Shown here in pieces: positions 1 through 64,000 of a stretch of DNA of 64,000 bases; positions within the stretch are counted from its first letter, which is position 1, and each line of letters opens with the position of its first letter. Origin of the DNA: an uncultured Planctomycetota bacterium (GTDB taxonomy: Bacteria > Planctomycetota > Planctomycetia > Isosphaerales > Isosphaeraceae). The notes beneath the pieces were generated by a model that was not told the DNA's origin, did no database searches, and worked only from the letters and a program-made list of their open reading frames with translations. The stretch covers positions 6,048,001 through 6,112,000 of the forward strand of contig CAVTTN010000002.1 of NCBI GenBank assembly GCA_963737655.1, given 5' to 3'. Position numbers and translations under genes: made by a program.

Positions 1-460
1 GGAACCAGGTCTCGCCCTGTTTGAGCAATTCGATGCGCGATTCGTCGGTCTCCGAATTCAGCCGGGCCTGGACGAAACCGAGGAGGCGGGCGGCGAGCGG
101 GGGATCGACCTCGAATGCGCTGCCCATGTAGGCGTCGAAGCTGCGGGATCGGCCCTCGATGTAGTCCATCACGAACTCGTCGCCGCCCCTTCGCAGGAGC
201 TGCTCGGCCAGCTCGCTGACCCGGCCGTCGATGCACCAGGCTTCGGTCGAGAATTCGGTCTCGGCCCGGTAGAGGTCGCGGATCAGGAGGATGGGGGCGG
301 ATGCGGCATCGGCCTCAACGGCGTCGAGGACCGCCTCGCGGAAGACCTGGTTGCGGTCGGCGAAATCGTCGTCGTCGAGCCCGTTCCAGTCGAACCGGAT
401 TCGAGGCTCGTCGTCGGAAGTGTAGGCAGAGATGAAGGATCGGATCTCGGTTTCGTCCAC
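1..460 (-). CDS. Hypothetical protein, runs off the left window edge (absent from the ORF track)
   Basis: Manual translation from GTG at 460: MDETEIRSFISAYTSDDEPRIRFDWNGLDDDDFADRNQVFREAVL...LIRDLYRAETEFSTEAWCID... It stays open to base 1 with GC-rich third positions and starts 15 nt after the stop of the FGE gene. Confidence 0.7.
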   Translation of the reverse strand, partial: MDETEIRSFISAYTSDDEPRIRFDWNGLDDDDFADRNQVFREAVLDAVEADAASAPILLIRDLYRAETEFSTEAWCIDGRVSELAEQLLRRGGDEFVMDYIEGRSRSFDAYMGSAFEVDPPLAARLLGFVQARLNSETDESRIELLKQGETWF

Positions 461-475
461 GGGAACTCCGCTTTT

Positions 476-1667
476 TCAGGGTGTCTTGACGCACCGGAAC
501 CCGACGTGGTTGCTGGAGGTTCGGGCCTCGCCCTTGCCTCGGGTCCCGACCATGTAGCGGGTGCAGTATTGATCGGTGCAGAGGAACGAGCCGCCCCGGT
601 GGACTTTTTTCTTCTCGGTCGGCTCGGCCGGGTCGAAGGGGGAGTCGGGGCCCTGGGGGTTCTTCGCCACTCCGCCGCGATCGGCGAGCGATTGGTAATA
701 ATCTGGCCGATACCAGTCGCTCGTCCATTCCCAGGCGTTGCCGGCGACGTCGAAGAGGCCATAGCCGTTCGGGGGAAACTGGGCAACCGGGGCAAGGCCG
801 GAGAAACCATCCTCGGCGGTGTCGGTGACCGGGAACGGGCCCTGATAGGTGTTGGCCATGAACTTCCCACCCGGGTTCAGGTCGTCTCCCCAGGCATAAA
901 GTTTCCCGGCAAGGCCACCTCGGGCGGCAAACTCGAACTCCGCTTCCGTCGGCAAGCGTTTGCCCGCCCATTTCGCGAAGGCCGCGGCGTCCTCGAACGT
1001 GATGTGGACGACCGGGAAATTGGCGCGGCCTTTCAGGGTTGAATCCGGGCCGTCGGGATGCCTCCAGTCGGCGCCTTTTTCGTACCGCCACCAGCGGAAA
1101 TGATTATCCAGGGGCACGGGAGCGGCCGAGGGGGTGAAGACCGTGGAGCCGGCCACGAGGTTCTCGGGCGGGGCGTCGGGGAACTCCTCCTTCGTGGGGG
1201 CTTTCTCGGCGACCGTCACGTAACCGGTGGATTCGACAAACTTTGCGAACTGGGCATTGGTGACCTCGGTCCGGTCCATCCAGAAGCCATCGACGGAAAC
1301 CCGGTGGATCGGCCGGGCGTCGGGCATGGCGTCGGGGCCTCCGCAGAGGCTGGCGCGGGGGTCGTCGCTGCCCATCGAGAACTCGCCCCCGGGAATCCAG
1401 GCCATGCCCTCGGGCGCGGGCGTCGGGGCGGGCGGGATTCGGGACGGTCGGGCCGAACGGGGAGCGATCGGCGGCCGGCGCGGTCGCGGGAAGTGGTTTT
1501 TCCGAAGGGGTTTCCGTCCGAGGGACGAATACGAAGGCCGCGAGCAATCCAGCCGACACCCCGACCAGGCCGGCGGCGATCAGCCGCCAGAGGCGGGCCC
1601 GGGTCGGGGGTTCGGCCGGCGGGAAGGGAGACAGCCGTTTCTTAGATTTCGAAGCCACTCGGGTCAT
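476..1667 (-). CDS. Formylglycine-generating enzyme family (SUMF1/FGE-sulfatase) protein with N-terminal membrane anchor; apparent frameshift near 1430
   Basis: Motifs F-x-MG, TEVTN-x-QF, RLPTEAEFE, PNGYGLFDVAGNAWEW, RGGSFLC...YC and HVGFRC. The TM-containing N-terminus (LIAAGLVGVSAGLLAAFVFV) is in the neighbouring frame and joins through a Pro-rich stretch near 1430. Confidence 0.9.
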
Positions 1668-1999
1668 CCCAGCTTGGAAGGGGGCGAGGCCGACCCTCAT
1701 CTTGGCCGAGAAGGCCGGGCCTTGGCTATGGTCCAGGCCCAGACCGGGGTCGAGACCCGCCTCCGATCCCCGATCGGCCCGCTTCCTGGATTGCTCCAAA
1801 CCGCCTTTTCCGGCCGGGAATCTTGTGGGCGTGTGAAGAATCGGGGTGTAGAACGCTCGCCAGGGCCGTGAACTCGTCAGCGGTCCGCTCCTTCACAAAT
1901 CGGCCCGCAATGATGGTTTGCGTCGCGTTCTTTCGACGTCTCCTTGCCTGCGGGTCGGGTGGAAGGCTATGTTGAAGATATGGTAAAGGGCCCGTATCG

Positions 2000-2392
2000 A
2001 TGTTCGGAGCGTCGAAAAGTCCCCTCGATCGCACCCCGTATTCTCGCTCCCCGGAGAGTCGGCCGCTGAGCCTCCAGGAGTCCACTGGGGAGTATGTTTT
2101 CGTGGTGGATCTGGCGGAGACGATCCACGTCGCCCCCAACGTCCCCCACATGCATCCCCGGGTCCTGGGCCTGGCCCAGGACGCTCTGTACGCGGGCGAG
2201 CTTGCCATCGATGGCCCGGGTCATGTCCGGGAAGTCACGAATCTCAGCGGAACGTTTCCATTCGACAGCCAACAAGCGCTCTGCTGCGTGGCGAAGAATT
2301 TGCAAAACCTCGGATTTGTGTTGCCCGGCGGCGTGGTCCGGTGGTTTCCGCCGGATGGCTTGACCCGTCCCCTACCGCTTCGGTGTCTCTAG
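2000..2392 (+). CDS. Hypothetical protein, possible ADP-ribosyltransferase-like fold
   Basis: 130-aa ORF with the pattern YVFVVD...H...AGEL...EVTNLSGTFP. The fold assignment is inferred from motif recall only. Confidence 0.6.
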   Translation: MFGASKSPLDRTPYSRSPESRPLSLQESTGEYVFVVDLAETIHVAPNVPHMHPRVLGLAQDALYAGELAIDGPGHVREVTNLSGTFPFDSQQALCCVAKNLQNLGFVLPGGVVRWFPPDGLTRPLPLRCL

Positions 2393-2405
2393 AGGGGCCA
2401 TCCGC

Positions 2406-2861
2406 GTGCGTAAGCTCATCGCGGTCCTGGAACGAGACGCGGAGAGGGCCGGGCGGATGGCCTCGTGGCTCGACGATCGCCTTGCTATGTATGACAGATT
2501 CCTGGAACCGGACCCCGAAGCGGTGGTCGGGGCGATCGGTCCGAGGTTGGGGGACGTGCTGGTCCTCTGCCTGGGTCGCGAATCGCTGGGAGGGCCGAAC
2601 GGCGAGGCCCTTTTGACCGATTTCCTCCTGGCCCAGCCGGTGCGGTTCCCGATCCTGGTCCACTCCGAAGAGGGCCCCGGGCCGGGCGAGCGGATCGATC
2701 GATTGGGCCGGAAAGGCTGGACCCTGAAGACGATCGGGCCGATCCGGGGCGACGATTGGTTCGGGACGAGGTGGTATCCGGCGTTGAAGACGGCCCTGTA
2801 CGACCTGGCCGGGGCCGGACCCGCCCCGATCCTTCCCGGGACGGGCGGGGTGGTCGGGTGA
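2406..2861 (+). CDS. Degenerate receiver-like protein (paralog of the next gene)
   Basis: IAVLERDAER...ILVHS...GW...W-x4-W mirrors the layout of the downstream gene but lacks the SLDHDL motif. Its stop overlaps the next start (GTGA at 2858-2861). Confidence 0.65.
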   Translation: MRKLIAVLERDAERAGRMASWLDDRLAMYDRFLEPDPEAVVGAIGPRLGDVLVLCLGRESLGGPNGEALLTDFLLAQPVRFPILVHSEEGPGPGERIDRLGRKGWTLKTIGPIRGDDWFGTRWYPALKTALYDLAGAGPAPILPGTGGVVG

Positions 2862-3286
2862 TCGGCGGGGAGATCTTGATCCTTGAGGACGATGGCGACC
2901 GGGTCCGTCGCTTCGAGAAGGCCTTGCGCGCGATCGCCCCGGCTCTGCCGATTCGGTTCTGGCGAGACGCCCACGCGATGAGCCGCGAGCTGGGGGACCA
3001 CCTGGCCGAGGCTCGCCTGATCTCCCTGGACCACGACCTGGAGCCTTCTCCGGGCGACCCGCCGGACCTTGGCGATGGCCTCGGGGTCGCCCGATCCCTG
3101 GTCGCTCATCCCCAGCCCTGTCCCGTGATCATCCATAGCAGCAACACCTTGCGCTCCGGGTGGATGGCCGGCGAATTCGAGCTTGGGGGCTGGTCGTGCC
3201 GCCGAGTCCCGCCGATCGGCGAGCGATGGATCGAGGAACACTGGCGGGTCGTGGCCCGCGAACTGCTTCGGGGCGGCCTCGCCTGA
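2858..3286 (+). CDS. Cyclic-phosphate-processing receiver domain (cREC)-like protein
   Basis: ILILEDD-x2-R, ISLDHDL, GDG and IIHSSN are the signature of this stand-alone receiver family. The GTG start overlaps the upstream TGA. Confidence 0.8.
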   Translation: MIGGEILILEDDGDRVRRFEKALRAIAPALPIRFWRDAHAMSRELGDHLAEARLISLDHDLEPSPGDPPDLGDGLGVARSLVAHPQPCPVIIHSSNTLRSGWMAGEFELGGWSCRRVPPIGERWIEEHWRVVARELLRGGLA

Positions 3287-3575
3287 TCCCCTTCCCCGTG
3301 GCCCGAGGTTGCCTCGGCGGAAATCCATGGATGGGCTAGGCTTCGGCTCCTATCGAACGGCTCCGGAGCGGCGAGGGCGTGGCGTTTCGGCCCCAATGCT
3401 TGCATCTGATCCGGGCGATCCGGAGCGAGCGGTTCCAGATCGGCAACAATCGCGGGAAGATCAACGGTTGGGTCTCGGGCGGGGCGATTTTCGGGCGGTG
3501 CGTCCGGGTCGAGGACTGGCGAGGCGGTCGCGGTTCGGTCAGAATACCGGCCTCGATCCCGAGGGAGGCCCGACC

Positions 3576-4091
3576 ATGACCGACGACATCCCGAGCCTGT
3601 ATGCCTATCATCGATGGGCCGATGAGCGGATGATCGCCGCGTGCCGAGGATTGGCGCCGGAGGTCTATGCCGAGGCCGAGCCGTTCGAGGTCGGCTGGCC
3701 GTCGATCCGCTCGGTGGTGGTCCATCTGGCGTGGGCCGGCGACCTCTGGTCGCGGCGGTTCCGGGGAGAATCCTCGACCGCCCGGGTGGCCGAGACCGAC
3801 TGGCCGACCCTGGACGAGGCGGCGCAACGTCTTTTCGACAGCCATGATCGGTTCGCTCGCGAGATCCTTCCGACGATGACTCCGGAGCGGCTCGCCTCGG
3901 ACCTGGTGTATCGGAACATCCAGGACATCGAGTACCGCGTCCCCCGGTGGGCGGCGCTCCGGCATGTGGTCAATCATGGGACGTATCATCGAGGCCAGGT
4001 CGCCTCGAAGCTCAAGAGGCGGGGGATCACCCCGCCGGCCACCGACCTGGTCCTCTGGGCGTTCGAATGGACCCCTCAGCCGGGGGCGTGA
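3576..4091 (+). CDS. DinB family protein
   Basis: Y-H-RWAD, SIRSVVVHL and HVVNHGTYHRGQ motifs; GGAGG RBS upstream of ATG 3576. Confidence 0.92.
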   Translation: MTDDIPSLYAYHRWADERMIAACRGLAPEVYAEAEPFEVGWPSIRSVVVHLAWAGDLWSRRFRGESSTARVAETDWPTLDEAAQRLFDSHDRFAREILPTMTPERLASDLVYRNIQDIEYRVPRWAALRHVVNHGTYHRGQVASKLKRRGITPPATDLVLWAFEWTPQPGA

Positions 4092-4285
4092 CGCCTCGCG
4101 GGGCCTTCGGAAGCTTCGCGGAAGACACACGTTGCACCCGAGACGCCGCGAGCGGGTCGATTTCGGCTTTCTTTCGCCGACGGGGCGTTGAATCGCCCCT
4201 CGGGACGGACTAGCCTGGAGGGGGCCGCGTGGTCGCGGGCCCTCGATGGCTGCCCGCGCCTCTTCCCCGTTCCGGAGCCTCTCCC

Positions 4286-4948
4286 ATGCCCGGGCCAAGC
4301 GTCCCGTACCGCGAGATCGTCCGCGCCCAGGGCGTGGCGAGCGAGGCCGCGTTCGAGGACGGCGACGACCTCCGCCGCCTCCGCCAGATGGTCGATGCCG
4401 TGGACGGCGTGACCTGGAACCGGGCGGCGAAGCGGTATGAGATCGACCCCCGGCTGTTCGAGGCGGTCCACCCGTCGTATCGCCCCCTGATCGAGTCGGC
4501 CGTGGCGAGGGCGGGCTGCGACCCCCTGGTGATCGACGCCCATACCGAGGTCGTGCGGGCGCAGTCGGGCGAGGACCTGGGCAAGAAGGTGGAGGAGGCG
4601 CTCAAGGCCCTGAACGAGACGGCCGAGGTGGTCCAGAGGGTCCGCACCCTGATCGACGGGACGATCGCCACGAAGGCGACGTGGTGGGGCGTCCAGGTCG
4701 ACCTGAAGCAGGACGCGGCCTCGGCCCTGGCCGAGCTGGTCAGCAAGGACCTGAACATGATGTTGGCGGCGGTCTCGGCCTATTCGCCCCACGTGGCGCC
4801 GATCCTGGCCGTGACGCTGCCGGCCGGGTTCCTCCTGAAGGGCTGGATCGAGAAGGCCAATGGTCCGGCCGGGGTCCGCCTGGAGCTGATGTTCTGGATC
4901 CTGCCCTACGTCTCGGCCCTGCCGCCGGGTTCGCCGGCCTCCGTGTGA
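4286..4948 (+). CDS. Hypothetical protein with C-terminal WWG...GV-x-L...W hydrophobic domain
   Basis: Strong GC3 bias, GGAG upstream of ATG 4286, 220 aa; no family confidently recognised. Confidence 0.75.
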   Translation: MPGPSVPYREIVRAQGVASEAAFEDGDDLRRLRQMVDAVDGVTWNRAAKRYEIDPRLFEAVHPSYRPLIESAVARAGCDPLVIDAHTEVVRAQSGEDLGKKVEEALKALNETAEVVQRVRTLIDGTIATKATWWGVQVDLKQDAASALAELVSKDLNMMLAAVSAYSPHVAPILAVTLPAGFLLKGWIEKANGPAGVRLELMFWILPYVSALPPGSPASV

Positions 4949-5091
4949 GTCGGTCCGCGTCGGACCGCGTGGTGGTGCCCGCCATTCTGGCGGATCGGCT
5001 GCCGTTTTGGCGGATCGGCGGGCCGAGGCCGGCCGTTTAAACGACCCCGGCCCCGGGCCGATGGCCCCGAATCTCGTCGGAAGTCGATGCG

Positions 5092-6624
5092 ATGCCCGAA
5101 TCGTCCCGAATCCCGAATCTCGAGCCCGGCATGCTGATCCGGGTGATCGTCCGCGAGCTTCCCCGGCATGGCCAGGGGCTGGCCAGCCTGTGGCGGATCT
5201 TCACGGCCGATCCGGCGGTGGCGTCGGAGTCCTCCGGGCCGTCGGAGGTCTTCCGCTCCCGGGCCTCCGTGCGGTGCGAGGTGTCCCTGAACGACGAGCT
5301 GATCCACCTGCTGGGCAGGACCCATCGGTTCGTGGCCGTCCGCAAGGCGCCCCGGAGATATCTCGTGCCTTTGAGGCGTCCCGAGCTGGTTTCCCCGCAA
5401 TCGGCGACGGTTTCGGCCGGGCTCGATCGCCGGAAGCGGCTGGACGAGCAGTTCGAGGGCCGGGTGGACCGGCTGGTCCACGAGCTGGAGGCGCTCGGCC
5501 CGGTCGTCCGCAAGGAGACAGCCGGCCTGGAGTTAGCGATGGCCGCCGGGGGCGTCGAGGCCGAGCCGATCGTGGTCCGGGCCCTGCCGGCCTTGAACCT
5601 GATGCTGGTCTCCGGCCCCCCCCAGGCCGCCGAGATCCTGACCCGGCCGGGGGCGCCGTCGCCGGTGGACATCACCGAGATCAAGATCACCCTGCCCGAC
5701 GCCGGGAGCCCCCGGGGGCCGTCGCCCTCGACCGAGGCGGCCCTCGAACCCTGGCATCTTCGCAACCTCCCGGCGTTCGTGCCGATGGGCACCGGCCCCC
5801 GGCCCTCGGTCGGGATCGGGTTCGCCGACACGGGGATCTCCGGCGACGTGGTCGCGGCCGAATTCGCCGGCCGGGCCCCCCGGTTCGCCGAGTTCTCGTC
5901 CCGGGGGTCGAAGGTCGGGACCCTGCCCAAGGACGTCAGCGACGACGGCCACGGCTCCGGCGTCGTGACCCTGGCCGCCGGATCGCGCCGGGGGATCGCC
6001 CCCGACGCCTCGGTCGCCGTCGCCCAGTGCTTCCGCAAGGACCGGACGGCCGACCCCGAGCAGATCATCGAGGGCCTGAGCTGGCTGGTCGAGACCCTGG
6101 AGGCCCAGAACCCCCTGGGCCTGAACCTGATCAACTGCTCCTTCGGGATCGTCGGCGCGGCCGGAGTCGAGCCGACCGAGACGTTCCGGTCGATCGTCGA
6201 GACCCTCCTGGAGAGGCGGATCGGCCTGGTGGCCGCCGTGGGGAATTACGGGCCCGGCCAGATGGTCTGCCCCGGCAGCTACCCGGAGGTCATCGCCGTC
6301 GGCGCCCTTGACCGGGACGCGAAACTCTACGCAAACTGTTGTTATGGATACGGGCCGTCGGGACGCTACTTCAAGCCGGACTTCGTCGCCCCGGGCCAGG
6401 ACGTGGTCACGCTGGACGCCCGGGCCCGGCCCGTCCTTCGCGAGGGCACGTCCTTTGCATCTCCCCTGGTGGTGGGCCTCGCGGCCCGGGCCTTCCAGGC
6501 TCGTCCGGGTTTCGCGATCACTTCGGCCATCCAGGCCGATATTCGAGGGTGGCTCACGTCGCTCGGGACGCCCCTGCCGATCGGCCAGGCCCCCCACGGC
6601 GGGACCACCCGTCGGCTCCTGTGA
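5092..6624 (+). CDS. S8 family (subtilisin-like) serine peptidase with N-terminal prodomain and no signal peptide (start may be 5131)
   Basis: Catalytic motifs FADTG (Asp), DGHGS (His), AAVGN (oxyanion Asn) and GTSFASP (Ser); KPDFVAPG. Confidence 0.92.
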   Translation: MPESSRIPNLEPGMLIRVIVRELPRHGQGLASLWRIFTADPAVASESSGPSEVFRSRASVRCEVSLNDELIHLLGRTHRFVAVRKAPRRYLVPLRRPELVSPQSATVSAGLDRRKRLDEQFEGRVDRLVHELEALGPVVRKETAGLELAMAAGGVEAEPIVVRALPALNLMLVSGPPQAAEILTRPGAPSPVDITEIKITLPDAGSPRGPSPSTEAALEPWHLRNLPAFVPMGTGPRPSVGIGFADTGISGDVVAAEFAGRAPRFAEFSSRGSKVGTLPKDVSDDGHGSGVVTLAAGSRRGIAPDASVAVAQCFRKDRTADPEQIIEGLSWLVETLEAQNPLGLNLINCSFGIVGAAGVEPTETFRSIVETLLERRIGLVAAVGNYGPGQMVCPGSYPEVIAVGALDRDAKLYANCCYGYGPSGRYFKPDFVAPGQDVVTLDARARPVLREGTSFASPLVVGLAARAFQARPGFAITSAIQADIRGWLTSLGTPLPIGQAPHGGTTRRLL

Positions 6625-6809
6625 ACCCGGGTCGTCCGTCTCCGGTCGAATTTCGGTGTCTTTCGGGCGAACATGAGTTAGGATCGGCGTGAGGGAGGAA
6701 GGTCCCGTTGGTGGTTCCGGCCGGGGATGATAGGCTCGCGAGCGTCGCCACCCGATCCGGACCCGAGAGGGAGGGAGCGGCCTTTCGAAGGCCGCCCGAG
6801 GTCATCACG

Positions 6810-7094
6810 ATGGAAAACCAGAAGCTCATCCTCGAAGTCCTCGCCAGTTCCCCCGGCGCCGACGCCTCGCTCAAGGCCCGCGATTCCGCGGTCCGGCAGG
6901 CCAAGAGGGACGTCTGGGCCGAGGTCCACGCGATGTATCCCGGGCTGGAGGTCAGCGGCCTCAACTCGCTCTTCCCCGTGATGGTGATCTCCGGGCCCAG
7001 CGACCTCCTCCAGTCGATCCGCCACGGGATCATGGCCTGGCTGCCCAACCGCGTCCGCCGGGTCGAGTCCGCCTGGACGGCCAACCTCCTCTGA
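6810..7094 (+). CDS. Small protein resembling a subtilase propeptide/inhibitor-I9 domain
   Basis: 94 aa. LNSLFPVMVISGPSDLLQSI resembles the S8 prodomain segment LPALNLMLVSGPPQAAEIL. GAGG lies upstream of the ATG. Confidence 0.65.
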   Translation: MENQKLILEVLASSPGADASLKARDSAVRQAKRDVWAEVHAMYPGLEVSGLNSLFPVMVISGPSDLLQSIRHGIMAWLPNRVRRVESAWTANLL

Positions 7095-7577
7095 TCCCGC
7101 GACCGAGGAGCCTCCGGGCGAGGCGAAAACCGCCCCGTCTGGATCTCTGGGCGGTGAACGCACGATCAGGAAGCGCCCGCGTCCCGGGCGGACCGCGTCG
7201 CCCCTTGCCGCCAGGGCGGTTCACTCTCGGATCGCGCACGCCGGTTCTTCGTAGGGCAGGCCTCGGCCTGCCGTCCCCACGGATCGGCAGGCCGAGGCCT
7301 GCCTTACGTGTGTGCGACCCGAGAGTGATCCGCTGGAGGGCGGGCCTGGCTCGGAATCCCGGGGATGGGGTTTCACGATCGCTTCGATTCCCCAGGTTCG
7401 AGGACCGGGGAATCGAGGCGACGAGCCGATCTCCGGAATCCGGAGTCACACCCCCAGCCCTCCAATTCTCCCGATTCTCGCCTCCCCTTCGTGCCGATAT
7501 GGTATTAAAATGGGTAGGCTGAACAGGAAGGGCGGGATGATACCACGCCCGGAGATATGTGGGGGGCGAGCGATCCG

Positions 7578-8618
7578 ATGGCCGAGACTGCCGACCTCTC
7601 GTGGGACGAGGCCCATCATGCCCTGGTCCCCCTGATGCGCGCCGACAACCGGACGAACCTCAAGTTCATCGCCGGCGAGTACCTGGGGCTGGTCGTCTCC
7701 CTGGGCCTGTCTTCCTGGGCCTATCTGGCCTGGTCCGGCGGGCGGCTCCCCCTGCTCGGGTTCCTGCCCGTGGCGGCGGTGGGGATCGTGGCCATCGCCG
7801 CGTTCCAGCATCGGCTCTCGGGCCTGGCCCACGACGCCAGCCACTACACGCTGTTCCGCAACAAGCTGGCGAACGAATTGGCCAGTGATCTCCTGTTGAT
7901 GTTCCCGCTGATGGCGATGACCCAGAAGTTCCGCAACACCCACAGCGGCCATCATCGGTTCGTGAACGACCCCCAACGTGACCCGGACCTCCGCCGGCTC
8001 CAGGGGGACGAGGACCACCCGTTCCCGATGCCCAAGCCCCGCTTCTGGTTCCGTTACGTGGTCAAGGGCCTCTGGCTACCCTCCCTCTGGGCCTATCTCT
8101 ACGGCCAGGCCCACAACGCCAACGCCGGATCGGGCGACGACACCCCCGAGATCCGCGCGGTCTATCGCTTCCGGATCGGCCGGATGATGCGAGGGTGCTA
8201 CTGGCTGAGCGTCCTGACGATCGTTCATGCGTTGCATGCCTGGCCGATCTTCTTGCTGTTCTGGGTGGTCCCGTTGCTCACGGCGTATCCCATCTTCATG
8301 CAGTTGCGGGAGATCGCCCATCACTCCAACGCCCCGGACGACGGCGACCTGACGAACTCTCGGGTGTTTCGCGTGAATCCGCTCCTGAACGCCTGCGTGT
8401 TCCCCTACGGGCAGGACTTCCACGTCACCCACCACCTCTTCGCCATGCTCCCGCACTACCGGATGGCCGAGGCCCACGAGATCCTCCGGCGCTATCCCCC
8501 GTACCGGGAACAGGTCGTGGTCTGCCGGGGCTACTTCTTCCGGACGATCGGCACCGCCGGCCCGTCGGTCCTGGACGTGCTCTCGAAGGCCCCGGGCCCG
8601 GTGTCGGCGGAAGTTTGA
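7578..8618 (+). CDS. Membrane fatty acid desaturase family protein
   Basis: Three His boxes (HDASH, HSGHH, HVTHH) plus hydrophobic segments. Confidence 0.92.
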   Translation: MAETADLSWDEAHHALVPLMRADNRTNLKFIAGEYLGLVVSLGLSSWAYLAWSGGRLPLLGFLPVAAVGIVAIAAFQHRLSGLAHDASHYTLFRNKLANELASDLLLMFPLMAMTQKFRNTHSGHHRFVNDPQRDPDLRRLQGDEDHPFPMPKPRFWFRYVVKGLWLPSLWAYLYGQAHNANAGSGDDTPEIRAVYRFRIGRMMRGCYWLSVLTIVHALHAWPIFLLFWVVPLLTAYPIFMQLREIAHHSNAPDDGDLTNSRVFRVNPLLNACVFPYGQDFHVTHHLFAMLPHYRMAEAHEILRRYPPYREQVVVCRGYFFRTIGTAGPSVLDVLSKAPGPVSAEV

Positions 8619-9043
8619 ACGTGTCTTGAAGCGACGACATGGAGACGCCCCCGCCCGATCGGGCCGAAGTTCGACGACGAGGGCCGACGCCGCCCCTCTC
8701 TCCCCCTCATCCCAGACCATCGGGACCGACCCCCCGGGCCGATCGCTCGATCGGCGGGAGGGGCTGCGCGTGACATCTTAATGTCACGAAGAATTCACGA
8801 CAGGCCCATGACACTCCGGCCGCTCGCCGGAGGACGGACCCCAGGGCCAAATCCGGGCGTTCGGCGGGTGGATGGGCGTGCGTGGGCCGCGACGCAAGTC
8901 TTTTGGTGTTGACCGGTTTCGCCAAACCGAGCAAAGTATTGACGTGTGCGGTGTCTTGTGCGCGCATCGGTCGTTGCCATCACGAAACGCCTTGTTTTCC
9001 GGGCGATTTCGCACTTTTTACGCGAAAAGTGTTGTCCACTTCG

Positions 9044-9123
9044 GGGAAAATGGTGTCGGATCACATTTCGGGCAGGAAATGTGATCCGACACCATTTTCC
9101 CGCCGTGATCTGACACCATTTTC
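9044..9123. repeat. Perfect 26-bp inverted repeat plus a third partial copy (REP-like)
   Basis: GGGAAAATGGTGTCGGATCACATTTC (9044-9069), a 6-nt loop, then GAAATGTGATCCGACACCATTTTCCC (9076-9101), then GTGATCTGACACCATTTTC (9105-9123). Confidence 0.9.
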
Positions 9124-9228
9124 GGCATTTCGAGGAATGGCCGGGGTCGTCGAGCGTAAGAGAGGGGAGCACAGGACGCCGCGCCGGGCCCTCCGCGATG
9201 GGCCGATCGGACAGAAAGGCCGCCGCCG

Positions 9229-10149
9229 ATGAGTCTGCTCTCTCAGGGATCGACGGGTCAAGAGGTGAAGAACCTCCAGGTTGCCCTGAATTACCACCTG
9301 CCCAGGGCCCCGACCCTCGTCGTCGACGGGGCGTTCGGGCCGCGGACGGCCGCCCTCGTCGTGCAGTTCCAGAGGCTTCACGGGCTGGGGGTGGATGGGT
9401 TGGTCGGGCCCGAGACGTCGGCGGCGCTGTATAGCTTCGTCACGCTGTCCCATCATCTCCTGCCGGTGGGTTATGGCCTGGCGGCCCGGTCGGCGGCGCT
9501 GCTGGCGTTCTCGATCGGGGGGGATGACCCGCCGTCGCCGGACCCCTCGCCGTTCCCGTTCCCGCCGCTGCCTCCGCTCCAACTGCCGTTCCCGAACAGC
9601 GTCCCGCCGTTGCCGTCGTTCCTCCAGCCGCCGCGATTGCAGCTGGACCCCTCGCTGTTCCCGTTCTCCCAGAACGTGGAATTCGAGCTGGAGGCCGGGC
9701 AGGAGACCAGCTTCAAGAGGAACCTGAGCACCGGCCAGACCGACCGCGAGGTCGCCCTGGCCACCGACCTGAAGGCGACGGTCTGGAGCGCGCCGATCGG
9801 CAAGCACCTGGAGGTCTCCGGCGGGGGCGGGTTCCTGATCGAGAAGCGGGTCCGGCCGTCGCCGCAGACCGAAGTGAGCGTTTATATCTTCGCCAAGGCC
9901 GAGACCAAGGACATCCTCAAGCTCGGCCCCCTGGAGATCGCCAAGATCGAGGCCGAGGCGCAGGTCGACCCCAAGGCGTTCGCCCAGGGCCCGCCGGACA
10001 TGTCCGCCACGCTGACCGTCGGACCCGAGGTCGAGACCCTCGGCGGCAAGCTGACCTTCGGGCCCGGCGCCTATCTCGAATACAAGACCAACGGGACGGT
10101 GCATACCTTGACCCCCGGGGTGAAGATCTCGGGGACGTGGCATTTCTAG
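9229..10149 (+). CDS. Peptidoglycan-binding domain protein with Pro-rich linker and beta-rich C-terminal domain
   Basis: PG_binding_1-type pattern GSTGQEVKNLQVAL...VDGAFGPRT...FQRLHGLGVDGLVGPET; ends in VKISGTWHF. Confidence 0.85.
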   Translation: MSLLSQGSTGQEVKNLQVALNYHLPRAPTLVVDGAFGPRTAALVVQFQRLHGLGVDGLVGPETSAALYSFVTLSHHLLPVGYGLAARSAALLAFSIGGDDPPSPDPSPFPFPPLPPLQLPFPNSVPPLPSFLQPPRLQLDPSLFPFSQNVEFELEAGQETSFKRNLSTGQTDREVALATDLKATVWSAPIGKHLEVSGGGGFLIEKRVRPSPQTEVSVYIFAKAETKDILKLGPLEIAKIEAEAQVDPKAFAQGPPDMSATLTVGPEVETLGGKLTFGPGAYLEYKTNGTVHTLTPGVKISGTWHF

Positions 10150-10318
10150 GGCCGCGACGGGCACGAGGGAAGACACAGGAACGACGGGGACCCGCCGTCG
10201 TCTCCATGTCTTCGTCGGGTCCCGCCTGGGCCGACAAGAGGCCCTCTCAGGTTCGGGATCTTGGTCATGATCCCGGTCATGACCAATCGCCTGACCGTCC
10301 GCCTGGTCCGATGGAGGA

Positions 10319-11866
10319 TCACGGGCGCAGTTCCCAGGCGTCGAGCGACCGGAGCCGGGCCGGGCCTCCGGTCGCGAAGAGCTCGACCCCGAGGCTGGCG
10401 GGCGCGGGGAAGACCTGATCGGTCAGGACGGCCCGGCCGCCGTCGGCGAACACCTCGACCGAGGTGGCGTCGAGGACGACGTGGAGCTGCACCGGACCCT
10501 GGAATGTGCCCGGGGCGAGGCTCGCGGAGTGGCGGCCGGCGAAGTGCGGGCTGAAGCCGACGGCCCCGGAGCGCGTCCGGTCCACGAACACCGTGCCCGA
10601 GCGGCGATCGAACCCGATCGCGGTCTCCTCGCCGTTTCCGCAGCGGACCTTGATCCCGAATTCCCCGGCATCGCCGCCGTCGAACTCGGCGAGGATCTCC
10701 ATCGAGGCCCCCGCGATGCCGTCCCCTCGAAGGGACGTCGATCCGGCGGGCATCGGGCGGGCGGCGAGGGCGTGGTGGTCGCGCCGGAGCGTCTTCAAGG
10801 TCTCCACCGGGGCCTGGACGATGCGGAAACCGTCGTCCGTCTTGCGGAGCGAGACGGTCCGGGGGATCGTCATGGCCCCTCGCCAGGGCGCGGTCGGGAT
10901 CTCGTTGGCGTATTGCCAGTTGTTCATCCAGGCGATCCAGACCGGGCGAGCCCCGGGGGCGTCGTTCCAGGTCTGCGAGGCGTAAAAATCCTTGCCGAAG
11001 TCGATCCAGAGGGGATCGTCGGTCTTCCCCTCGGCGCGGAATGACGTGCCGTCGAACCGGCCGACGAAGTACTGGCCGCCCGAGCCGCCGAACGGCGCGC
11101 CGTCATTGACATCGACCTTGAGGACCCATCGGGTCTCGCCGTCGTCGCCGTTTTCCACGGGGGCCTCGAACAGCTCGGGACATTCCCAGACGCCCTTGGC
11201 GGAGCCGGCGGGGCCGAAGTCGCCGAGCGGCTCCCAGGCCTTGAGGTCCTTCGAGCCCCAGAGGCGGACCTTGCGATCGTCGGCCAGGACGGTGGCCATG
11301 ATCCAGCGATCGGTCGGCCCGTGGCGGAAGACCTTGGGGTCGCGGAACGAGTTGGAGTGGAGGTCGAGCACGGGGTTGCCGGGGAACTTCGCCCAGGTCC
11401 GGCCGCGATCGGTGCTGGAGGCGAGGTTCTGCGTCTGCGTCTTGTGGCCGTCTCCGGTGTAGACGGCGACCATCGGCGGAGAGTCCGGGCGGCCGAGGCC
11501 CGAGGTGTTCTTCGCGTCGAAGACCGCGCTGCCGGAGAAGATCATGATGCCGTCCTGCTCCCGGAGGGCGATGGGAAGATGTTCCCATCGCAGGAGGTCG
11601 CGGCTGACGGCGTGGCCCCAGCTCATGTGGCCCCAGCGGTCTCCCTCGGGGTTGTGCTGGTAGAACAGGTGGTACTCGCCATCGAGGAAGACCAGCCCGT
11701 TGGGGTCGTTGATGAAGTTTCGGGGGGGCGTGAAGTGGAACCGAGGGCGAGGGCCTTCGGGGCCGTCGGCCCGGGCGAGGGGGCCGGCCCCGAGGCCGAT
11801 CGCGGCGAAACAGGCGGCGAGGATCGCGGTGCGCATGAGGTGTTTCCCCGGGGTTCGAAGGCTCAT
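10319..11866 (-). CDS. Secreted GH32 beta-fructosidase/levanase (start 11866 or 11836)
   Basis: FINDPNG, WGHAVS, FRDPKV and WECPEL catalytic motifs, a C-terminal beta-sandwich (SVEVFADGG) and signal peptide MRTAILAACFAAIGLGAGPLARA. Confidence 0.95.
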   Translation of the reverse strand: MSLRTPGKHLMRTAILAACFAAIGLGAGPLARADGPEGPRPRFHFTPPRNFINDPNGLVFLDGEYHLFYQHNPEGDRWGHMSWGHAVSRDLLRWEHLPIALREQDGIMIFSGSAVFDAKNTSGLGRPDSPPMVAVYTGDGHKTQTQNLASSTDRGRTWAKFPGNPVLDLHSNSFRDPKVFRHGPTDRWIMATVLADDRKVRLWGSKDLKAWEPLGDFGPAGSAKGVWECPELFEAPVENGDDGETRWVLKVDVNDGAPFGGSGGQYFVGRFDGTSFRAEGKTDDPLWIDFGKDFYASQTWNDAPGARPVWIAWMNNWQYANEIPTAPWRGAMTIPRTVSLRKTDDGFRIVQAPVETLKTLRRDHHALAARPMPAGSTSLRGDGIAGASMEILAEFDGGDAGEFGIKVRCGNGEETAIGFDRRSGTVFVDRTRSGAVGFSPHFAGRHSASLAPGTFQGPVQLHVVLDATSVEVFADGGRAVLTDQVFPAPASLGVELFATGGPARLRSLDAWELRP

Positions 11867-13270
11867 TCGATGCCCAGCGTCTTCTGGATCTCTTCGAGGG
11901 GGACGCCCTTGGTCTCGGGCATCAGGAACAGGGCCCACAGCAGTTGCAGGGCCATCATCGCCGCGTAGAAGGCGAAGGCATGGCCGCCGGAGCTCCGGGC
12001 GATCAGGGGGAACGTCCAGGTGATCAGGGCGGCCATGACCCAGTGAGTCGTGCTCCCCAGGGCCTGCCCCTTGGCGCGGACGCGGTTGGGGAAGATCTCG
12101 CTGATGAACACCCAGATCACCGCCCCCTGGCCGAACGCATGGGCCGCGATGAACAGGAGCAGGCCCCCGAGGACGACCGCCGAACCCGTCGCGGTGAACT
12201 CGGTCCCATACGTGTAGAAGGCCCACGCCGTCGCCCCCAGGCTGACGAGGTAGCCGGCCGAGCCGATCAGGATCAGCTTGCGACGGCCGATCCGGTCGAT
12301 CACCGTCATGGCCAGCATCGTGAACAGGAGGTTCGTCCCGCCCACGGCCACGGATTGCAGCAACGCCGAGTCCTTGCCCGCGCCGGCCATCTCGAAAATC
12401 TTCGGCGGCGTAATACATGAGCGCGTTGATCCCCGAGAGTTGATTGAACATCGCGATGGCCACGGCCAGGAAGATCGGCCGGCGATACTCCCATCGGAAC
12501 AGGGAGTCCGACCCGTGATGGTGCGAGAGGTCGAGCGATCGCCGGATGTCCTCGACCTCCTCGTCGATCCCCGGGCCATCGACGCCCAGCCTCGCCAGGA
12601 CGGCCCTGGCCTCCTCGACCCGGCCTCGGGCCATCAGCCATCGGGGGCTTTCCGGGGTGGGGAACAGCAGGAGGAAGAACGCGGCCGACGGGATGACCTG
12701 GACGCCCAGCATCCATCGCCATTCCGACGCGCCCAGATTCAGTCGCGCGATCAAGTAATTCGACAGGAACGCGACCAGGATGCCCAGGACGACGTTGAAT
12801 TGCTGGGCCGCCACCAGCCGGCCGCGCACCCTCGCCGGGGAGATCTCCGCGATGTACAGCGGCGAGACGACCGAGGCCCCGCCGACGGCGAGCCCTCCCA
12901 GGGCGCGGAAGGCCAGGAACGAATACCAGTCCCACGCCAGGGCGCTGCCCAGGGCCGAGACGAAATAGAGGACCGCCAGGACCATCAGGGCCTTCTTCCG
13001 GCCCCACGAATCGGCGGGCTTTCCCGCGAAGATCGAGCCGACGATGGTGCCGACCAGGGCGATGGCGACGGTGATCCCCAGGAGGTTTTCGCTCAGATGA
13101 TACGTCGTCTTGATCGCCTCGGTGGTGCCCGAGATCACGGCCGTGTCGAAGCCGAACAGGAGGCCGCCGAGGGCCGCCACGATCGCGCTGCCGATCAGGA
13201 CCGGGGTGACCGAGACCCGGGCCGGGGGCCGGGTCGCGTCCCCGGCCGGTCGAACGTCGGTGGGAATCAC
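11863..13270 (-). CDS. Sugar porter family MFS transporter; apparent frameshift near 12405
   Basis: GGLLFGFDTAVISG, DSWGRK, YIAEISP, PESPRWL, NQLSGIN, IDRIGRR and PETKG, spread over two frames that join at ~12405 (YYA/PKIFEMAG). Confidence 0.93.
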
Positions 13271-14172
13271 GGGAGGGCCTCCGTCTCGGGGTCCGGGGGG
13301 AACTTCAACGCATCGGGCAGGGTGGGCGTGCCCCCGGGCTGGGAGCAGACGAACGCGGCGACCTCGTTGGCATGGCGGTTGATCTCGTGGAGAGGGCGAC
13401 CGAGCAGGAGGCCGACGACCAGGGCCGCCGTGAAGGCGTCGCCGGCGCCGATCGTGTCGCGGACCGAGACGGCCGAGCCCGGATGCTCGGACCATTCGCC
13501 GCCGGACCGCAGCAGGCTGCCGTGGGGGCCTCTCGTCAGCGCCACGAGCGACAGGCCGAAGCGGTCGGCCAGCTCGGTCATCGCGGTTTTCGGGTCCGCC
13601 GAGAGGCCGAACATCGCCGCGAGCTCGGGCAATTCCTGGTCGTTGAGCTTCAGGGCGCTGGCCAGCTCCAGGGACTCGGCGATCACGTCGCGATCGACGA
13701 ACGGGGGGCGGAGGTTCACGTCGAGGAGGCGCAGGGCCCCGGGTCGGCTGGCCGAGACGATCGCCCGGATCGCCGATCGCGACGGCCCTTCGCGTTGCGA
13801 GAGGCTGCCGAAGCAGACCGCCCCGGCCCGGGCCGCGCGATCGAGGGCCGCCGGGCCCGCCTCGATCCGGTCCCAGGCGACGTGCTCCCGGATCGTGAAT
13901 CGCGGCTGGCCGTCGGCGGCGAGCTCGACGTCGACGGTCCCGGTGGGGAGCTCGGGATCGACCTGGACCGTCTCGGTCGGGAGGCCGAGCCCTCGGAATC
14001 GTTCCAGGACCTCGCGCCCCAGGGGATCGGCGCCGACCCGGGTGATCAGCGCCGCGTCGGCGCCCAGCGATCGGCATTGATACGTGAAATTGGCCGGTGC
14101 GCCGCCGAGCTGCTTGCCCGTCGGCAGCAGATCCCAGAGCACTTCGCCCACGGCGAGGATCGGAGGACTCAT
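13267..14172 (-). CDS. PfkB family carbohydrate kinase, probably fructokinase
   Basis: GEVLWD, GGAPANF, DVNLRPP and DTIGAGDAF motifs; first gene of the operon with the sugar porter and GH32. Confidence 0.93.
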   Translation of the reverse strand: MSPPILAVGEVLWDLLPTGKQLGGAPANFTYQCRSLGADAALITRVGADPLGREVLERFRGLGLPTETVQVDPELPTGTVDVELAADGQPRFTIREHVAWDRIEAGPAALDRAARAGAVCFGSLSQREGPSRSAIRAIVSASRPGALRLLDVNLRPPFVDRDVIAESLELASALKLNDQELPELAAMFGLSADPKTAMTELADRFGLSLVALTRGPHGSLLRSGGEWSEHPGSAVSVRDTIGAGDAFTAALVVGLLLGRPLHEINRHANEVAAFVCSQPGGTPTLPDALKFPPDPETEALP

Positions 14173-14340
14173 GATCGGAACGACCGTGCGTTGACCCCTC
14201 CCGATCGGGGACCGGGGACCTCCTCGCCGGCCCGGGAGAGGGACCGTGCCTGGCTCGAATCGGCGTCGCTTCGATGGACGTCTGGGGAGGGCCTCGCTCG
14301 CCATAGGCTATGCGAGGTTCCTTGACGTTTCAAGGGCAAT

Positions 14341-14381
14341 TTGTCATGATCTTGTCATGACAATTCCGCCTCCTGTCATGA
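14341..14381. promoter_or_regulatory. Candidate operator array for the adjacent GntR-family regulator
   Basis: Perfect palindrome TTGTCATGACAA at 14352-14363, with partial copies TTGTCATGA at 14341-14349 and TGTCATGA at 14374-14381, in the divergent intergenic region. Confidence 0.65.
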
Positions 14382-15496
14382 GCGATCCCATGTCCACCGT
14401 GCCCAAGCATCACCGGGTCTCTCAGGAGCTGCTCGCCGAGATCGCGGCGGGGAAATATGCCCCGTCGGGCCGGTTGCCGAGCGAGGCGCAGCTGGTGGAG
14501 CGGTTCGGGGTCTCCCGGCCGACGATCGCCCGGGCCTTGCGGGACCTCCAGGAGCGCGGGCTGGTGGAGCGTCGCGTCGGCTCGGGGAGCTTCGTGAGGG
14601 CCTCGTCGGGGACGGACGAGGCCCACCGGCGGTTCGGCCTGCTGGTGCCCGGGTTGGGGACCACGGAGATCTTCGAGGTGATCTGCGGGGAGATCGCCGG
14701 TCTCGCCCGGGTCCACGGCTACTCGGTCCTCTGGGGGAGCACCCGGCATCGCCCCCAGGACGCGGTCAGCGCCGAGGGGGCGGAAGACCTCTGCGAGCAG
14801 TTCATCCGGGGGCAGGTCGCGGGCGTCTTCTTCGCCCCGTTCGAGCACACCGCCGACCGCGAGGCCCTGAATCGCGGCCTGGCCGAGAAGCTGAGGAGGG
14901 CGGGGATCGCCGTCGTCCTGCTCGATCGCGACCTCGGCGCGTTCCCCGATCGCAGCGAGTTCGACCTCGTGGGCGTGGATAACTTCGCCGGGGGCTACCG
15001 GCTGGCCGACCACCTGATGAAGCTGGGCTGCCGGTCGATGGCCTTCGCGGTCCGGCCGATGTCGGCGCCGACGGTCAACGCGAGGATCGCCGGGGCCCGG
15101 GAGGCGATCCTCGATCGAGGGCGGCCCGTGCCCTCCGGATTCGTCCGCCAGGGCGACCCGGACGACCCCGAGTTCGCCCGGGGGTTCACCGGCAAGGGCC
15201 GGGTGGACGCCGTCCTCGGCGCGAACGACGACGTCGCGGCCCTCCTCCTGCGGTCGCTCGCGAGGGCCGGCCTCCGCACTCCGGACGACGTCCGGGTCGT
15301 CGGCTTCGACGACGTCCGGCACGCCACGATGCTGTCGGTCCCCTTGACGACGATGCACCAGCCCTGCCGGGAGATCGCGATCGTGGCCGTCCGGGCCATG
15401 CTCGACCGGATCGCCGACCCGACGCTCCCGGCTCGCGGCCTGGCGCTCTCGCCCTCGCTGGTCGTCCGCGAATCGTGCGGGGCGTACCTCGGCTGA
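14378..15496 (+). CDS. GntR-family regulator with LacI-type sugar-binding domain (AraR-like; start 14378 or 14390)
   Basis: wHTH motif RLPSEAQLVERFGVSRPTIARAL and C-terminal VVGFDD...LTTMHQP; divergent from the fructokinase operon. Confidence 0.93.
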   Translation: MSDPMSTVPKHHRVSQELLAEIAAGKYAPSGRLPSEAQLVERFGVSRPTIARALRDLQERGLVERRVGSGSFVRASSGTDEAHRRFGLLVPGLGTTEIFEVICGEIAGLARVHGYSVLWGSTRHRPQDAVSAEGAEDLCEQFIRGQVAGVFFAPFEHTADREALNRGLAEKLRRAGIAVVLLDRDLGAFPDRSEFDLVGVDNFAGGYRLADHLMKLGCRSMAFAVRPMSAPTVNARIAGAREAILDRGRPVPSGFVRQGDPDDPEFARGFTGKGRVDAVLGANDDVAALLLRSLARAGLRTPDDVRVVGFDDVRHATMLSVPLTTMHQPCREIAIVAVRAMLDRIADPTLPARGLALSPSLVVRESCGAYLG

Positions 15497-15557
15497 GTCG
15501 GGGCGGGCCTGGTAGACTGGGCCGCGTTGATCCCCGCCCGCCGATGCCCCGAAAGAG

Positions 15558-17330
15558 ATGCCCATGAGCCTCGGACCGCTGTTCCGTCGCGAGTTCCGGG
15601 CCGCGACGAGCGGACGTCGGACCTATCTCTATCGCGTCTTCGTGGCGGGGCTGCTCCTGCTGGCGGCGGGCGTGGTCGGCGCCGTGATCTTCTCGATGGA
15701 CCCGACGCGGGAGGAGGACTGGGACCGCACCACGGTCTTCGGCCAGGCGGCGTTCGTCGCGGTCTTCGGCGGGGAGTTGCTGGTCCTGGCCTTCCTCGTG
15801 CCGGCCCTGGTGGGGGCCGCCGTGGCCGAGGAGCGCCAGAAGGACACGCTGCCCTCGCTCCTGCTGAGCAAGCTCCGGCCGATCGAGATCGTGACGACCA
15901 AGCTCATCGCCCGCGGCCTCCCCGCCCTGAGCCTGGCGCTCACCGGCCTCCCCCTGCTGGTGGCGACGGCCTATCTCGGCGGCCTGGAGGTCCAGTTCCT
16001 GCTGGCGATGGCGGTGCTCGGGTCGAGCTGGCTGCTGATGGCGGCGCTGTCGATCCTGGCCTCGGCGGCCCGCGACCAGGCGGCGACGGCCCGCGCCCAG
16101 GCGACGGCCTGGGTCCTGGCCTGGTTCGTCCTCCTGCCGTTCCTGACCGTCCTGCCGGTCCGCTCCAACACGCTCTGGGGCGGGCTCCTGGGCGAGATCG
16201 GCGCGCTTTGCTCCTACATCGCCCCGGGCAGCCCGCTGTGGCTGGTGATCGATCGGAGCTGGTATTTCCGGCCGGAGGTGATGGACCTGGCCGGCAAGGT
16301 TGGCGTCATGATCGGCATCCAGGCGATCGTGGCGGTCCTGGCGACGGTCCACGCGGCGAGCTACCTGAAGGCCCGCGATCGCCATCCCAACTGGCTCGAT
16401 CCCACGAGGGGCTACCGCCCTCCGTGCGGCGACGACCCGATCTTCTGGAGGGAGTACGAGCTGCCGATGCGTCGAGGGGGCGGCTCGGTCCTCGCCCTGA
16501 GGCTCCGCACGGTCCGGGTCTTGATCCTGGCCATCCTCATCAATGCCCTGGCGCTGGTGGCCATCGCCCTGGTCCTGGCCATGCCGATCGGCCTGCTGTT
16601 CGCGACGATCTATTACGGCGTCCCGGCGTTCCAGGAATACTGGCGGCTGGGGGCGGCCGGGCCGTTCACCGAGAGGACTCGCTTCAACCTGGTCGTCCGG
16701 GTCGCGACCGGGATCTTCGCCCTGGTGCCGGCGATGAGCCTGGGGACGGTCATCTCGGGGAAGATCACGGCCGAGCGCGACAAGAAGACGTGGGATGCCC
16801 TCCTGACGACCCCGTTGAGCGGCGAGGAGATCCTCCGGTCCAAGGCGAAGGCCGCGCTCCACGGCTTCTGGCAGTCGGCGTGGCCGGTGCCGATCGTCTG
16901 GGTCCTCGGCCTGGCCTGCGGGGTGGTGATGCCCCTGCCCCTGCTCCTGGTCGCGATCGACGTGCCCCTGTTCGCCTGGCTGAGCCTGGCGCTCGGGTTC
17001 TTCGGGAGCCTGAAGCCCCAGCCCGCGGGCCCCGCGTCGAGCCGGCTTTCCATGCTGACGATGCTGATGTTCCTGATCCAGATCGCGGTGATGGGCGCCT
17101 CGCTGGTCGCGCCCTGGGAATATGCCGTGTTCTCCGGGTGGGACTGGCGGATCCGCTGGGGCGTGGTGCTCGGCGTCCTGGCGGTCGTCGCGGCGACCGG
17201 CCTGATCGCCTGGCGCCTGACCCGCCGGGTCCTCTCGGATTTCGAGGAGTGGGTCGGCCGCCCCCGCGTCGATCCGGCGGCCGGGCCCGGCGGGACGGTG
17301 GCTTCCACGAGCGATCACGTCTCCGCCTAA
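15558..17330 (+). CDS. ABC-2 type permease with duplicated halves (no ATPase gene adjacent)
   Basis: Multiple TM helices and two copies of the motif: AEERQKDTLPSLLLSKL and TAERDKKTWDALLTTPL. Confidence 0.85.
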   Translation: MPMSLGPLFRREFRAATSGRRTYLYRVFVAGLLLLAAGVVGAVIFSMDPTREEDWDRTTVFGQAAFVAVFGGELLVLAFLVPALVGAAVAEERQKDTLPSLLLSKLRPIEIVTTKLIARGLPALSLALTGLPLLVATAYLGGLEVQFLLAMAVLGSSWLLMAALSILASAARDQAATARAQATAWVLAWFVLLPFLTVLPVRSNTLWGGLLGEIGALCSYIAPGSPLWLVIDRSWYFRPEVMDLAGKVGVMIGIQAIVAVLATVHAASYLKARDRHPNWLDPTRGYRPPCGDDPIFWREYELPMRRGGGSVLALRLRTVRVLILAILINALALVAIALVLAMPIGLLFATIYYGVPAFQEYWRLGAAGPFTERTRFNLVVRVATGIFALVPAMSLGTVISGKITAERDKKTWDALLTTPLSGEEILRSKAKAALHGFWQSAWPVPIVWVLGLACGVVMPLPLLLVAIDVPLFAWLSLALGFFGSLKPQPAGPASSRLSMLTMLMFLIQIAVMGASLVAPWEYAVFSGWDWRIRWGVVLGVLAVVAATGLIAWRLTRRVLSDFEEWVGRPRVDPAAGPGGTVASTSDHVSA

Positions 17331-17875
17331 ACAAGCAAATTGCGTGGGATGCTCTGATATGTTTTGTGATGATTCCTCAGGGAATGCACTCGTGTTCCGC
17401 GGACGTTGAGCGGGCGCGACGCCGCGATTATTTTTGCGAAAATTGCCATTATTCGCTTGCATGGCCGCGTTGCCCGACGCAAGAATCCCGCTCGTCCGCC
17501 CGATCTCGATCGTTCGCCGACTTTCCGGGGGCCGGCCATTTCGCCGAGAGCGCCCGCTCGCCGCCCCGAGTGCCCCTTGCGTGGTCCGAGGTCCGTTTGG
17601 AATTGTAAGGCGAAGATCGTTCGTCCGTTCCGCCCCTCCGTGGTCTGATTCGGGAGCCCCGCGAATTCGAGTCTCCGGCATCCGCCGCCCTTCCGGCGGC
17701 CGATGTTCGGCGGGTCGCGGTGTCTCCCCTCGCCTCGTCCGTCCTTTGAGTTGACGAAACCGACGCGCCGGCCTCCCGGAGGCCGGTCGCCCGGGTCGGC
17801 CGCGACCCGAGGCCGGCGCGCGGCCCGTTCTCGCCCTCGGTGCTCGATGACGCATCCTCGACGGAGACGCCGACC

Positions 17876-20800
17876 ATGAGCAAGTCGTCGCGGAAGAGGA
17901 ACCACGGCCGGATGGCCTGGCGGAGGCGGCCCGCCGCCCTCCCCGACCGGGCCTTCCGGCCCTCGCCGGTCGATCGGCTGGAGGACCGAACCGTCCCGTC
18001 GCCGGTGGTCGGCGGCCTCCACCTGCTCCACGACACGGGCGTGTCCGGCTCCGACGGGATCACGACGGACCCCACGATCGCGGGGACCGTGACGAACGGG
18101 GGCGCCCGCGTCGATGGGCTGACGGTCCAGGTCGATGTCAACGGCGACGGCCAGGCCGACGGCACGACGGCGACGGACAGCGCCGGGGCGTTCGTCTTCG
18201 ACCCGTCGAGCCTGGACCTCGCGCCCGGCACCGTCCACGTCTCGGCCCGCGCCGGGGCGTTCGACGCGACCCAGGACGCGACGGTGTACGGGGCCTGGAC
18301 GAACCTGAGCTTCACCCTGGAGGCGCCCGACCCCCCGCCGGTGGTCGCCTCGCTCGGCCTCCTGAACGACTCGGGGCCCCGGACGGCGTGACCTTCGACC
18401 CGACGCTCACCGGGGTCGTCACCGACGGGGCGACGGCCTCGGGCCTGCCGGTCCAGGTCGACACCAACGGCGACGGCTACGCCGACGGCAACGCGACGAC
18501 CGACGCCAACGGCGGCTTCACCTGGACGCCGACTCGCCTGACCCCGGGCCGGTGACCGTCGAGGCGAGGGCGGGGGCCTACGATCCGGTCCAGTCGGCCT
18601 GGGTCTACGGGGACTGGAGGACGTTCAGCTTCACCCTGGCCGCGCCGACGCGCCCCCGGTGATCCCCTCGCTCTCCCTGCTCCACGACACGGGCTCGTCG
18701 CCGTACGACCGGATCACGTCCGACCCGAGGGTCACCGGCTCGGTGACCAACGACGGGCCGACCTCGGGCCTGACCGTGGAGTTCGACCAGAACGGCGACG
18801 GCCAGGCCGACGGCACCGCGACGACCGACGCCCAGGGGAACTTTATCGACCTGCCCTCGGGCCTGTCCCCCGGCCCGGTGACGATCCGGGCCCGGCCCAC
18901 CGAGTACGATTCGGTGCTCGGGGCGGTCCAGGACGGGGCCTGGGTCTCCCTGAGCTTCACCCTGGTCGCCAACACGGGCCCGGTGGTCACGTCGCTGGTC
19001 CTGGCCGATGACAACGGGGCGTCGTCCACCGACGGCATCACGTCCGACCCGACGGTCAAGGGGAGCGTCACGGACCCCGACGGCGCCTCGGGCCTGACCG
19101 TCGAGGTCGACGAGAACGGGGACGGCCAGCCGGACGGGACGGCGACGACCGACTCTCAGGGGAATTTCACGTTCGTCCCGCGAGGGCTCGCCCCGGGGCC
19201 GCAGACGGTCCGGGCCCGGGCCATCGCCCACGACTCGGCGGACGGTCGCGACCTGACGTCCGACTGGGTCGCCGTCAGCTTCACCCTCCTGGACCACGTC
19301 AAGGCCGCGCCGACGCTCGCCTCGATCGCCCTGCTCGACGACACCGGCACCTCGGCCTCGGACCTGGTGACGACCGACCCGAGGATCGCCGCCTCGGTCA
19401 CGAGCCAGGAGGCGGGCATCTCCGGCCTGGCCGTCGAGTTCGACACCAATCATGACGGCGTCCCGGACGCCTCCGTCCTGGCCGACGCGACCGGGGCCCT
19501 GACGTACAATCCGCTCTGGGCCCGGCCCGGGACCGTCACGTTGCAGGCCCGAGCCAAGGGCTACGACAGCGACCAGTCGGCCGAGCTGTACGGCGCGTGG
19601 ACGAGCTTCAGCTTCACCCTCCAGTCCAATCCGCAGGCGGCGCCGGTGGTCGCGGGCCTGGCCTTGCTCGATGACACCGGGGCGTCCTCGACCGACAACG
19701 TGACGGCCGACCCGGCGTTCGGCGGGGCGGTCACGCAGAACGGGACGGCCTCGGCCGGGCTGACGGTGGAGATCGACACCAACGGCGACGGGACGCCCGA
19801 CGCCACGGCCACGACCGACTCCGGCGGCCACTTCGCCCTCTCGCCGGCCGGGCTGGCGGCCGGCCCGGTGACGGTCCGGGCCCGGGGCAAGGCGTACGAC
19901 TACGGCCTGGGGGCCTACGTCACGGGCTCCTGGGCGTCGCTGTCCTTCACCTTGACGACGGCCTCGCCCCCGGCGATCACGACGCTCGGCCTGGCCAACG
20001 ACAACGGCGTGTCGGCGACCGACAAGATCACCAGCGACCCGTCGATCGCCGGGGTGGCCTCCTCGGGCACGAACGGCGGCTCGGGCCTGACGATCGAATA
20101 CGACACCAACGGCGACGGCCAGGCGGACGGCTCGGCCCCGGCCGACTCCCAGGGCCGGTTCAGCTTCACGCCGGCCCAACGCCCGGCCGACGGCCCGGTC
20201 ACGATCCAGGCCCGGGCCAAGTCCTGGGACGACACGCAGCAGGCCTGGATCGTCGGCTCCTGGACGCCCTTCTCGTTCACGCTGGTCGCCCCGGCCGCGC
20301 CGACGATCCAGGCGCTCGGCCTGGTCAACGACGACGGGACGTCGTCCACGGACAAGGTGACGAGCGACCCGCGAATCCAGGGGACGGTCCGGGCCGACGG
20401 CTCCCCGGCGGGGCTGCTCATCCAGGTGGACACGACGGGCTCGGGGGTCGCCACGGGCACGGCCCGGACCGACGGCCAGGGCGGGTTCGTGTACGACCCG
20501 AGGGACCTCAAGCCGGGCGCCCACACCGTCCAGGTCCGCGCCGGGGCCTACGATCCCGACACCAAGGCGTACCTGTACGGGGCCTGGGCCCCGTTCAGCT
20601 TCACCCTGACCACCGGCTCGTCCTCCGCGCCGTCGGTGACCGGCCTGGCGCTGCTCAGCACCGGCGGATCGGGCGGGACCGGCGGCTCGGGCGGCAAGGG
20701 CGGGCTGGGCGCGCCGGGGTCGGGCCCGATGTACGGCCCCCCCGGCTCGACCTCCACCAGCGACCCGACCGTGACCGGGACCGTCACCAACGGCGGGGGG

Positions 20801-23800
20801 AGCGTCGATCACCTGACCGTCGAGTTCGACACCAACAACGACGGCTCGCCCGACGGCTCGACGACGACCGACGCCCGGGGCAACTTCACCTACCGCCCGC
20901 CGCTGACCACGGCCGGCCAGGTGACGATCCAGGCCCGGGCGAAGGTCTGGAGCTACTCGCAGTCGGCCTACGTGACGGGCGCGTGGGCCTCGATCTCGTT
21001 CTCCTATTCGCCGAGCGGCTCGGCGAGCAACCCGGGCGTCAACGGGGCCCTGCCCGGGTCGGGGAGCGAGGTCGCCGCGTCCGACGCGGCGTATCGCTCG
21101 TCGGTGGCCCAGGGCGGCTCGACCTACGACGCGAACGTCGGCGCCTCGGGATCGACGGCCAACGGCGCCGCGGCCCTGGGCGTGGGGAGCTACACCCCCC
21201 TGAACAGCCAGGGCAACGCCTCGACGACCTCGGGCACGCCGGACCTCAGCCCGACCTTCAGCGTGAGCTCGCCCTCGTCCTCGCCGGCCCCGAAGACCTA
21301 CAACAACACGCTGACCACGAACGACTCGCCGACGACCCCCACCGGCTCCGCGACCCGCTCGGAGACCGAGACGATCACCTACAACCTGACCGCCTCGGGC
21401 GGCTCCTTCACCCTCGACGTGACGATCGACCTGAGCTTCTCCTACACCGAGAAGGGGGATTACGCGGTCTCGGCCAACGGCGAGACGGATAATCACTCCT
21501 ACATCATCAACGTCAGCGGCAAGTACAAGCTGGTGCTCCACGAGTCCGGGACCTACTCGACGACGGGCCCGGGGGTGACCGAGTCCGGCTCGCTCTCCGC
21601 GACCGAGACCGGCTCGTACAGCTCGGACTACATCGACACGGACAACTACTCGCTGAGTTCGACCGGGAGCTCGGGCGGGGGGACGTCCACGACCGACCTC
21701 AAGGGGGGCTACAGCTTCTCCTACGGGGAGTCGGGGAGCTTCAGCGCCGGGGGCGGCCATTCCGGCGTGACGGACGGCTACACGCTCTCCGGCTCGGACG
21801 ACTTCTCCTATTCCGGGACCGATTCGGGCCATTTCTCGTTCTCGTCGTCCGGCGGCGGGGGCTCCTCCTCGTCCAGCGGGACGTATAGCGACGGCGCCTC
21901 GGGCTCCTACGGGGACAGCTACGGCGATTCGGGCCAGTACTCGGCCAGCGATTCGGCCTACACGTTCACCGGCTCCTACACCTACGGCGAGGGGGGCGGC
22001 GACTCCACGACCGAGAGCGACTCCGGAGGCTCGACCTGGAGCGCCTCGGGCGACAGCGGGTCGGACAGCTCGACGTACACCGACGCCTACAACCAGAACT
22101 ACACCTACGGCGAGGGCGGCTCCTACACCGTCACCGACAAGACCCAGGTCGTCTCGGCCAGCGCCCGGCTGACCGCCCACGCCGACGAGACGATGGGCCT
22201 CCAGGGGGGCGATTCCTACTCGGTCGTGGAGGGCCAGGACAAGTACACCGGCTCGGTCGGCTACTCGTCGTCCGGGACGTACTCCGAGGACGCCACCGCC
22301 TCGGCGTCGGAAACGATCAACGGCGCGAGCACGACCGTCTCGGGCCGCACCTCGGTCGAGGCGACGGGGGGCTCGACCGACTCCTCGCAGGACTCGGGGA
22401 CCTACCTCGTCGTCGGGGCCTCCAGCGGCAACAGCGGGACGTATCACGACTCCGACAGCCAGTCCGGGAGCTACGACGGCAAGATCTCCGAGAGCTTCAC
22501 CGACGCCAATGGCGCCGTGAACGCCAGCGGGACGTACAGCCTGGACGACGGCGGCACCGACACGTTCTCCAGCGGAGAGACCGGCCAGTACGCGGACTCG
22601 TCCTCGACCAGCAGCGACAGCGGCACCTTCACCACGGCGATCTCGGGGACGGACGCCTCGTCGGTCCATTACTCGTCCAGCTTCACGCAGACGCCCTCGG
22701 ACTTCTCGGTGACGGGGAGCTTCGCCACCAGCGATTCCGGGTCCGGCAGCGAGTCCTACTCCGAGAACGGCAACTATTCGAGCTCCTACTCCACCAGCAG
22801 CTACGACTACGGATACAGCTCGTCCTCGGGCTCGGACGTGGGCCACTTCACCGAGGCCCAGTCGGAGACCGAGAGCACCTCGGACTCCGATTCGGGCTCC
22901 TACGCCTTCGACGACGCGAATTTCAGCCTGACCCACAGCGTGAGCAATTCGGACTCCCTGGGCTCCTCGTTCTCGTACTCCGGCGGGGGCGACTTCACCG
23001 ACTCGACGACCGACGGCTCCGGCACCACGACGACCCGGGGCAGCTACACCAGCACCGAGCAAGGGACGGACGCCCTCTCGACGGGCCTCGCCGGGTCGGC
23101 CACCACGAACAACAACGCGTTCTCCTCCAGCTCCACGGCGACCCGCCACGACGCGACGACCGGCTCGGGCAGCGAGAGCGAGGCGGGGTCGTACTCGTCC
23201 AGCGTCACGACCAACGGGACGACCACGACGACCCAGGGCCAGTACGCGTCGTCCGACGGCGGATCGTCCTCGACGAGCGACCAGGACACGGCCCACTACG
23301 CCCTGAGCAACTCCTCATTCGGCGTGACCGGCTCGTACAACCATGCCGAGTCGGCCGGCGGGAGCTCGTCCTACCAGGATGCCGGGACCGTGACCGACTC
23401 GTCATCGAACGAGACGGACACCGACAACTACACGTATTCCGACGCCCAGACCGACGCGGAGACCTATTTCGACTCCGGCACCTACAGCCAGGGGTCGGCG
23501 TTCGTGAACGACGGCAACTCGGGCGCGACGACGATCCACGGCTCGATCGACTCGGAGACGCACTCCGGGACCTACTCCGGCACCGGGGGCTTCGACAGCT
23601 TCGGCTTCGGGACGACCAGCTACGGGGGGGATTACCAGACCAGCGACAACTCGTCCTCGACCTTCTCCTCGGGCGCCTCGGGGGCCTATCACAAGGACAA
23701 CGTGAACTCGACGACCTCCGGCTCGTTCGGGAGCTCCGAGGGGGCTCGTCGTCCTATTCCGACACGTTCCACGACCACTCCTCGACCTCGGGCGGCGGCA

Positions 23801-26363
23801 CCTCGACGAGCGGATCGACGACCACCACGACCCTGGACAGCGAGTCGGAGAACTCGAGCATCAGCGAGTCGGGGAACTACGGGTTCTCCTCCGGCGATTC
23901 GGGGACGTACTCGACCTCCAACGGCTATTCGCAGACCAACGGCAACTATGCGGACAGCTCGGCCGAGTCCGACACCTGGTCGACCGGCGGGTCGGGCAGC
24001 TCGTCCTCCTCGGCCGTGACCTCGACGTCGTACAACTACCCGGGTTCGTACGGGTACAGCGGCGGAGGAGGCGGGGGCAGCAGCACCATCAGCGACTCGA
24101 CCTCGAGCTCGGGGTCCGGCAGCGAGAGCGGCGATTCGAGCCTGACGACGACCGACCAGGGCTCGTACACGGCCTCGGCCTCGCCCACGTCGTCCAGCCG
24201 GGTCAGCGACGGCCATAATTCGGCGTCCGAGACGCGGTCGGCCCAGGCCAGCTCCTCGGGCGGGGGGACGACCTCGCATTCGTCCTCGGCCACCAACGGA
24301 GGGGGGAGCAGCTCGTCGGGCTGGACCAGCACCGGGCAGACCACCGCCTCGGCGAACACCAGCTTCGCCTACCAGGAGGCCAGCACCTACCACTCCGGCG
24401 ACGCCAACGCCTCGACCAACGGCACCTTCTCCTCGAGCTCGGGGACGAACCAGGCGAGCACGTTCTCCGGGACGTATCAGAGCGGTTCGTCTTCCAACTA
24501 CAGCAGCTCCTACAGCGGGGGGAGCAGCTCCAGCAACAGCCAGAACTCGTTCAACGCCTCGATCGCGCAGACCGGGACGGTGAGCTCGACCTACAGCGAC
24601 TCCGGCACGTTCGGCTCGAGCTCGTCGGGGAGCTGGACGAACGGCTCGTTCAGCAAGACGAACCGCCAGGTCAGCTCGGCGGCGTACGGCGATACGTCCA
24701 CCTATCAGAGCTCGTCGCATTCGAGCGACTCCTCGTCGTCCGAGGACGACTCGGGGGGCGGCGACGCGAGCACCTCGCTGACCCAGCAGCTCACGACGAG
24801 CTCGCGGAACTCCGCCACCTACTCCCAGGGGCCGGGCGGCAGCACCAACAGCGGGAGCGACAGCCTCAGCCACACCGGCAGCAACACCTACGGGGCCACC
24901 GCCCACAGCCACGACTCCCAGGGCTGGAGCAGCGACGGCGCCACCGGGACGAGCACCAATTCCTACAGCCATTCCGAGGGCTCCAGCGCCGGGCATTCGG
25001 ACTCCGCGTCCGACTCGTTCACCAACGGCGCGAGCACCGGCGACAACGCCTCGACCGACGTCTCCTCGAAGAGCTACGTCACCGACGGCAGCGGGAGCTG
25101 GTCCTACTCCTCCAGCAACGACAGCGGCAGCGGGAGCTCCTCGAACCATTCCGAGGGCAACTACACCGGCACCGGCGGGAGCTCGGCCCACTACACCCCG
25201 ACCGGCTCCAGCGGCGACTTCAGCGAGGACGAGGACAGCACGCAGAGCTCCAACAGCTCGGACAACGGCACCTCCACCTCGATCAACCCGCCGTCGTTCG
25301 ACAGCTACATCTTCCAATCGACCTACAACGACCACTCGACGTACCAGGCCTCGGGCACCCTGAACAACAACACGCCCGACGGCACGTTCTCGCAGACCAC
25401 CAGCGGCCTGGCGACCTACTCCGGCGCCGGGGTCAGCGTGAGCCCGGCCGGGACGTTCCCCTGGTCGTTCTCCTTCGCGATCCCGCACTACAACGAGATC
25501 GACGGCAAGATCACGGCCGAGGGGCGGGAGGCCGGCGCGTCCTGGCTCGACGACCTCCAGACGATCCTGGACGTCGCCGGGATGATCCTCCCGTTCACCC
25601 CGGCGGCGGAGTTCGCCCCGGTCGTCGACGAGCTGAACGCCGGGATCTCGTTCCTCCGGGGCAACTACCAGGACGCGGCCCTGCGCGCGACCTTCGGCGC
25701 GATCCCGCTCCTGGGCAAGGCGGGCGGGGCGGCCCAACTGGCCGAGGACGGGAGCAAGATCACCTCGGGCCTGGCGAACCTCGGCGAGAAGCTCGCGCCG
25801 ATCGGCCAGGCGGGCCGCGTGATCCTCGGCGGGGTCGGCATCTACTCCGGCCTCGGCGACATCCGCGAGGGCCTGACCCGCGTGGGCGAAGGCGACTGGA
25901 TGGGCCTCTGGCAGGTCGCCCGCGGCACTCTGGCGCCTACCACGGCATCAGCTCGATCGCCCACGTGACCAACGAGATCGGCCTGTTCAACCTCTGCGGG
26001 ACCCCCCTGGGCGACGCCTTCGGCATCGGCAACTGCTTCGTGGCCGGCACCCGAGTCGTCCTGGCCGACGACTCCGAGACGGTCCTGCTCGCCGCCCTCC
26101 CCGGCCTGGACGCCGACGCCGACGCCGACCTCCAGGCCGACCTCCTCGAAACCGTCCGGGTGCCGCTGGGGATCACCTGCGTCGTCCTCGGCGCGGGCCT
26201 CGGCGGCCTCTGGCTCTACCGGGACCTCCAGGAGAGGCGACGACGCCGGAGGGCCCTGTTCCTCGACCTCGCCATCGACGACCACTTCGGCCCGGACGAC
26301 CCGGACGACCCGACCCTCGACGACCTCGCCGCCGAGCCTCGCGGCCTCCTCGGCATCGCCTGA
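17876..26363 (+). CDS. Giant (~2,800 aa) exported toxin carrier: Planctomycete LEDR export motif, 9 Ig-like repeats, Ser/Gly/Thr/Tyr/Asp-rich stalk, pre-toxin TG-like helices, Hint N-terminal block and TM anchor; apparent frameshifts near 18380, 18550, 18655, 23745 and 25930
   Basis: RPSPVDRLEDRTVPS; ~105-aa repeats L-x2-D-x-G...DP-x3-G-x-V...D-x-NGDG...W-x3-SFTL; WLDDLQTILDVAGMILP...NAGISFLRGN; CFVAGTRVVLAD at 26034. The ORF-track pieces join seamlessly across single-base shifts. Confidence 0.85.
18003..21010 (+). repeat. Nine tandem bacterial Ig-like repeats, most with a DxNGDG Ca-binding-like loop
   Basis: Repeat starts near 18003, 18340, 18659, 18985, 19315, 19645, 19975, 20305 and 20635, read directly from the translations. 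Confidence 0.85.
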
Positions 26364-26423
26364 CGTCGTCCCGCCCGATCTCACGGACCCTCCGACATCG
26401 CACACCCCACCGAGGTGAGGACC

Positions 26424-27646
26424 ATGAAGACGCACACGACCCCCCGACGGCCCGGCGGCCTCTGGCTGGCGATCGGCTCCTTCGTCCTGACGGCGGCGGG
26501 CCTGGGGCTGCTCGCCCGGCCGGCGGCGCGGCCCGCCCCGGATCGCCCGAAGCTCGTCGGGCTGGCCCACCGGCCCGGTGCGGCCGAGGCGACCCCGCGG
26601 ACGCTGGACATCCAGTCGATCGCGCTGGGCCAGAGGGTCGTCGGCTCGAACCCCGAGCGCGACGCCTCCGCCCTGGAGGAGGCCGAGCCCGAGCCGTCCT
26701 CGTGGCGGGCCGTCCGGCTGAGGATGACCAAGGCGACCGGCAAGAGGCTCGACATCGCCCTGCTCCGGCCCCTCGAATGGCTCCGCTCGCGAGAGGCCCG
26801 GGTCGGCCGGACCGTCGAGCTGAACCTCCGGGAGCTCGGCGCGGCGGGCAAGGCGGAAGTCCTGGCGATCGAGCCGTGCCCGGAGATCCGGCCGGGGACC
26901 GGCCACGTCGTCACCGGCACCTTCGCCCACGAGCCCGACAACCGGCTCCTCAACGTCCGGGTCGAGGGCCAGGACGAGCCGATCGGCTGCACCGACAACC
27001 ACCCGTTCTGGTCCGAGGATCGAGGCCGGTTCCTCAAGGCGGGCGAGCTCCGGGCCGGGGACCGCGTCCGGACGCTCGCCGGGACCCGGAAAGTCGAGGC
27101 GGTCTCGCCCCGCCCGGCCGAGGCCCTGGTCTACAACATCGAGGTCCAGGCCGAGCACGTCTACCTCGTCTCCAACGCCGGGGTCCTCGTCCACAATGCC
27201 TACAACGAGGAGACCATCGAGGAGACCGAGGAGAACCGGGGCCTGACGTGGACCACGGAGAACACCGGCAAGGAGAGCCAGGCGAAGGCTTGGGAGGACG
27301 GGGCCACCGGGGCGAGGTATCGCATCTCCGACCACATGCGAGAAGTCCCGGCCTTGCGCTACGACAACGCCAACCCGCGCGGCAATAATTACGCCCGCTT
27401 CGATGGGTGGGGCCGGAGGAGCCCAACACGCTCATCGATCGGAAGTGGAACGTGACGACCAAGTCGGGGCAGGTCGCCAAATTCAGGAGCGGGCCCCTTG
27501 AAGCCCTCAGCCAGAACCCGGAATATCGTCTGAGGCTCGAGGTCCCGACGAACCGGGCGGCGACCGACGCCCGCCGGCTCCTCCGCTACGCGACCGGCAT
27601 GGATTCGCACCCTCAGATCGACATCGTGGTCGTCCCCCAAGAATGA
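26424..27646 (+). CDS. TM-anchored Hint-domain remainder fused to a C-terminal PD-(D/E)xK (REase-fold) toxin; apparent frameshift near 27408
   Basis: GAGG RBS and ATG 26424; TM LWLAIGSFVLTAAGLGLLA; IQSIALGQRV, CTDNHPFW, GELRAGDRV and VYNIEV..H.Y.V...GVLVHN; then RFDG/(V)GPEEPNTLIDRK across a G-run shift. Confidence 0.85.
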
Positions 27647-28329
27647 GCAAGGACAATCGAAGGATCTGGCTGGTCCTGCACTCGCGAGCCGAGGAGTCCG
27701 ACCCGGTCGAGCGGAAGCACGCCCGCTTCTTCGAGGGCTGCGAGTCCCTGCCCGCCCCCTGGGGCCCGGGGGGCCGCCCCTACCCCCCGGTCCCGCCCTT
27801 CTTGGGCGGGTCGACGGCGATCCTCTCCTGGACCAAATACCTCGGGGGGATCGCTCGACGGGCCCTGATCAGCTATCGATACCGGAGGCTTCTCCGGGAC
27901 GACGGACTCTCCGACGACTTAGTGACCATCGTCTTGGCGGCCTCCAGGATCGACTGGGATCTCCTCGCCAAGGCCGTGATCCCGACTTATCTGAGGGCCT
28001 TCGACGCCTATCTCGTGGAGGTGTTCGACGAATCCTCCTTCACCGAATCCGGAGGGAACTCCCGGGAGGCCTTCAATCCTCGCTCCGAGGTCCGAAAGCT
28101 TCGCATCATCAACTATTTCGATGCAGAACTCTGCCGGCGCACCTTCAAGGCCTCGCCCGGATCGCTCCTCCTCCTGGTCACGGACAAGGCGGCTCACGCC
28201 GAAATCATCAACGATGGCCTCTACCTGATCCCGGCCGATCCCGGCTCGCCCCCGGACCTGATCGACGGCGCGTGCCAGGCCTGTTACGAGGCCCTGATCG
28301 GGACGAATCCTCGAACGCGACTCGGATGA
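27643..28329 (+). CDS. Probable cognate immunity protein
   Basis: The ATG overlaps the toxin stop (ATGA 27643-27646); 228 aa; codon usage is visibly more AT-rich than the carrier. Position is the main evidence. Confidence 0.75.
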   Translation: MSKDNRRIWLVLHSRAEESDPVERKHARFFEGCESLPAPWGPGGRPYPPVPPFLGGSTAILSWTKYLGGIARRALISYRYRRLLRDDGLSDDLVTIVLAASRIDWDLLAKAVIPTYLRAFDAYLVEVFDESSFTESGGNSREAFNPRSEVRKLRIINYFDAELCRRTFKASPGSLLLLVTDKAAHAEIINDGLYLIPADPGSPPDLIDGACQACYEALIGTNPRTRLG

Positions 28330-28470
28330 TCTCCCGACTCGGCGGCGTCTCTCGATCGAGAAGTGCCTCATGGATCTGCCCGAGGGATCGTCGCGCGATC
28401 GATGAGCGGCGGCAATCGCATCGAGGCCCGCCGATCCTCGCCCCCATCCCCTTGAGGACTGGAACTCCGG

Positions 28471-30610
28471 ATGGACCGCCACCACCCGATTCCGACCGGA
28501 CCTCCGGGCCACGCGCCCGCCGGTTCCGCTCCCGACCCCCCCGCCCTGAACGACCTGGGGCTTCGCCTCGGCGAGGCCGGACGGCTTGACGAGGCGGAGG
28601 CGGCGCTTCGGGGGGCGATCTCGGCCGACCCGACGTACCCCGAGGCGTGGAACAACCTGGGGATCATCCTGGCCCGGACTCGCCGGCCGGATGAGGCGGT
28701 CCGGGCCTTCCGCGAGGCGCTCTGCCTTCGCCCGAACTATGCCGAGGCCCTGAGCAACCTGGGCCTGACCCGGGCCCGGCTCGGCCAGCCGGAAGAGGCC
28801 GTCGGCTGCTATCGCGAGGCCATCCGGCTGAAGCCCGACTACCCGCAGGCGCTGACGAACCTGGGGATCGCCCTCGTCGGCCTGGGCCGCGCGGAGGAGG
28901 CCGTCGAGGCCCATCGCCGGGCGATCCGGCTCGCGCCCGGAATCCCGAGGCCCACAGCTCCCTGGGCCTGGCCCTGGGGCGGCTCGGGCGGAAAGACGAG
29001 GCCGAGGCGAGCTTTCGCGAGGCGATCCGCCTCCGTCCCGAGTCCACCGAGCCCCGGAACAACCTGGCGAACCTGCTCGCCTCCCGGGGCCGCCGAGACG
29101 AGGCGATCGCGCTCTATCGCGAGGCGATCCGCCTCCGCCCGTCGTATGCCGAGGCGCACAACAACCTCGGCAACGCCCTGGTCGAGGCCGGCTTGCCCGG
29201 CGAGGCGATCGGTCATTACGAGGCCGCCCTGGAGATCCAGCCGGAGTATCCCGAGGCGCACAACAACCTCGGCAACGCCCTGGCCGAGCGAGGGCTCCAC
29301 CACGACGCCATCGCCCGATACCGCCGGGCCCTGGAGATCCGCCCGAGGTACGCCGAGGCCAGGAACAACCTGGGCAACGCCCTGAGGGACCTGGGCCGGC
29401 TGGAGGAGGCGATCCCCGAGTTCCGCCGGGCCCTGGAGCTCCGCCCGAACTATCCCGAGGCGCACAACAACCTGGGCAACACGCTCCGCGGCCTCGGGCG
29501 GCTGGACGAGGCGATGGCGTCGTTCGCGGAGGCCCTCCGGCTCCGCCCGGACTATGCCGACGCGATCAGCAATCGCGGGATCGCGCACGTCGAGAGGGGC
29601 GACCTCGATCGGGCGTCCGAGGACTTCGAGCAGGCCATCCGGCTCCGCCCCGACTTCGCCGATGCTCACATGAATCGGGCCCTGACCTGGTTGACCCGGG
29701 GCGACCATGCCCGGGGCTGGGCCGAGTACGAATGGCGGTGGAAGGTCCGGGCGCCGCCCCCCGCCGCGACCCGGCCACGGAGTGGGACGGCTCCCCCCTG
29801 GAGGGGCGGACGATCCTCCTCCACACCGAGCAGGGCCTCGGCGACGCGATCCAGTTCATCCGGTTCGCGGCGAGCGTCCGCGACCGGGGCGGGCGGGTCC
29901 TCGTCGAATGCCCGAAGGGGCTGGTCCCCCTGCTCGGGAGCTGCCCGGGGATCGCGGGGCTGGTCGCCCGGGGCGAGGAGGCGCCGCCGTTCGACGTCCA
30001 CGCCCCGTTGCTCGGCCTGCCCCGCCTGCTGGGGACGACGCTCGCCAACCTCCCGAGGGCCGTCCCCTACCTCTCGGCCGATCCGGCGGCCGTCGCCCGA
30101 TGGGGCGAGGAGCTGGCGCTCGATCGCTCGTGGAAGGTCGGGATCGCCTGGCAGGGGAACCCGCGATTCAAGGCGGACCGGCACCGCTCGATCCCCCTGG
30201 CCCGCTTCGCGCCCCTGGCCGCGGTGCCCGGGGTCCGGCTCTACGGGCTCCAGAAGGGGCCGGGGACCGAGCAGATCGCCCCGGCCTCGGCGACGGTCCC
30301 CCTGGTGGACCTCGGCGCCCGGCTGGACGAGGCCGGGGCGACCTTCGCCGACACCTCGGCCGTGATGAGGCATCTGGATCTGATCGTGACCTCCGACACC
30401 TCGATCGCCCACCTCGCCGGCGCCCTGGGCGTGCCGGTCTGGGTGGCCCTCGGGGCGTCCGCGGACTGGCGATGGCTCCTCGGCCGGGAGGATTGCCCGT
30501 GGTACCCGACCATGCGCCTCTTCCGCCAATCCCGCCCCGGCGACTGGGCCGAGGTCCTGGCCCGGATCGCCGACGAGGTGCGCCGGATGGCCCCGCGCCG
30601 GGCTCCGTGA
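28471..30610 (+). CDS. TPR-repeat protein with C-terminal GT-B (GT9/heptosyltransferase-like) glycosyltransferase domain; apparent frameshifts near 28945 and 29760
   Basis: About 11 TPRs (EAHNNLGNAL), GWAEYEWRW, EQGLGDAIQFIRF, VGIAWQGNP, LDLIVTSDTSIAHLAGALG, DWRWL and PWYPTMRLFRQ. Confidence 0.9.
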
Positions 30611-30980
30611 CGGTGGAGGTCGGCTTCGGCGAGCTCCTGGACAAGATCAGCATCCTCGCCATCAAGTCCGAGAGGATCGCCGACCCGGAGAAGCGTCGGC
30701 ACGTCCTCGCCGAACTCGCGACCCTGGAAGAGGCCCGCGACCGCTCGATCGCCCGGACCGAGCAGGGCGCGCGCTCGAAGGCGAGCTGAAGCGGGTCAAC
30801 GAAGGGCTCTGGGAGATCGAGGAGGCCATCCGCGGGGCCGAGGCCGAGGGGGATTTCGGGGCCCGCTTCATCGACCTGGCCCGCTCGGTCTATCGCCGCA
30901 ACGACGAGCGCGCCGGCCTGAAACGCCTCCTCAACGAGCACTACCGCTCCGGCCTGGTCGAGGAGAAATCGTATTGCTGA
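30607..30980 (+). CDS. DUF6165-like protein; apparent frameshift near 30765; could be fused to the upstream gene
   Basis: VEVGFGELLDKISILAIK...LKRVNEGLWEIEEAIR...FIDLARSVYRRNDERAGLKRLLN...LVEEKSY. Confidence 0.8.
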
Positions 30981-31309
30981 GCCGGCCGGCCGGCCCGGAC
31001 CTCCCGACCCGGCCTCGCCCCCGAGGCCGCTCGCGCGACCTCCGCGGAAGAGGGGAGCCGGGCGGCGATGACCTGAATAGAGTTGAAAATTTGATTTGTT
31101 GATGTGAGGCGGCTCCCAAAGAATTGCGCGAGTCGGGGTCCGCTCCTCCGACGGGAACGACGGACCGGCCCTGCCCCGCCGGGAGGCCCGCCTCGCTTTT
31201 CCCCGTCCTCGGCGATAAGTTGATGGGATTCTCGCCGCGCGTTCGTTGAGGGCGCGAGGCCGCCGAGGGCGGCGTTGAGGCATCCTGGGGCACGGGTGGA
31301 CCTGTCGAT

Positions 31310-34300
31310 ATGAATGGCACTCGCAGCCGGAGGCGGATGACGGGCCTCGTCCTTCTCGCCCCGATCGTCGCGATCGTCCCCGCCGCTCGTGCGGACGACC
31401 CGCCGGCCCTCCTGGCGAAGGCCGCGACCGAATTCGCCGGCGAGGCCCGGCCTCTCCTGGCGAAATACTGCCTGAAGTGCCACTCAACCAAGGCGATGGA
31501 AGGCGAGCTCGACCTGGAGCGGTTCGGCTCGCTCGGCGACGTCCGCAAGGCCACGGCCGTCTGGCTGAAGGTCGGCGAGATGCTCGACAACGGCGAGATG
31601 CCGCCGAAGGAGGCGAAGCGGATGCCCGCCGCCGACCGCCAGGCGCTGCGAGACTGGCTGACCCGCTACCTCCGGGCCGAGGCCCTGGCCGGCGCGGGCG
31701 ACCCCGGGCCCGTCGTCCTTCGTCGATTGAGCAATGCTCAATACACATATACCTTGCGAGACCTCACCGGCGTCCCGCTCGACCCGGCCCGCGAGTTCCC
31801 CGTCGATGGCGCGGCCGGCGAGGGGTTCACCAACACGGGCAATGCCCTGGTGATGTCGCCGGCGCTGCTGGCGAAGTATTTCGACGCCGCCAAGGGCGTG
31901 GCCGATCACGCCGTCCCCCTGCCCGACGGCCTGCGGTTCTCCGCCGGTCCCACCCGCCGGGACTGGACCGATGAGACCGTCGGCCGCATCCGCTCGGCCT
32001 ACGCCGAGTTCACCGACTCCGGCGGCAGCACCCAGGTGAACCTCCAGGGGATCGTCTTCGGCACCAACGCCGGAGGTCGCCTGCCCCTGGAACATTACCT
32101 CGCCGCGACCCTGGCCGAGCGCGTCGCCCTCGCGAACGGGACGAAGACCGTCGAGGCCGTGGCGAAGCAACGCAAGCTCAGCCCCAAATATCTCGGCATT
32201 CTTTGGTCGGCCCTGAACGCGAACGAGCCCTCGCCCCTGCTCGACGGCGTCCGCTCTCGATGGAAGGCCGCGAGCGAGGCCGACGCGGCGGCGATCGCCC
32301 GGGAAATCGGCCTCTGGCAGTCGGCGCTCTGGAAGTTCAACAGCGTGGGGCAGCTCGGCAAGATCGGCGGGCCGAAGTCGTGGATGGAGCCGGTCTCCCC
32401 CTTGCAGACCGGGCAGGAATTCCGCCTCCCGCTCGCCCCGCCCGCCGACGGGAAGGACGTCACGCTCTTCCTGAGCGCCGAGGCCGCCTCCGAGGGACCG
32501 GGTCGGGGGGCGGTCGTCTGGGAGAATCCCCGGCTGGTCTCGCCCGGGATGGTCGATTTGCCCCTCCGAGACGTTCCCGAGGTCTCCCGAGGCTTGCTCG
32601 CCCGTCGCGAGACGGTCTTCGCGGCGGCGGAAAAGAGCCTGGCGGCGGCCGTCGAGGCGGGCGAGGCCCGAGAGGGCTTCAACCCCGAGGACCTGGCCCG
32701 CAAGCACGACGTCCCGCCCGACGTCCTGGCCTCGTGGCTCGACTCTCTCGGCCTCGGCAGCGGGCCCGTGGCGATCACGTCCCATCTCCGGGAGAAGAAT
32801 CGGAAGGGATCGGGGTTCGATTTCGTGAACGGCTGGGGGCCCGGGGCCACGCCGAACGTGACGGCCAATTCATCGGACACTCACGTTCGCATCCCGGGCA
32901 ATCTGCGGCCTCACAGCGTCGCGATGCATCCGTCGCCGACGTTGCGGGTCGTCGCCGGCTGGCTGAGCCCGGTCTCGGCGACGTTGAAGATCTCGGGATC
33001 GGTCCAGCACGCCCATCCCGAGTGCGGCAACGGGGTGACCTGGGCGTTGGAGGTCCGCCGCGGGTCGACCCGCCAGAGGCTGGCGGCGGGGGTGTCGCAG
33101 GGTTCGAAGGTGATCCCGCTGGGCCCGTTCGAGGGCGTTGCGGTGAGGCCCGGCGACCTGGTTTCGCTGGCGATCGGCCCCCGGGACGGCAACTACTCGT
33201 GCGACCTCACGGCCGTCGACCTGAACCTCTCGGCCGACGGCCAGGCCTGGGACCTGGCCGGGGACGTCTCGCCCGACATCCTCGCCGGCAACCCCCACGC
33301 CGACCGGCTGGGCCATCCCGGGGTCTGGCACTTCTTCACCGAGCCCGACCGAGGCGGCGACCCCGGCACCACGTTCCCCGCCGGATCGGTCCTGGCGAAG
33401 TGGCAATCGGCCACGACCCCCGAGGCGAAGGCCGCGCTGGGTCGAGAGGTCCAGGCCCTGCTCTCGGCCGGCCATCCGCCGAAGGACGGCCCCGACGCGG
33501 CCCTGTATCGCCAGTTGGCCTCCTTGCGGAGCCCGCTGTTCCGGTCGGTCCGAAGCGAGATCGGCAAGGTCGCCGCCGGGGCCCCGGCCCCGGGGATCGG
33601 GCCCGCGACGTTCGGGAAGAAGCCCGGGGGCGAGGCGATCGAGCCGACGAGCCTGGGCGTCGAGGCGCCGTCTCTGGTCGAGGTGACGATCCCGGCCGGC
33701 CTGGTGGAGGGCTGCGAATTCGTGACCTCGGCGCGGGTCGTCGCCTCGGGGGCGCGGAGGCCGCGCAGTTCGCGGTCTCGACGGCGAAGCCCGGGTCGGG
33801 CCCCCGGCCCGACCCGTCCCGTCCCGTGATCGTGGCCGATTCGGGCCCGGCTCGCGAACGGTATGAAGCGGCGTTCGCCGCCTTCCGCTCGCTGTTTCCT
33901 CCGGCGCTTTGCTATACGAAGATCGTCCCGGTCGACGAGGTCATCACGCTGACCCTCTTCTATCGAGAGGACGACCACCTCCGCCGCCTGATGCTGGACG
34001 ACGCCCAGGCGGCGAAGCACGATCGGCTCTGGGACGAGCTCCGGTTCATCAGCCAGGACGCCTTGATCCTCGTCGATGCGTTCCAGCAGCTCCTGGAATA
34101 CGCCTCGCAGGACAGCGACCCGAAGGTGCTGGAACCCCTGCGAAAGCCGATCATGGACCGGGCCGCGGCGTTCCGCAAGGCGCTGGTCGAGGCCGAGCCC
34201 AGGCAGCTTGACGCCGCGATCGCCTTCGCCGAACAAGCCTACCGCCGCCCCCTGAAGCCGGGCGAGGCCGAGGAGCTTCGCGGCCTCTATCGCAAGCTTC

Positions 34301-35460
34301 GCAACGAGGAATTGCCCCATGATGATGCCTGGAGGCTCGTCCTGGCGCGAATCCTGGTCTCTCCGGCGTTCCTCTACCGGGTCGAGGCGGCCGGTCCGGG
34401 TTCGGCCGCGTCGCCGGTCAGCGACTGGGAAATGGCCAGCCGTTTGAGCTATTTCCTCTGGTCGTCGGCCCCCGACCCGGCCCTCCGAGACCTCGCCGCC
34501 GCCGGCCGATTGCGCGATCCCGACGTGATCGCGGCGCAAGCCCGCCGGATGCTCCAAAACGAGAACTCCCGCCGCCTCGCAACCGAGTTCGCCTGCCAGT
34601 GGCTTCATGTCTATGATTTCGACACCCTTGACGAGAAAAGCGAGCGGCATTTCCCGACGTTCAACGGCCTCAAGGGCCCGATGTACGAGGAGACCATCCT
34701 CTTCTTCACCGACCTCTTCCGCCGAGACCTGCCCGCGCTCGCATTCCTCGATGCCGACACCACGTTCCTCGACGCCCGGCTGGCCGAGCACTACGGGATT
34801 CCCGGGGTCTCCGGCGACGGCTGGAGGAGGGTCGAAGGGATGAAGGCGGCCGGGCGGGGCGGCATCCTCGGCCTCTCGACCACGCTGGCGAAGCAGTCGG
34901 GGGCCTCGCGGACCAGCCCGATCCTCCGGGGCAACTGGGTCGCCGAGGTCCTCCTGGGCGAGAAGCTGCCCAAGCCGCCGCCGGGAGTCCCGCAACTGCC
35001 CGAGGACGAGGCCGCGACCGGCGGCCTGAGCGTCCGCCAGCTCGTCGAGAAGCATAGCCAGGACGCCAAGTGCGCGACCTGCCACGTCCGCATCGACCCG
35101 TTCGGCTTCGCCCTCGAAGGCTTCGACGCGATCGGCCGGAAGCGCGAGAAGGACCTGGGCGACCACCCGATCGCCGTCGAGGCGAAGCTGCGAGACGGCA
35201 CCGAATTCCGAGGGCTCGACGGCCTCCGAACGTATCTCCTGACGACCCGTCGCGAGGCGGTCTCCCGCCAGTTCTCGCGAAAGCTCCTCGGCTACGCCCT
35301 GGGCCGAGCGGTCCAGCTTTCGGACGACCCGTTGCTCGACGAGATGACGAAGCTCGTCGCCGGAGGGGGCCGGATCGGCGACGTGGTCGAGACGATCGTC
35401 AAGAGCCGCCAGTTCCGGGAGATCCGCGGGCGCGATGCCGTGGCCACGGAGGCTCCGTAG
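31310..35460 (+). CDS. Planctomycete cytochrome-c/DUF1587-DUF1595-DUF1592-DUF1588-DUF1585 protein; apparent frameshift near 33750
   Basis: Signal peptide, CLKCH, EMPP, LRRLSNAQYTYTLRDL, ILVSPAFLYR, ASRLSYFLWSSAPD, RTSPILRGNWV and CATCHVRIDPFGFALEGFD. Confidence 0.92.
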
Positions 35461-35621
35461 GGCGGTTCACGGCCGGGCTGCGAACGCCGGCCCTCGTCGG
35501 GCCGGCCTCGGCCTGCCGTCTTCGCGGATCTCGGCTCGCTCGCGGGATTCTGGTAAACTTCATTCCCGACGCCGCCTGCCACCCCACCCCCGCCCCACCC
35601 CGAACCCGCCCGAGGCCCGAG

Positions 35622-36929
35622 ATGAACGCCAGCGCCTATCAGTTGTCCCGTCGGACGTTCCTCCGCGGTGTCGGCGTGAGCATGGCCTTGCCCTGGATGG
35701 AGTCCCTGAAGGTCTGGGGCGACGAGGCGAAAGCCGGGGCGAGCGAGGCCCCGGTGAGGATGGCCGTCCTGTTCTCGGGCAACGGCTTCCATTCCCGCGA
35801 GTGGTGGGCCAAGGGCTCGGGCCGCGAGATGGAACTGGGCAGGGTGCTCGCCCCCCTGCATCCCCACCGCGAGAAGATGCTGTTCATCCGCGGGCTCTAC
35901 AACGCCGAGGCGCTGAAGGGGAACATCCACAGCTCGCAGACCGGCAACCTCCTCTCCGGCGCCCCCCTGGCCTCGGGCGGCGACATCCGCTCGGGCACCA
36001 GCGTCGATCAGCTCCTGGCCCAGACCCACGGGCGATCGACCAAGGTGCCCAGCCTGGTGCTCGGCTGCGAGAAATCCAACCCGTCGGTCCACAAGAATTA
36101 TTCGATGCTCTACTCGTCGCACATCTCGTGGAGCTCGCCGACCACGCCGACGCCCCTGGAGCTCTACCCGGCCCTGGCGTTCGACCGCCTGTTCAAGGAC
36201 GAGGCCCGCAAGGGGGACGAGAGCGTCCTCGACGCCGTCCTCGAGGACGCGAAGGACGTCCGCCGCGCGGTGAGCGTCTCCGACCAGAGGAAGCTCGACG
36301 AATACCTCGACTCGGTCCGCGAGGTCGAGCAGCGGATCGAGAACGCGGGGCGTCGCGGGGAGATGCAGGGCTGGCGGCCCACCCTGGACAAGCCCAACAT
36401 GGCCCGGCCCGCCGACGGCATCCCCCAGGACATCGGCGAACATATGAAGCTGATGTGCGACATCCTCGTGCTCGCCTTCCAGACCGACACCACCCGCGTC
36501 TGCACCCTCAAGCTCAACAACGACCACAGCTCCCTGCGATTCCCCAATCTCGGGGTGGATTACATGATCCACCACCTGCTCTCCCACAGCGACACCGACG
36601 ACTGGCTCAAGGTCAACCAGTTCTTCCTGAAGCAGCTGGCCTACGTCGCCGCGAAGCTCGACGCGATCCAGGAAGGCGGGCGGACGGCGCTGGACAACTC
36701 GATGATCCTGTACTGTTCGAGCATGCTCGTCGGCGGCAGCCACGACGCCACGAAGCTGCCGGTGGTGATCCTGGGCGGGGCCGGCGGGAAGCTCAAGACG
36801 GGCCGGGTGCTGGACCACCTGAACGACCCGAACCGCAAGATGTGCAGCCTGTTCCTCTCGATGCTGGACAAGGCGGACGTCCGCCTCAAGGCGTTCGGGG
36901 ACTCGACGGAGCCTCTGTCGAGCCTGTGA
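35622..36929 (+). CDS. DUF1552 (HXXSHH) family protein with Tat-like signal
   Basis: SRRTFLRGVGVSMALPWMESL, PALAFDRLF and HHLLSH; typical partner of DUF1592 genes. Confidence 0.92.
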   Translation: MNASAYQLSRRTFLRGVGVSMALPWMESLKVWGDEAKAGASEAPVRMAVLFSGNGFHSREWWAKGSGREMELGRVLAPLHPHREKMLFIRGLYNAEALKGNIHSSQTGNLLSGAPLASGGDIRSGTSVDQLLAQTHGRSTKVPSLVLGCEKSNPSVHKNYSMLYSSHISWSSPTTPTPLELYPALAFDRLFKDEARKGDESVLDAVLEDAKDVRRAVSVSDQRKLDEYLDSVREVEQRIENAGRRGEMQGWRPTLDKPNMARPADGIPQDIGEHMKLMCDILVLAFQTDTTRVCTLKLNNDHSSLRFPNLGVDYMIHHLLSHSDTDDWLKVNQFFLKQLAYVAAKLDAIQEGGRTALDNSMILYCSSMLVGGSHDATKLPVVILGGAGGKLKTGRVLDHLNDPNRKMCSLFLSMLDKADVRLKAFGDSTEPLSSL

Positions 36930-38040
36930 CCGCGGCCGGGCGATCCTCCCGGGGCGGCGGCGGCGGCGGCGGCGGCTGCCCCATCCGTTTCAGGTGCCGG
37001 AAGTGGGAGCGGAGGGCGGCCGGGAACGGCATCGCGTGATAGGTCACGCCGTATTCCCCGGCCGTCTCCCGGATGATCTTCGAGAGCGCGACGTAGTGGA
37101 CGTGGCAGACGTCCGGGAACAGGTGGTGCGCGGCGTGGGCATTGACCGCGCCGAGCACCCAGTTCGCCAGCCGGCTCTCCGGGCTGTAGTCCATCGAGGT
37201 CGCGAGCTGATGGGCGGCCCACGACCCATCGACGTACCCCCGCTCGTCCGCCTCGGGGTAGGCGATCTCCTCGGCCACGTGCGTGCTGACCAGGGGGAGC
37301 GTGAACGCCAGAGAGGCGGCGCCGTGCATCAGCGCGAAGCCCAGGACGATCGCCGGCCAAGGCTGATCGATCACGATCAGGGGGACGACCAGCATCGCCG
37401 TCAGGTAGATCAGCTTCTCCGCCGCGACGATCGCCATCACGCGGAGTCGCCTGAGGTCGCCCCTCACATTCATGTTCGCCAGGCTCTCGCGGAAGAAGAA
37501 TTCAAAATCATAGATGAAGATCGTGTAGGGCGAGAATAACATGTAGACCACGGGCGCATAGAGGTGCTGATACCGGAAGTGGGGGCGGTGGGGCGACGCC
37601 GGAGTGACCCGGAGGAACGGGTTGTCGTCCATGTCCGCGTCCCCGCCCTGGACGTTGGGGAAGGTGTGGTGAGAGCCGACGTGCCGCCTCTTCCACAGGT
37701 AGGGACTCGTCCCGTTGAGGAGGAACGTGGCGTAGTAGATCGCCCGGTTCAGGGGGCGGCTGGGGGTCAGGGCGTCGTGGGCGGCGTCGTGGGCGAGGTT
37801 GAAGGCGACGAGGATGCCGGAGACCCCGAACAGGACCGCCGCCACCAGCAGGGGCAGGCCGCTCAGCCGGTTGCTGAGGATCAGCCCGTACAGGCCGAAG
37901 GTCGCGGCGAGCAGGACGATCCCCTTCAGCGCCACCCGGCGGTCGCCGAAGCGGGTGACCCCCTCGGCCTGGAAGTAGGCCGAGGCCCTCGCCCGGACGG
38001 CCGAATGGAAACCCTTGTCCCGGCCATTGCGGAACTTCAT
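36886..38040 (-). CDS. Acyl-CoA/fatty acid desaturase
   Basis: His boxes HDAAH, HVGSHH and HAAHHLFP; HQLATSMD; TM segments. Confidence 0.92.
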   Translation of the reverse strand: MKFRNGRDKGFHSAVRARASAYFQAEGVTRFGDRRVALKGIVLLAATFGLYGLILSNRLSGLPLLVAAVLFGVSGILVAFNLAHDAAHDALTPSRPLNRAIYYATFLLNGTSPYLWKRRHVGSHHTFPNVQGGDADMDDNPFLRVTPASPHRPHFRYQHLYAPVVYMLFSPYTIFIYDFEFFFRESLANMNVRGDLRRLRVMAIVAAEKLIYLTAMLVVPLIVIDQPWPAIVLGFALMHGAASLAFTLPLVSTHVAEEIAYPEADERGYVDGSWAAHQLATSMDYSPESRLANWVLGAVNAHAAHHLFPDVCHVHYVALSKIIRETAGEYGVTYHAMPFPAALRSHFRHLKRMGQPPPPPPPPREDRPAAVTGSTEAPSSPRTP

Positions 38041-38294
38041 GACGCTCCCTTCGCCCGACGCGGGCCCGAGGCCGACGATGCCCCGTTCCGATCCGTGAGC
38101 GCCCGCGAAAACGGGCCTCGATGCCCGGACCATCTTCATCGGCGACGTCCCGGCAGGCAAGGCCGGACCCCCGAACGGCCGTCGCGCCGAATCGGCCGTC
38201 TCTCGAGGGGGGTTTGACATTCCGCCCGCGTTGCCGGATTTTGAGGAGGGTTCCGGTGGAGAGGCGAAGGATCGTCCCGGAGGGGGCCGAGCGC

Positions 38295-41200
38295 ATGGTC
38301 GAGGAATCGAAGGTCGGTCGGCGCCCGGTCGCCTGGCTCGTCCCCCTAAGCTTGGTGTTGCTGCTGCTGCTGGCAGGCCGGATTGCCCCGGCCTCGGGCC
38401 AGGAGGTCCGGCTCACGGACGCCGCCGAGCGAGGGACGTTCAACGTCGGGCCCGCCCGGGCCGAGGTCCAGCCCTCGACCGACCCGAAGGCCGGGGCCCT
38501 CCTCCGGTTCGATTTCACCATCCCCCAGGGGGCCGCCGCGGGGGTCTGGACCAAGAAGTTCCCCGAGGCGATGCGGGAAGGCGAGATCGACGTCGTCCGC
38601 CCGGCTGCCCGATCGGCCGACCCCGCCGGCCTCCGCGACGTGGGCGTGACCCTGGAAATCAAGGGATCGGCCGGCGTCCAGCGAATCCCGATCGAGCTCC
38701 ACCACGACTGGGCCTCCGCCGAGAGGTCCGTGGACTGGAAGGCGATCGGCTCGGTGTCCGAGGTCGTCGTCTCGGTCGCCCGGATCGGCGACGGCCCCCC
38801 GGCGACGGGCACCATCGACCTGGATATCCGGTTCGAGCGCCTGCCTTTCTTCCAGAGGTTGGCCGCCTACCGGACCGCCCGGTTCGGCGGGGTCCTGCTG
38901 GTGGGCCTGCTCCTGGCGGCCCTGGGCGCGAGGCCCCTGCCGAAAGGGGCGCTGGCGCCGGGCGGCTTCCTCCGCGACGCCGTCCTCGGCGTCGGCGCGG
39001 TGGGGGTCGCGGCCGTGGTCGTGGGGGTTTATGCCCTCGGGTCGAAGGGCCCGATGGAGGTCGGCTGGCATCCGCTCGTCTTCGCCGGCGCCGGCGCGGC
39101 GCTGGCGGCGTGGTGGACATTCGCCCTGTGCGGCCGGGGCCCGACTCGCGGAGAGATCTTCCGCGACGCCCTGGCCACCGGCCTGCTCGCGGCCTCGTCC
39201 AGCCCGTCGGCGATCCTCCAGCCCCCGGCGGAGTGGTCCGACCTGTTCGCCCTGAGCGCGTTCGTGGCGGCGGCGGCCGTGGGGCTCTACCACGTCGCCA
39301 AGGCCGTGAGGCTGGCGACGGCGGGGAAGTCCCTGGGTTGGATCGCCGGGGGCTTGATCGTCGGGACGCCGTATGCCGTCGGCTCGCTCACGCTCCTGGA
39401 ATCGGCCGGCCTGATCCACGGGCTCGGCGACCTCCTCGGCGGCAAGGCGTTCGCGAGCCGCCCCGAGATCGCCGAATCGCTCGGCCGGGTCGCCGTGCTT
39501 TTCGCGTTCAACGAGCTCGTGGCCAACGCCCTGGGCCTGGCCACGAAGAGGACGCCGTTGAAGGGGTGGAAAGGCCACCTCGCGATGCTCAGCGTGGCCA
39601 TCGCGGCGGTGGCCGGGCCGTGGATCGCCGCGATGGGATCGGGCGAGGCGGTCGCCTCGTGGCCGCCGGTCGCTCGGGCCGTCGCCGTGGTGGCGGCCAC
39701 GATCTTCTCGCAGGCCGGGCTCTGGGCCGAAGGCTATCTCCTGACCGGGTTCCTGCTCGACGCCCTCGCCGGCCGGCCCCCGACGGCCGATTCCTCGCTG
39801 TCGCATCCGATTCTCGGCGCGAGGAAGGGGATGGTTTACAGCGGGACCTTCATGGCCCTGCTCTCGGTCATCGCATTGCTCGCCGACTGGCGGGCCGTGC
39901 AATGGCTGGCGAGGTCGGCGCCTCTGGTCCTGGGCCTGATCGGTGGGGCCGTCGCGTTCCCGCTGGGCAAGGCGATCATCGAGACGTTCGACGGCAGCCA
40001 GGCGTTCTTCCGCCGGGTCGGGAACGCCTATCGCGACCCCATGCTTTATGCCCGGGGGGCGATCGTGGGCGCGGGGCTGGCTTATGGGCTGTCTCGCGGG
40101 CTGCCCGGAGAGGCGATGTCCTGGCGGATCGAGTTCGGGTTCGCCGTCGGTCTGCTCGCATTCGCCGGGGTCAACCTCCTCCGAGACGGGATCGGCGCCT
40201 CGACGGGCCGCTACCGGGTCCAGCCGGTGCGGTCGTATGTCGTCCTCGGCTTGCTCGGCGGGTTCATCGGCGCGGCGATCGGGTTCTATCTCGATTCGGT
40301 GCAGGTCGCGGTCGTGGTGAGCAAGTTCCACGAATATGTCGATCCGGGCCAGGCTCCGCGGATCTTCGACGACCGGATCCTGCTGAGCAAGTGGGGCCTG
40401 TTCAACCTCGGGACGCAGGCCGGCGGCCCCAGCCTCCTGTTCGACGAGGCCCTGGCCGGCGTGATCACCTGGTCGATCCCGTCGTGGCTGTTCGCGATCA
40501 ATCGGACGTTCCTCGCCGCCTATTTCGACCGCGAGGCCGGCCCCATCAAGGCCCTATTCACCCGGGCGGGGCTGTTGCAGCTCGTCGAGAACATGATCGG
40601 AGTGTTGCGCTGGGGTTTGTGGATGTCGCCGATCATCAAGTCATTCCTCCGGCCGATGGGCGACCCCACCTGGTACAACCAGGACGGGGCGATCCGCACC
40701 GTGGTGGCCACGGTCCACGACCTCACGTCCAGCCCTCAGGAGTTCCGCGCCTGGAGCCTCGGCGTCTTCATCTCCTTGCTGGCTTATGACTCGGTCCGCA
40801 TCCTGATCTGGCTCGACCACTTCGGGCTCCGGGTCTCCACGCTCGTCAATCTGAGCTTCCTCGGGATGGACCGGCTCGACCGCCGATTGGCCCGGTTCCT
40901 CGCGCCGGAGAGTACCTCGCGATGCATCCCCGAGGGCGTGAAGCGGTTCACGACCTGGGCGCCGCTGCTGATCCCGTTCTACATCCCTCGGGGCAAGGAC
41001 TGGGACACCGCCTGGAGCCAGGCCGAGACCTTGCGAAGCCGCTCGGGCCCGGGGCCTCTGGCCGAATTCGCGGCGATGCCGGTCGGCGAGCAGGTGGCGA
41101 TCGTCCTGGGGGCGGTGCTCGGGGCGTCGGCCGTGTTCGCGGTCGTCCGATTGCTCCGAAGCCGCTCCGAAGGCCGCCGATCGCCGGCCTTCGCCGTCTC

Positions 41201-44200
41201 GAACCTCGATTACGAGGTCACGGTCCGGGGGGACGGCGACGTGGTCAGCACGGCCAAAGCCCGAGGGTTCGACATTTCTCGGCGCTCTTACGACTTGCTC
41301 GATCCCGCCGGCCGGGCGATTTTCGTCGTCGATCCCGATTCCTCGGATAACCGGCCTCTGATGCTCGTCGGCAACGCGCCGGGGCGACGGGACGGGGCGA
41401 GGCGCATCGAAAAGGGCCGGGATTCCGTGGTCCTGGCGGCGACCGGCGACGCGGTCCGCGCCTCGGCCGAGGTCCGGCTCGCGGGCCCCGGCGAAGCGGC
41501 CGAAATCTGGACGATCGCGATCGAGAACCTCTCCGATTCGCCGAAGACGCTGAAGGTCGTCGCCTACCTCGAATGGGTGCTCAACCGGGCCGACGCCGAC
41601 CGCGGCCACACGCAGTACAACCGGCTGTTCGCCGAGGTCGAGTACGTCTCGGCCCTCCGCGCGGTCCTCGCCTGGGACAAGCACGCCAAGGCGATGGGCG
41701 TCCTCGCCGCCGACGTCCCGCCCGACGGGTTCCTCTCGGCCCGGGTCGATTTCCTCGGCCGAGGCCGCGTCCTCGCCGACCCCCGGGCCCTCGAAACGTT
41801 CGAGTTCTTCGACGCCGTCGATACCGACGCCCACCCCACGCTCGACCCGATCGCCGCCCTCCTGCTCAACGTGAATCTCCCGCCTCGCGGGACGACGACG
41901 ATGCGTCTCCTGATCGGCATGACGGGCGACAAACGGGCGGCCATCGACCTGATCGCGAAGCACCTGGACCCGCCCGGCGCCCGCAACGTCTCCGACTCGC
42001 GGACGAAAAAGGAATCCCACCCGATCCGCCACGGAGAAATCCCCCCCGGGACGCCCGACCCTTACGTCGAGTTCTCCGACGACGGCCGGAAAATGCTCGT
42101 CCGAACCCCGTTCACCCCCCGGCCGTTCGACCACACCCTTTCCAACGCCCTCGGGCATGTCGTGTCGGTCACGAATCGCGGTTTGAACACGTCGTCGAGC
42201 GTGAACGCGCAGCAGAACCGGCTGACCCCCGACTGGCCCGACATCGTGACCCGCGAAGTCCCTCCCGAGGCGTTCTACCTGCACGACCCGGCCTCGGGCG
42301 AGTGGTTCTCGCCGACCTATCACCCCCTGAACGACGCGGAGGCCGAGAACGAGGCCGAATTCGGCGTCGATGGCACGGCCGTCTTCCGGATGACGAAGGG
42401 GGACATCGACACGGAATTGACCGTGTTCGTCCCGCCCGACGACCCTCTGGGCGTGTATCTCCTGACGATCCGCAACCGGGGCGACCGGGAGCGTTCGCTC
42501 CGGGTGGCCTCGTACTTCCAGATGGTCCTGGCCGGCCAGCCGGAATTCTCGGGGCCGTTGCAGACCGGCGGCGATGACGTGCTGGATCTCACATTCGTCA
42601 ACCCGAGGAACACGTATCGGACGGGCCCGGCGTTCGTCGCGATGAGGGGGCCGAGGGCGGAGGCGGTCGCCACGTCGCGGGGCCGGTTCTTCGGCCCGGA
42701 TCGCGACCTCGCCCACCCGGCGATGGTGGCCGCCGGCAAGCCGTCCGAGAGCGATTCCGGCGACGACCGGCCCGTGGCCGCGATGCTCGCCTCGGTGATC
42801 ATCCCGGCTCGCGGGGAGGAGACGCTCGTGGTCCTCCTCGGTCAGGCCGACGACCGCGACCGGGCCCGCCAGGCCGTCCGCAAGTACGGCGACGAAGCCT
42901 CGGCCCGCGCCGGCCTGGAGGCGACGAAGACCTGGTGGCTCGGCCTGATGGAGACGCTCTCGGTCCGCACCGAATCGCCCGAGTTCGACCGCTATCTCGA
43001 CTGGCTGAAATACCAGGCCCTGGCCGAGCGGATCTGGGCCCGCCGGGGGTTCTACCAGGCGAGCGGGGCGTTCGGCTTCCGCGACCAGTTGCAGGACTCG
43101 GTCAACCTGATCTGGATGGACCCGAGCCTCGCCCGCAAGCAGATCCTCCTGAACGCGGCCCAGCAGTTTTTGGAAGGGGACGTGGTCCACTGGTTCCACC
43201 TCCTCCAGGACGGCAGGACCGGCTTCGTCGGCCGGACGCACGCCTCGGACAACCTCCTCTGGCTCTCCTGGGCCGTGGTGGAATATGTGGACGCGACCGG
43301 CGATGAGTCGTTGCTGGCCGAACGGGTCACGTACCTCGAATCCGACCTCCCGTTCGAGCCCCTGCCGGCCGGCAAGGGCGGGATGGGGTTCGACCCCCTG
43401 CGATCGAGCCGCGAGGACTCGATCTATCGGCATGCGATGAAGTCCATCGACCTGGTCCTCGACCGTCGGATGGGCGTCCACGGCCTGCCGCTGATGGGCA
43501 CCGGCGACTGGAACGACGGCCTCGACGAGATCGGCTCCGAGGGGAAAGGAGAGAGCGTCTGGCTCGGCTTTTTCCTCTATTATCTCCTCGATCGGATGGT
43601 CCCGATCACCGAAACGATCGACGGGCCCGAGCGACGCGCCTACTACGCCGGCCGGCTCGCGTCGCTCAAGGACGCCCTCGAATCGACCTGGCGGGGCGAC
43701 CGCTACCTGCGGGCCTTCCACGACGACGGCACGGAGATCGGCGTGAAGGGCAGCGGGATCTGGGAGATCGACGCGCTCACGGCGGGCTGGGCGGTGATGT
43801 CGGGCATCAATCCCGGTCGCGGCCGGACGGTCTTCGAGACGGCCCTGGCGACCCTGGAGACCGACAAGACCATCCTCCTGGGCTGGCCGCCGCTGCGCGA
43901 GGACTCGACGCCGTATCTCGGCCGGAGCAGCGGGTATCCCGAGGGGGTCCGCGAGAACGGGATGTACTGTCACGGGGTCCAGTGGCTCGTCGGGGCCGCG
44001 CGAATCCTCGCGAAGCAGGCCTGGCGCGAGGGCCGCGAGGACGACGCCCGCCGGTTCGTCGAGACGGCCGGTCGGCTCTGGCGAAAGATCGCGGCGATCT
44101 CTCACGCCATCCCCGGAGAGATCGAGACCTATGGCGGCCAACCGAACCAGCAAGCGGCCGACATGGTCACCACCTTCGAGCCCGGCCGGATGATCTGGAA

Positions 44201-44396
44201 CGGCTACACCGGCGCGGCCGGCTGGATGTTCCGCCAGGCGATCGAAGGGGTGCTCGGCCTCAGGCTGATCCGAGGCGAAGTCCTCCCGCCCGACGGCCCC
44301 GGGGCGCCGGCCGAGCTCGAACCGGCGAGCGTCTCGCGCGACGTGGGGCCGGCCCCCCGGCGCCCCGTCGGGCGGGCGAAGCCCACCGTTGTCTAG
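38295..44396 (+). CDS. Large membrane protein with C-terminal GH94 phosphorylase module (cyclic beta-1,2-glucan synthase C-terminal-like)
   Basis: Signal peptide, a soluble domain, a long polytopic TM region, then QQNRLTPDW, GFYQASGAFGFRDQLQD, GTGDWNDG, GVRENGMYCH and GYTGAAGW. Confidence 0.88.
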   Translation: MVEESKVGRRPVAWLVPLSLVLLLLLAGRIAPASGQEVRLTDAAERGTFNVGPARAEVQPSTDPKAGALLRFDFTIPQGAAAGVWTKKFPEAMREGEIDVVRPAARSADPAGLRDVGVTLEIKGSAGVQRIPIELHHDWASAERSVDWKAIGSVSEVVVSVARIGDGPPATGTIDLDIRFERLPFFQRLAAYRTARFGGVLLVGLLLAALGARPLPKGALAPGGFLRDAVLGVGAVGVAAVVVGVYALGSKGPMEVGWHPLVFAGAGAALAAWWTFALCGRGPTRGEIFRDALATGLLAASSSPSAILQPPAEWSDLFALSAFVAAAAVGLYHVAKAVRLATAGKSLGWIAGGLIVGTPYAVGSLTLLESAGLIHGLGDLLGGKAFASRPEIAESLGRVAVLFAFNELVANALGLATKRTPLKGWKGHLAMLSVAIAAVAGPWIAAMGSGEAVASWPPVARAVAVVAATIFSQAGLWAEGYLLTGFLLDALAGRPPTADSSLSHPILGARKGMVYSGTFMALLSVIALLADWRAVQWLARSAPLVLGLIGGAVAFPLGKAIIETFDGSQAFFRRVGNAYRDPMLYARGAIVGAGLAYGLSRGLPGEAMSWRIEFGFAVGLLAFAGVNLLRDGIGASTGRYRVQPVRSYVVLGLLGGFIGAAIGFYLDSVQVAVVVSKFHEYVDPGQAPRIFDDRILLSKWGLFNLGTQAGGPSLLFDEALAGVITWSIPSWLFAINRTFLAAYFDREAGPIKALFTRAGLLQLVENMIGVLRWGLWMSPIIKSFLRPMGDPTWYNQDGAIRTVVATVHDLTSSPQEFRAWSLGVFISLLAYDSVRILIWLDHFGLRVSTLVNLSFLGMDRLDRRLARFLAPESTSRCIPEGVKRFTTWAPLLIPFYIPRGKDWDTAWSQAETLRSRSGPGPLAEFAAMPVGEQVAIVLGAVLGASAVFAVVRLLRSRSEGRRSPAFAVSNLDYEVTVRGDGDVVSTAKARGFDISRRSYDLLDPAGRAIFVVDPDSSDNRPLMLVGNAPGRRDGARRIEKGRDSVVLAATGDAVRASAEVRLAGPGEAAEIWTIAIENLSDSPKTLKVVAYLEWVLNRADADRGHTQYNRLFAEVEYVSALRAVLAWDKHAKAMGVLAADVPPDGFLSARVDFLGRGRVLADPRALETFEFFDAVDTDAHPTLDPIAALLLNVNLPPRGTTTMRLLIGMTGDKRAAIDLIAKHLDPPGARNVSDSRTKKESHPIRHGEIPPGTPDPYVEFSDDGRKMLVRTPFTPRPFDHTLSNALGHVVSVTNRGLNTSSSVNAQQNRLTPDWPDIVTREVPPEAFYLHDPASGEWFSPTYHPLNDAEAENEAEFGVDGTAVFRMTKGDIDTELTVFVPPDDPLGVYLLTIRNRGDRERSLRVASYFQMVLAGQPEFSGPLQTGGDDVLDLTFVNPRNTYRTGPAFVAMRGPRAEAVATSRGRFFGPDRDLAHPAMVAAGKPSESDSGDDRPVAAMLASVIIPARGEETLVVLLGQADDRDRARQAVRKYGDEASARAGLEATKTWWLGLMETLSVRTESPEFDRYLDWLKYQALAERIWARRGFYQASGAFGFRDQLQDSVNLIWMDPSLARKQILLNAAQQFLEGDVVHWFHLLQDGRTGFVGRTHASDNLLWLSWAVVEYVDATGDESLLAERVTYLESDLPFEPLPAGKGGMGFDPLRSSREDSIYRHAMKSIDLVLDRRMGVHGLPLMGTGDWNDGLDEIGSEGKGESVWLGFFLYYLLDRMVPITETIDGPERRAYYAGRLASLKDALESTWRGDRYLRAFHDDGTEIGVKGSGIWEIDALTAGWAVMSGINPGRGRTVFETALATLETDKTILLGWPPLREDSTPYLGRSSGYPEGVRENGMYCHGVQWLVGAARILAKQAWREGREDDARRFVETAGRLWRKIAAISHAIPGEIETYGGQPNQQAADMVTTFEPGRMIWNGYTGAAGWMFRQAIEGVLGLRLIRGEVLPPDGPGAPAELEPASVSRDVGPAPRRPVGRAKPTVV

Positions 44397-44465
44397 GGCG
44401 GGCGAGGCCCGCCAACCCCGAAGCGGCCGACGGCCGTCCACCCATCGCGAGCGAGGACCGATCTC

Positions 44466-46586
44466 ATGGCCACGACCTCCGGGCGAGCTTCCAGCGACGA
44501 GCCGAAATCGGGGCCTCGGGGCGTCCGGGCGAGGCTGGCCGCCGCCTTCGCGGCCCTCCTCGCCGGGGCGGGGCTCGCCCGAGGCGACGACGCCCCCGCC
44601 GTCCCCGCCGAGAATCGACACACCCGGGCCCTCCTGGAGAACTCGCTCCGCTACCTCGCCCCCGCCAACAAGATGATCGACCCCGCCTCGGGCTACCCGT
44701 TCGAGGGCTGGAACCAGGACCCCTCGCGAGGCCTCTACCTCCGGTCGTTCACCCAGCTCACGGCCATCGGCAAGCACATGGAGCTCCTCGCCGACGCCGT
44801 CGCCGGCCGCGTCCACTCGCCCGATTTGACCAAGGACCAGGCCCTCGACGGGCTCGCCCTCCTCGTCAAGTCGCTCCGGCACGACCAGCAAGACCCGACC
44901 CTCGGCGCCGGCGGCCTCCTCGTCAACTTCCTCGACCTCGCCACCGGCAAGAGGCTCGGCCCGCTCGGCTCGGACGTCGAGAAGAAGGCGATCGTCGCGG
45001 CCTTCGGACCCGACAAGGGAGGCGCGATCTGGAAGGCCCTGGCCGAGGCCGGCTGGATCGCCCCGAGGAACCAGGACGCCGAGGCCGCGATCCATCGATC
45101 CGAAAAATATGGATACGAACATTTTGAGGGGCCGCTCGCCCCGTTCCAGGACGACCCCACGAGGCAGAAGCTCATGGCGATCCTCGATCGCCGGGTCGTC
45201 CTGGTGATCTTCGGCGACAACGCGAACCTCTCCGCCTCCGTGGCCAAGACGATCGGCGCCCTGCTCTCGCCCGAGATCGCGAACCGGCCGGACGTCGTGG
45301 CGATCCGCAAGGACCTGGAGTCATTCCTCGATGACCAGAAGGCCGGCTACGCCAGGCTCTATGACCCCAAGATCGGCCTGTTCTACTTCGGCTGGGACGC
45401 CACCCACGACCGCCTCTTCGGCTGGCTCGACGCCCAGGGAAACTGGACCACCGGCCACATGGATTATTTCGTCAACGAGTTCCGAGGGCCCGCGATCTTC
45501 ATCGCCGCGAGGTACGGCCTGCCCGCCGACGCCATCCGCAACCTCGGCTTCAAGATCAAGCCGTACCGGAAGCTGGATGGACGGACGACCTACGCCCTGG
45601 CCCCGTGGGACGGCTCCGCCTTCCAGGCGATGGGCCTCGGCATCGTCCTCCGAGAGCTCGAATATCCGACCTGGAAGGAGTTGCTCACCGACGTCGTCGC
45701 GATCGAGACCGATTTCGCCGCCGTCCACAGGCTCCCGGGGTTCCTCTCGGAGTCGTACACCGGCGACGGCACGACCTATACTGGCGCGGTCGGCATCCCC
45801 GAGATCACGGTCAACCCCAAACCCCGGATCACCGACGCCGCCTCGCTCTACACCCTCGGGGTGGCCTCAACCATCGCCCCGGACGAGGTCGAGCGGTTCC
45901 TCGCCGAGAACTGGCCGGTCGTCGCCAGCCTCCTGACCGATCACGGCCCGTGGGAAGGGTTTAATATCAAGAAGAATGAGATCGTCCGGTTCCAGACGAC
46001 GGCCCACACGCTCTCGCTGATCTCCGGGATCCTCGCCACCGGGCCCGAGAACTTCGCCCGGTACGCCGACCACGCCGGGATCGCCGACCGCCTCGCCGCC
46101 TTCTTCCCGACCGGCGAAAAAGCCAACCTCCTGGCCGACGACGTGCCGTTCTACGCCTGGTCGGACAAGGAAGGAGGCGTGAAATCCTCCCGAGAAAACG
46201 GCGCGGTCCTGATCCGGGCCGAGTCGGCCACCCGGATCGGGGTGGCGTTCGTGCCCCGGTCGAAGGACGGAGTCAGCCCGTCCGGCGGCCACCTGATCCT
46301 GCGCTACCGATGCCCCGAGGCGATCGGCCCGGTGACGATCCAGCTCAAGGCGGGGAACGAGTCGGCCTCGGGGCTGATCCCCAAGGAGATCACGGTCCGG
46401 CTCGTCGCAACCGGCGGAAAAGACGGGGAAATCCACGTCCCCCTGCCGAATTCGGTGGGCCTGATGAACCTCAAAGAAGTCGTCCTGACCCACGAAACCG
46501 GAGGCCCCGCCCGACCCATCGACCTGACCATCACCCACTTCGAGTTCCGCCCGGCCGAGAAGCCCGCCGGCAACGATCGCCGATAG
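44466..46586 (+). CDS. Secreted (alpha/alpha)6 glycoside hydrolase-like protein (GH144/GH189/DUF3131-like)
   Basis: Signal peptide (LAAAFAALLAGAGLARG). TQLTAIG, PWDGSAFQAMG and GFLSESY echo the TSPTNIG, SWSGSMFEY and WGISES motifs of the Cgs glucoamylase-like domain. The family call is inferred. Confidence 0.6.
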   Translation: MATTSGRASSDEPKSGPRGVRARLAAAFAALLAGAGLARGDDAPAVPAENRHTRALLENSLRYLAPANKMIDPASGYPFEGWNQDPSRGLYLRSFTQLTAIGKHMELLADAVAGRVHSPDLTKDQALDGLALLVKSLRHDQQDPTLGAGGLLVNFLDLATGKRLGPLGSDVEKKAIVAAFGPDKGGAIWKALAEAGWIAPRNQDAEAAIHRSEKYGYEHFEGPLAPFQDDPTRQKLMAILDRRVVLVIFGDNANLSASVAKTIGALLSPEIANRPDVVAIRKDLESFLDDQKAGYARLYDPKIGLFYFGWDATHDRLFGWLDAQGNWTTGHMDYFVNEFRGPAIFIAARYGLPADAIRNLGFKIKPYRKLDGRTTYALAPWDGSAFQAMGLGIVLRELEYPTWKELLTDVVAIETDFAAVHRLPGFLSESYTGDGTTYTGAVGIPEITVNPKPRITDAASLYTLGVASTIAPDEVERFLAENWPVVASLLTDHGPWEGFNIKKNEIVRFQTTAHTLSLISGILATGPENFARYADHAGIADRLAAFFPTGEKANLLADDVPFYAWSDKEGGVKSSRENGAVLIRAESATRIGVAFVPRSKDGVSPSGGHLILRYRCPEAIGPVTIQLKAGNESASGLIPKEITVRLVATGGKDGEIHVPLPNSVGLMNLKEVVLTHETGGPARPIDLTITHFEFRPAEKPAGNDRR

Positions 46587-46811
46587 CAACAAGTGCAAAT
46601 GCCATCGACCACCAAGGCCCCCAAAGGCAAGCCTCGGGCCCACGCCCCCCAAGAGCCTCCGATCGCAAACCGAAGGGCGGATCACGGCAAGACCCCGAAC
46701 CAGACCCACCCAGGGGCCGGAACCCCCGGCCCCAGGCACGAGGCGGGGAAAAGGGGTCAGGAGGGGCTCTGTAGAAAACTAGGCCGCGGCGGCCAAGATC
46801 AGGACGTTGGA

Positions 46812-47014
46812 GGCGGAAAAAGGGACGGAAGACGGGCGGAAAAAGGGACGGACGGGCGGAAAAAGGGACGACGGGCGGAAAAAGGGACGGAGGAAATATT
46901 CGAAAACCAGTGAGATGAGATATGGTACGAAGGACGGGGTCCGAATATTTCATATTTCCTCCGTCCCCTTTTCCGCCCCCGTCCCCTTTTCCGCCCCCCG
47001 TCCCCTTTTCCGCC
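46812..47014. repeat. Tandem-plus-inverted REP-like array
   Basis: Four copies of GGCGGAAAAAGGGACG (46812, 46835, 46855, 46874) face three inverted copies of CGTCCCCTTTTCCGCC (~46962, 46980, 46999). The inner arms extend as GAGGAAATAT/ATATTTCCTC. Confidence 0.9.
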
Positions 47015-47031
47015 CCCTTTTAACTGAAGCA

Positions 47032-47257
47032 CCGACCGGCTGGAAGCCGGTGGGTTCAACAGTCGGCTACAAGCCCGACCAAAGCCCGGACCAGAGATCC
47101 GATCCCCAACCCTTCACGACCGCTCACCGCCCAAGACCTCATCGCCTTCCGACGACTTCGGACCGTGACCACCGGACGCACTGAAGTGGTCGCCTGAAGG
47201 CGAGGGATTTTAGATCCCAGGGTGGGACATCGAACCCACCGTCTTCAGGCCGGTCGG
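47032..47257. mobile_element. Small non-coding element bounded by inverted hairpins (IS200/IS605-end or REPIN/PATE-like)
   Basis: CCGACCGGCTGGAAGCCGGTGGGTTC (47032-47057) and GAACCCACCGTCTTCAGGCCGGTCGG (47232-47257) are inverted near-copies (23/26), and each is itself an imperfect hairpin. Confidence 0.6.
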
Positions 47258-47262
47258 CGGGT

Positions 47263-48522
47263 TCATTTCTTCGAGTCTCCAACAATCCCGGGATCGAGGT
47301 GGCTGGCCTGTCGGAGGTCGGAGTCCGCGCGCTCTTGTCCCCCTGGGCCCGGAGGACGGTCGAGCGAGCGTAGTACGCCGGGGCGCACTTCGGGTTGAGG
47401 CGGATCGCCTCGTCCAGGTCCGCCAGGGCGTGGCCCCACCGGGATCGCGAGGCCAGGATCTTGCCGCGCTCGAGATATGCGTCCCACAGGGTCGGGTCGA
47501 GCTGGAGGGCCTGGGTGAGCGAGACGATCGCGTCGTCCTGGGAGCCGCATCGCGCCGAATTCGACCCCGAGCCCGTGATGATGCGTGGCGACCAGCGGCT
47601 TCAGCTCGGCCGCCCGTCGATAGTCCTCGGAGGCCCCGCGGTGGTCCCCGGCCGCCGCCCGTGCCCTCCCCCGGCAGCCGTGAGACCGGTCGTCGTCATC
47701 CGCCAGCTCGATCGAGCGGTCGAGATCGGCGATCGAGCGGGCGGTCTCGCCGAGCAGGAAGTACGCGTCCCCGCGGCTCCGCAGCGCCTCGGCGTCCTTG
47801 GGGTCGAGTCGAATGGCCTCCGAATAGTCGTCGATGGCGCGGCGGTAATCCTTCTGCTTGAGGGAGATGTCACCGCGGACCCGGCGGGCGAAGCCCAAGA
47901 TGTCGTCGCCCGGCCCGGCCATGAGTCGGATCGCCTGGTCGAGGTCGGCCCGGGCTCCGGCGAGGTCTCCCGTCTCGGACCGGGCCTCACCCCGGCAGAT
48001 GTAGGCCTTTGCGTAGTCGGGCTGGAGTCGGAGGGCCTCGGAGAAGTCGGCGATGGCCTGCGCCCATGCCTGCTGGGCAAGACGTCCCAGGCCCCGTCTC
48101 AAGCGGTAGCTTTGGTTATTCGGGGCGATCTCGACGGCCCGATCGTAATCGGCCATCGCCTTGTCCAACTGACCTCTCGCCTGCAGGACCATCCCCCTCG
48201 TGGAATGAGCCTCGGGGTAGGCTTCATCGATGCTGATGGCCCGGCCCAGGTCGACCAGGGCGGCGTCGGAATACTTGAGGTAAAAGAATGCGGTCCCCCG
48301 TGCGAAGTAGGCGTTGGGGGATTCCGGCCTGAGTTTGATGGAGCGCGTGAGCAGGAGGACGGCCTTCTCAAATTCGCGGGCACGAATCGCATCGGTCCCC
48401 TGCTCCAGGAGCTGGATCGCGGAAGCGGAGCCATCCGTGGCGGGGCTTCCCTGCTGCGGGACGCCGCACAGCAAGCACAGCAGCACTAGCTGGCACATCG
48501 GTCTCACTCCATGGGTCTTCAT
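47263..48522 (-). CDS. Exported TPR protein; two compensating apparent frameshifts near 47547 and 47340 (start 48522 or 48498)
   Basis: Repeated A-x-RG...A-x-D-x-x-x-AI-x-L-x-P TPR units and a hydrophobic N-terminus. The TPR pattern continues in another frame between the two shifts. Confidence 0.85.
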   Translation of the reverse strand: MKTHGVRPMCQLVLLCLLCGVPQQGSPATDGSASAIQLLEQGTDAIRAREFEKAVLLLTRSIKLRPESPNAYFARGTAFFYLKYSDAALVDLGRAISIDEAYPEAHSTRGMVLQARGQLDKAMADYDRAVEIAPNNQSYRLRRGLGRLAQQAWAQAIADFSEALRLQPDYAKAYICRGEARSETGDLAGARADLDQAIRLMAGPGDDILGFARRVRGDISLKQKDYRRAIDDYSEAIRLDPKDAEALRSRGDAYFLLGETARSIADLDRSIELADDDDRSHGCRGRARAAAGDHRGASEDYRRAAELKPLVATHHHGLGVEFGAMRLPGRRDRLAHPGPPARPDPVGRISRARQDPGLAIPVGPRPGGPGRGDPPQPEVRPGVLRSLDRPPGPGGQERADSDLRQASHLDPGIVGDSKK

Positions 48523-48619
48523 CCATCGTGCGAAGGCCGTCTGGCGGCGCGATAGCTACCAAAATCGGCGAGAAGCGACGAGACCAAATTCCGATTCGAT
48601 CGGCCCGGGCATTAAGCGA

Positions 48620-49519
48620 CCAGTTCCAATCCTGCTACATCGCCGTGGCGGCGGCCGGCAAGCAGGCCGACCGCATCGCTTGGCGTCTCCTGATCGATGT
48701 AGTCCGCCCGCTGCTCAAGGGGGCTACGCGGCTGACCCTCGCCCTGGACGACACCCCGACGAAGTGGTGGCTGACGGGGCGTATGCCAAGAAGGACTTCC
48801 TGAAGCCGGCGGCGGCTCTGGGGATGACGGTCGTCAGCCGGCTCCGCAAGGACGCAGCCCTTCGGGCGGTTCCTGGCCCCCGCCCGGCGGGGAAGCGAGG
48901 CCGGCCGCGAACCTATGGCCCGGACAAGATCGACCTGGCCAAGCGGGCCGGTCAGAAACGAGGCCGGTCCTCCGAGACGCTTACCCTGTACGGGGTCGCC
49001 TCGGTCAAGAAGTACAAGACGTTCCTGGCGACCTGGCGTCCGTCCGGTGGCGTGATCCGGGTGGTGCTGGTCGATGAGTCGACCGGCTGGCGGGCCTACT
49101 TCTGCACCGACACCTCGGCGAGCGTGGCCGATATCCTGGGGATGGTCGCGGACCGCTTCAGCCTGGAGATCACCTTCCGCGAGTGCAAGCAGGTCGTGGG
49201 TGCCGGCCAGCAGCAGGTGCGATTTCTGTGGGCGAACGTCGGGGCGTTTCACATCTGCCTGTGGACGTACACGATGACCGAGGCGTGGGCCTGGGTCCGG
49301 AAGAGCGAGGAGTTGGTGGACCGCTCGGCCTCGCCGTGGGATAAGGCATCACGCCGCCCGAGCCATGCGGACAAGCGGCGGGCGTGGCGCCGTGCGCTGC
49401 TGGCTGAGGAGATTCGTGCGGTTGTAAGCCCGAGGGCTACCGAGGCGGAAATTCAGGCCATGGCCGAAAGGCTGCTCAGCCTGGCCGCATGACATGCATG
49501 ATCTCCCTGAAAGTACAGT
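48620..49519 (+). pseudogene. IS701-family DDE transposase remnant, 5'-truncated with an internal deletion
   Basis: LTLALDDTPTK is joined out of frame, near 48764, directly to VVADGAYAK...VVSRLRKDAAL...DRFSLEITFRECKQVVGAGQQQVR...PSHADKRRA. The probable right end is ...GAAAGTACAG at ~49518. Confidence 0.85.
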
Positions 49520-49533
49520 CCGAAAGCAAGGCG

Positions 49534-50214
49534 TCAGGAACGACGCCGGGAGCGGGCGCGGGCGGCGAGGGTCAGACCGATCGCTCCCAGGGCGAGCGAC
49601 GACGGCTCGGGCACCGAGCGGAGGCGGAGGGTGTCGATCGTGCCGCCGATGTTGAATTCGTTCACGCCCAGGAGGTTTTCCGAGAACACCAGGTTATGGA
49701 TCGGGAACTTCGACAGGTCGAGGGTCAGCCCCTGGAGCGCGTCGGACGTGAGTGCGGTCGGCGGGTTGCCGAAATCGGTGAGGGAGATCTCAAGGTTTGC
49801 GGAACTCGTGAACGGCCCCGTCGATCGGAGATTCTCCACCGACGCGGCGAAGGAATCGACCGACTGGGCGCCCGCCGAGACGTGGTAATCGACGCCGATG
49901 TACCTCGTTACGGAACCGCCCGAGATCAGCGACGCGACCGTGAGGTCGGAGTAATCGCTCGGGAACTTCACGTCGATCGATTGCAGGGCACCGTTGTAGA
50001 ACCCGTAGTTCGGCGACGGATTGGTGATCGGCGACGACTCGTCGTAGGTGAAGCTCCCGGTGAACTTGTCGCCGACGGCGGTGGGAACCTGAATCGCGTT
50101 GATCCCGGTGAACTGGGTGACGGTCCCGGTGAAGTCGTAGGTGACGAGGTCGGCACTTGCCGGCGAGGCGAGCGCGAGGCAGACGGCGAGCGCGGCTAGC
50201 GGGTGTCGTATCAT
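49534..50214 (-). CDS. PEP-CTERM sorting domain protein
   Basis: Signal peptide MIRHPLAALAVCLALASPASA; C-terminal VPEPSSLALGAIGLTLAARARSRRRS. Confidence 0.93.
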   Translation of the reverse strand: MIRHPLAALAVCLALASPASADLVTYDFTGTVTQFTGINAIQVPTAVGDKFTGSFTYDESSPITNPSPNYGFYNGALQSIDVKFPSDYSDLTVASLISGGSVTRYIGVDYHVSAGAQSVDSFAASVENLRSTGPFTSSANLEISLTDFGNPPTALTSDALQGLTLDLSKFPIHNLVFSENLLGVNEFNIGGTIDTLRLRSVPEPSSLALGAIGLTLAARARSRRRS

Positions 50215-50392
50215 GGTGCGGATTCCTCGGGAAAAGAGTGGGAAATGTTCCGAATTGCACGTATGCTCATTATTGACGAGACCGACGACCGAACCAGGAA
50301 AGGGGACATCACTCATGAAGTCCACGATCGCCCTTCTTGCCCAAGCTCGGCAATAATTCGTTATGTCCTGCTCTGTCGAGAAGCTGACATCG

Positions 50393-50421
50393 CTCGCTCC
50401 CACGCCGAGCCTGGGAACGAG
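50393..50421. repeat. Degenerate REP-like hairpin
   Basis: CTCGCTCCCACGCCGAGCCTGGGAACGAG is an imperfect palindrome (CTCG-TCCCA...TGGGA-CGAG) between the two PEP-CTERM genes. Confidence 0.55.
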
Positions 50422-50505
50422 GGTTGTTTCGGAGTATCTCGACGGAGCGGTCATGTCCCCTTTCCTCGTTCCGTGCCGGATTGGGGTCGGATGTCGAGGG
50501 TGGGA

Positions 50506-51300
50506 TCAGGCGATGGCGGCCTTCGCCGCGCGGCGTCGGCGGGCGTAGCCCAGGGCGCCGGCCAGGCCCGTGCCCAGGATCGTCAGGCTCGCCGGCTCGG
50601 GCACCGCGTTCGTCTGCAACGTGAGCGAGCGGACGCCGGAGGAGGTGGAATTGTGGAACACCCCGTAGCTAGCAAAGTATCCATTGGCCATCGAGACAAC
50701 CGAGGGATCGAGCGCGGCCCCCACGACGAATTTCCCGCCCGCGTGGGCGTTGATCGAGGAGATTGCGGCCGGATTCAGCGCGATCGCCAGGGTCGTCCCG
50801 TCCTGGGACGCGGTGACGGTCGTGCTGCCGAGGAGGGTGCCGCCGCCCAGGTCGTTGAACAGCGCGACGTCGTTCGCGTAGCCCGGGGTCCCGGAATTGA
50901 ACGAGTTGTCGGCGGGAAGGGACGCCGCATCCTGAGACGCATCGAACAGATTCACCTTCAATGAAGTCACTCCAGCCAGAGTGCCTGCAAACGGATTGGA
51001 GAACCCCCCGACCGGTTCATCCAGGTGGATGGTCGCGTTCTGAACAACCGCGGAAACGCCGGACAGATCGAAGATGAAATAGGCCCTAGCTTCCCCTTGG
51101 CTGAACCCCGTGTCATAGGCGTGCACGAAATAATTGCTGGTTGTCGCCGAAACGTTCGGGGGACCGAAGAAGCCGCTGTCCGTGGTGTATCCACCCGAGG
51201 CCGACGCACCGATGGTGTAGTCGGCCCGGACGCTCGACCCGCCGAGCAGGGCGAGGGCGGCGAGGGCGGAGGCCAGGGGCAGGGAGCGGGCGCGAGTCAT
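50506..51300 (-). CDS. PEP-CTERM sorting domain protein
   Basis: Signal peptide MTRARSLPLASALAALALLGGSSVRA; C-terminal VPEPASLTILGTGLAGALGYARRRR. Confidence 0.93.
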   Translation of the reverse strand: MTRARSLPLASALAALALLGGSSVRADYTIGASASGGYTTDSGFFGPPNVSATTSNYFVHAYDTGFSQGEARAYFIFDLSGVSAVVQNATIHLDEPVGGFSNPFAGTLAGVTSLKVNLFDASQDAASLPADNSFNSGTPGYANDVALFNDLGGGTLLGSTTVTASQDGTTLAIALNPAAISSINAHAGGKFVVGAALDPSVVSMANGYFASYGVFHNSTSSGVRSLTLQTNAVPEPASLTILGTGLAGALGYARRRRAAKAAIA

Positions 51301-51755
51301 GGTAAGAGTTCCTCTCGTTGGGGGCCCCACGGAGGCCGGCGGAGGCCCGCGCGGCGCGGACCTTCCCCGGCCGTCCTTGCGGACCGGGGTGCGGGGTCGA
51401 TTCGAGACATCTTGACGGCGGCCCGAGGCTCCGCTCGATCGGTCGCCGTGGGGGGAGGAACGGTGTCGCTTCGATCTCGTCTGGGTGGACGTTCCGGGCG
51501 GACGGGATGCGGTCGGTGCATCCCGGGTGCGTGACGATCGGCCGCCTCGCGATCGTTCCCGTCTCCTTCTCGCAATCCGCGCCCGGCCCGAAACCCGGTT
51601 CGGGGGATTTTTCCGGACTTATTCCGGATTGTTGCAGAAATCGGATCGAAAAAAATGATGCGGGTCGCGGTCCGTTGCGGGATAATCGCGATTGGGGGCG
51701 GCGTCGCCCTCGGCCCCTTCGATCGCCCCGACCCCGGAACCGCGCGAGTTTCAGG

Positions 51756-52334
51756 ATGACCGGCCCCTCGGCGTCGCAGGACGATCCTCGCCGGATCGAG
51801 CGGACGCTCGAGACGTATCGCGGCTACCTGCTCTCGGTGGCCCAGGCGCTTCGCGGCGGGGCGACGGGCGACCGGGCCAGCCCCTCGGACCTCGTCCAGG
51901 AGGCGATGATCGCGGCCGTGCTCAAGGCCCGCGCCGGGCGGATGCCCGAGGGGGACGCAGCCCACCTCAGGTCCTGGCTGCGCACGATCCTCGTCCGCCT
52001 CCACGTGAGCGAGAAGCGTCGCGAGCACGCCAGGAAGCGGGCCGGGCTCCTCCGGGTCGATTTCCCGGGCGACGTACCACCCAGCGACCCCGGGACTCCC
52101 CCGACCGAGCGCGTGGCCCGGGCCGAGCTGGTCGGCCTGATCGGCGTCGCCTTCGCCGGGCTCGCCGAGGAGGACCAGCAACTCGTCCGCTGGCGATACC
52201 GCGACGGCGAGTCGTTCGAGGAGATCGGCCGCCGTCTCGGATGCTCGGCCGCCTATGCCGGACGAGTCAGCCGTCGGGCGCTCGATCGCCTCCGATCGGC
52301 CCTGCCCCCGGACGGGGACGGGGGCCCCGGATGA
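51756..52334 (+). CDS. ECF sigma-70 factor
   Basis: YRGYLLSVA, SPSDLVQEA, LRSWLRTIL, and a region-4 pattern L-x-EEDQQLVRWRY..GESFEEIGRRLG. Confidence 0.88.
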   Translation: MTGPSASQDDPRRIERTLETYRGYLLSVAQALRGGATGDRASPSDLVQEAMIAAVLKARAGRMPEGDAAHLRSWLRTILVRLHVSEKRREHARKRAGLLRVDFPGDVPPSDPGTPPTERVARAELVGLIGVAFAGLAEEDQQLVRWRYRDGESFEEIGRRLGCSAAYAGRVSRRALDRLRSALPPDGDGGPG

Positions 52335-54817
52335 GCCGGTCCGAGGACCGCACGGACCCGGCGACCGATCCGCCGAGCATCTCCCCCGCGTTCCGCTCGC
52401 TCCTGGGCCAGGCGCTCGGCGACGAGCCGGCCGGGCCCGCCGTCGATTCGTGGCGGATCGGCCGGTTCGAGGTTTTGGACGAGATCGACGGCGGGGGGTG
52501 CGGCGTCGTCCTCCGCGTGTTCGACCCCGTGGCTCGGGCCGAGCGGGCCATGAAGGTGCCCAACCTGCGGACGCTCGGGTCCGACTTCGCGTCCTCGCGA
52601 TTCCTCGACGAGGGGCGGAAGCTCGCGAGGGTCGATCACCCGAACGTGGCGCGGTTGTACGAGGTGGACGACAGCCGGGGCGTCCCCTACCTCGTGATGA
52701 AGTACTATCCCGAGGGGTCGCTGTCGAAGTGGCAGCGGAGGCGCGAGGGTCGGCCGGTCTGCCCCCGGTGGGCGGCCTCGCTCGTGGCCGGGCTCGCCGA
52801 CGGCGTGGCGGCGATCGCCCGCGCGGAGATGCTCCATCGCGACCTCAAGCCCGGGAACGTCCTCCTGGAGCGGATCGGCGACGACGACGACCCGGGCGAC
52901 CCGCCCCGCCTCCGCGCGGTGGTCGCGGACCTCGGGATGGCGAAGTTCCTCGACGACTCGGCCCCGCCCAGTCATCCGACCCATCCGGACGAGCCGATCG
53001 GGACGTACCTTTATATGAGCCCCGAGGCGGCGAAGGGGGCGAGGCACATCGGCCGGGCGAGCGACGTCTACGGCCTGGGCGTGATCCTCTTCGAGCTGCT
53101 CGCCGGTCGGCCCCCGTTCACCGGGCCGGGCCGCGCGGAGGTCGTGGCGAAGATCACGGCCGACGCCCCCCCGCCGTCGCCCCGATCGATCCGTCGCGAC
53201 CTGCCCCGCGACCTCGATCGGATTTGCCGGACCGCGATGGCGAAGGCCCCGGGGGATCGCTACACGTCGGCCGGGGCCATGGCCGCCGACCTCCGCGCGT
53301 TCGTCAATGGCGACCCGATCCGCGGATCGGGCTGGCCCCGCCGCCTCCGCGCCGCGATCCGGCATCGCAAGAGGCTCGCGGCGGGCGGCCTGATCGCCCT
53401 GGGCCTCCTCGGCGTCGGGGCCGTCGAGACCAGGCGCGAGGCCCTGAGCTGGATCCGACAGGTCGAGGCGGCGTCGGTCCCGTCGCTGCCGGCGCTGGTG
53501 AAAGATCGGCCCGCGTGGTGGCTGGTCGATGGCGACCTGAAGGCCCTGGCCCGGTCGGGGACCGATCGCCAGAAGCTGGCGGCGATGGTCGCCCTGGCCG
53601 GCCCGGACCGTGCCCGGACGCAGGCCGTCGCCGACCGGATGATCGCCGGGCCGTTCGAGGACGTCGGCCCGATCTGCCGGGCGCTCGACGGCCGGGCGCC
53701 GGGCCTGGTCGACGCCCTCCGCGATCGCGCCTCCGGGGGGCGGGGGACCGAGTCGAGCCGGGCGAACGCGGCCCTGGCCCTGGTCCACCTCGGCAGGCCG
53801 TCCGACGGCCTCGCCCTGTTCCGCGAGATCCGCGACCCGGGCGGCCGCGCCTACCTCGTCCATCGGCTCGGCCCCTCGGGCGTCGCGCCGGCCACCCTGG
53901 TCGCGGCCCTGGAGGCGTCCGGGGGGGCGGACACCCCGATCCGCCGGGGGCTCCTGCTCGCGATGGGCGAAGTGCCGACCGGCGCATGGCGGCCCGCCGA
54001 TCGCGAACGCGCCACCGGACGCGCCCTGGCCCTCTATCGAGCCGACCCCGATCCGGGGGTCCACGGCGCGGCCAAATGGCTCCTGAAGTCGTGGGGGCAG
54101 GGCCCGACCCTCGCGACGATCGACCGGGAGTTGTCCGAGGCACCCGCACCCCCGGGCCAGGGCTGGAGGGTCGGCCGCTCGCTCCTCACGTTCGTGAGGG
54201 TCGATCTGGGCGGGCCCGCGATCGAGGTCGCCGACACCGAATTGACCATCGGCCAGGCGAGGTCGCTCGACGTCCTGCCGGTGGGATATCTCGGCCTGAA
54301 GGGGCAGGACGACCTCCCGGCGACGGGCCTGAGCTACGAACTGGCCGCCCGCCTCTGCCTGGCGATCGACCGCGTCGAGCAGGTCGCCCCGGGCCCGGCG
54401 GCCGATCGGCCCGGCTTCCGGATGCCGGATGACGCGGAATTCCCCGGATATGTCCGCGCCGGGACCGGCTGCGATCGCCCCTACGGCGAGGCGTTCGAAT
54501 TCGTCGATCGCTACGTCCAGACGTTCGGCAACCGGCCCGGCCCCTTGCACCCCTTCCCGGTCGCGACGGCCAAGCCGAACGACCTCGGGCTCTTCGACAC
54601 CCTGGGCAACGTCGCCGAGCTGGGCCGGTGGACGGGCCCGGGGGGCAACCCCCAGAACCGGGCCGCCCTGCTCGGCGGCGACCTCCTCCGCCGCGGCTCC
54701 GACCTCTCGGCCGCGACCGTCGCCGGCCCCCAGAGCAACCGCTACACGATCCCCCTGTCCCTCAGGCACGGGCTGCGAGTGGTCCGCACGCTCGAAGTTC
54801 GCGAGCCGCGTCCCTAG
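52331..54817 (+). CDS. Ser/Thr protein kinase with TM segment and degenerate C-terminal FGE-sulfatase-like domain
   Basis: GGGCGVV, HRDLKPGN, DLG, YMSPE and DVYGLG; C-terminal KPNDLGLFDTLGNVAE...GLRVVRT; ATGA overlap with the sigma gene. Confidence 0.9.
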   Translation: MSRSEDRTDPATDPPSISPAFRSLLGQALGDEPAGPAVDSWRIGRFEVLDEIDGGGCGVVLRVFDPVARAERAMKVPNLRTLGSDFASSRFLDEGRKLARVDHPNVARLYEVDDSRGVPYLVMKYYPEGSLSKWQRRREGRPVCPRWAASLVAGLADGVAAIARAEMLHRDLKPGNVLLERIGDDDDPGDPPRLRAVVADLGMAKFLDDSAPPSHPTHPDEPIGTYLYMSPEAAKGARHIGRASDVYGLGVILFELLAGRPPFTGPGRAEVVAKITADAPPPSPRSIRRDLPRDLDRICRTAMAKAPGDRYTSAGAMAADLRAFVNGDPIRGSGWPRRLRAAIRHRKRLAAGGLIALGLLGVGAVETRREALSWIRQVEAASVPSLPALVKDRPAWWLVDGDLKALARSGTDRQKLAAMVALAGPDRARTQAVADRMIAGPFEDVGPICRALDGRAPGLVDALRDRASGGRGTESSRANAALALVHLGRPSDGLALFREIRDPGGRAYLVHRLGPSGVAPATLVAALEASGGADTPIRRGLLLAMGEVPTGAWRPADRERATGRALALYRADPDPGVHGAAKWLLKSWGQGPTLATIDRELSEAPAPPGQGWRVGRSLLTFVRVDLGGPAIEVADTELTIGQARSLDVLPVGYLGLKGQDDLPATGLSYELAARLCLAIDRVEQVAPGPAADRPGFRMPDDAEFPGYVRAGTGCDRPYGEAFEFVDRYVQTFGNRPGPLHPFPVATAKPNDLGLFDTLGNVAELGRWTGPGGNPQNRAALLGGDLLRRGSDLSAATVAGPQSNRYTIPLSLRHGLRVVRTLEVREPRP

Positions 54818-54848
54818 AGCGATCGACACCGGAACGAAAGGATCCGCG

Positions 54849-55220
54849 ATGGCCAAGATCAACGGTATCTTCCAAGCCTGCTCGGGCATATGCACCTGGA
54901 CACGCGACGGTTCGGGGAACTGGACCGTGACGGGCACCTGCACCGCACCGTGCTCATGCTATGATCCGAATGAACTGGCGACTAACCCGAGTCCTCACCC
55001 CGGCCAGTCGGGCGGCCCGACGCTCACCGATGCGGTCTTCCTCGGCAAGATCGCCCTCTACGACCTGGCCGCGGACGACGCGAGATCCCTCCGAAGGAGG
55101 CTGGGCCCCGCAGCGGCCCCGGACCGCCGCCACGCGATCTTCACGTCGAAGAGTGGCACGAGCACCGCGGCCGCGCCCCAGGCCGGCGACGTCTACGAGA
55201 CGGATTGCTACGAGCCGTGA
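54849..55220 (+). CDS. Small Cys-rich hypothetical protein
   Basis: AAAGGA RBS; 123 aa; CSGICTW...W...CTAPCSC...YETDC. Confidence 0.7.
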   Translation: MAKINGIFQACSGICTWTRDGSGNWTVTGTCTAPCSCYDPNELATNPSPHPGQSGGPTLTDAVFLGKIALYDLAADDARSLRRRLGPAAAPDRRHAIFTSKSGTSTAAAPQAGDVYETDCYEP

Positions 55221-55222
55221 AC

Positions 55223-55963
55223 ATGGATGGGACCTTTTTGGGCGCTGGGGCTCCGCGGCCGATGTTCGCCTCGACGCGATGGGGGATCGTCCTGGCCGCG
55301 AAGGGGCGGGACGATCCCGGGGCGGCGGAGGCCTTGGGCGAACTGGTCTCGGCGTACTGGTATCCGATCTATGCCTTCGTGCGGAGCAAGGGGTTTCTCG
55401 CCGACGAGGCGGAAGACCTGGTCCAGGGGTTTTTCGCGAGCCTCCTGGAGAGGGACGGGCTGGCGACCGTCGATCCGGCCCGGGGCCGTTTCCGGTCGTT
55501 CCTGATGGCGTGCTGCTCCCATTACCTGGCGAACCAGAGGGACCGCGACCGCCGGTTGAAGCGGGGCGGGGGCCGGTTGACGGCCTCGCTCGATCGGGGC
55601 GAGGCCGAGTCTCGCTATCTTCGCGAGCCCGGCCATGAGCGGACTCCCGAGCGGGTGTATCTGCGTCGATGGGCCACGACGTTGCTGGACCTGGTGATGG
55701 ATCGCCTGGGAAGGGAGATGGCGGCCTCGGGCAAGGCGGCGGTGTTCGAGGCTCTCAAGCCGCTCCTGGTCGGCGAGGACTCGGCCTCGTACCGCCGCCA
55801 GGGGGCGACGGTCGGCCTGAGCGAGGGGGCCGCCCGGGTCGCCGCCCATCGGATCCGGGCCCGATATCGCGAGATCCTCCGCGAGGAGGTCGGGCGGACC
55901 GTGGCCGATCCGGGCGAGGTGGACGAGGAGCTCCGCGACCTGTTCGCCGCCCTCTCGGATTGA
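55223..55963 (+). CDS. ECF sigma-70 factor (F-x-T-x-W N-terminal type)
   Basis: FASTRWGIV, YWYPIYAFVR, AEDLVQGFF, RGRFRSFL, KRGGG and AHRIRARY. Confidence 0.9.
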   Translation: MDGTFLGAGAPRPMFASTRWGIVLAAKGRDDPGAAEALGELVSAYWYPIYAFVRSKGFLADEAEDLVQGFFASLLERDGLATVDPARGRFRSFLMACCSHYLANQRDRDRRLKRGGGRLTASLDRGEAESRYLREPGHERTPERVYLRRWATTLLDLVMDRLGREMAASGKAAVFEALKPLLVGEDSASYRRQGATVGLSEGAARVAAHRIRARYREILREEVGRTVADPGEVDEELRDLFAALSD

Positions 55964-56042
55964 TCCGCGAGGAGCCTTGTAACGCCCGGGCGGTTCCGCT
56001 TCTCTCTCCGGGGAGGACTTCGACGACCCGAGGGACGCGACC

Positions 56043-59000
56043 ATGCCCGGCCCGACGACCTGCGCCCATTGCGGGGCCCCGCTCGACCGCGACGAACCGC
56101 ACGGCCTTTGCGTGGCCTGCCTGCTCCTCGCCGCCATGCCGCCGGGGGAGGCCGAGACGATCGCCCGGCCGACCGTCGGCCCCGAGATCGGCGACATGGC
56201 GACCGTCCTCCGCATGACCGAGCCGGCCGTCGAGCCCGAGCCGTTCGAGACCCTCCACTACTTCGGCGATTACGAGCTGATCCGCGAGGTCGCGCGAGGG
56301 GGGATGGGCGTCGTGTACGAGGCCCGGCAGGTCTCCCTGGGCCGGAGCGTGGCCCTGAAGATGATCCTGGCCGGTCAACTGGCGACCGAGGCCGACGTGG
56401 CCCGGTTCCATGCCGAGGCCGAGGCCGCCGCCCGGCTCGATCACCCGGGGATCGTGCCGATCTTCGAGATCGGCGAGCATGACGGCCGGCATTACTTCAG
56501 CATGGCCTTCATCGAGGGTCGGAGCCTGGCCCAGACGATCGCCGGCGTGCCGCTTCCTCCGAGGGACGCCGCCGCGATCGTGGCGGAGGTGGCCGGGGCG
56601 GTCCAGTATGCCCATGAGAACGGGATCATCCATCGCGATTTGAAGCCTCAAAACGTGCTGATCGACGTCCTCGGCCGCGCCCGGGTCACGGATTTCGGCC
56701 TGGCGAAGCGGTTGGAGGGCGATTCGGGGCTCACGGCGACCGGGCAGGTCATGGGGACCCCCGGATTCATGCCGCCGGAGCAGGCGCAGGGACGATCGGA
56801 CGTCGGCCCCCCGGCCGATATCTACAGCCTCGGCGCGGTCCTGTACGCGACCCTCACGGGCCGCCCGCCGTTCCAGGCGGCCTCGGCGATGGACACGCTC
56901 TTGCAGGTCCTGGAACGCGAGCCGGTGCCGCCTCGGCAGATGAACCCGGCGATCCCGAGGGAGCTGGAGACGATCTGCCTGAAGGCCCTGGAAAAAGACC
57001 CGAGCCGGAGGTACGAGACGGCCCGAGGGCTGGCCGAGGACCTCGGCCGATGGTCGCGAGGGGAGCCGATCCGGGCGAGGCGGGCGTCGATGGCCGAACG
57101 GGCGTGGAAGTGGGGCCGGAGGCGCCCGGCGGCGGCGGTCCTGATCTTCGTGGGGCTCGCGGCGGTGGCCCTGGCCGCCGGGTTGGGCGTGGCCGCCCGG
57201 TACAACCGGCGATTGAGCGATTCGCTGAAGTCCGAGGCGACGGCGAGGGTCGAGGCCCAGAAACAACGCGAAGACGCCCGCCGCTTCTGGTACGCGGCCG
57301 ACGTGAACCTCGCCCAGAGGTACTGGCTCGATGCCCGGGTCGATCGGGCCCGGGCGATCCTCGACCGCCAGAGGCCGGGCCCGGGCCAGGCCGACCTCCG
57401 CGAGTTCTCCTGGTGGTATCTCTGGAACGCCAGCCACGCCGAGAAGACCATTTCCAACGCCCTGGCCGGGAACAGCCTGGATGCCCTGGCGTTCGATCGC
57501 GACGGGCGACGCCTCCTGACCGGCTTGCCAAACACCCGAGGGGAGAAACGCAACGGCCTGGTCGTCGCCTTCGACCCGGACGGGCACGCCCCGGCCACGA
57601 CCCTCTGGCAGACGAACTTCCTGAATGCGTACTGCGCGGCGGAGATCGGAGGGGTCTGGGCGGGGCTCGCCGAGGACGGGCTCTGGATCGGCGGCGAAGG
57701 CCCGCCCCGGAAGCTCGCGATCGGAGACGAGCCGGTCGACCTGCTCGCCCTCTCGCGAGACGGCCGGCTCCTGGCCGGGCTGGCTCGCGACGAGACGGGG
57801 AAGACCGTGTGGGCCGTCGAGACGGCCTCCGGACGGGTCCGGGCCCGGTTCAGGACGGGAATCTCGCCGTCGGCCGCGGTGTTCGCCCCCGACGGCTCGT
57901 GGCTGGCCCTGGGCGGCAACCTCGTGAGCGTCGATGGCGACACGACGATCATCACCGTGGGGGTCTCCCTGATCCAGGTCGTCCCCCTGGACGATCCGGG
58001 GAAGCGTTGGGAGCTCGGTTCGCGATTGAACCGCCTGACCTGCCTCGCCGTCTCGCCCGACGGCTCGTCGCTGATCTCGGGCGGGTCGTCGGCCGATAGC
58101 CCCCCGGCGGGGGTGGTCGAGGTCTGGGACGTTCCGAAGAAGGCGATCCGAAGCCAGTTCGCGGGCTCTCGCCATGAGGTGAACTGCCTGGCGGTCTCGC
58201 CGGATGGCCGATCGTTGGCCGTGGGGGGGGATGACCGCCTGGTCCGGCTCCTCCGGCTGGGCCGCGAGGGATCGTCCTGGGCGGAGAGGGCCGGCGCGTC
58301 CCTGGCGACGTTCCGCGGCCACCTCGTCCCGGTCACGGCCCTGGCCTTCTCGCCCGACGGCCGGACCCTGGCCTCGGGCGACCTGGCCGGCTCGGTCCGC
58401 ACCTGGGACCCGTCGAGCAACCCCGAGTTCCGGGCTTTGGAGGAGCAGCCGTACGCGATCCAGGACGTCGCCTTCTCGCCCGACGGCAAGACGGTGGTCT
58501 CGGCCGACTATCGGAACGTCCTCGTGTTCGACGCCGGGACGGGCCGGAAGGCCGCCGGGTTCGAGATCGATCACTGGAGCTTCGCGATGGCCCTCTCGCC
58601 CGACGGCCGGACGCTCGCGACCGGGGGCCAGACCGGGACCGGCGGAGGCCCTCCGGCCCTGATCCGGCTCTGGGACGTTGCCTCGGGCCGGGCGATCGGC
58701 ACCCTCCTGCCCGGCGAGGGGGCCGAGAGCGTCACCGAGCTGGTTTTCTCGCCCGACGGCCGGTTCCTCGCGACCAATCCGAGCCGATATGACTCGGACC
58801 TGGGCAAGACGGTCTCGCGGGTCGAGGTCTGGGACGTGGCTCGTCGCCGGGTCGCCTGGGCCCTCCGAGACGGCGCCTCCCCCCTGGCCTTCTCGCCCGA
58901 CGGCCGGACCCTCGCGGCCGAGGGCGGCGATCGCGCGATCCGCTTCCTCGACCCGGCCACCGGCCGGGAGCGGCCGGGGACGTGGCCCCGGATCGCCCTG

Positions 59001-59357
59001 GCCTCTCATCTCACGTTCTCGGCCGACGGCCGACGGATCGCCGCGAGGATCTCCACCGGCGGGGTCTCGGTCTGGAAGACCGACCAGGAGGGGCCGGAGG
59101 CGACCATCCCGGAGGTCCACGGCCCGATCGCCTTCTCGCCCGACGGCCTGAGCCTGGCGGCCTGCGACGGCATCGACCTCGTGATTCATCAGGTCGCCAC
59201 CGGGCAGGAGCTCGCCCGCCTCAGCGGCCACATCTATCCGCCCGACTGCCTGGCGTTCTCGCCCGACGGCGCGACCCTCGCCTCCGGCGGCGGCTCTCGC
59301 GACGAGAACGACGGCGTCCACCTCTGGAGGGCCCCGAGGGTCGAGGCGAGGAGGTGA
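56043..59357 (+). CDS. Ser/Thr protein kinase with N-terminal Zn-ribbon, TM segment and WD40 repeats
   Basis: CAHCG...CVAC; RGGMGVVY, VALK, HRDLKPQN, DFG, GTPGFMPPEQA and DIYSLG; many AFSPDG...WD repeats. Confidence 0.95.
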   Translation: MPGPTTCAHCGAPLDRDEPHGLCVACLLLAAMPPGEAETIARPTVGPEIGDMATVLRMTEPAVEPEPFETLHYFGDYELIREVARGGMGVVYEARQVSLGRSVALKMILAGQLATEADVARFHAEAEAAARLDHPGIVPIFEIGEHDGRHYFSMAFIEGRSLAQTIAGVPLPPRDAAAIVAEVAGAVQYAHENGIIHRDLKPQNVLIDVLGRARVTDFGLAKRLEGDSGLTATGQVMGTPGFMPPEQAQGRSDVGPPADIYSLGAVLYATLTGRPPFQAASAMDTLLQVLEREPVPPRQMNPAIPRELETICLKALEKDPSRRYETARGLAEDLGRWSRGEPIRARRASMAERAWKWGRRRPAAAVLIFVGLAAVALAAGLGVAARYNRRLSDSLKSEATARVEAQKQREDARRFWYAADVNLAQRYWLDARVDRARAILDRQRPGPGQADLREFSWWYLWNASHAEKTISNALAGNSLDALAFDRDGRRLLTGLPNTRGEKRNGLVVAFDPDGHAPATTLWQTNFLNAYCAAEIGGVWAGLAEDGLWIGGEGPPRKLAIGDEPVDLLALSRDGRLLAGLARDETGKTVWAVETASGRVRARFRTGISPSAAVFAPDGSWLALGGNLVSVDGDTTIITVGVSLIQVVPLDDPGKRWELGSRLNRLTCLAVSPDGSSLISGGSSADSPPAGVVEVWDVPKKAIRSQFAGSRHEVNCLAVSPDGRSLAVGGDDRLVRLLRLGREGSSWAERAGASLATFRGHLVPVTALAFSPDGRTLASGDLAGSVRTWDPSSNPEFRALEEQPYAIQDVAFSPDGKTVVSADYRNVLVFDAGTGRKAAGFEIDHWSFAMALSPDGRTLATGGQTGTGGGPPALIRLWDVASGRAIGTLLPGEGAESVTELVFSPDGRFLATNPSRYDSDLGKTVSRVEVWDVARRRVAWALRDGASPLAFSPDGRTLAAEGGDRAIRFLDPATGRERPGTWPRIALASHLTFSADGRRIAARISTGGVSVWKTDQEGPEATIPEVHGPIAFSPDGLSLAACDGIDLVIHQVATGQELARLSGHIYPPDCLAFSPDGATLASGGGSRDENDGVHLWRAPRVEARR

Positions 59358-59618
59358 CCGAGCCGCGAGCGACGTTCTCGATTCGGAAGGTCTCACGCCT
59401 CCGAAGCCGGAAGCCGGTGTGAGGGGAAATGGAGACATGGAGGGGAGAAGGGGAGGAGGGGACGTTCTGAATCTCGAGGATTGTCCCAGGCTGCCGAGCA
59501 AGCCGCCTCAGCTAGCCTTGCCGGGGGCCGGGCCGCCGCGGGCGTTCTTTGGTACGATCGAGGCCACGGGTCGGCGGCCGGTCTGCGGAGCCTGGACTTG
59601 AACGGCGGAGGCGGTGAT

Positions 59619-60176
59619 ATGATGCGGAGGCGCACCTGGACGATCGCTCGGCTGATGGCCGATGTCGCGATCTTCTCCGTCGGCCTGGCGGCCCTGCATG
59701 CTTTGTTGCCGTTCCGCGTGGGCGATGACCCGGGCGTTGGCGTTCTGACCCTTCCCCTGGCCTTGATCCTGACGACCGGGGCGGATCGGGCCGTGTTCGG
59801 CGGGAGATCCCGGGCGTTCTGGCTCGGGTTCGCGGCGACGGGTTGGTTGTGCGCGGCCGTGGCCCTGATGAATCTGCATGCGACCCGGAGCTATCTCCTC
59901 CGGTACGGGCCGCCGGTGGTCCGGGCCCGTCAGGAGTTCCTTCGGCAGCATGTCGCGGTCCGAAGGGCGGAGGCCGCCGGCCTCGTTTTGCCGCCTCCGG
60001 TGCCCGTGTCGGAGTGGATTCTGCTCGCGTCGGCGCTCACCGAAGTGGGGCTCGGGTTGGGCCTCGGACTCCTCGCCGCCTCGGCGGGCGGTCTGGTCGT
60101 GGCCTCCCCGGCGTGGATCGCCCGGGCGAGGGGCCGGGGAGAGTCGTTCGTCCGCCGGGCCGGGGGCCCCGACTGA
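59619..60176 (+). CDS. Hypothetical membrane protein
   Basis: GGAGG RBS; N-terminal RRRTWTIARLM; about 4 hydrophobic segments; RAFWLGFA. Confidence 0.7.
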   Translation: MMRRRTWTIARLMADVAIFSVGLAALHALLPFRVGDDPGVGVLTLPLALILTTGADRAVFGGRSRAFWLGFAATGWLCAAVALMNLHATRSYLLRYGPPVVRARQEFLRQHVAVRRAEAAGLVLPPPVPVSEWILLASALTEVGLGLGLGLLAASAGGLVVASPAWIARARGRGESFVRRAGGPD

Positions 60177-60483
60177 CCTCGCGAGGGAGCGGGCCCGGCC
60201 CACGAGGCCGCCGACCATCCGTCGGCTCGTCGTCGATGCCTGGCGTCCGCCGCGACGCCGATACGAAGAAGACGGTTTCGCCGGGAGGGTCCCGGGAACG
60301 GTCGGTCGGGGCGTCTCCCCGGGACGGCTCGCGGCTCCGGCGCTCCGTTTCTCCCGGGTTTGGGTGAGGCGGGAAAAGGCGCGAGGAAATGCAGGCAGGC
60401 GCCAGTAAAGTGAAAGGGGTCGTTCTACAGAGCAACGGGCTCCCCGTTTCGCGGGCCGATCCACTTCGGAGCGGGGATAATCG

Positions 60484-61379
60484 ATGGGCGAGGAGGCGAA
60501 GAAGAGGGGACGGCTGGCGATCGGCCTGAGGGGGCTGATGGTGCGGATCCTGGCCCTCGGCCTTCTCCTGGGCTGGCAAGCCAGGAAGGCGGATGACCAG
60601 CGGAAGGCCGTTCGGGCCCTCAAAGAGGCGAATGGGTCCTACCATTACGACTGGGAGTTCGTCGGCGGGAAGTACGCGAAGGGCCGGAAGCCGCCGGGGC
60701 CCGATTGGCTTCGCGGCCTCGTGGGCGACGAATATTTCCAGGAAGTGACCTGGGTCAACCTCTGCGACTCGCGCCCTCCCGGCGAGGAGGTCGAGGCCGG
60801 CCGGGCGCTCGACCGCCTGCCCGCGCAGCTCGGTTCGCTGGGCCGACTCCGAGAACTCCACCTCAGCGGGCGCCAGTTGCACGACGACAACATGGCCCGG
60901 GTCCGGGGCCTGCCGGCCCTCGAGACGCTCACCGTCGTGGGCGCCGAGAACCTGAGCGACGCCGGGGTCGCCCACCTCCGGAACATCGGCCATCTGACCC
61001 GGATCGAGATCAACGACTGCAAGCTCACGGATGAGAGCCTCGACTCCCTGGCCGACGTCCCTTCCCTGGAGGAGCTCGACCTCCGGGGCAATCGAATCAC
61101 GGACGCCCGGCTGGGCCATCTCTCGCACTCCCTCGCCTGAGACGCCTCCGCCTGGGCCTTGGGCGGAACGAGATCACCGACCGCGGGATGGAATCCCTCC
61201 GGGGGATCAAGAGCCTGGAGGTGGTGGACCTAGTGTTCACGAAGGTCGGCGACGCCGGGCTGAGGGAGCTGGAGGGCCTCCCCAATCTCAAGGAGGTCTC
61301 GACCGGCGGGAGTCGGGTCACGCCGGAGGGGGTCCGGCGATTCCAGCTCAACAGGCCGGATGTCCAAGTCAGGCCGTGA
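60484..61379 (+). CDS. Membrane-anchored leucine-rich repeat protein; apparent frameshift near 61130
   Basis: LRELHLSG, LEELDLRGNRITDA, and in the next frame LRRLRLG...ITDRGMESL...VGDAGLRELEGLPNL...VTPEGV. Confidence 0.85.
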
Positions 61380-61639
61380 CCCGTCGAGGACCGGGTCCGG
61401 CGTCGAGAGGCATGCTTGCGAGGACGTGAGCATGCCTCCCGGCCCGGGGGGAAATCGTGGGCGCGGGCCACTCTTCGGACACTCCGGATGGCCCCTTGCT
61501 TTGGACCTCGGGACGGTGCAGACTGACGGCGGCCTGGGTCTTCCCTCGCCCCGTTCGTGCGGATGGCGTCGGCCTCTCCAGAGATCGCCCGGTTCGGACT
61601 CGGGGTTGCGGACCCGCGCGCGGACCTCCGGCGGAAAGG

Positions 61640-63346
61640 ATGTGGATCGTGGCGAAACCGCCCTCCCCGGCGGCGTCCGTGCGGCTTTCCCTCGCCTTGG
61701 TCGCGGGATGGCTGGGGTCGTGCGCGTCGGCCGAGGAGCCGAAGCACCTCGACCTCTCGCTCCTGATCGCCCCGAATTATCCCAGCGGCTGGCCGACGTG
61801 GCCCCGGTTCCAGATGACTCCCGAAGGGCGGATCGGCCCCCTCGGCGCCTTCCATACCGAGGCCCTGGTCATCGACGGCAACACCGGGACGCAGCTGGAT
61901 GTGCCGACCCATTCCGTCACGCCCCCCGATTCCGGGCTGCCCAACGCCGGGCCCGCCGGCCTGATCTCGACCGAGAAAGTCCCCGCCTGGCAGTTCGGCG
62001 GCGAAGCCTGCGTGATCGACTGCACCGACCTCCTCGACGCCGCCCCCCCGGGCCGGAGTCCCCTGGTCAAGAAAGAGCGAATCCTCGCCTGGGAGAAGGC
62101 CCATCGCCCGCTCGGGCCGGGAGACGTGGTCCTGTTCCGCAGCGGGTTCAGCGACAAGTATTATCGCCCCTTGCCCGAAGGCCGTCGCTTCGCCGCCGAC
62201 CCGGTCGAGGGCAAGGCCCCCGCCTGGCCCGACCCCGATCCCGACTGCATGGAGTACCTCGCCTCTCGCGGGGTGATGACGCTCGGGACCGACAGCACGA
62301 GCATGGGCCCCCTGCCCGACCTCGCCGAGCCGACCCACTTCGCCGGGCTGAAGCACGGGATGATCTGGACCGAGAGCCTGACCGGCCTGGCCCCCCTGCC
62401 CGCCACCGGCGCCTTCTACGCGATGCTCGCGCCGAAGCACCTCGGCGGCGCCTTCAGCGAAGGGCGGGCCATCGCCATCGTCGGCGACCCCCTGGCGTCT
62501 CGCCTGATCGAATCGGCCCGCAAGAAGCGAGCGGCCGACCTCTCGGTCACCCTGTCCGACATCCTGCCCGTCACCTCGCCCGGCCGAGGGGTCGGCGATC
62601 ATCGCCAGCCTTATATTCGCATTCGGTTCGGCGACAATCCGAACACGAAGACCACGTATGATACCCACTGGATGGACAGCCATTGCGGGACGCACCTCGT
62701 CCCGCCGTCGTTCGCCCTGCCGCCCCCGGGGTTCGACGTCTCGACCTATCCGGAGGAGGTCCGGGCGTGGCTCGGCGAGTTCTCGAAGCGGTTCGGCCCT
62801 CCCGGGACGAGCGACGTGACGACCGAAAAGGTGCCGATCTCGCAGACATGCGGCGAGGCGAGGGTGATCGACGTCTCCGGCCTGCTCGGGGCCACCGATC
62901 GCCGCGCATGGCCGGCGTCTCCCGAGGTCACCGAGTCGCAAATCCGGGCGTTCGAGGCCAAGGACGGCGAATTGAAGCCGGGGGACGTCGTCCTCTTCCG
63001 CTCGGGCTGGAACGACCGCCATTGCCGCCCCGGTCCCGAGGGCAAGGCCTGTTTGGATGACCCCCTGAACGGCAAGGCCGAGGGCTGGCCGGCGCCCGGC
63101 CCCGAGGCGATCGCCTACCTCGCGAAGAAGGGCGTGAAGTGCGTCGGCACCGACGCGCCGGACCTCGGCGGGGTCGGGCCGAAGCGGGCGTTGATGACCT
63201 ACTGGATGCTCGGTGCCCGGGGGATGGTCGGGGTCGAGTCGCTGACGAACCTCCAGGCGATGCCCGACCATGCCTATTTCCTGTTCGCGGCGGTGAAGAT
63301 CGCCGGATGCCACGGCGGCCCGGGTCGTGCGATCGCCCTTTGGTGA
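61640..63346 (+). CDS. Exported tandem-domain cyclase (kynurenine formamidase-like) family protein
   Basis: Two cyclase repeats (GDVVLFRSG, LGTD/VGTD, ESLT) and an N-terminal signal-like segment; start 61640 or 61649. Confidence 0.88.
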   Translation: MWIVAKPPSPAASVRLSLALVAGWLGSCASAEEPKHLDLSLLIAPNYPSGWPTWPRFQMTPEGRIGPLGAFHTEALVIDGNTGTQLDVPTHSVTPPDSGLPNAGPAGLISTEKVPAWQFGGEACVIDCTDLLDAAPPGRSPLVKKERILAWEKAHRPLGPGDVVLFRSGFSDKYYRPLPEGRRFAADPVEGKAPAWPDPDPDCMEYLASRGVMTLGTDSTSMGPLPDLAEPTHFAGLKHGMIWTESLTGLAPLPATGAFYAMLAPKHLGGAFSEGRAIAIVGDPLASRLIESARKKRAADLSVTLSDILPVTSPGRGVGDHRQPYIRIRFGDNPNTKTTYDTHWMDSHCGTHLVPPSFALPPPGFDVSTYPEEVRAWLGEFSKRFGPPGTSDVTTEKVPISQTCGEARVIDVSGLLGATDRRAWPASPEVTESQIRAFEAKDGELKPGDVVLFRSGWNDRHCRPGPEGKACLDDPLNGKAEGWPAPGPEAIAYLAKKGVKCVGTDAPDLGGVGPKRALMTYWMLGARGMVGVESLTNLQAMPDHAYFLFAAVKIAGCHGGPGRAIALW

Positions 63347-63387
63347 TCGCCCCGGGCCCGGCCCTACCGACCGAGAGAGGACGGACG

Positions 63388-64000
63388 ATGTCCCACCCCT
63401 ATGCGCCTCCCGGGGCCGGGCCCGAGGTCTCTCCCGAGCGCATCCGGCGGAAGGTCGCGCGGCGCATCCTGCCGTTGATCTTCGTCCTCTACATCGTCTC
63501 GTATCTGGATCGGGTGAACGTCGGGTTCGCCAAGGAGAAGATGCAGGCGTCGCTCGGCTACTCGGAGAAGGACTTCGGCTGGGCCGCCGGGATCTTCTTC
63601 GCCGGCTATCTCCTTTTGGAAATCCCCGGGGCGTTGCTGGTCGAGCGGTGGAGCGCCCGGAAGTGGTTCACGCGGATCCTGGTGACGTGGGGCGCGTGCT
63701 CGATGGGCGTGGCGTTCGTGGGGAACAAATGGCAGTTCTCGGCGATGAGGTTCCTCCTGGGCCTGGCCGAGTCGGGGTTCTTCCCGGGGGTGATCGTCTA
63801 TTTGACCCACTGGTTCCCCCGGGCCGAGCGCGGCAAGGCGATGGCCGGGCTGGTCCTGGCGGTGCCGGTCAGCCTGGCGCTGGGGGCGCGGGTCTCGGGC
63901 TGGTTGTTGCACCAGCACTGGCTCGGGCTGGAGGGCTGGCAGTGGGTCTTCCTCGGCGAGGGGCTGCCGGCGGTGGCCCTGGGCGTGGCCCTCCCCTGGC
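63388..64000 (+). CDS. MFS transporter (anion:cation symporter family), truncated by the right window edge
   Basis: Manual translation from ATG 63388: RRILPLIFVLYIVSYLDRVNVGFA...GIFFAGYLLLEIPG...RFLLGLAESGFFPGVIVYLTHWFP. Confidence 0.92.
   Translation, partial: MSHPYAPPGAGPEVSPERIRRKVARRILPLIFVLYIVSYLDRVNVGFAKEKMQASLGYSEKDFGWAAGIFFAGYLLLEIPGALLVERWSARKWFTRILVTWGACSMGVAFVGNKWQFSAMRFLLGLAESGFFPGVIVYLTHWFPRAERGKAMAGLVLAVPVSLALGARVSGWLLHQHWLGLEGWQWVFLGEGLPAVALGVALPW

Follow-up and report, generated by a model that had tools for sequence, protein, structure and literature searches.

A pre-toxin Hint domain divided between a carrier gene and a separate, predicted toxin gene in a planctomycete genome

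The window, by which we mean the whole 64,000-nucleotide stretch analysed, is from an uncultured planctomycete of the Isosphaeraceae (assembly GCA_963737655.1, contig CAVTTN010000002.1, positions 6,048,001 to 6,112,000), whose genome of 7.6 Mb is 88% complete. Positions 17876 to 28329 of the plus strand are occupied by coding DNA with a GC3 near 0.96, and the GC3 frame profile together with the stop codons shows the frame shifting six times, at about 18385, 18550, 18655, 23745 and 25935 in the carrier gene and 27410 in the toxin gene. Because five of the six sites are at runs of C or G and adjacent genes are broken as well, the frameshifts are probably assembly errors; with these six in the assembly, apart from the gene boundary described below, the locus can be taken as intact only provisionally. 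In order, the locus encodes a basic leader with an LEDR motif, Ig-like repeats, a stalk, pre-toxin helices, a Hint, a tip and an overlapping gene of 228 codons, as follows.

17876..26363, plus strand: carrier gene of about 2,830 codons with five frameshifts (GC3 frame profile, break contexts, span)
17978..17995, plus strand: LEDR motif after the basic leader, a planctomycete extracellular-type leader by leader profile
17993..21030, plus strand: nine Ig-like repeats, Big_13-like
21030..25480, plus strand: Ser/Thr/Gly-rich stalk of about 1,480 aa (composition)
25540..25719, plus strand: pre-toxin helical region, with 32–33% matches directly before HintN in two other carriers, L035 and L078
26034..26069, plus strand: HintN, consisting of Cys1 (26034) and the first Hint strand, CFVAGTRVVLA (alignment A2, homolog model)
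26160..26252, plus strand: predicted membrane helix TM1, then an Arg run; C-terminal anchor, N-out/C-in (hydropathy, K/R bias)
26361..26423, plus strand: carrier stop TGA (26361-26363) and 60-nt spacer with a GAGG ribosome-binding site (GC3, sequence)
26424..27646, plus strand: toxin gene encoding TM2, HintC and the toxin tip, with one frameshift near 27410
26460..26516, plus strand: predicted membrane helix TM2, a signal anchor or signal peptide, N-in/C-out (hydropathy, charge bias)
26610..27197, plus strand: HintC, the remainder of the Hint, including block B TxxH and the terminal His-Asn (27197) (PT-HINT, E 4e-10)
27198..27646, plus strand: predicted nuclease tip, FDG...DRK, restriction-endonuclease-like (homologs, conserved residues)
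27643..28329, plus strand: predicted immunity protein of 228 aa, its start overlapping the toxin stop by 4 nt

A sequence-only reading of this DNA had proposed a complete toxin locus with neither an Rhs, a CdiA nor a T6SS carrier. The locus itself stands, but the division of the Hint between two genes had been overlooked. No haemagglutinin (FHA) family of Pfam was found in the locus pieces scanned, and YD repeats or an Rhs core are absent from the window carrier, as that reading had said, although the same module rides Rhs carriers elsewhere (L032, L035 and L110). The same reading found no PAAR in the window, but PAAR genes are present elsewhere in the genome. A genome-wide search for ShlB, aimed at a TpsB partner, matched neither in the genome nor in its controls and carries no weight.

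The LEDR motif noticed earlier is confirmed, as a mark of possible export by a planctomycete-specific pathway, and the leader fits the genome's own family of 41 LEDR-type leaders, scoring E 6.5e-4 against a profile of the other 40; Pfam Planc_extracel (PF07595), the model suggested for it, fails to match the window leader and has 13 other matches genome-wide at E≤0.1. The count of nine Ig-like repeats agrees with the earlier one and is accompanied by Pfam Big_13 matches, and the Ser-rich stalk, previously put at ~1,450 aa, is slightly longer by composition. Pfam assigns the stalk to no family, and in the Atlas it finds unnamed planctomycete clusters at 0.87–0.89, which we treat as a lead only. 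The pre-toxin region had been called TG-like: it is helical, and its relatives precede Hints in other carriers, but it does not match Pfam PT-TG.

The pre-toxin Hint domain is divided between the two genes. Of the Hint, the carrier has only residues 1 (Cys1) to about 12, close to its end, followed by a membrane helix, six arginines, an acidic tail and the TGA; the invariance of Cys1 in alignment A2 is circular, since the rows were chosen by that very motif. The two genes share a frame, which left room for a sequencing error, but in the spacer GC3 is 14/20, against 0.96 in the coding DNA on both sides (P 1e-4), and we therefore regard it as non-coding. The ATG of the second gene follows the GAGG, and its product opens with a basic stretch and then the second hydrophobic helix, ahead of a HintC that carries an insertion of roughly 70 aa (26700-26907). 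Cys1, TxxH, the terminal His-Asn and the Hint fold are complete only across the two genes. The Hint of the sequence-only reading thus matches PT-HINT but is not one domain, its first strand sitting in the carrier before the TGA, and the stop, spacer, SD and ATG bear out the idea that the toxin is a separate gene. As the carrier retains half of the Hint, this is a split self-processing domain rather than a mere stand-alone cassette. Carrier and toxin, which form one polypeptide in polymorphic toxins, do so in 28 one-chain relatives and not in the window.

The tip has 10 homologs, among which D57, D69 and K71 are conserved. Pfam gives it no family, and comparing the alignment of the toxin with PDB sequences brought up only a Hint match, contributed by carriers in the alignment. 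The conserved FDG and DRK motifs point to a fold of restriction-endonuclease type close to Tox-REase-5, a family with FDG and E-A-K as its motifs (PMC3482391, in part) and Imm52 as its partner; the window tip has FDG, with DRK in place of EAK, and is predicted to be a nuclease. The adjoining gene has 232 homologs, of which 32 scanned with Pfam gave no match, and the Atlas offers a weak Imm52/DUF5953 lead (Imm52 on 18% of one cluster). Intact homologs of the tip, at 60–76% identity, occur on an Rhs carrier in genome G319 and are followed there by the same immunity gene at 46%. The nuclease-like tip with its overlapping immunity-like gene, as first described, is thereby upheld as a recurring pair, for which protection is predicted. 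The tip family is also found behind uninterrupted Hints. Across the relatives, 16 of 74 tips match Pfam families, mostly of nuclease, deaminase or RNase toxins (AHH, LHH, WHH, EHHH, EndoU, deaminases, Cytotoxic, ParB, DUF2380) and the others have no assigned family, so that variable tips lie behind a conserved Hint, as the sequence-only reading had expected of orthologous loci. Further families occur among the relatives from a protein search. Because the tips vary in this manner and the tip/immunity pair recurs on an Rhs carrier, assignment of the locus to the polymorphic toxin type is supported.

A second carrier of this kind was recognised in the same genome by a HintN-plus-helix profile (C2:1,854,952-1,859,424). 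It is 1,490 aa long with an LEGR leader and an Ala-rich stalk, and has the same ending; the toxin gene after it is in another frame. Behind GAGG and ATG it encodes a helix and then the C-part of a standard PT-HINT, and its tip is a different one. Downstream of a small gene lies an extra helix–HintC–tip cassette with its own SD and start, and the earlier proposal to search the genome for orphan cassettes thus succeeded. In total the genome has two HintN carriers, three HintC toxin genes and two Hint subtypes.

A protein search found at least 138 relatives, and among the matches listed many are 350–450 aa long, with the helix first and no Cys1. HintC was sampled from 71 loci among the best 80 of 254 genome matches and from 75 loci among the best 80 of 224 metagenome matches; with the window these gave 179 domains, 161 after de-duplication; matches starting after model position 25 were excluded from the counts. 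TxxH is present in 146 of the 161. Fourteen, the window included, are split, 28 are one-chain (HintN–helix–linker–helix–HintC, three of them reassigned by eye), three are uninterrupted and 79 stand alone; the remainder are at contig edges (32) or have long upstream frames in which no HintN was found (5). Cassettes form arrays of up to four. The split form is present in the complete genome of Planctomycetales 10988 and in the isolate Gemmata algarum JC673, and an Rhs carrier in G063 is split in the same manner.

From the other side, the HintN-helix profile matched genomes at three levels: 4 of 121 in the family, 49 of 401 in the class Planctomycetia and 6 of 301 in the phylum, these six all belonging to that class as well; these counts are lower bounds, as few candidates were scored per genome. 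Among 33 HintN loci, 13 are split with an adjoining toxin gene (7 of the 13 outside the profile's training set), 15 are one-chain, in one a separate gene comes after a truncated HintC, two end at a contig edge, and two lack HintC downstream, one of these also lacking Cys1. The carriers are of Rhs, Ig, cadherin-like, Ser-rich and Ala-rich types, the module not being tied to any one of them. Their open frames reach 13,571 codons, and split carriers keep 2,000–7,000 codons open. Neither Pfam nor NCBIfam has a name for the toxin, the immunity protein, the stalk or the HintN-helix module.

The membrane helices are predicted from hydropathy and the model only, and the distribution of charges around them is consistent. 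Around TM1 the surplus of Lys and Arg is on the C-terminal side in 40 of 40 cases; around TM2 it is on the N-terminal side in 25/28 one-chain, 9/12 split and 46/63 stand-alone genes. Because of this bias, the positive-inside rule puts both Hint halves on one side: the linker is predicted to be cytoplasmic, with the Hint halves, carrier and tip facing outward. TM2 as a lipoprotein signal was considered and rejected, a lipobox being found in only 4/100. An AxA signal-peptidase pattern follows TM2 in 54/100, a count that has no control and is not used as evidence.

In an AlphaFold model of L043, a one-chain relative, two long helices and a disordered linker accompany a complete Hint, which superposes on the BIL structure 2LWY with Z 17.4 and an rmsd of 1.6 Å over 134 of 138 residues; its motif Cys falls on residue 1 of solved inteins. 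The relative giving this evidence for a complete fold is of the one-chain form, and its resemblance to solved Hints may be enough to produce such a model. The window's second protein modelled alone matches solved folds only from residue 11–15 on (2LWY from residue 11, Z 8.5), and its last strand is unplaced, with pLDDT under 50 for residues 249–259 compared with about 95 in the one-chain model. As modelled, the second protein lacks exactly the first Hint strand.

We consider it rather probable that these genes form a two-gene, likely antibacterial, toxin system, in which the split Hint halves, predicted to be membrane-anchored, reassemble outside the cytoplasm and couple the toxin to the carrier. 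The carrier would be exported N-terminus first and halt at TM1, while the toxin precursor would be inserted by TM2, leaving both Hint halves periplasmic; the linker, where present, would be cytoplasmic and can therefore be broken. The short HintN strand would dock into HintC, as in atypically split inteins, clasping the toxin precursor to the carrier and completing the active site, and the tip would be freed by Asn cyclisation only after export and only with a carrier. Any translated helix–HintC–toxin gene in the cell could pair with a carrier.

A more far-reaching version, which we regard as possible and hold tentatively, is that the membrane-tethered split Hint trans-splices whichever tip is expressed onto the giant carrier and that the spent halves are left in the membrane. 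A Hint pinned to the membrane of the producer would make sense if processing passes the tip to the carrier, and the 2LWY domain itself reportedly trans-splices. Among 130 HintC–tip junctions there is no conserved Cys, Ser or Thr nucleophile at +1, the residue being Ala in 31 (the window among them), Ser in 22, Gly in 19, Asn in 17, Thr in 14 and Cys in none; Ser or Thr is at +1 in 36/130 and Cys at +2 in 53. The lack of a conserved +1 nucleophile is shared with A-type BIL domains, and BIL domains, which do not have it, mostly carry out cleavage (PMC7664689 and PMC7765530, each in part). We rank clasping followed by cleavage as somewhat more likely than covalent splicing.

It is unlikely, by comparison, that the helix–HintC–toxin genes encode independent secreted toxins with a self-cleaving HintC, leaving the HintN-TM1 of the carrier as a vestige or a mere adhesin anchor. 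In complete genome G204 such a gene and the carrier are 2.9 Mb apart, and the 16 kb upstream of the gene contain no HintN; one carrier (L206/L229) ends with HintN-TM1 and a stop with no HintC in about 3.5 kb downstream; C-cleavage can also be uncoupled in part from the N-terminal step (PMC10189870, in part). However, distant genes fit action in trans equally well, of the 15 HintN loci in which a stop follows TM1, 13 have the toxin gene next to the carrier, and the poorly placed C-terminal strand of HintC modelled alone argues against autonomy.

We give slightly less credit still to the explanation that only the one-chain form works, the splits having decayed and the stand-alone genes serving as silent recombination donors like CDI and Rhs orphans. 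In the standard model cassettes are exchanged by recombination (PMC3482391, in part), the window assembly has its frameshifts, and some cassettes have TM1 remnants or no TM2 (16/79 are below the TM2 threshold or truncated). Tandem HintC copies are near-identical (pS about 0.015 in L054 and L083), which fits recombination. A few of the loci called split may be errors or decayed: TM2 is not in frame in L117, and the HintC domains of L153 (split) and L163 (one-chain) are nearly identical. Against decay, among tandem copies pN/pS is low, at 0.25 for HintC and 0.62 for the TM2 region, although recombination could have passed this on from an earlier stay in the primary position. Ahead of TM2, 10/13 split genes and 25/67 cassettes have an ATG together with an SD-like motif, well above the background of 5/25 one-chain genes and 10/186 internal ATGs, and an ATG as such is there in 12/13 split genes where 6.6 are expected. 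CDI orphans, in contrast, have no start codon (PMC9086364, in part), whereas most of the planctomycete cassettes begin with ATG, often behind an SD, and encode a helix resembling a signal anchor. For the one-chain genes an internal start ahead of TM2 was also considered and discarded, as ATG occurs in 20/28, close to the estimate from the 1.8% frequency of Met. Breaks cluster in the linker, with 14 in 3,746 aa, while the 31,697 aa of carrier contain no more than 25 breaks or frame starts, and the source genome has two independent splits. On a HintC tree of 60 primaries made by a quick method, split and one-chain forms are interleaved, with 11 changes by parsimony and at least five forced by well-supported branches; by this tree the splits arose at least five times, a number that cassette swapping could inflate.

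Some T6SS and Rhs effectors carry membrane translocation helices, and TM1 and TM2 could in principle be such helices meant for the membrane of the target cell and not producer anchors. We think this improbable, as TM2 opens a new gene in the manner of a signal anchor and the charge bias would strand the nuclease on the outer side of the target membrane. Most improbable of all is that readthrough or programmed frameshifting yields one chain with nothing acting in trans: the window genes do share a frame, and their Cys1-to-HintC distance of 187 codons is within the one-chain range of 143–313, but 9/14 split loci are out of frame, all three stop codons are used, the window spacer is non-coding by GC3, and SD and ATG stand ahead of TM2.

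The system thus favoured, in which the Hint halves rejoin outside the cytoplasm, has likenesses to several that are known. With PT-HINT toxins (PF07591, A-type BIL; CdiA, MafB, Rhs, UmbC) it shares a large carrier, a Hint with Cys1...TxxH...His-Asn, a variable tip and the 2LWY fold, as well as the toxin-immunity gene order and downstream cassettes (PMC3482391 and PMC9086364, each in part). Unlike in these toxins, the planctomycete Hint, after about residue 12, either has two membrane helices inserted or is divided between two genes, the cassettes have their own start and membrane helix, and the carriers are Rhs, Ig/Ser-rich, cadherin-like or Ala-rich. Naturally split inteins also have Hint halves in two genes, and the atypical ones share the natural split near the N-terminus, with a very short N-fragment and a long C-fragment; PolB16 OarG has an N-fragment of 15 aa (PMC10189870, in part). 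Those inteins are in soluble enzymes and have a +1 nucleophile and one partner (same source, in part), whereas the planctomycete Hints have no conserved Cys, Ser or Thr at +1, their halves are predicted to be membrane-anchored, and several C-halves may be able to pair with one N-half. Orphan modules of CDI and Rhs systems share the toxin-immunity arrays downstream of a primary gene and the common homology block. In Neisseria, the N-terminal domain of MafB is whole, as is its Hint where there is one, and MafA and MafB, unlike the planctomycete pair, share no catalytic domain between them. They too are a toxin and a surface partner encoded by separate genes and thought to associate (PMC3482391, in part).

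In the open literature searched we found no description of a split or membrane-interrupted pre-toxin Hint, and the design is not mentioned in passages of PMC13483458, PMC3482391, an umbrella-toxin preprint and a giant-gene preprint. Within that literature this would be the first natural split BIL domain.

Polymorphic toxins are thought to acquire new tips when DNA recombines into a single long gene, and Hint domains are treated as simple release switches. A Hint that is threaded through the membrane and repeatedly split implies instead that carrier and toxin can be joined at the level of protein, and orphan cassettes may be active. The split form is present in cultured strains and is therefore directly testable, and it is a candidate source of split-intein tools working outside the cytoplasm. 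It also provides a handle on how planctomycetes export and use giant proteins with LEDR leaders. If trans-splicing of interchangeable tips is true, one carrier would serve a library of warheads without DNA recombination, which would be categorically new.

The genome that holds the window (G000) contains a second split-Hint locus, L190, in which an Ala-rich carrier is followed by a toxin gene, a small immunity-like gene and an extra cassette of helix, HintC and toxin. The toxin gene carries the C-part of a standard PT-HINT domain. One of the two PAAR domains found elsewhere in this genome lies ∼25 kb from that locus.

G000:C2:1,854,952-1,861,877, + strand, second split-Hint locus (L190), beyond the window
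G000:C2:1,886,716-1,887,012, PAAR domain
G000:C2:3,335,297-3,335,503, PAAR domain

Some carriers in other genomes end in HintN, a helix and a stop codon, and no toxin gene was found behind them (L206/L229 in genome G353 and L217 in genome G124). In G353, a HintC lacking the first strand is present on a different contig, where it is cut by the contig end (L220); the HintN copy of L217 has no Cys1, and the G124 genome gave no PT-HINT matches. In the complete genome G204 (L227, L228) the carrier frame of 13,571 codons crosses both helices into a truncated HintC, and a separate helix-HintC gene follows. This carrier seems to need a partner in trans. A further helix-HintC gene is located 2.9 Mb away, with HintN absent from the 16 kb upstream of it.

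The cassette frames of four loci (L103, L129, L134 and L154) include TM1 and the linker, and lack HintN; it is possible that these are remnants of recombination with one-chain genes. In P0255, a record of 274 residues, one frame links the C-terminal half of the window's toxin family with the matching immunity family, through either a true fusion or an error of assembly.

Around the window locus, an ABC-2-type permease gene lies just ahead of the carrier, in the same orientation. Neighbouring genes also switch reading frame partway along, suggesting that indel errors occur all through the assembly.

window 10319-14077, sugar-transporter gene, frame change
window 15558-17330, + strand, ABC-2-type permease
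window 28471-30610, TPR gene, frame change
window 31310-35460, planctomycete cytochrome-type gene, frame change

Uninterrupted Hint domains also occur in the source genome, close to the C-termini of four proteins; each of these domains ends in His-Asp, not His-Asn, and only a short tail follows it.

G000:C2, frame start 101455, + strand, uninterrupted-Hint protein, His-Asp
G000:C2, frame start 2442409, - strand, uninterrupted-Hint protein, His-Asp
G000:C2, frame start 2806095, + strand, uninterrupted-Hint protein, His-Asp
G000:C2, frame start 4783027, - strand, uninterrupted-Hint protein, His-Asp

Hint matches resembling these four are present in 101 of 120 family genomes, although such matches are similar only and may belong to a different family. 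The window's own Hint carries a conserved insertion of ∼70 residues (window 26700-26907) that is modelled confidently and marks a planctomycete Hint subtype; it might serve in recognition of a partner or substrate.

Follow-up and report, generated by a model that had tools for sequence, protein, structure and literature searches.

The window, meaning the whole 64,000 nt stretch of Planctomycetota DNA analysed here, contains a giant carrier gene followed on the same strand by a second open reading frame (ORF B), a C-terminal toxin domain and a putative immunity gene (Table 1). The carrier ended with the first block of a Hint (intein-like) domain and a predicted membrane helix, and ORF B began with a second predicted helix and resumed the Hint fold. 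The initial annotation had described the Hint and helix elements as a possibly split Hint locus, and every one was recovered at its position.

Table 1. Features of the probable split Hint locus in the window
Feature	Position	Strand	Basis or remark
Giant carrier gene, ~2,800 codons, six pieces in the assembly	17876..26363	+	frames, GC3
RLEDRTV motif within basic carrier N-terminus	17975-17995	+	
Hint block A (IntN), Cys1-Phe-Val-Ala-Gly-Thr, CFVAGTRVVLAD	26034..26069	+	conserved residues; docks in model
Acidic spacer from block A to TM1, predicted periplasmic tether	26070..26159	+	sequence
TM1, predicted C-terminal carrier anchor, N-out/C-in	26160..26219	+	Kyte-Doolittle 1.92
RRRRRR, positive-inside cluster	26235..26252	+	basic cluster conserved among homologues
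TGA, likely carrier stop, inside predicted cytoplasmic loop	26361..26363	+	homologous loop breaks at 16 other loci
Apparently non-coding spacer, 60 nt, with GAGG ribosome-binding site at 26417-26420	26364..26423	+	GC3
ORF B start: Met (ATG 26424), basic N-region, TM2	26424..26516	+	predicted N-in signal anchor
PRRP in ORF B N-region	26442	+	
TM2, hydrophobic helix of ORF B	26460-26516	+	
Hint C-part (IntC), second strand to terminal His-Asn	26610..27197	+	PT-HINT E 4e-10
IQSIALGQRV, second Hint strand	26610	+	180 codons past 12-residue block A
Beta-rich insertion of ~70 residues, confined to this Hint subfamily	26685..26897	+	pLDDT 92 alone
Block B TDNH, within TDNHPFW	26991	+	
VYNIEV	27129	+	
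HVY	27156	+	
Terminal His-Asn (HN), Ala next	27192-27197	+	
C-terminal toxin domain, likely restriction-endonuclease fold; frameshift near 27415 in the assembly	27198..27643	+	
Putative immunity gene, overlaps toxin stop (ATGA)	27643..28329	+	position; inferred from toxin-immunity gene order

After its N-terminus the carrier comprised Ig-like repeats with Big_13 matches, a Ser/Gly/Thr-rich region, a Gly/Ala-rich helical pre-toxin segment and then block A and TM1. Its N-terminal motif was likened by eye to Planc_extracel; Pfam gave no match to that family in the window and weak sub-cut-off matches in two of five homologous N-termini. Among homologous carrier pieces, 9 of 14 matched Ig, cadherin or RHS families. 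No PT-TG domain was detected before block A in the window, and only a sub-cut-off one at the second locus of the same genome. The toxin had no match in Pfam, NCBIfam or the plasmid set; its likeness to Tox-REase and CDI nuclease clusters (0.87-0.90, Atlas) is a lead only, and the domain likely has a restriction-endonuclease fold. Seven of 40 homologous tails matched toxin families and one matched GIY-YIG, the families at the tips including AHH, LHH, WHH, GHH, EHHH, REase-9 and Ntox28. No credible Pfam, NCBIfam or plasmid match was obtained for the putative immunity protein. The only site given by a promoter scan of the locus was weak and lay within the toxin gene; no terminator was found.

The 20 codons between the TGA and the ATG had a GC3 of 0.70 in frame and 0.68 in the other two frames, lower than the 0.95-0.96 of both flanking ORFs (binomial p=3e-4). 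Because the coding GC3 is lost in all three frames, the spacer reads as non-coding, and therefore the TGA is likely real. The assembly does contain indels: an apparent frameshift was found in rpoC, five frameshifts in the carrier and one in the toxin, the latter six being absent from the initial annotation. With these six frameshifts the window copy may be decaying, which counts against the reading we prefer below. A second locus in the same genome, of a different Hint subtype, was also split, by a change of frame.

A profile of block A, TM1 and the basic cluster matched in 36 of the 401 genomes of the class and in 196 protein representatives, so the anatomy of the window is not due to chance. 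Across the phylum, with 14 candidates scored per genome, a block A-TM1 profile was found in at least 5 of 401 genomes, all of the same class. Loci labelled Chromatiales and Kuenenia may be mis-binned.

A tabulation of split against contiguous homologues had been proposed for this locus, and 51 loci classified by script comprised 17 split loci and 34 with one ORF. Both forms considered by the initial annotation thus exist. The commoner state is one chain whose Hint domain encloses a TM hairpin; the natural split is borne out by complete genomes, by the ATG before TM2 and by another 16 split loci whose stops and frames are unrelated. The split form was present in two single-contig genomes (G182, G196) and in a complete record (L166). 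Cultured hosts included Kolteria novifilia Pan216 with a contiguous locus plus cassette and Gemmata algarum JC673 with a split one.

The predicted cytoplasmic loop, on average 86 codons long, contained all 17 breaks, and the longer stretch from TM2 to HN (mean 252 codons) had none. The product of the loop fractions was 5e-11, in which kin are not independent and one locus with decay after TM2 (L095) was dropped before the count. A hold-out locus (L331) had its stop inside the Hint domain. An ATG preceded TM2 at 16/17 split loci and at 8/34 contiguous ones (p=2e-6); at the 16 split loci it was no more than 25 codons away. An ATG with a Shine-Dalgarno match of at least 4 nt was found in 13/17 and 5/34, respectively, compared with 36 of 752 control internal ATGs. 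On a tree of 33 rows the state changed 10 times, at least seven of these changes being forced by supported branches. Of 150 protein representatives, 81 ended in the loop and 18 later, 43 were contiguous and 8 lacked Cys-Phe; because contig truncation biases these ends, they lend weak support only. At the level of gene sequence, these comparisons show that the loop is kept or broken by lineage, with a predicted start codon arising when it is broken; on the same evidence (17 split, 34 contiguous loci) the predicted loop between TM1 and TM2 is dispensable.

The TM1 window began 18-48 residues past Cys1 across the 51 loci. Lys and Arg were more numerous after TM1 than before it in all 51 (mean 6.0 versus 0.8). 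For TM2 the excess lay on the N-terminal side in 40 loci; six were reversed, the window included (3 versus 4). The proposal that the positive-inside rule puts both Hint pieces on the periplasmic face therefore agrees with the predicted orientation at 51/51 loci for TM1 and 40/51 for TM2. In TM-less relatives of the same Hint subfamily (L110, L118, L180), only 16-27 codons separated block A from the second strand.

The Cys, Phe and Thr of block A were invariant in 27 of 27 sequences, and in the C-part H139, H191, H203 and N204 were invariant and T136 at least 90% conserved (54 sequences). ORF B scored over the cut-off of PT-HINT (PF07591), and the Hint fold in the model of a homologue (L046) matched the BIL structure 2LWY (Z 17.2, rmsd 1.8, 134 aligned). 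In the AF2 model of this contiguous homologue, the fold closed around the two helices and a disordered loop. The initial annotation had expected the block-A peptide to complete the Hint fold, and in structure prediction the peptide docked into the C-part, with a score of 0.87 against 0.01 for the best control; the mark applied is attained by 116 of 157 solved pairs and 2 of 215 mismatched pairs. The runs had at least 78% of contacts in common with a partner pLDDT of at least 57, and the modelled contacts took in the region of T136, H139, H203 and N204. Such a pass is expected because of the likeness to solved Hint domains. Sequence and model together thus indicate two genes with complementary IntN and IntC, as in naturally split inteins.

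That no Cys follows the terminal Asn, as had been pointed out for the window, held in all 51 loci: the +1 residue was A in 13, S in 9, N in 8, G and T in 5 each, D in 4, K in 3, Q in 2, and R and V in 1 each, which leaves 37 without a +1 nucleophile. A structure search with the 70-residue insertion gave a best Z of 4.4 and no clear match, and six of its 50 rows were inteins, which makes a duplication of one Hint half no more than a lead. A disulfide tether between the halves was also considered, and is not indicated, since loci with a cysteine beside one junction showed no tendency to have one beside the other (9/7/16/18, p=0.76, 50 loci).

Free-standing genes composed of Met, TM2, Hint and toxin were also found; these were absent from the initial annotation. 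One genome (G239) had 14 of them and one detected carrier; the distance between carrier and free arrays ranged from 30 kb up to 1.6 Mb. In all 14 full-length modules examined the ATG was exactly 57 codons before strand 2. For the 12 modules compared, DNA likeness to the carrier was either undetected or limited to 231 nt or less, at 65-78% identity. A dN/dS of 0.17 (Met-TM2) and 0.16 (Hint) shows that purifying selection acts on these free Met-TM2-IntC-toxin genes. In two other genomes, G176 (single contig) and G125, free modules were present and a search found no block A-TM1; G176 also has a TM-less contiguous Hint domain, a possible supplier of block A.

Toxin-immunity cassettes were not found downstream of the window locus and were present at homologous loci, where 69 of 79 kept the TM helix; among these 69, an ATG was found in 38 and a Shine-Dalgarno match in only 11. 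Cassette and primary gene shared 80-99% DNA identity over 590-990 nt in 10 of 12 loci compared, and in most cases the shared stretch began in the loop. Ordinary recombination would account for this as well. Large carriers with variable nuclease tips and, at homologous loci, downstream cassettes homologous in DNA to the primary gene are shared with polymorphic toxin systems such as Rhs, CDI/Tps and Neisseria MafB (mafB-CT). Known cassettes work through recombination and carry no secretion sequences (PMC4524018); of those here, most keep the helix and many their own start codon.

With type-A BIL and PT-HINT domains (PF07591; Clostridium thermocellum BIL, 2LWY) the loci share Cys1, TxxH, the terminal His-Asn, the variable +1 residue, the fold and the position just before the toxin. 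Those described are contiguous and soluble, whereas here a TM pair interrupts the domain past block A, the genes are frequently split, and the 70-residue insertion is present in one subfamily. Atypically split inteins likewise place a very short N-fragment and a large C-fragment on separate chains. The known ones rebuild one fixed enzyme, and we know of none with membrane anchors; the exteins here are a carrier and interchangeable toxins. Split inteins use a Cys, Ser or Thr at +1, but the window has Ala, and Ser or Thr occurred in only 14 of 51 loci. Natural examples such as VidaL and PolB16 have an IntN of 15-37 aa (PMC13014065), and Ssp DnaX and DnaB have been engineered with 11-aa splits (PMC3443213). 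For two-TM toxins with PAAR or HINT, the TM pair was proposed to traffic the toxin to the membrane and HINT to aid release (PMC3113570); there the pair is a separate N-terminal domain, and the available part of that paper neither describes it inside the Hint fold nor mentions a split. No TM-interrupted or split toxin Hint was found in the open-access articles searched; supplements, among them the architecture lists of PMC3482391, could contain some.

We consider it somewhat probable that the locus encodes a type-A BIL split after ~12 residues, whose halves, each with a predicted membrane anchor, likely reassemble, excise themselves and probably ligate toxin to carrier. The carrier would be exported and remain held by TM1, its block A facing outward, and ORF B would insert N-in through TM2 with IntC and toxin outside. 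Block A would then dock into IntC, helped by two-dimensional confinement, the halves likely reassembling outside the inner membrane. Cys1 would form a thioester, Asn would cyclise and the freed toxin amine would attack the thioester, a route proposed for type-A BILs; the joined carrier-toxin would depart and the Hint pieces would remain in the membrane. With the loop dispensable, toxin could also be supplied in trans by further TM2-IntC-toxin genes of the cell. We infer a covalent join because cleavage alone would strip a separately made toxin of its delivery protein.

Against ligation it counts that cleavage products prevail for type-A BILs (PMC4031507, PMC7664689) and that none of the 51 loci has Cys at +1. 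Docking might instead trigger only N- and C-terminal cleavage, so that carrier and toxin leave their anchors and travel non-covalently or separately; polymorphic-toxin Hint domains have been described as release peptidases (PMC3482391, PMC3113570), and the +1 nucleophile is missing at most loci. Such release would leave the toxin of split loci without a covalent link to the carrier, while neither co-occurring cysteines at the junctions nor a conserved binding domain beside the variable toxins was found, and we regard it as rather unlikely. It is improbable that ORF B acts by itself, TM2 exporting IntC-toxin and Asn cleaving without block A, which would only free the carrier when IntC is given. 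This would suit the free modules of G176 and G125 without a detected block A-TM1 carrier, the distant arrays of G239 and an engineered Ssp DnaX IntC that self-cleaves without IntN (PMC3443213), but IntN suppresses that self-cleavage (PMC3443213), the TM-less Hint of G176 could supply block A, every split primary has ORF B immediately after block A-TM1, and Cys1, Phe2 and Thr6 are conserved.

Very improbable, in our view, is that the contiguous hairpin alone works, in cis, with split genes being pseudogenes or errors and cassettes silent recombination donors. The contiguous majority, the high DNA identity of cassettes and primaries, the assembly indels with the apparent rpoC frameshift, and two loci with loop breaks without an ATG that resemble plain errors (L199, L340) would all agree with it. 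It is opposed by the confinement of 17 breaks, some among kin, to the loop, by the start codons and Shine-Dalgarno matches that come with them, by the window spacer without coding GC3, by the carriers of 1,100-3,900 open codons that stand before many splits and by the low dN/dS of the free modules. C-terminal sorting signals such as PEP-CTERM generally place a basic cluster behind a TM helix, a layout that TM1 and its tail fit, and the N-region of TM2 is signal-like; a sortase-like signal and a cleaved signal peptide, with the halves meeting in soluble or surface-attached form, nevertheless seem extremely improbable, as the carrier tail (TM and basic tail) had no NCBIfam match at E 0.1 and both helices are internal in the contiguous forms.

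If the preferred reading, splicing by tethered halves, is true, the question of whether toxin Hint domains cleave or splice in vivo is opened to direct test, as the carrier of a split locus can bear the toxin only through a covalent join. Protein labelling would also profit from a natural IntN this short (~12 residues) that tolerates different residues at +1; in PMC13014065 the shortest one recorded from nature has 15 aa. The loci would represent a natural split intein-like domain at work outside the cytoplasm, on membrane anchors, and toxins would be swapped through protein ligation instead of recombination. More tentatively, toxin diversity might arise at the protein level, the tethered split Hint splicing many toxin modules onto one periplasmic carrier. 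One carrier gene of 10-40 kb could then possibly, though we hold this with some doubt, deliver the whole toxin arsenal of the cell without DNA recombination.

In the window, the Hint domain is divided between a giant carrier gene and a downstream gene, ORF B, and every coordinate given for its elements by the initial annotation agrees with the translation. The Hint part of ORF B matched PT-HINT (E 4e-10) and ended in His-Asn, with Ala as the next residue. Behind it lie a toxin-like tail and, overlapping the toxin stop, a putative immunity gene. For the 70-residue insertion no clear structural match was found, the matches to intein halves being weak. Unannotated carriers resembling the low-complexity carrier of the window were seen at four loci (L086, L117, L134 and L203).

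Features of the window (plain positions) and of its genome (G000, contig C2)
Feature	Position	Remarks
Giant carrier gene	starts near 17876, TGA 26361	from translation
Low-complexity part of carrier	21000-25400	~1,450 codons, Ser/Gly/Thr/Tyr-rich, no Pfam match
Hint block A (first ~12 residues from Cys1)	26034	at carrier end; then acidic spacer, hydrophobic helix (TM1), RRRRRR, TGA 26361
ORF B	ATG 26424	GAGG ahead; 60 nt after carrier TGA; second helix (TM2), then remaining Hint (IntC)
Insertion of this Hint subfamily	26685-26897	70 residues; folds confidently alone
Long single ORF	10319-14077 (-)	partial sugar transporter + GH32 domain; probably a frameshift artefact
Second split locus	G000:C2:1859116-1861560 (L251:14117-16560)	1,500-codon carrier, classic PT-HINT; block A-TM1-basic tail, stop; Met-TM2-Hint gene in different frame; Met-TM2-Hint cassette downstream
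Four paralogous proteins (L003-L006)	G000:C2 near 103036, 2439878, 2807568, 4779755	600+ residues; helical N-part, contiguous C-terminal PT-HINT ending HD/HN, short tail, no toxin
rpoC	G000:C2:6635601-6639726	matched in two frames (apparent frameshift)

The apparent frameshift of rpoC beside an intact rpoB indicates indel errors in this assembly; five frameshifts were found in the carrier and one in the toxin, and this copy may also be decaying. The TGA between the two genes had been held open to sequencing error. The 20 in-frame codons from it to the ATG had a GC3 of 0.70 (0.68 in other frames) vs 0.95-0.96 in both ORFs (p=3e-4), and this lack of coding pattern argues against a miscalled stop, across which the pattern would persist. 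The Hint of the second split locus lacks the insertion and so belongs to another subtype; cross-talk between the two loci is possible. Homologues of the four paralogous proteins are apparently widespread in the family.

Among the 401 class genomes, 68 carried the Hint subfamily of the window and 36 gave a match to the block A-TM1 profile. The fetched loci gave 62 distinct matches to this profile after de-duplication. Left out before classification were six for which the DNA retrieved contained no Hint end, as well as L095, where the first Hint is degraded beyond TM2. A natural split and a single polypeptide with a TM hairpin had been offered as alternatives, and both exist: the script classed 51 of 55 loci, 34 contiguous and 17 split, and of the four that it missed, three look split and one contiguous on inspection. 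The break lay between TM1 and TM2 in 17/17 split loci. An in-frame ATG within 25 codons of TM2 occurred in 16/17 split vs 8/34 contiguous loci (p=2e-6, kin being not independent), with an SD match of at least 4 bases in 13/17 and 5/34, and in 36/752 internal ATGs. A tree of 33 of the 51 rows required 10 changes of state, of which supported branches force at least 7. The split state also occurs in genomes that form a single contig (G182, G196) and in L166, a complete record. New loci outside profile building comprised 12 contiguous and two split with ATG; the others were a locus with a frameshift in its loop and no ATG, another with a stop within the Hint, and L363 (G323:C286), whose carrier ends at block A-TM1, lacks a Hint C-part in the 1.5 kb behind it and is a candidate for obligatory trans supply. 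In L095 (G137) an intact Met-TM2-Hint-toxin gene directly follows the decayed Hint of a 13,571-codon carrier, the longest open frame. TM-less relatives reveal a series: block A and strand 2 are separated by a gap of 16-27 codons (L110, L118, L180), next by a 40-50-codon non-hydrophobic spacer (L120, L128, L129), and finally by the TM hairpin.

Carriers were Ig, cadherin or RHS proteins (9/14 pieces), and several N-termini had an LE.R motif resembling Planc_extracel (weak matches in 2/6). The toxin families after His-Asn included AHH, LHH, WHH, GHH, EHHH, REase-9 and Ntox28 (7/40 tails).

The basic side of a TM helix is cytoplasmic by the positive-inside rule. K+R averaged 0.8 before and 6.0 after TM1 (after > before in 51/51 loci). 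For TM2 the averages were 3.3 ahead of the helix and 1.1 behind it (before > after in 40, reversed in 6, of 51 loci). The family-wide bias supports the proposed outside location of both Hint pieces; TM2 of the window is among the six reversed. The predicted topology, with the loop cytoplasmic and the Hint pieces facing out, would explain why loop continuity is not needed. Cys occurred within TM2 in 32/51 primary loci (TM1 13/51) and GxxG or GxxxG in TM1 of 31/51 (TM2 13/51), which may reflect helix packing. In the AlphaFold model of a contiguous homolog (mean pLDDT 68) two helices and a disordered loop accompany a confidently predicted Hint part, which aligned from block A to Asn with the bacterial intein-like domain (BIL) 2LWY (Z 17.2, rmsd 1.8, 134 residues). 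As had been supposed, block A fitted IntC in the model: the 34-residue peptide of the window scored 0.87, whereas the highest-scoring of three controls reached 0.01, with at least 78% of contacts common to runs and partner pLDDT at least 57. The mark was attained by 116/157 solved and 2/215 mismatched pairs; since known-fold halves tend to pass by likeness, the model shows compatibility, not binding. The catalytic residues are conserved in the family, and the non-Cys residue after Asn (Ala in the window) proved general, with Cys at +1 in 0/51 loci.

Hint C-parts without upstream block A numbered 79, of which 75 were intact and 69 kept TM2; these 69 had an ATG in 38 cases and an SD match in 11. 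Many cassettes were 80-99% identical in DNA to the neighbouring primary locus, mostly beginning in the loop, so recombination acts as in other polymorphic systems. Cassettes of the insertion subtype lie behind a classic PT-HINT primary locus in L082, L148 and L224; for the latter two, DNA identity was confined to ~150-200 nt around TM2, indicating one TM2 module common to two Hint subtypes.

We somewhat favor a joint reading in which block A and IntC would assemble on the membrane, the Hint would be excised, carrier and toxin would probably be ligated by aminolysis, and free modules would supply toxin by trans-loading. Ligation by aminolysis is proposed for type-A BILs in PMC4031507. An engineered 11-residue IntN, as described in PMC3443213, trans-splices, cross-reacts and acts from within a near-complete intein, so that each step has chemical precedent. 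The main rival, release without ligation, is rather unlikely in our estimate and owes its rank to the predominance of cleavage in BILs tested so far.

That split genes are pseudogenes and cassettes silent appears very improbable. In G239, a single-contig genome with 22 PT-HINT matches and one detected carrier, which is contiguous, the ATG lay exactly 57 codons ahead of strand 2 in 14/14 full-length modules examined; the DNA ahead of it was divergent and AT-rich, dN/dS was 0.17 for Met-TM2 and 0.16 for Hint, and, unlike the many cassettes described above, the 12 modules compared had low DNA identity to the carrier. These free modules seem to behave like expressed genes without block A. Autonomy of ORF B is improbable; the free modules of G176 and G125, where a carrier was sought and not found, favor autonomy or orphan islands there. 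A reading of TM1 with its basic tail as a sorting signal, and of TM2 as a cleaved signal peptide, is hardly credible.

The system belongs with the polymorphic toxin systems and contains a type-A BIL; it is not a classical split intein, because the +1 nucleophile of the latter is absent here. A TM-interrupted or split toxin Hint was not found described in the literature searched, supplements and subscription papers lying outside the search. Toxin swapping by trans-splicing is a tentative proposal, somewhat short of an even chance; if it were shown, the system would be categorically new.
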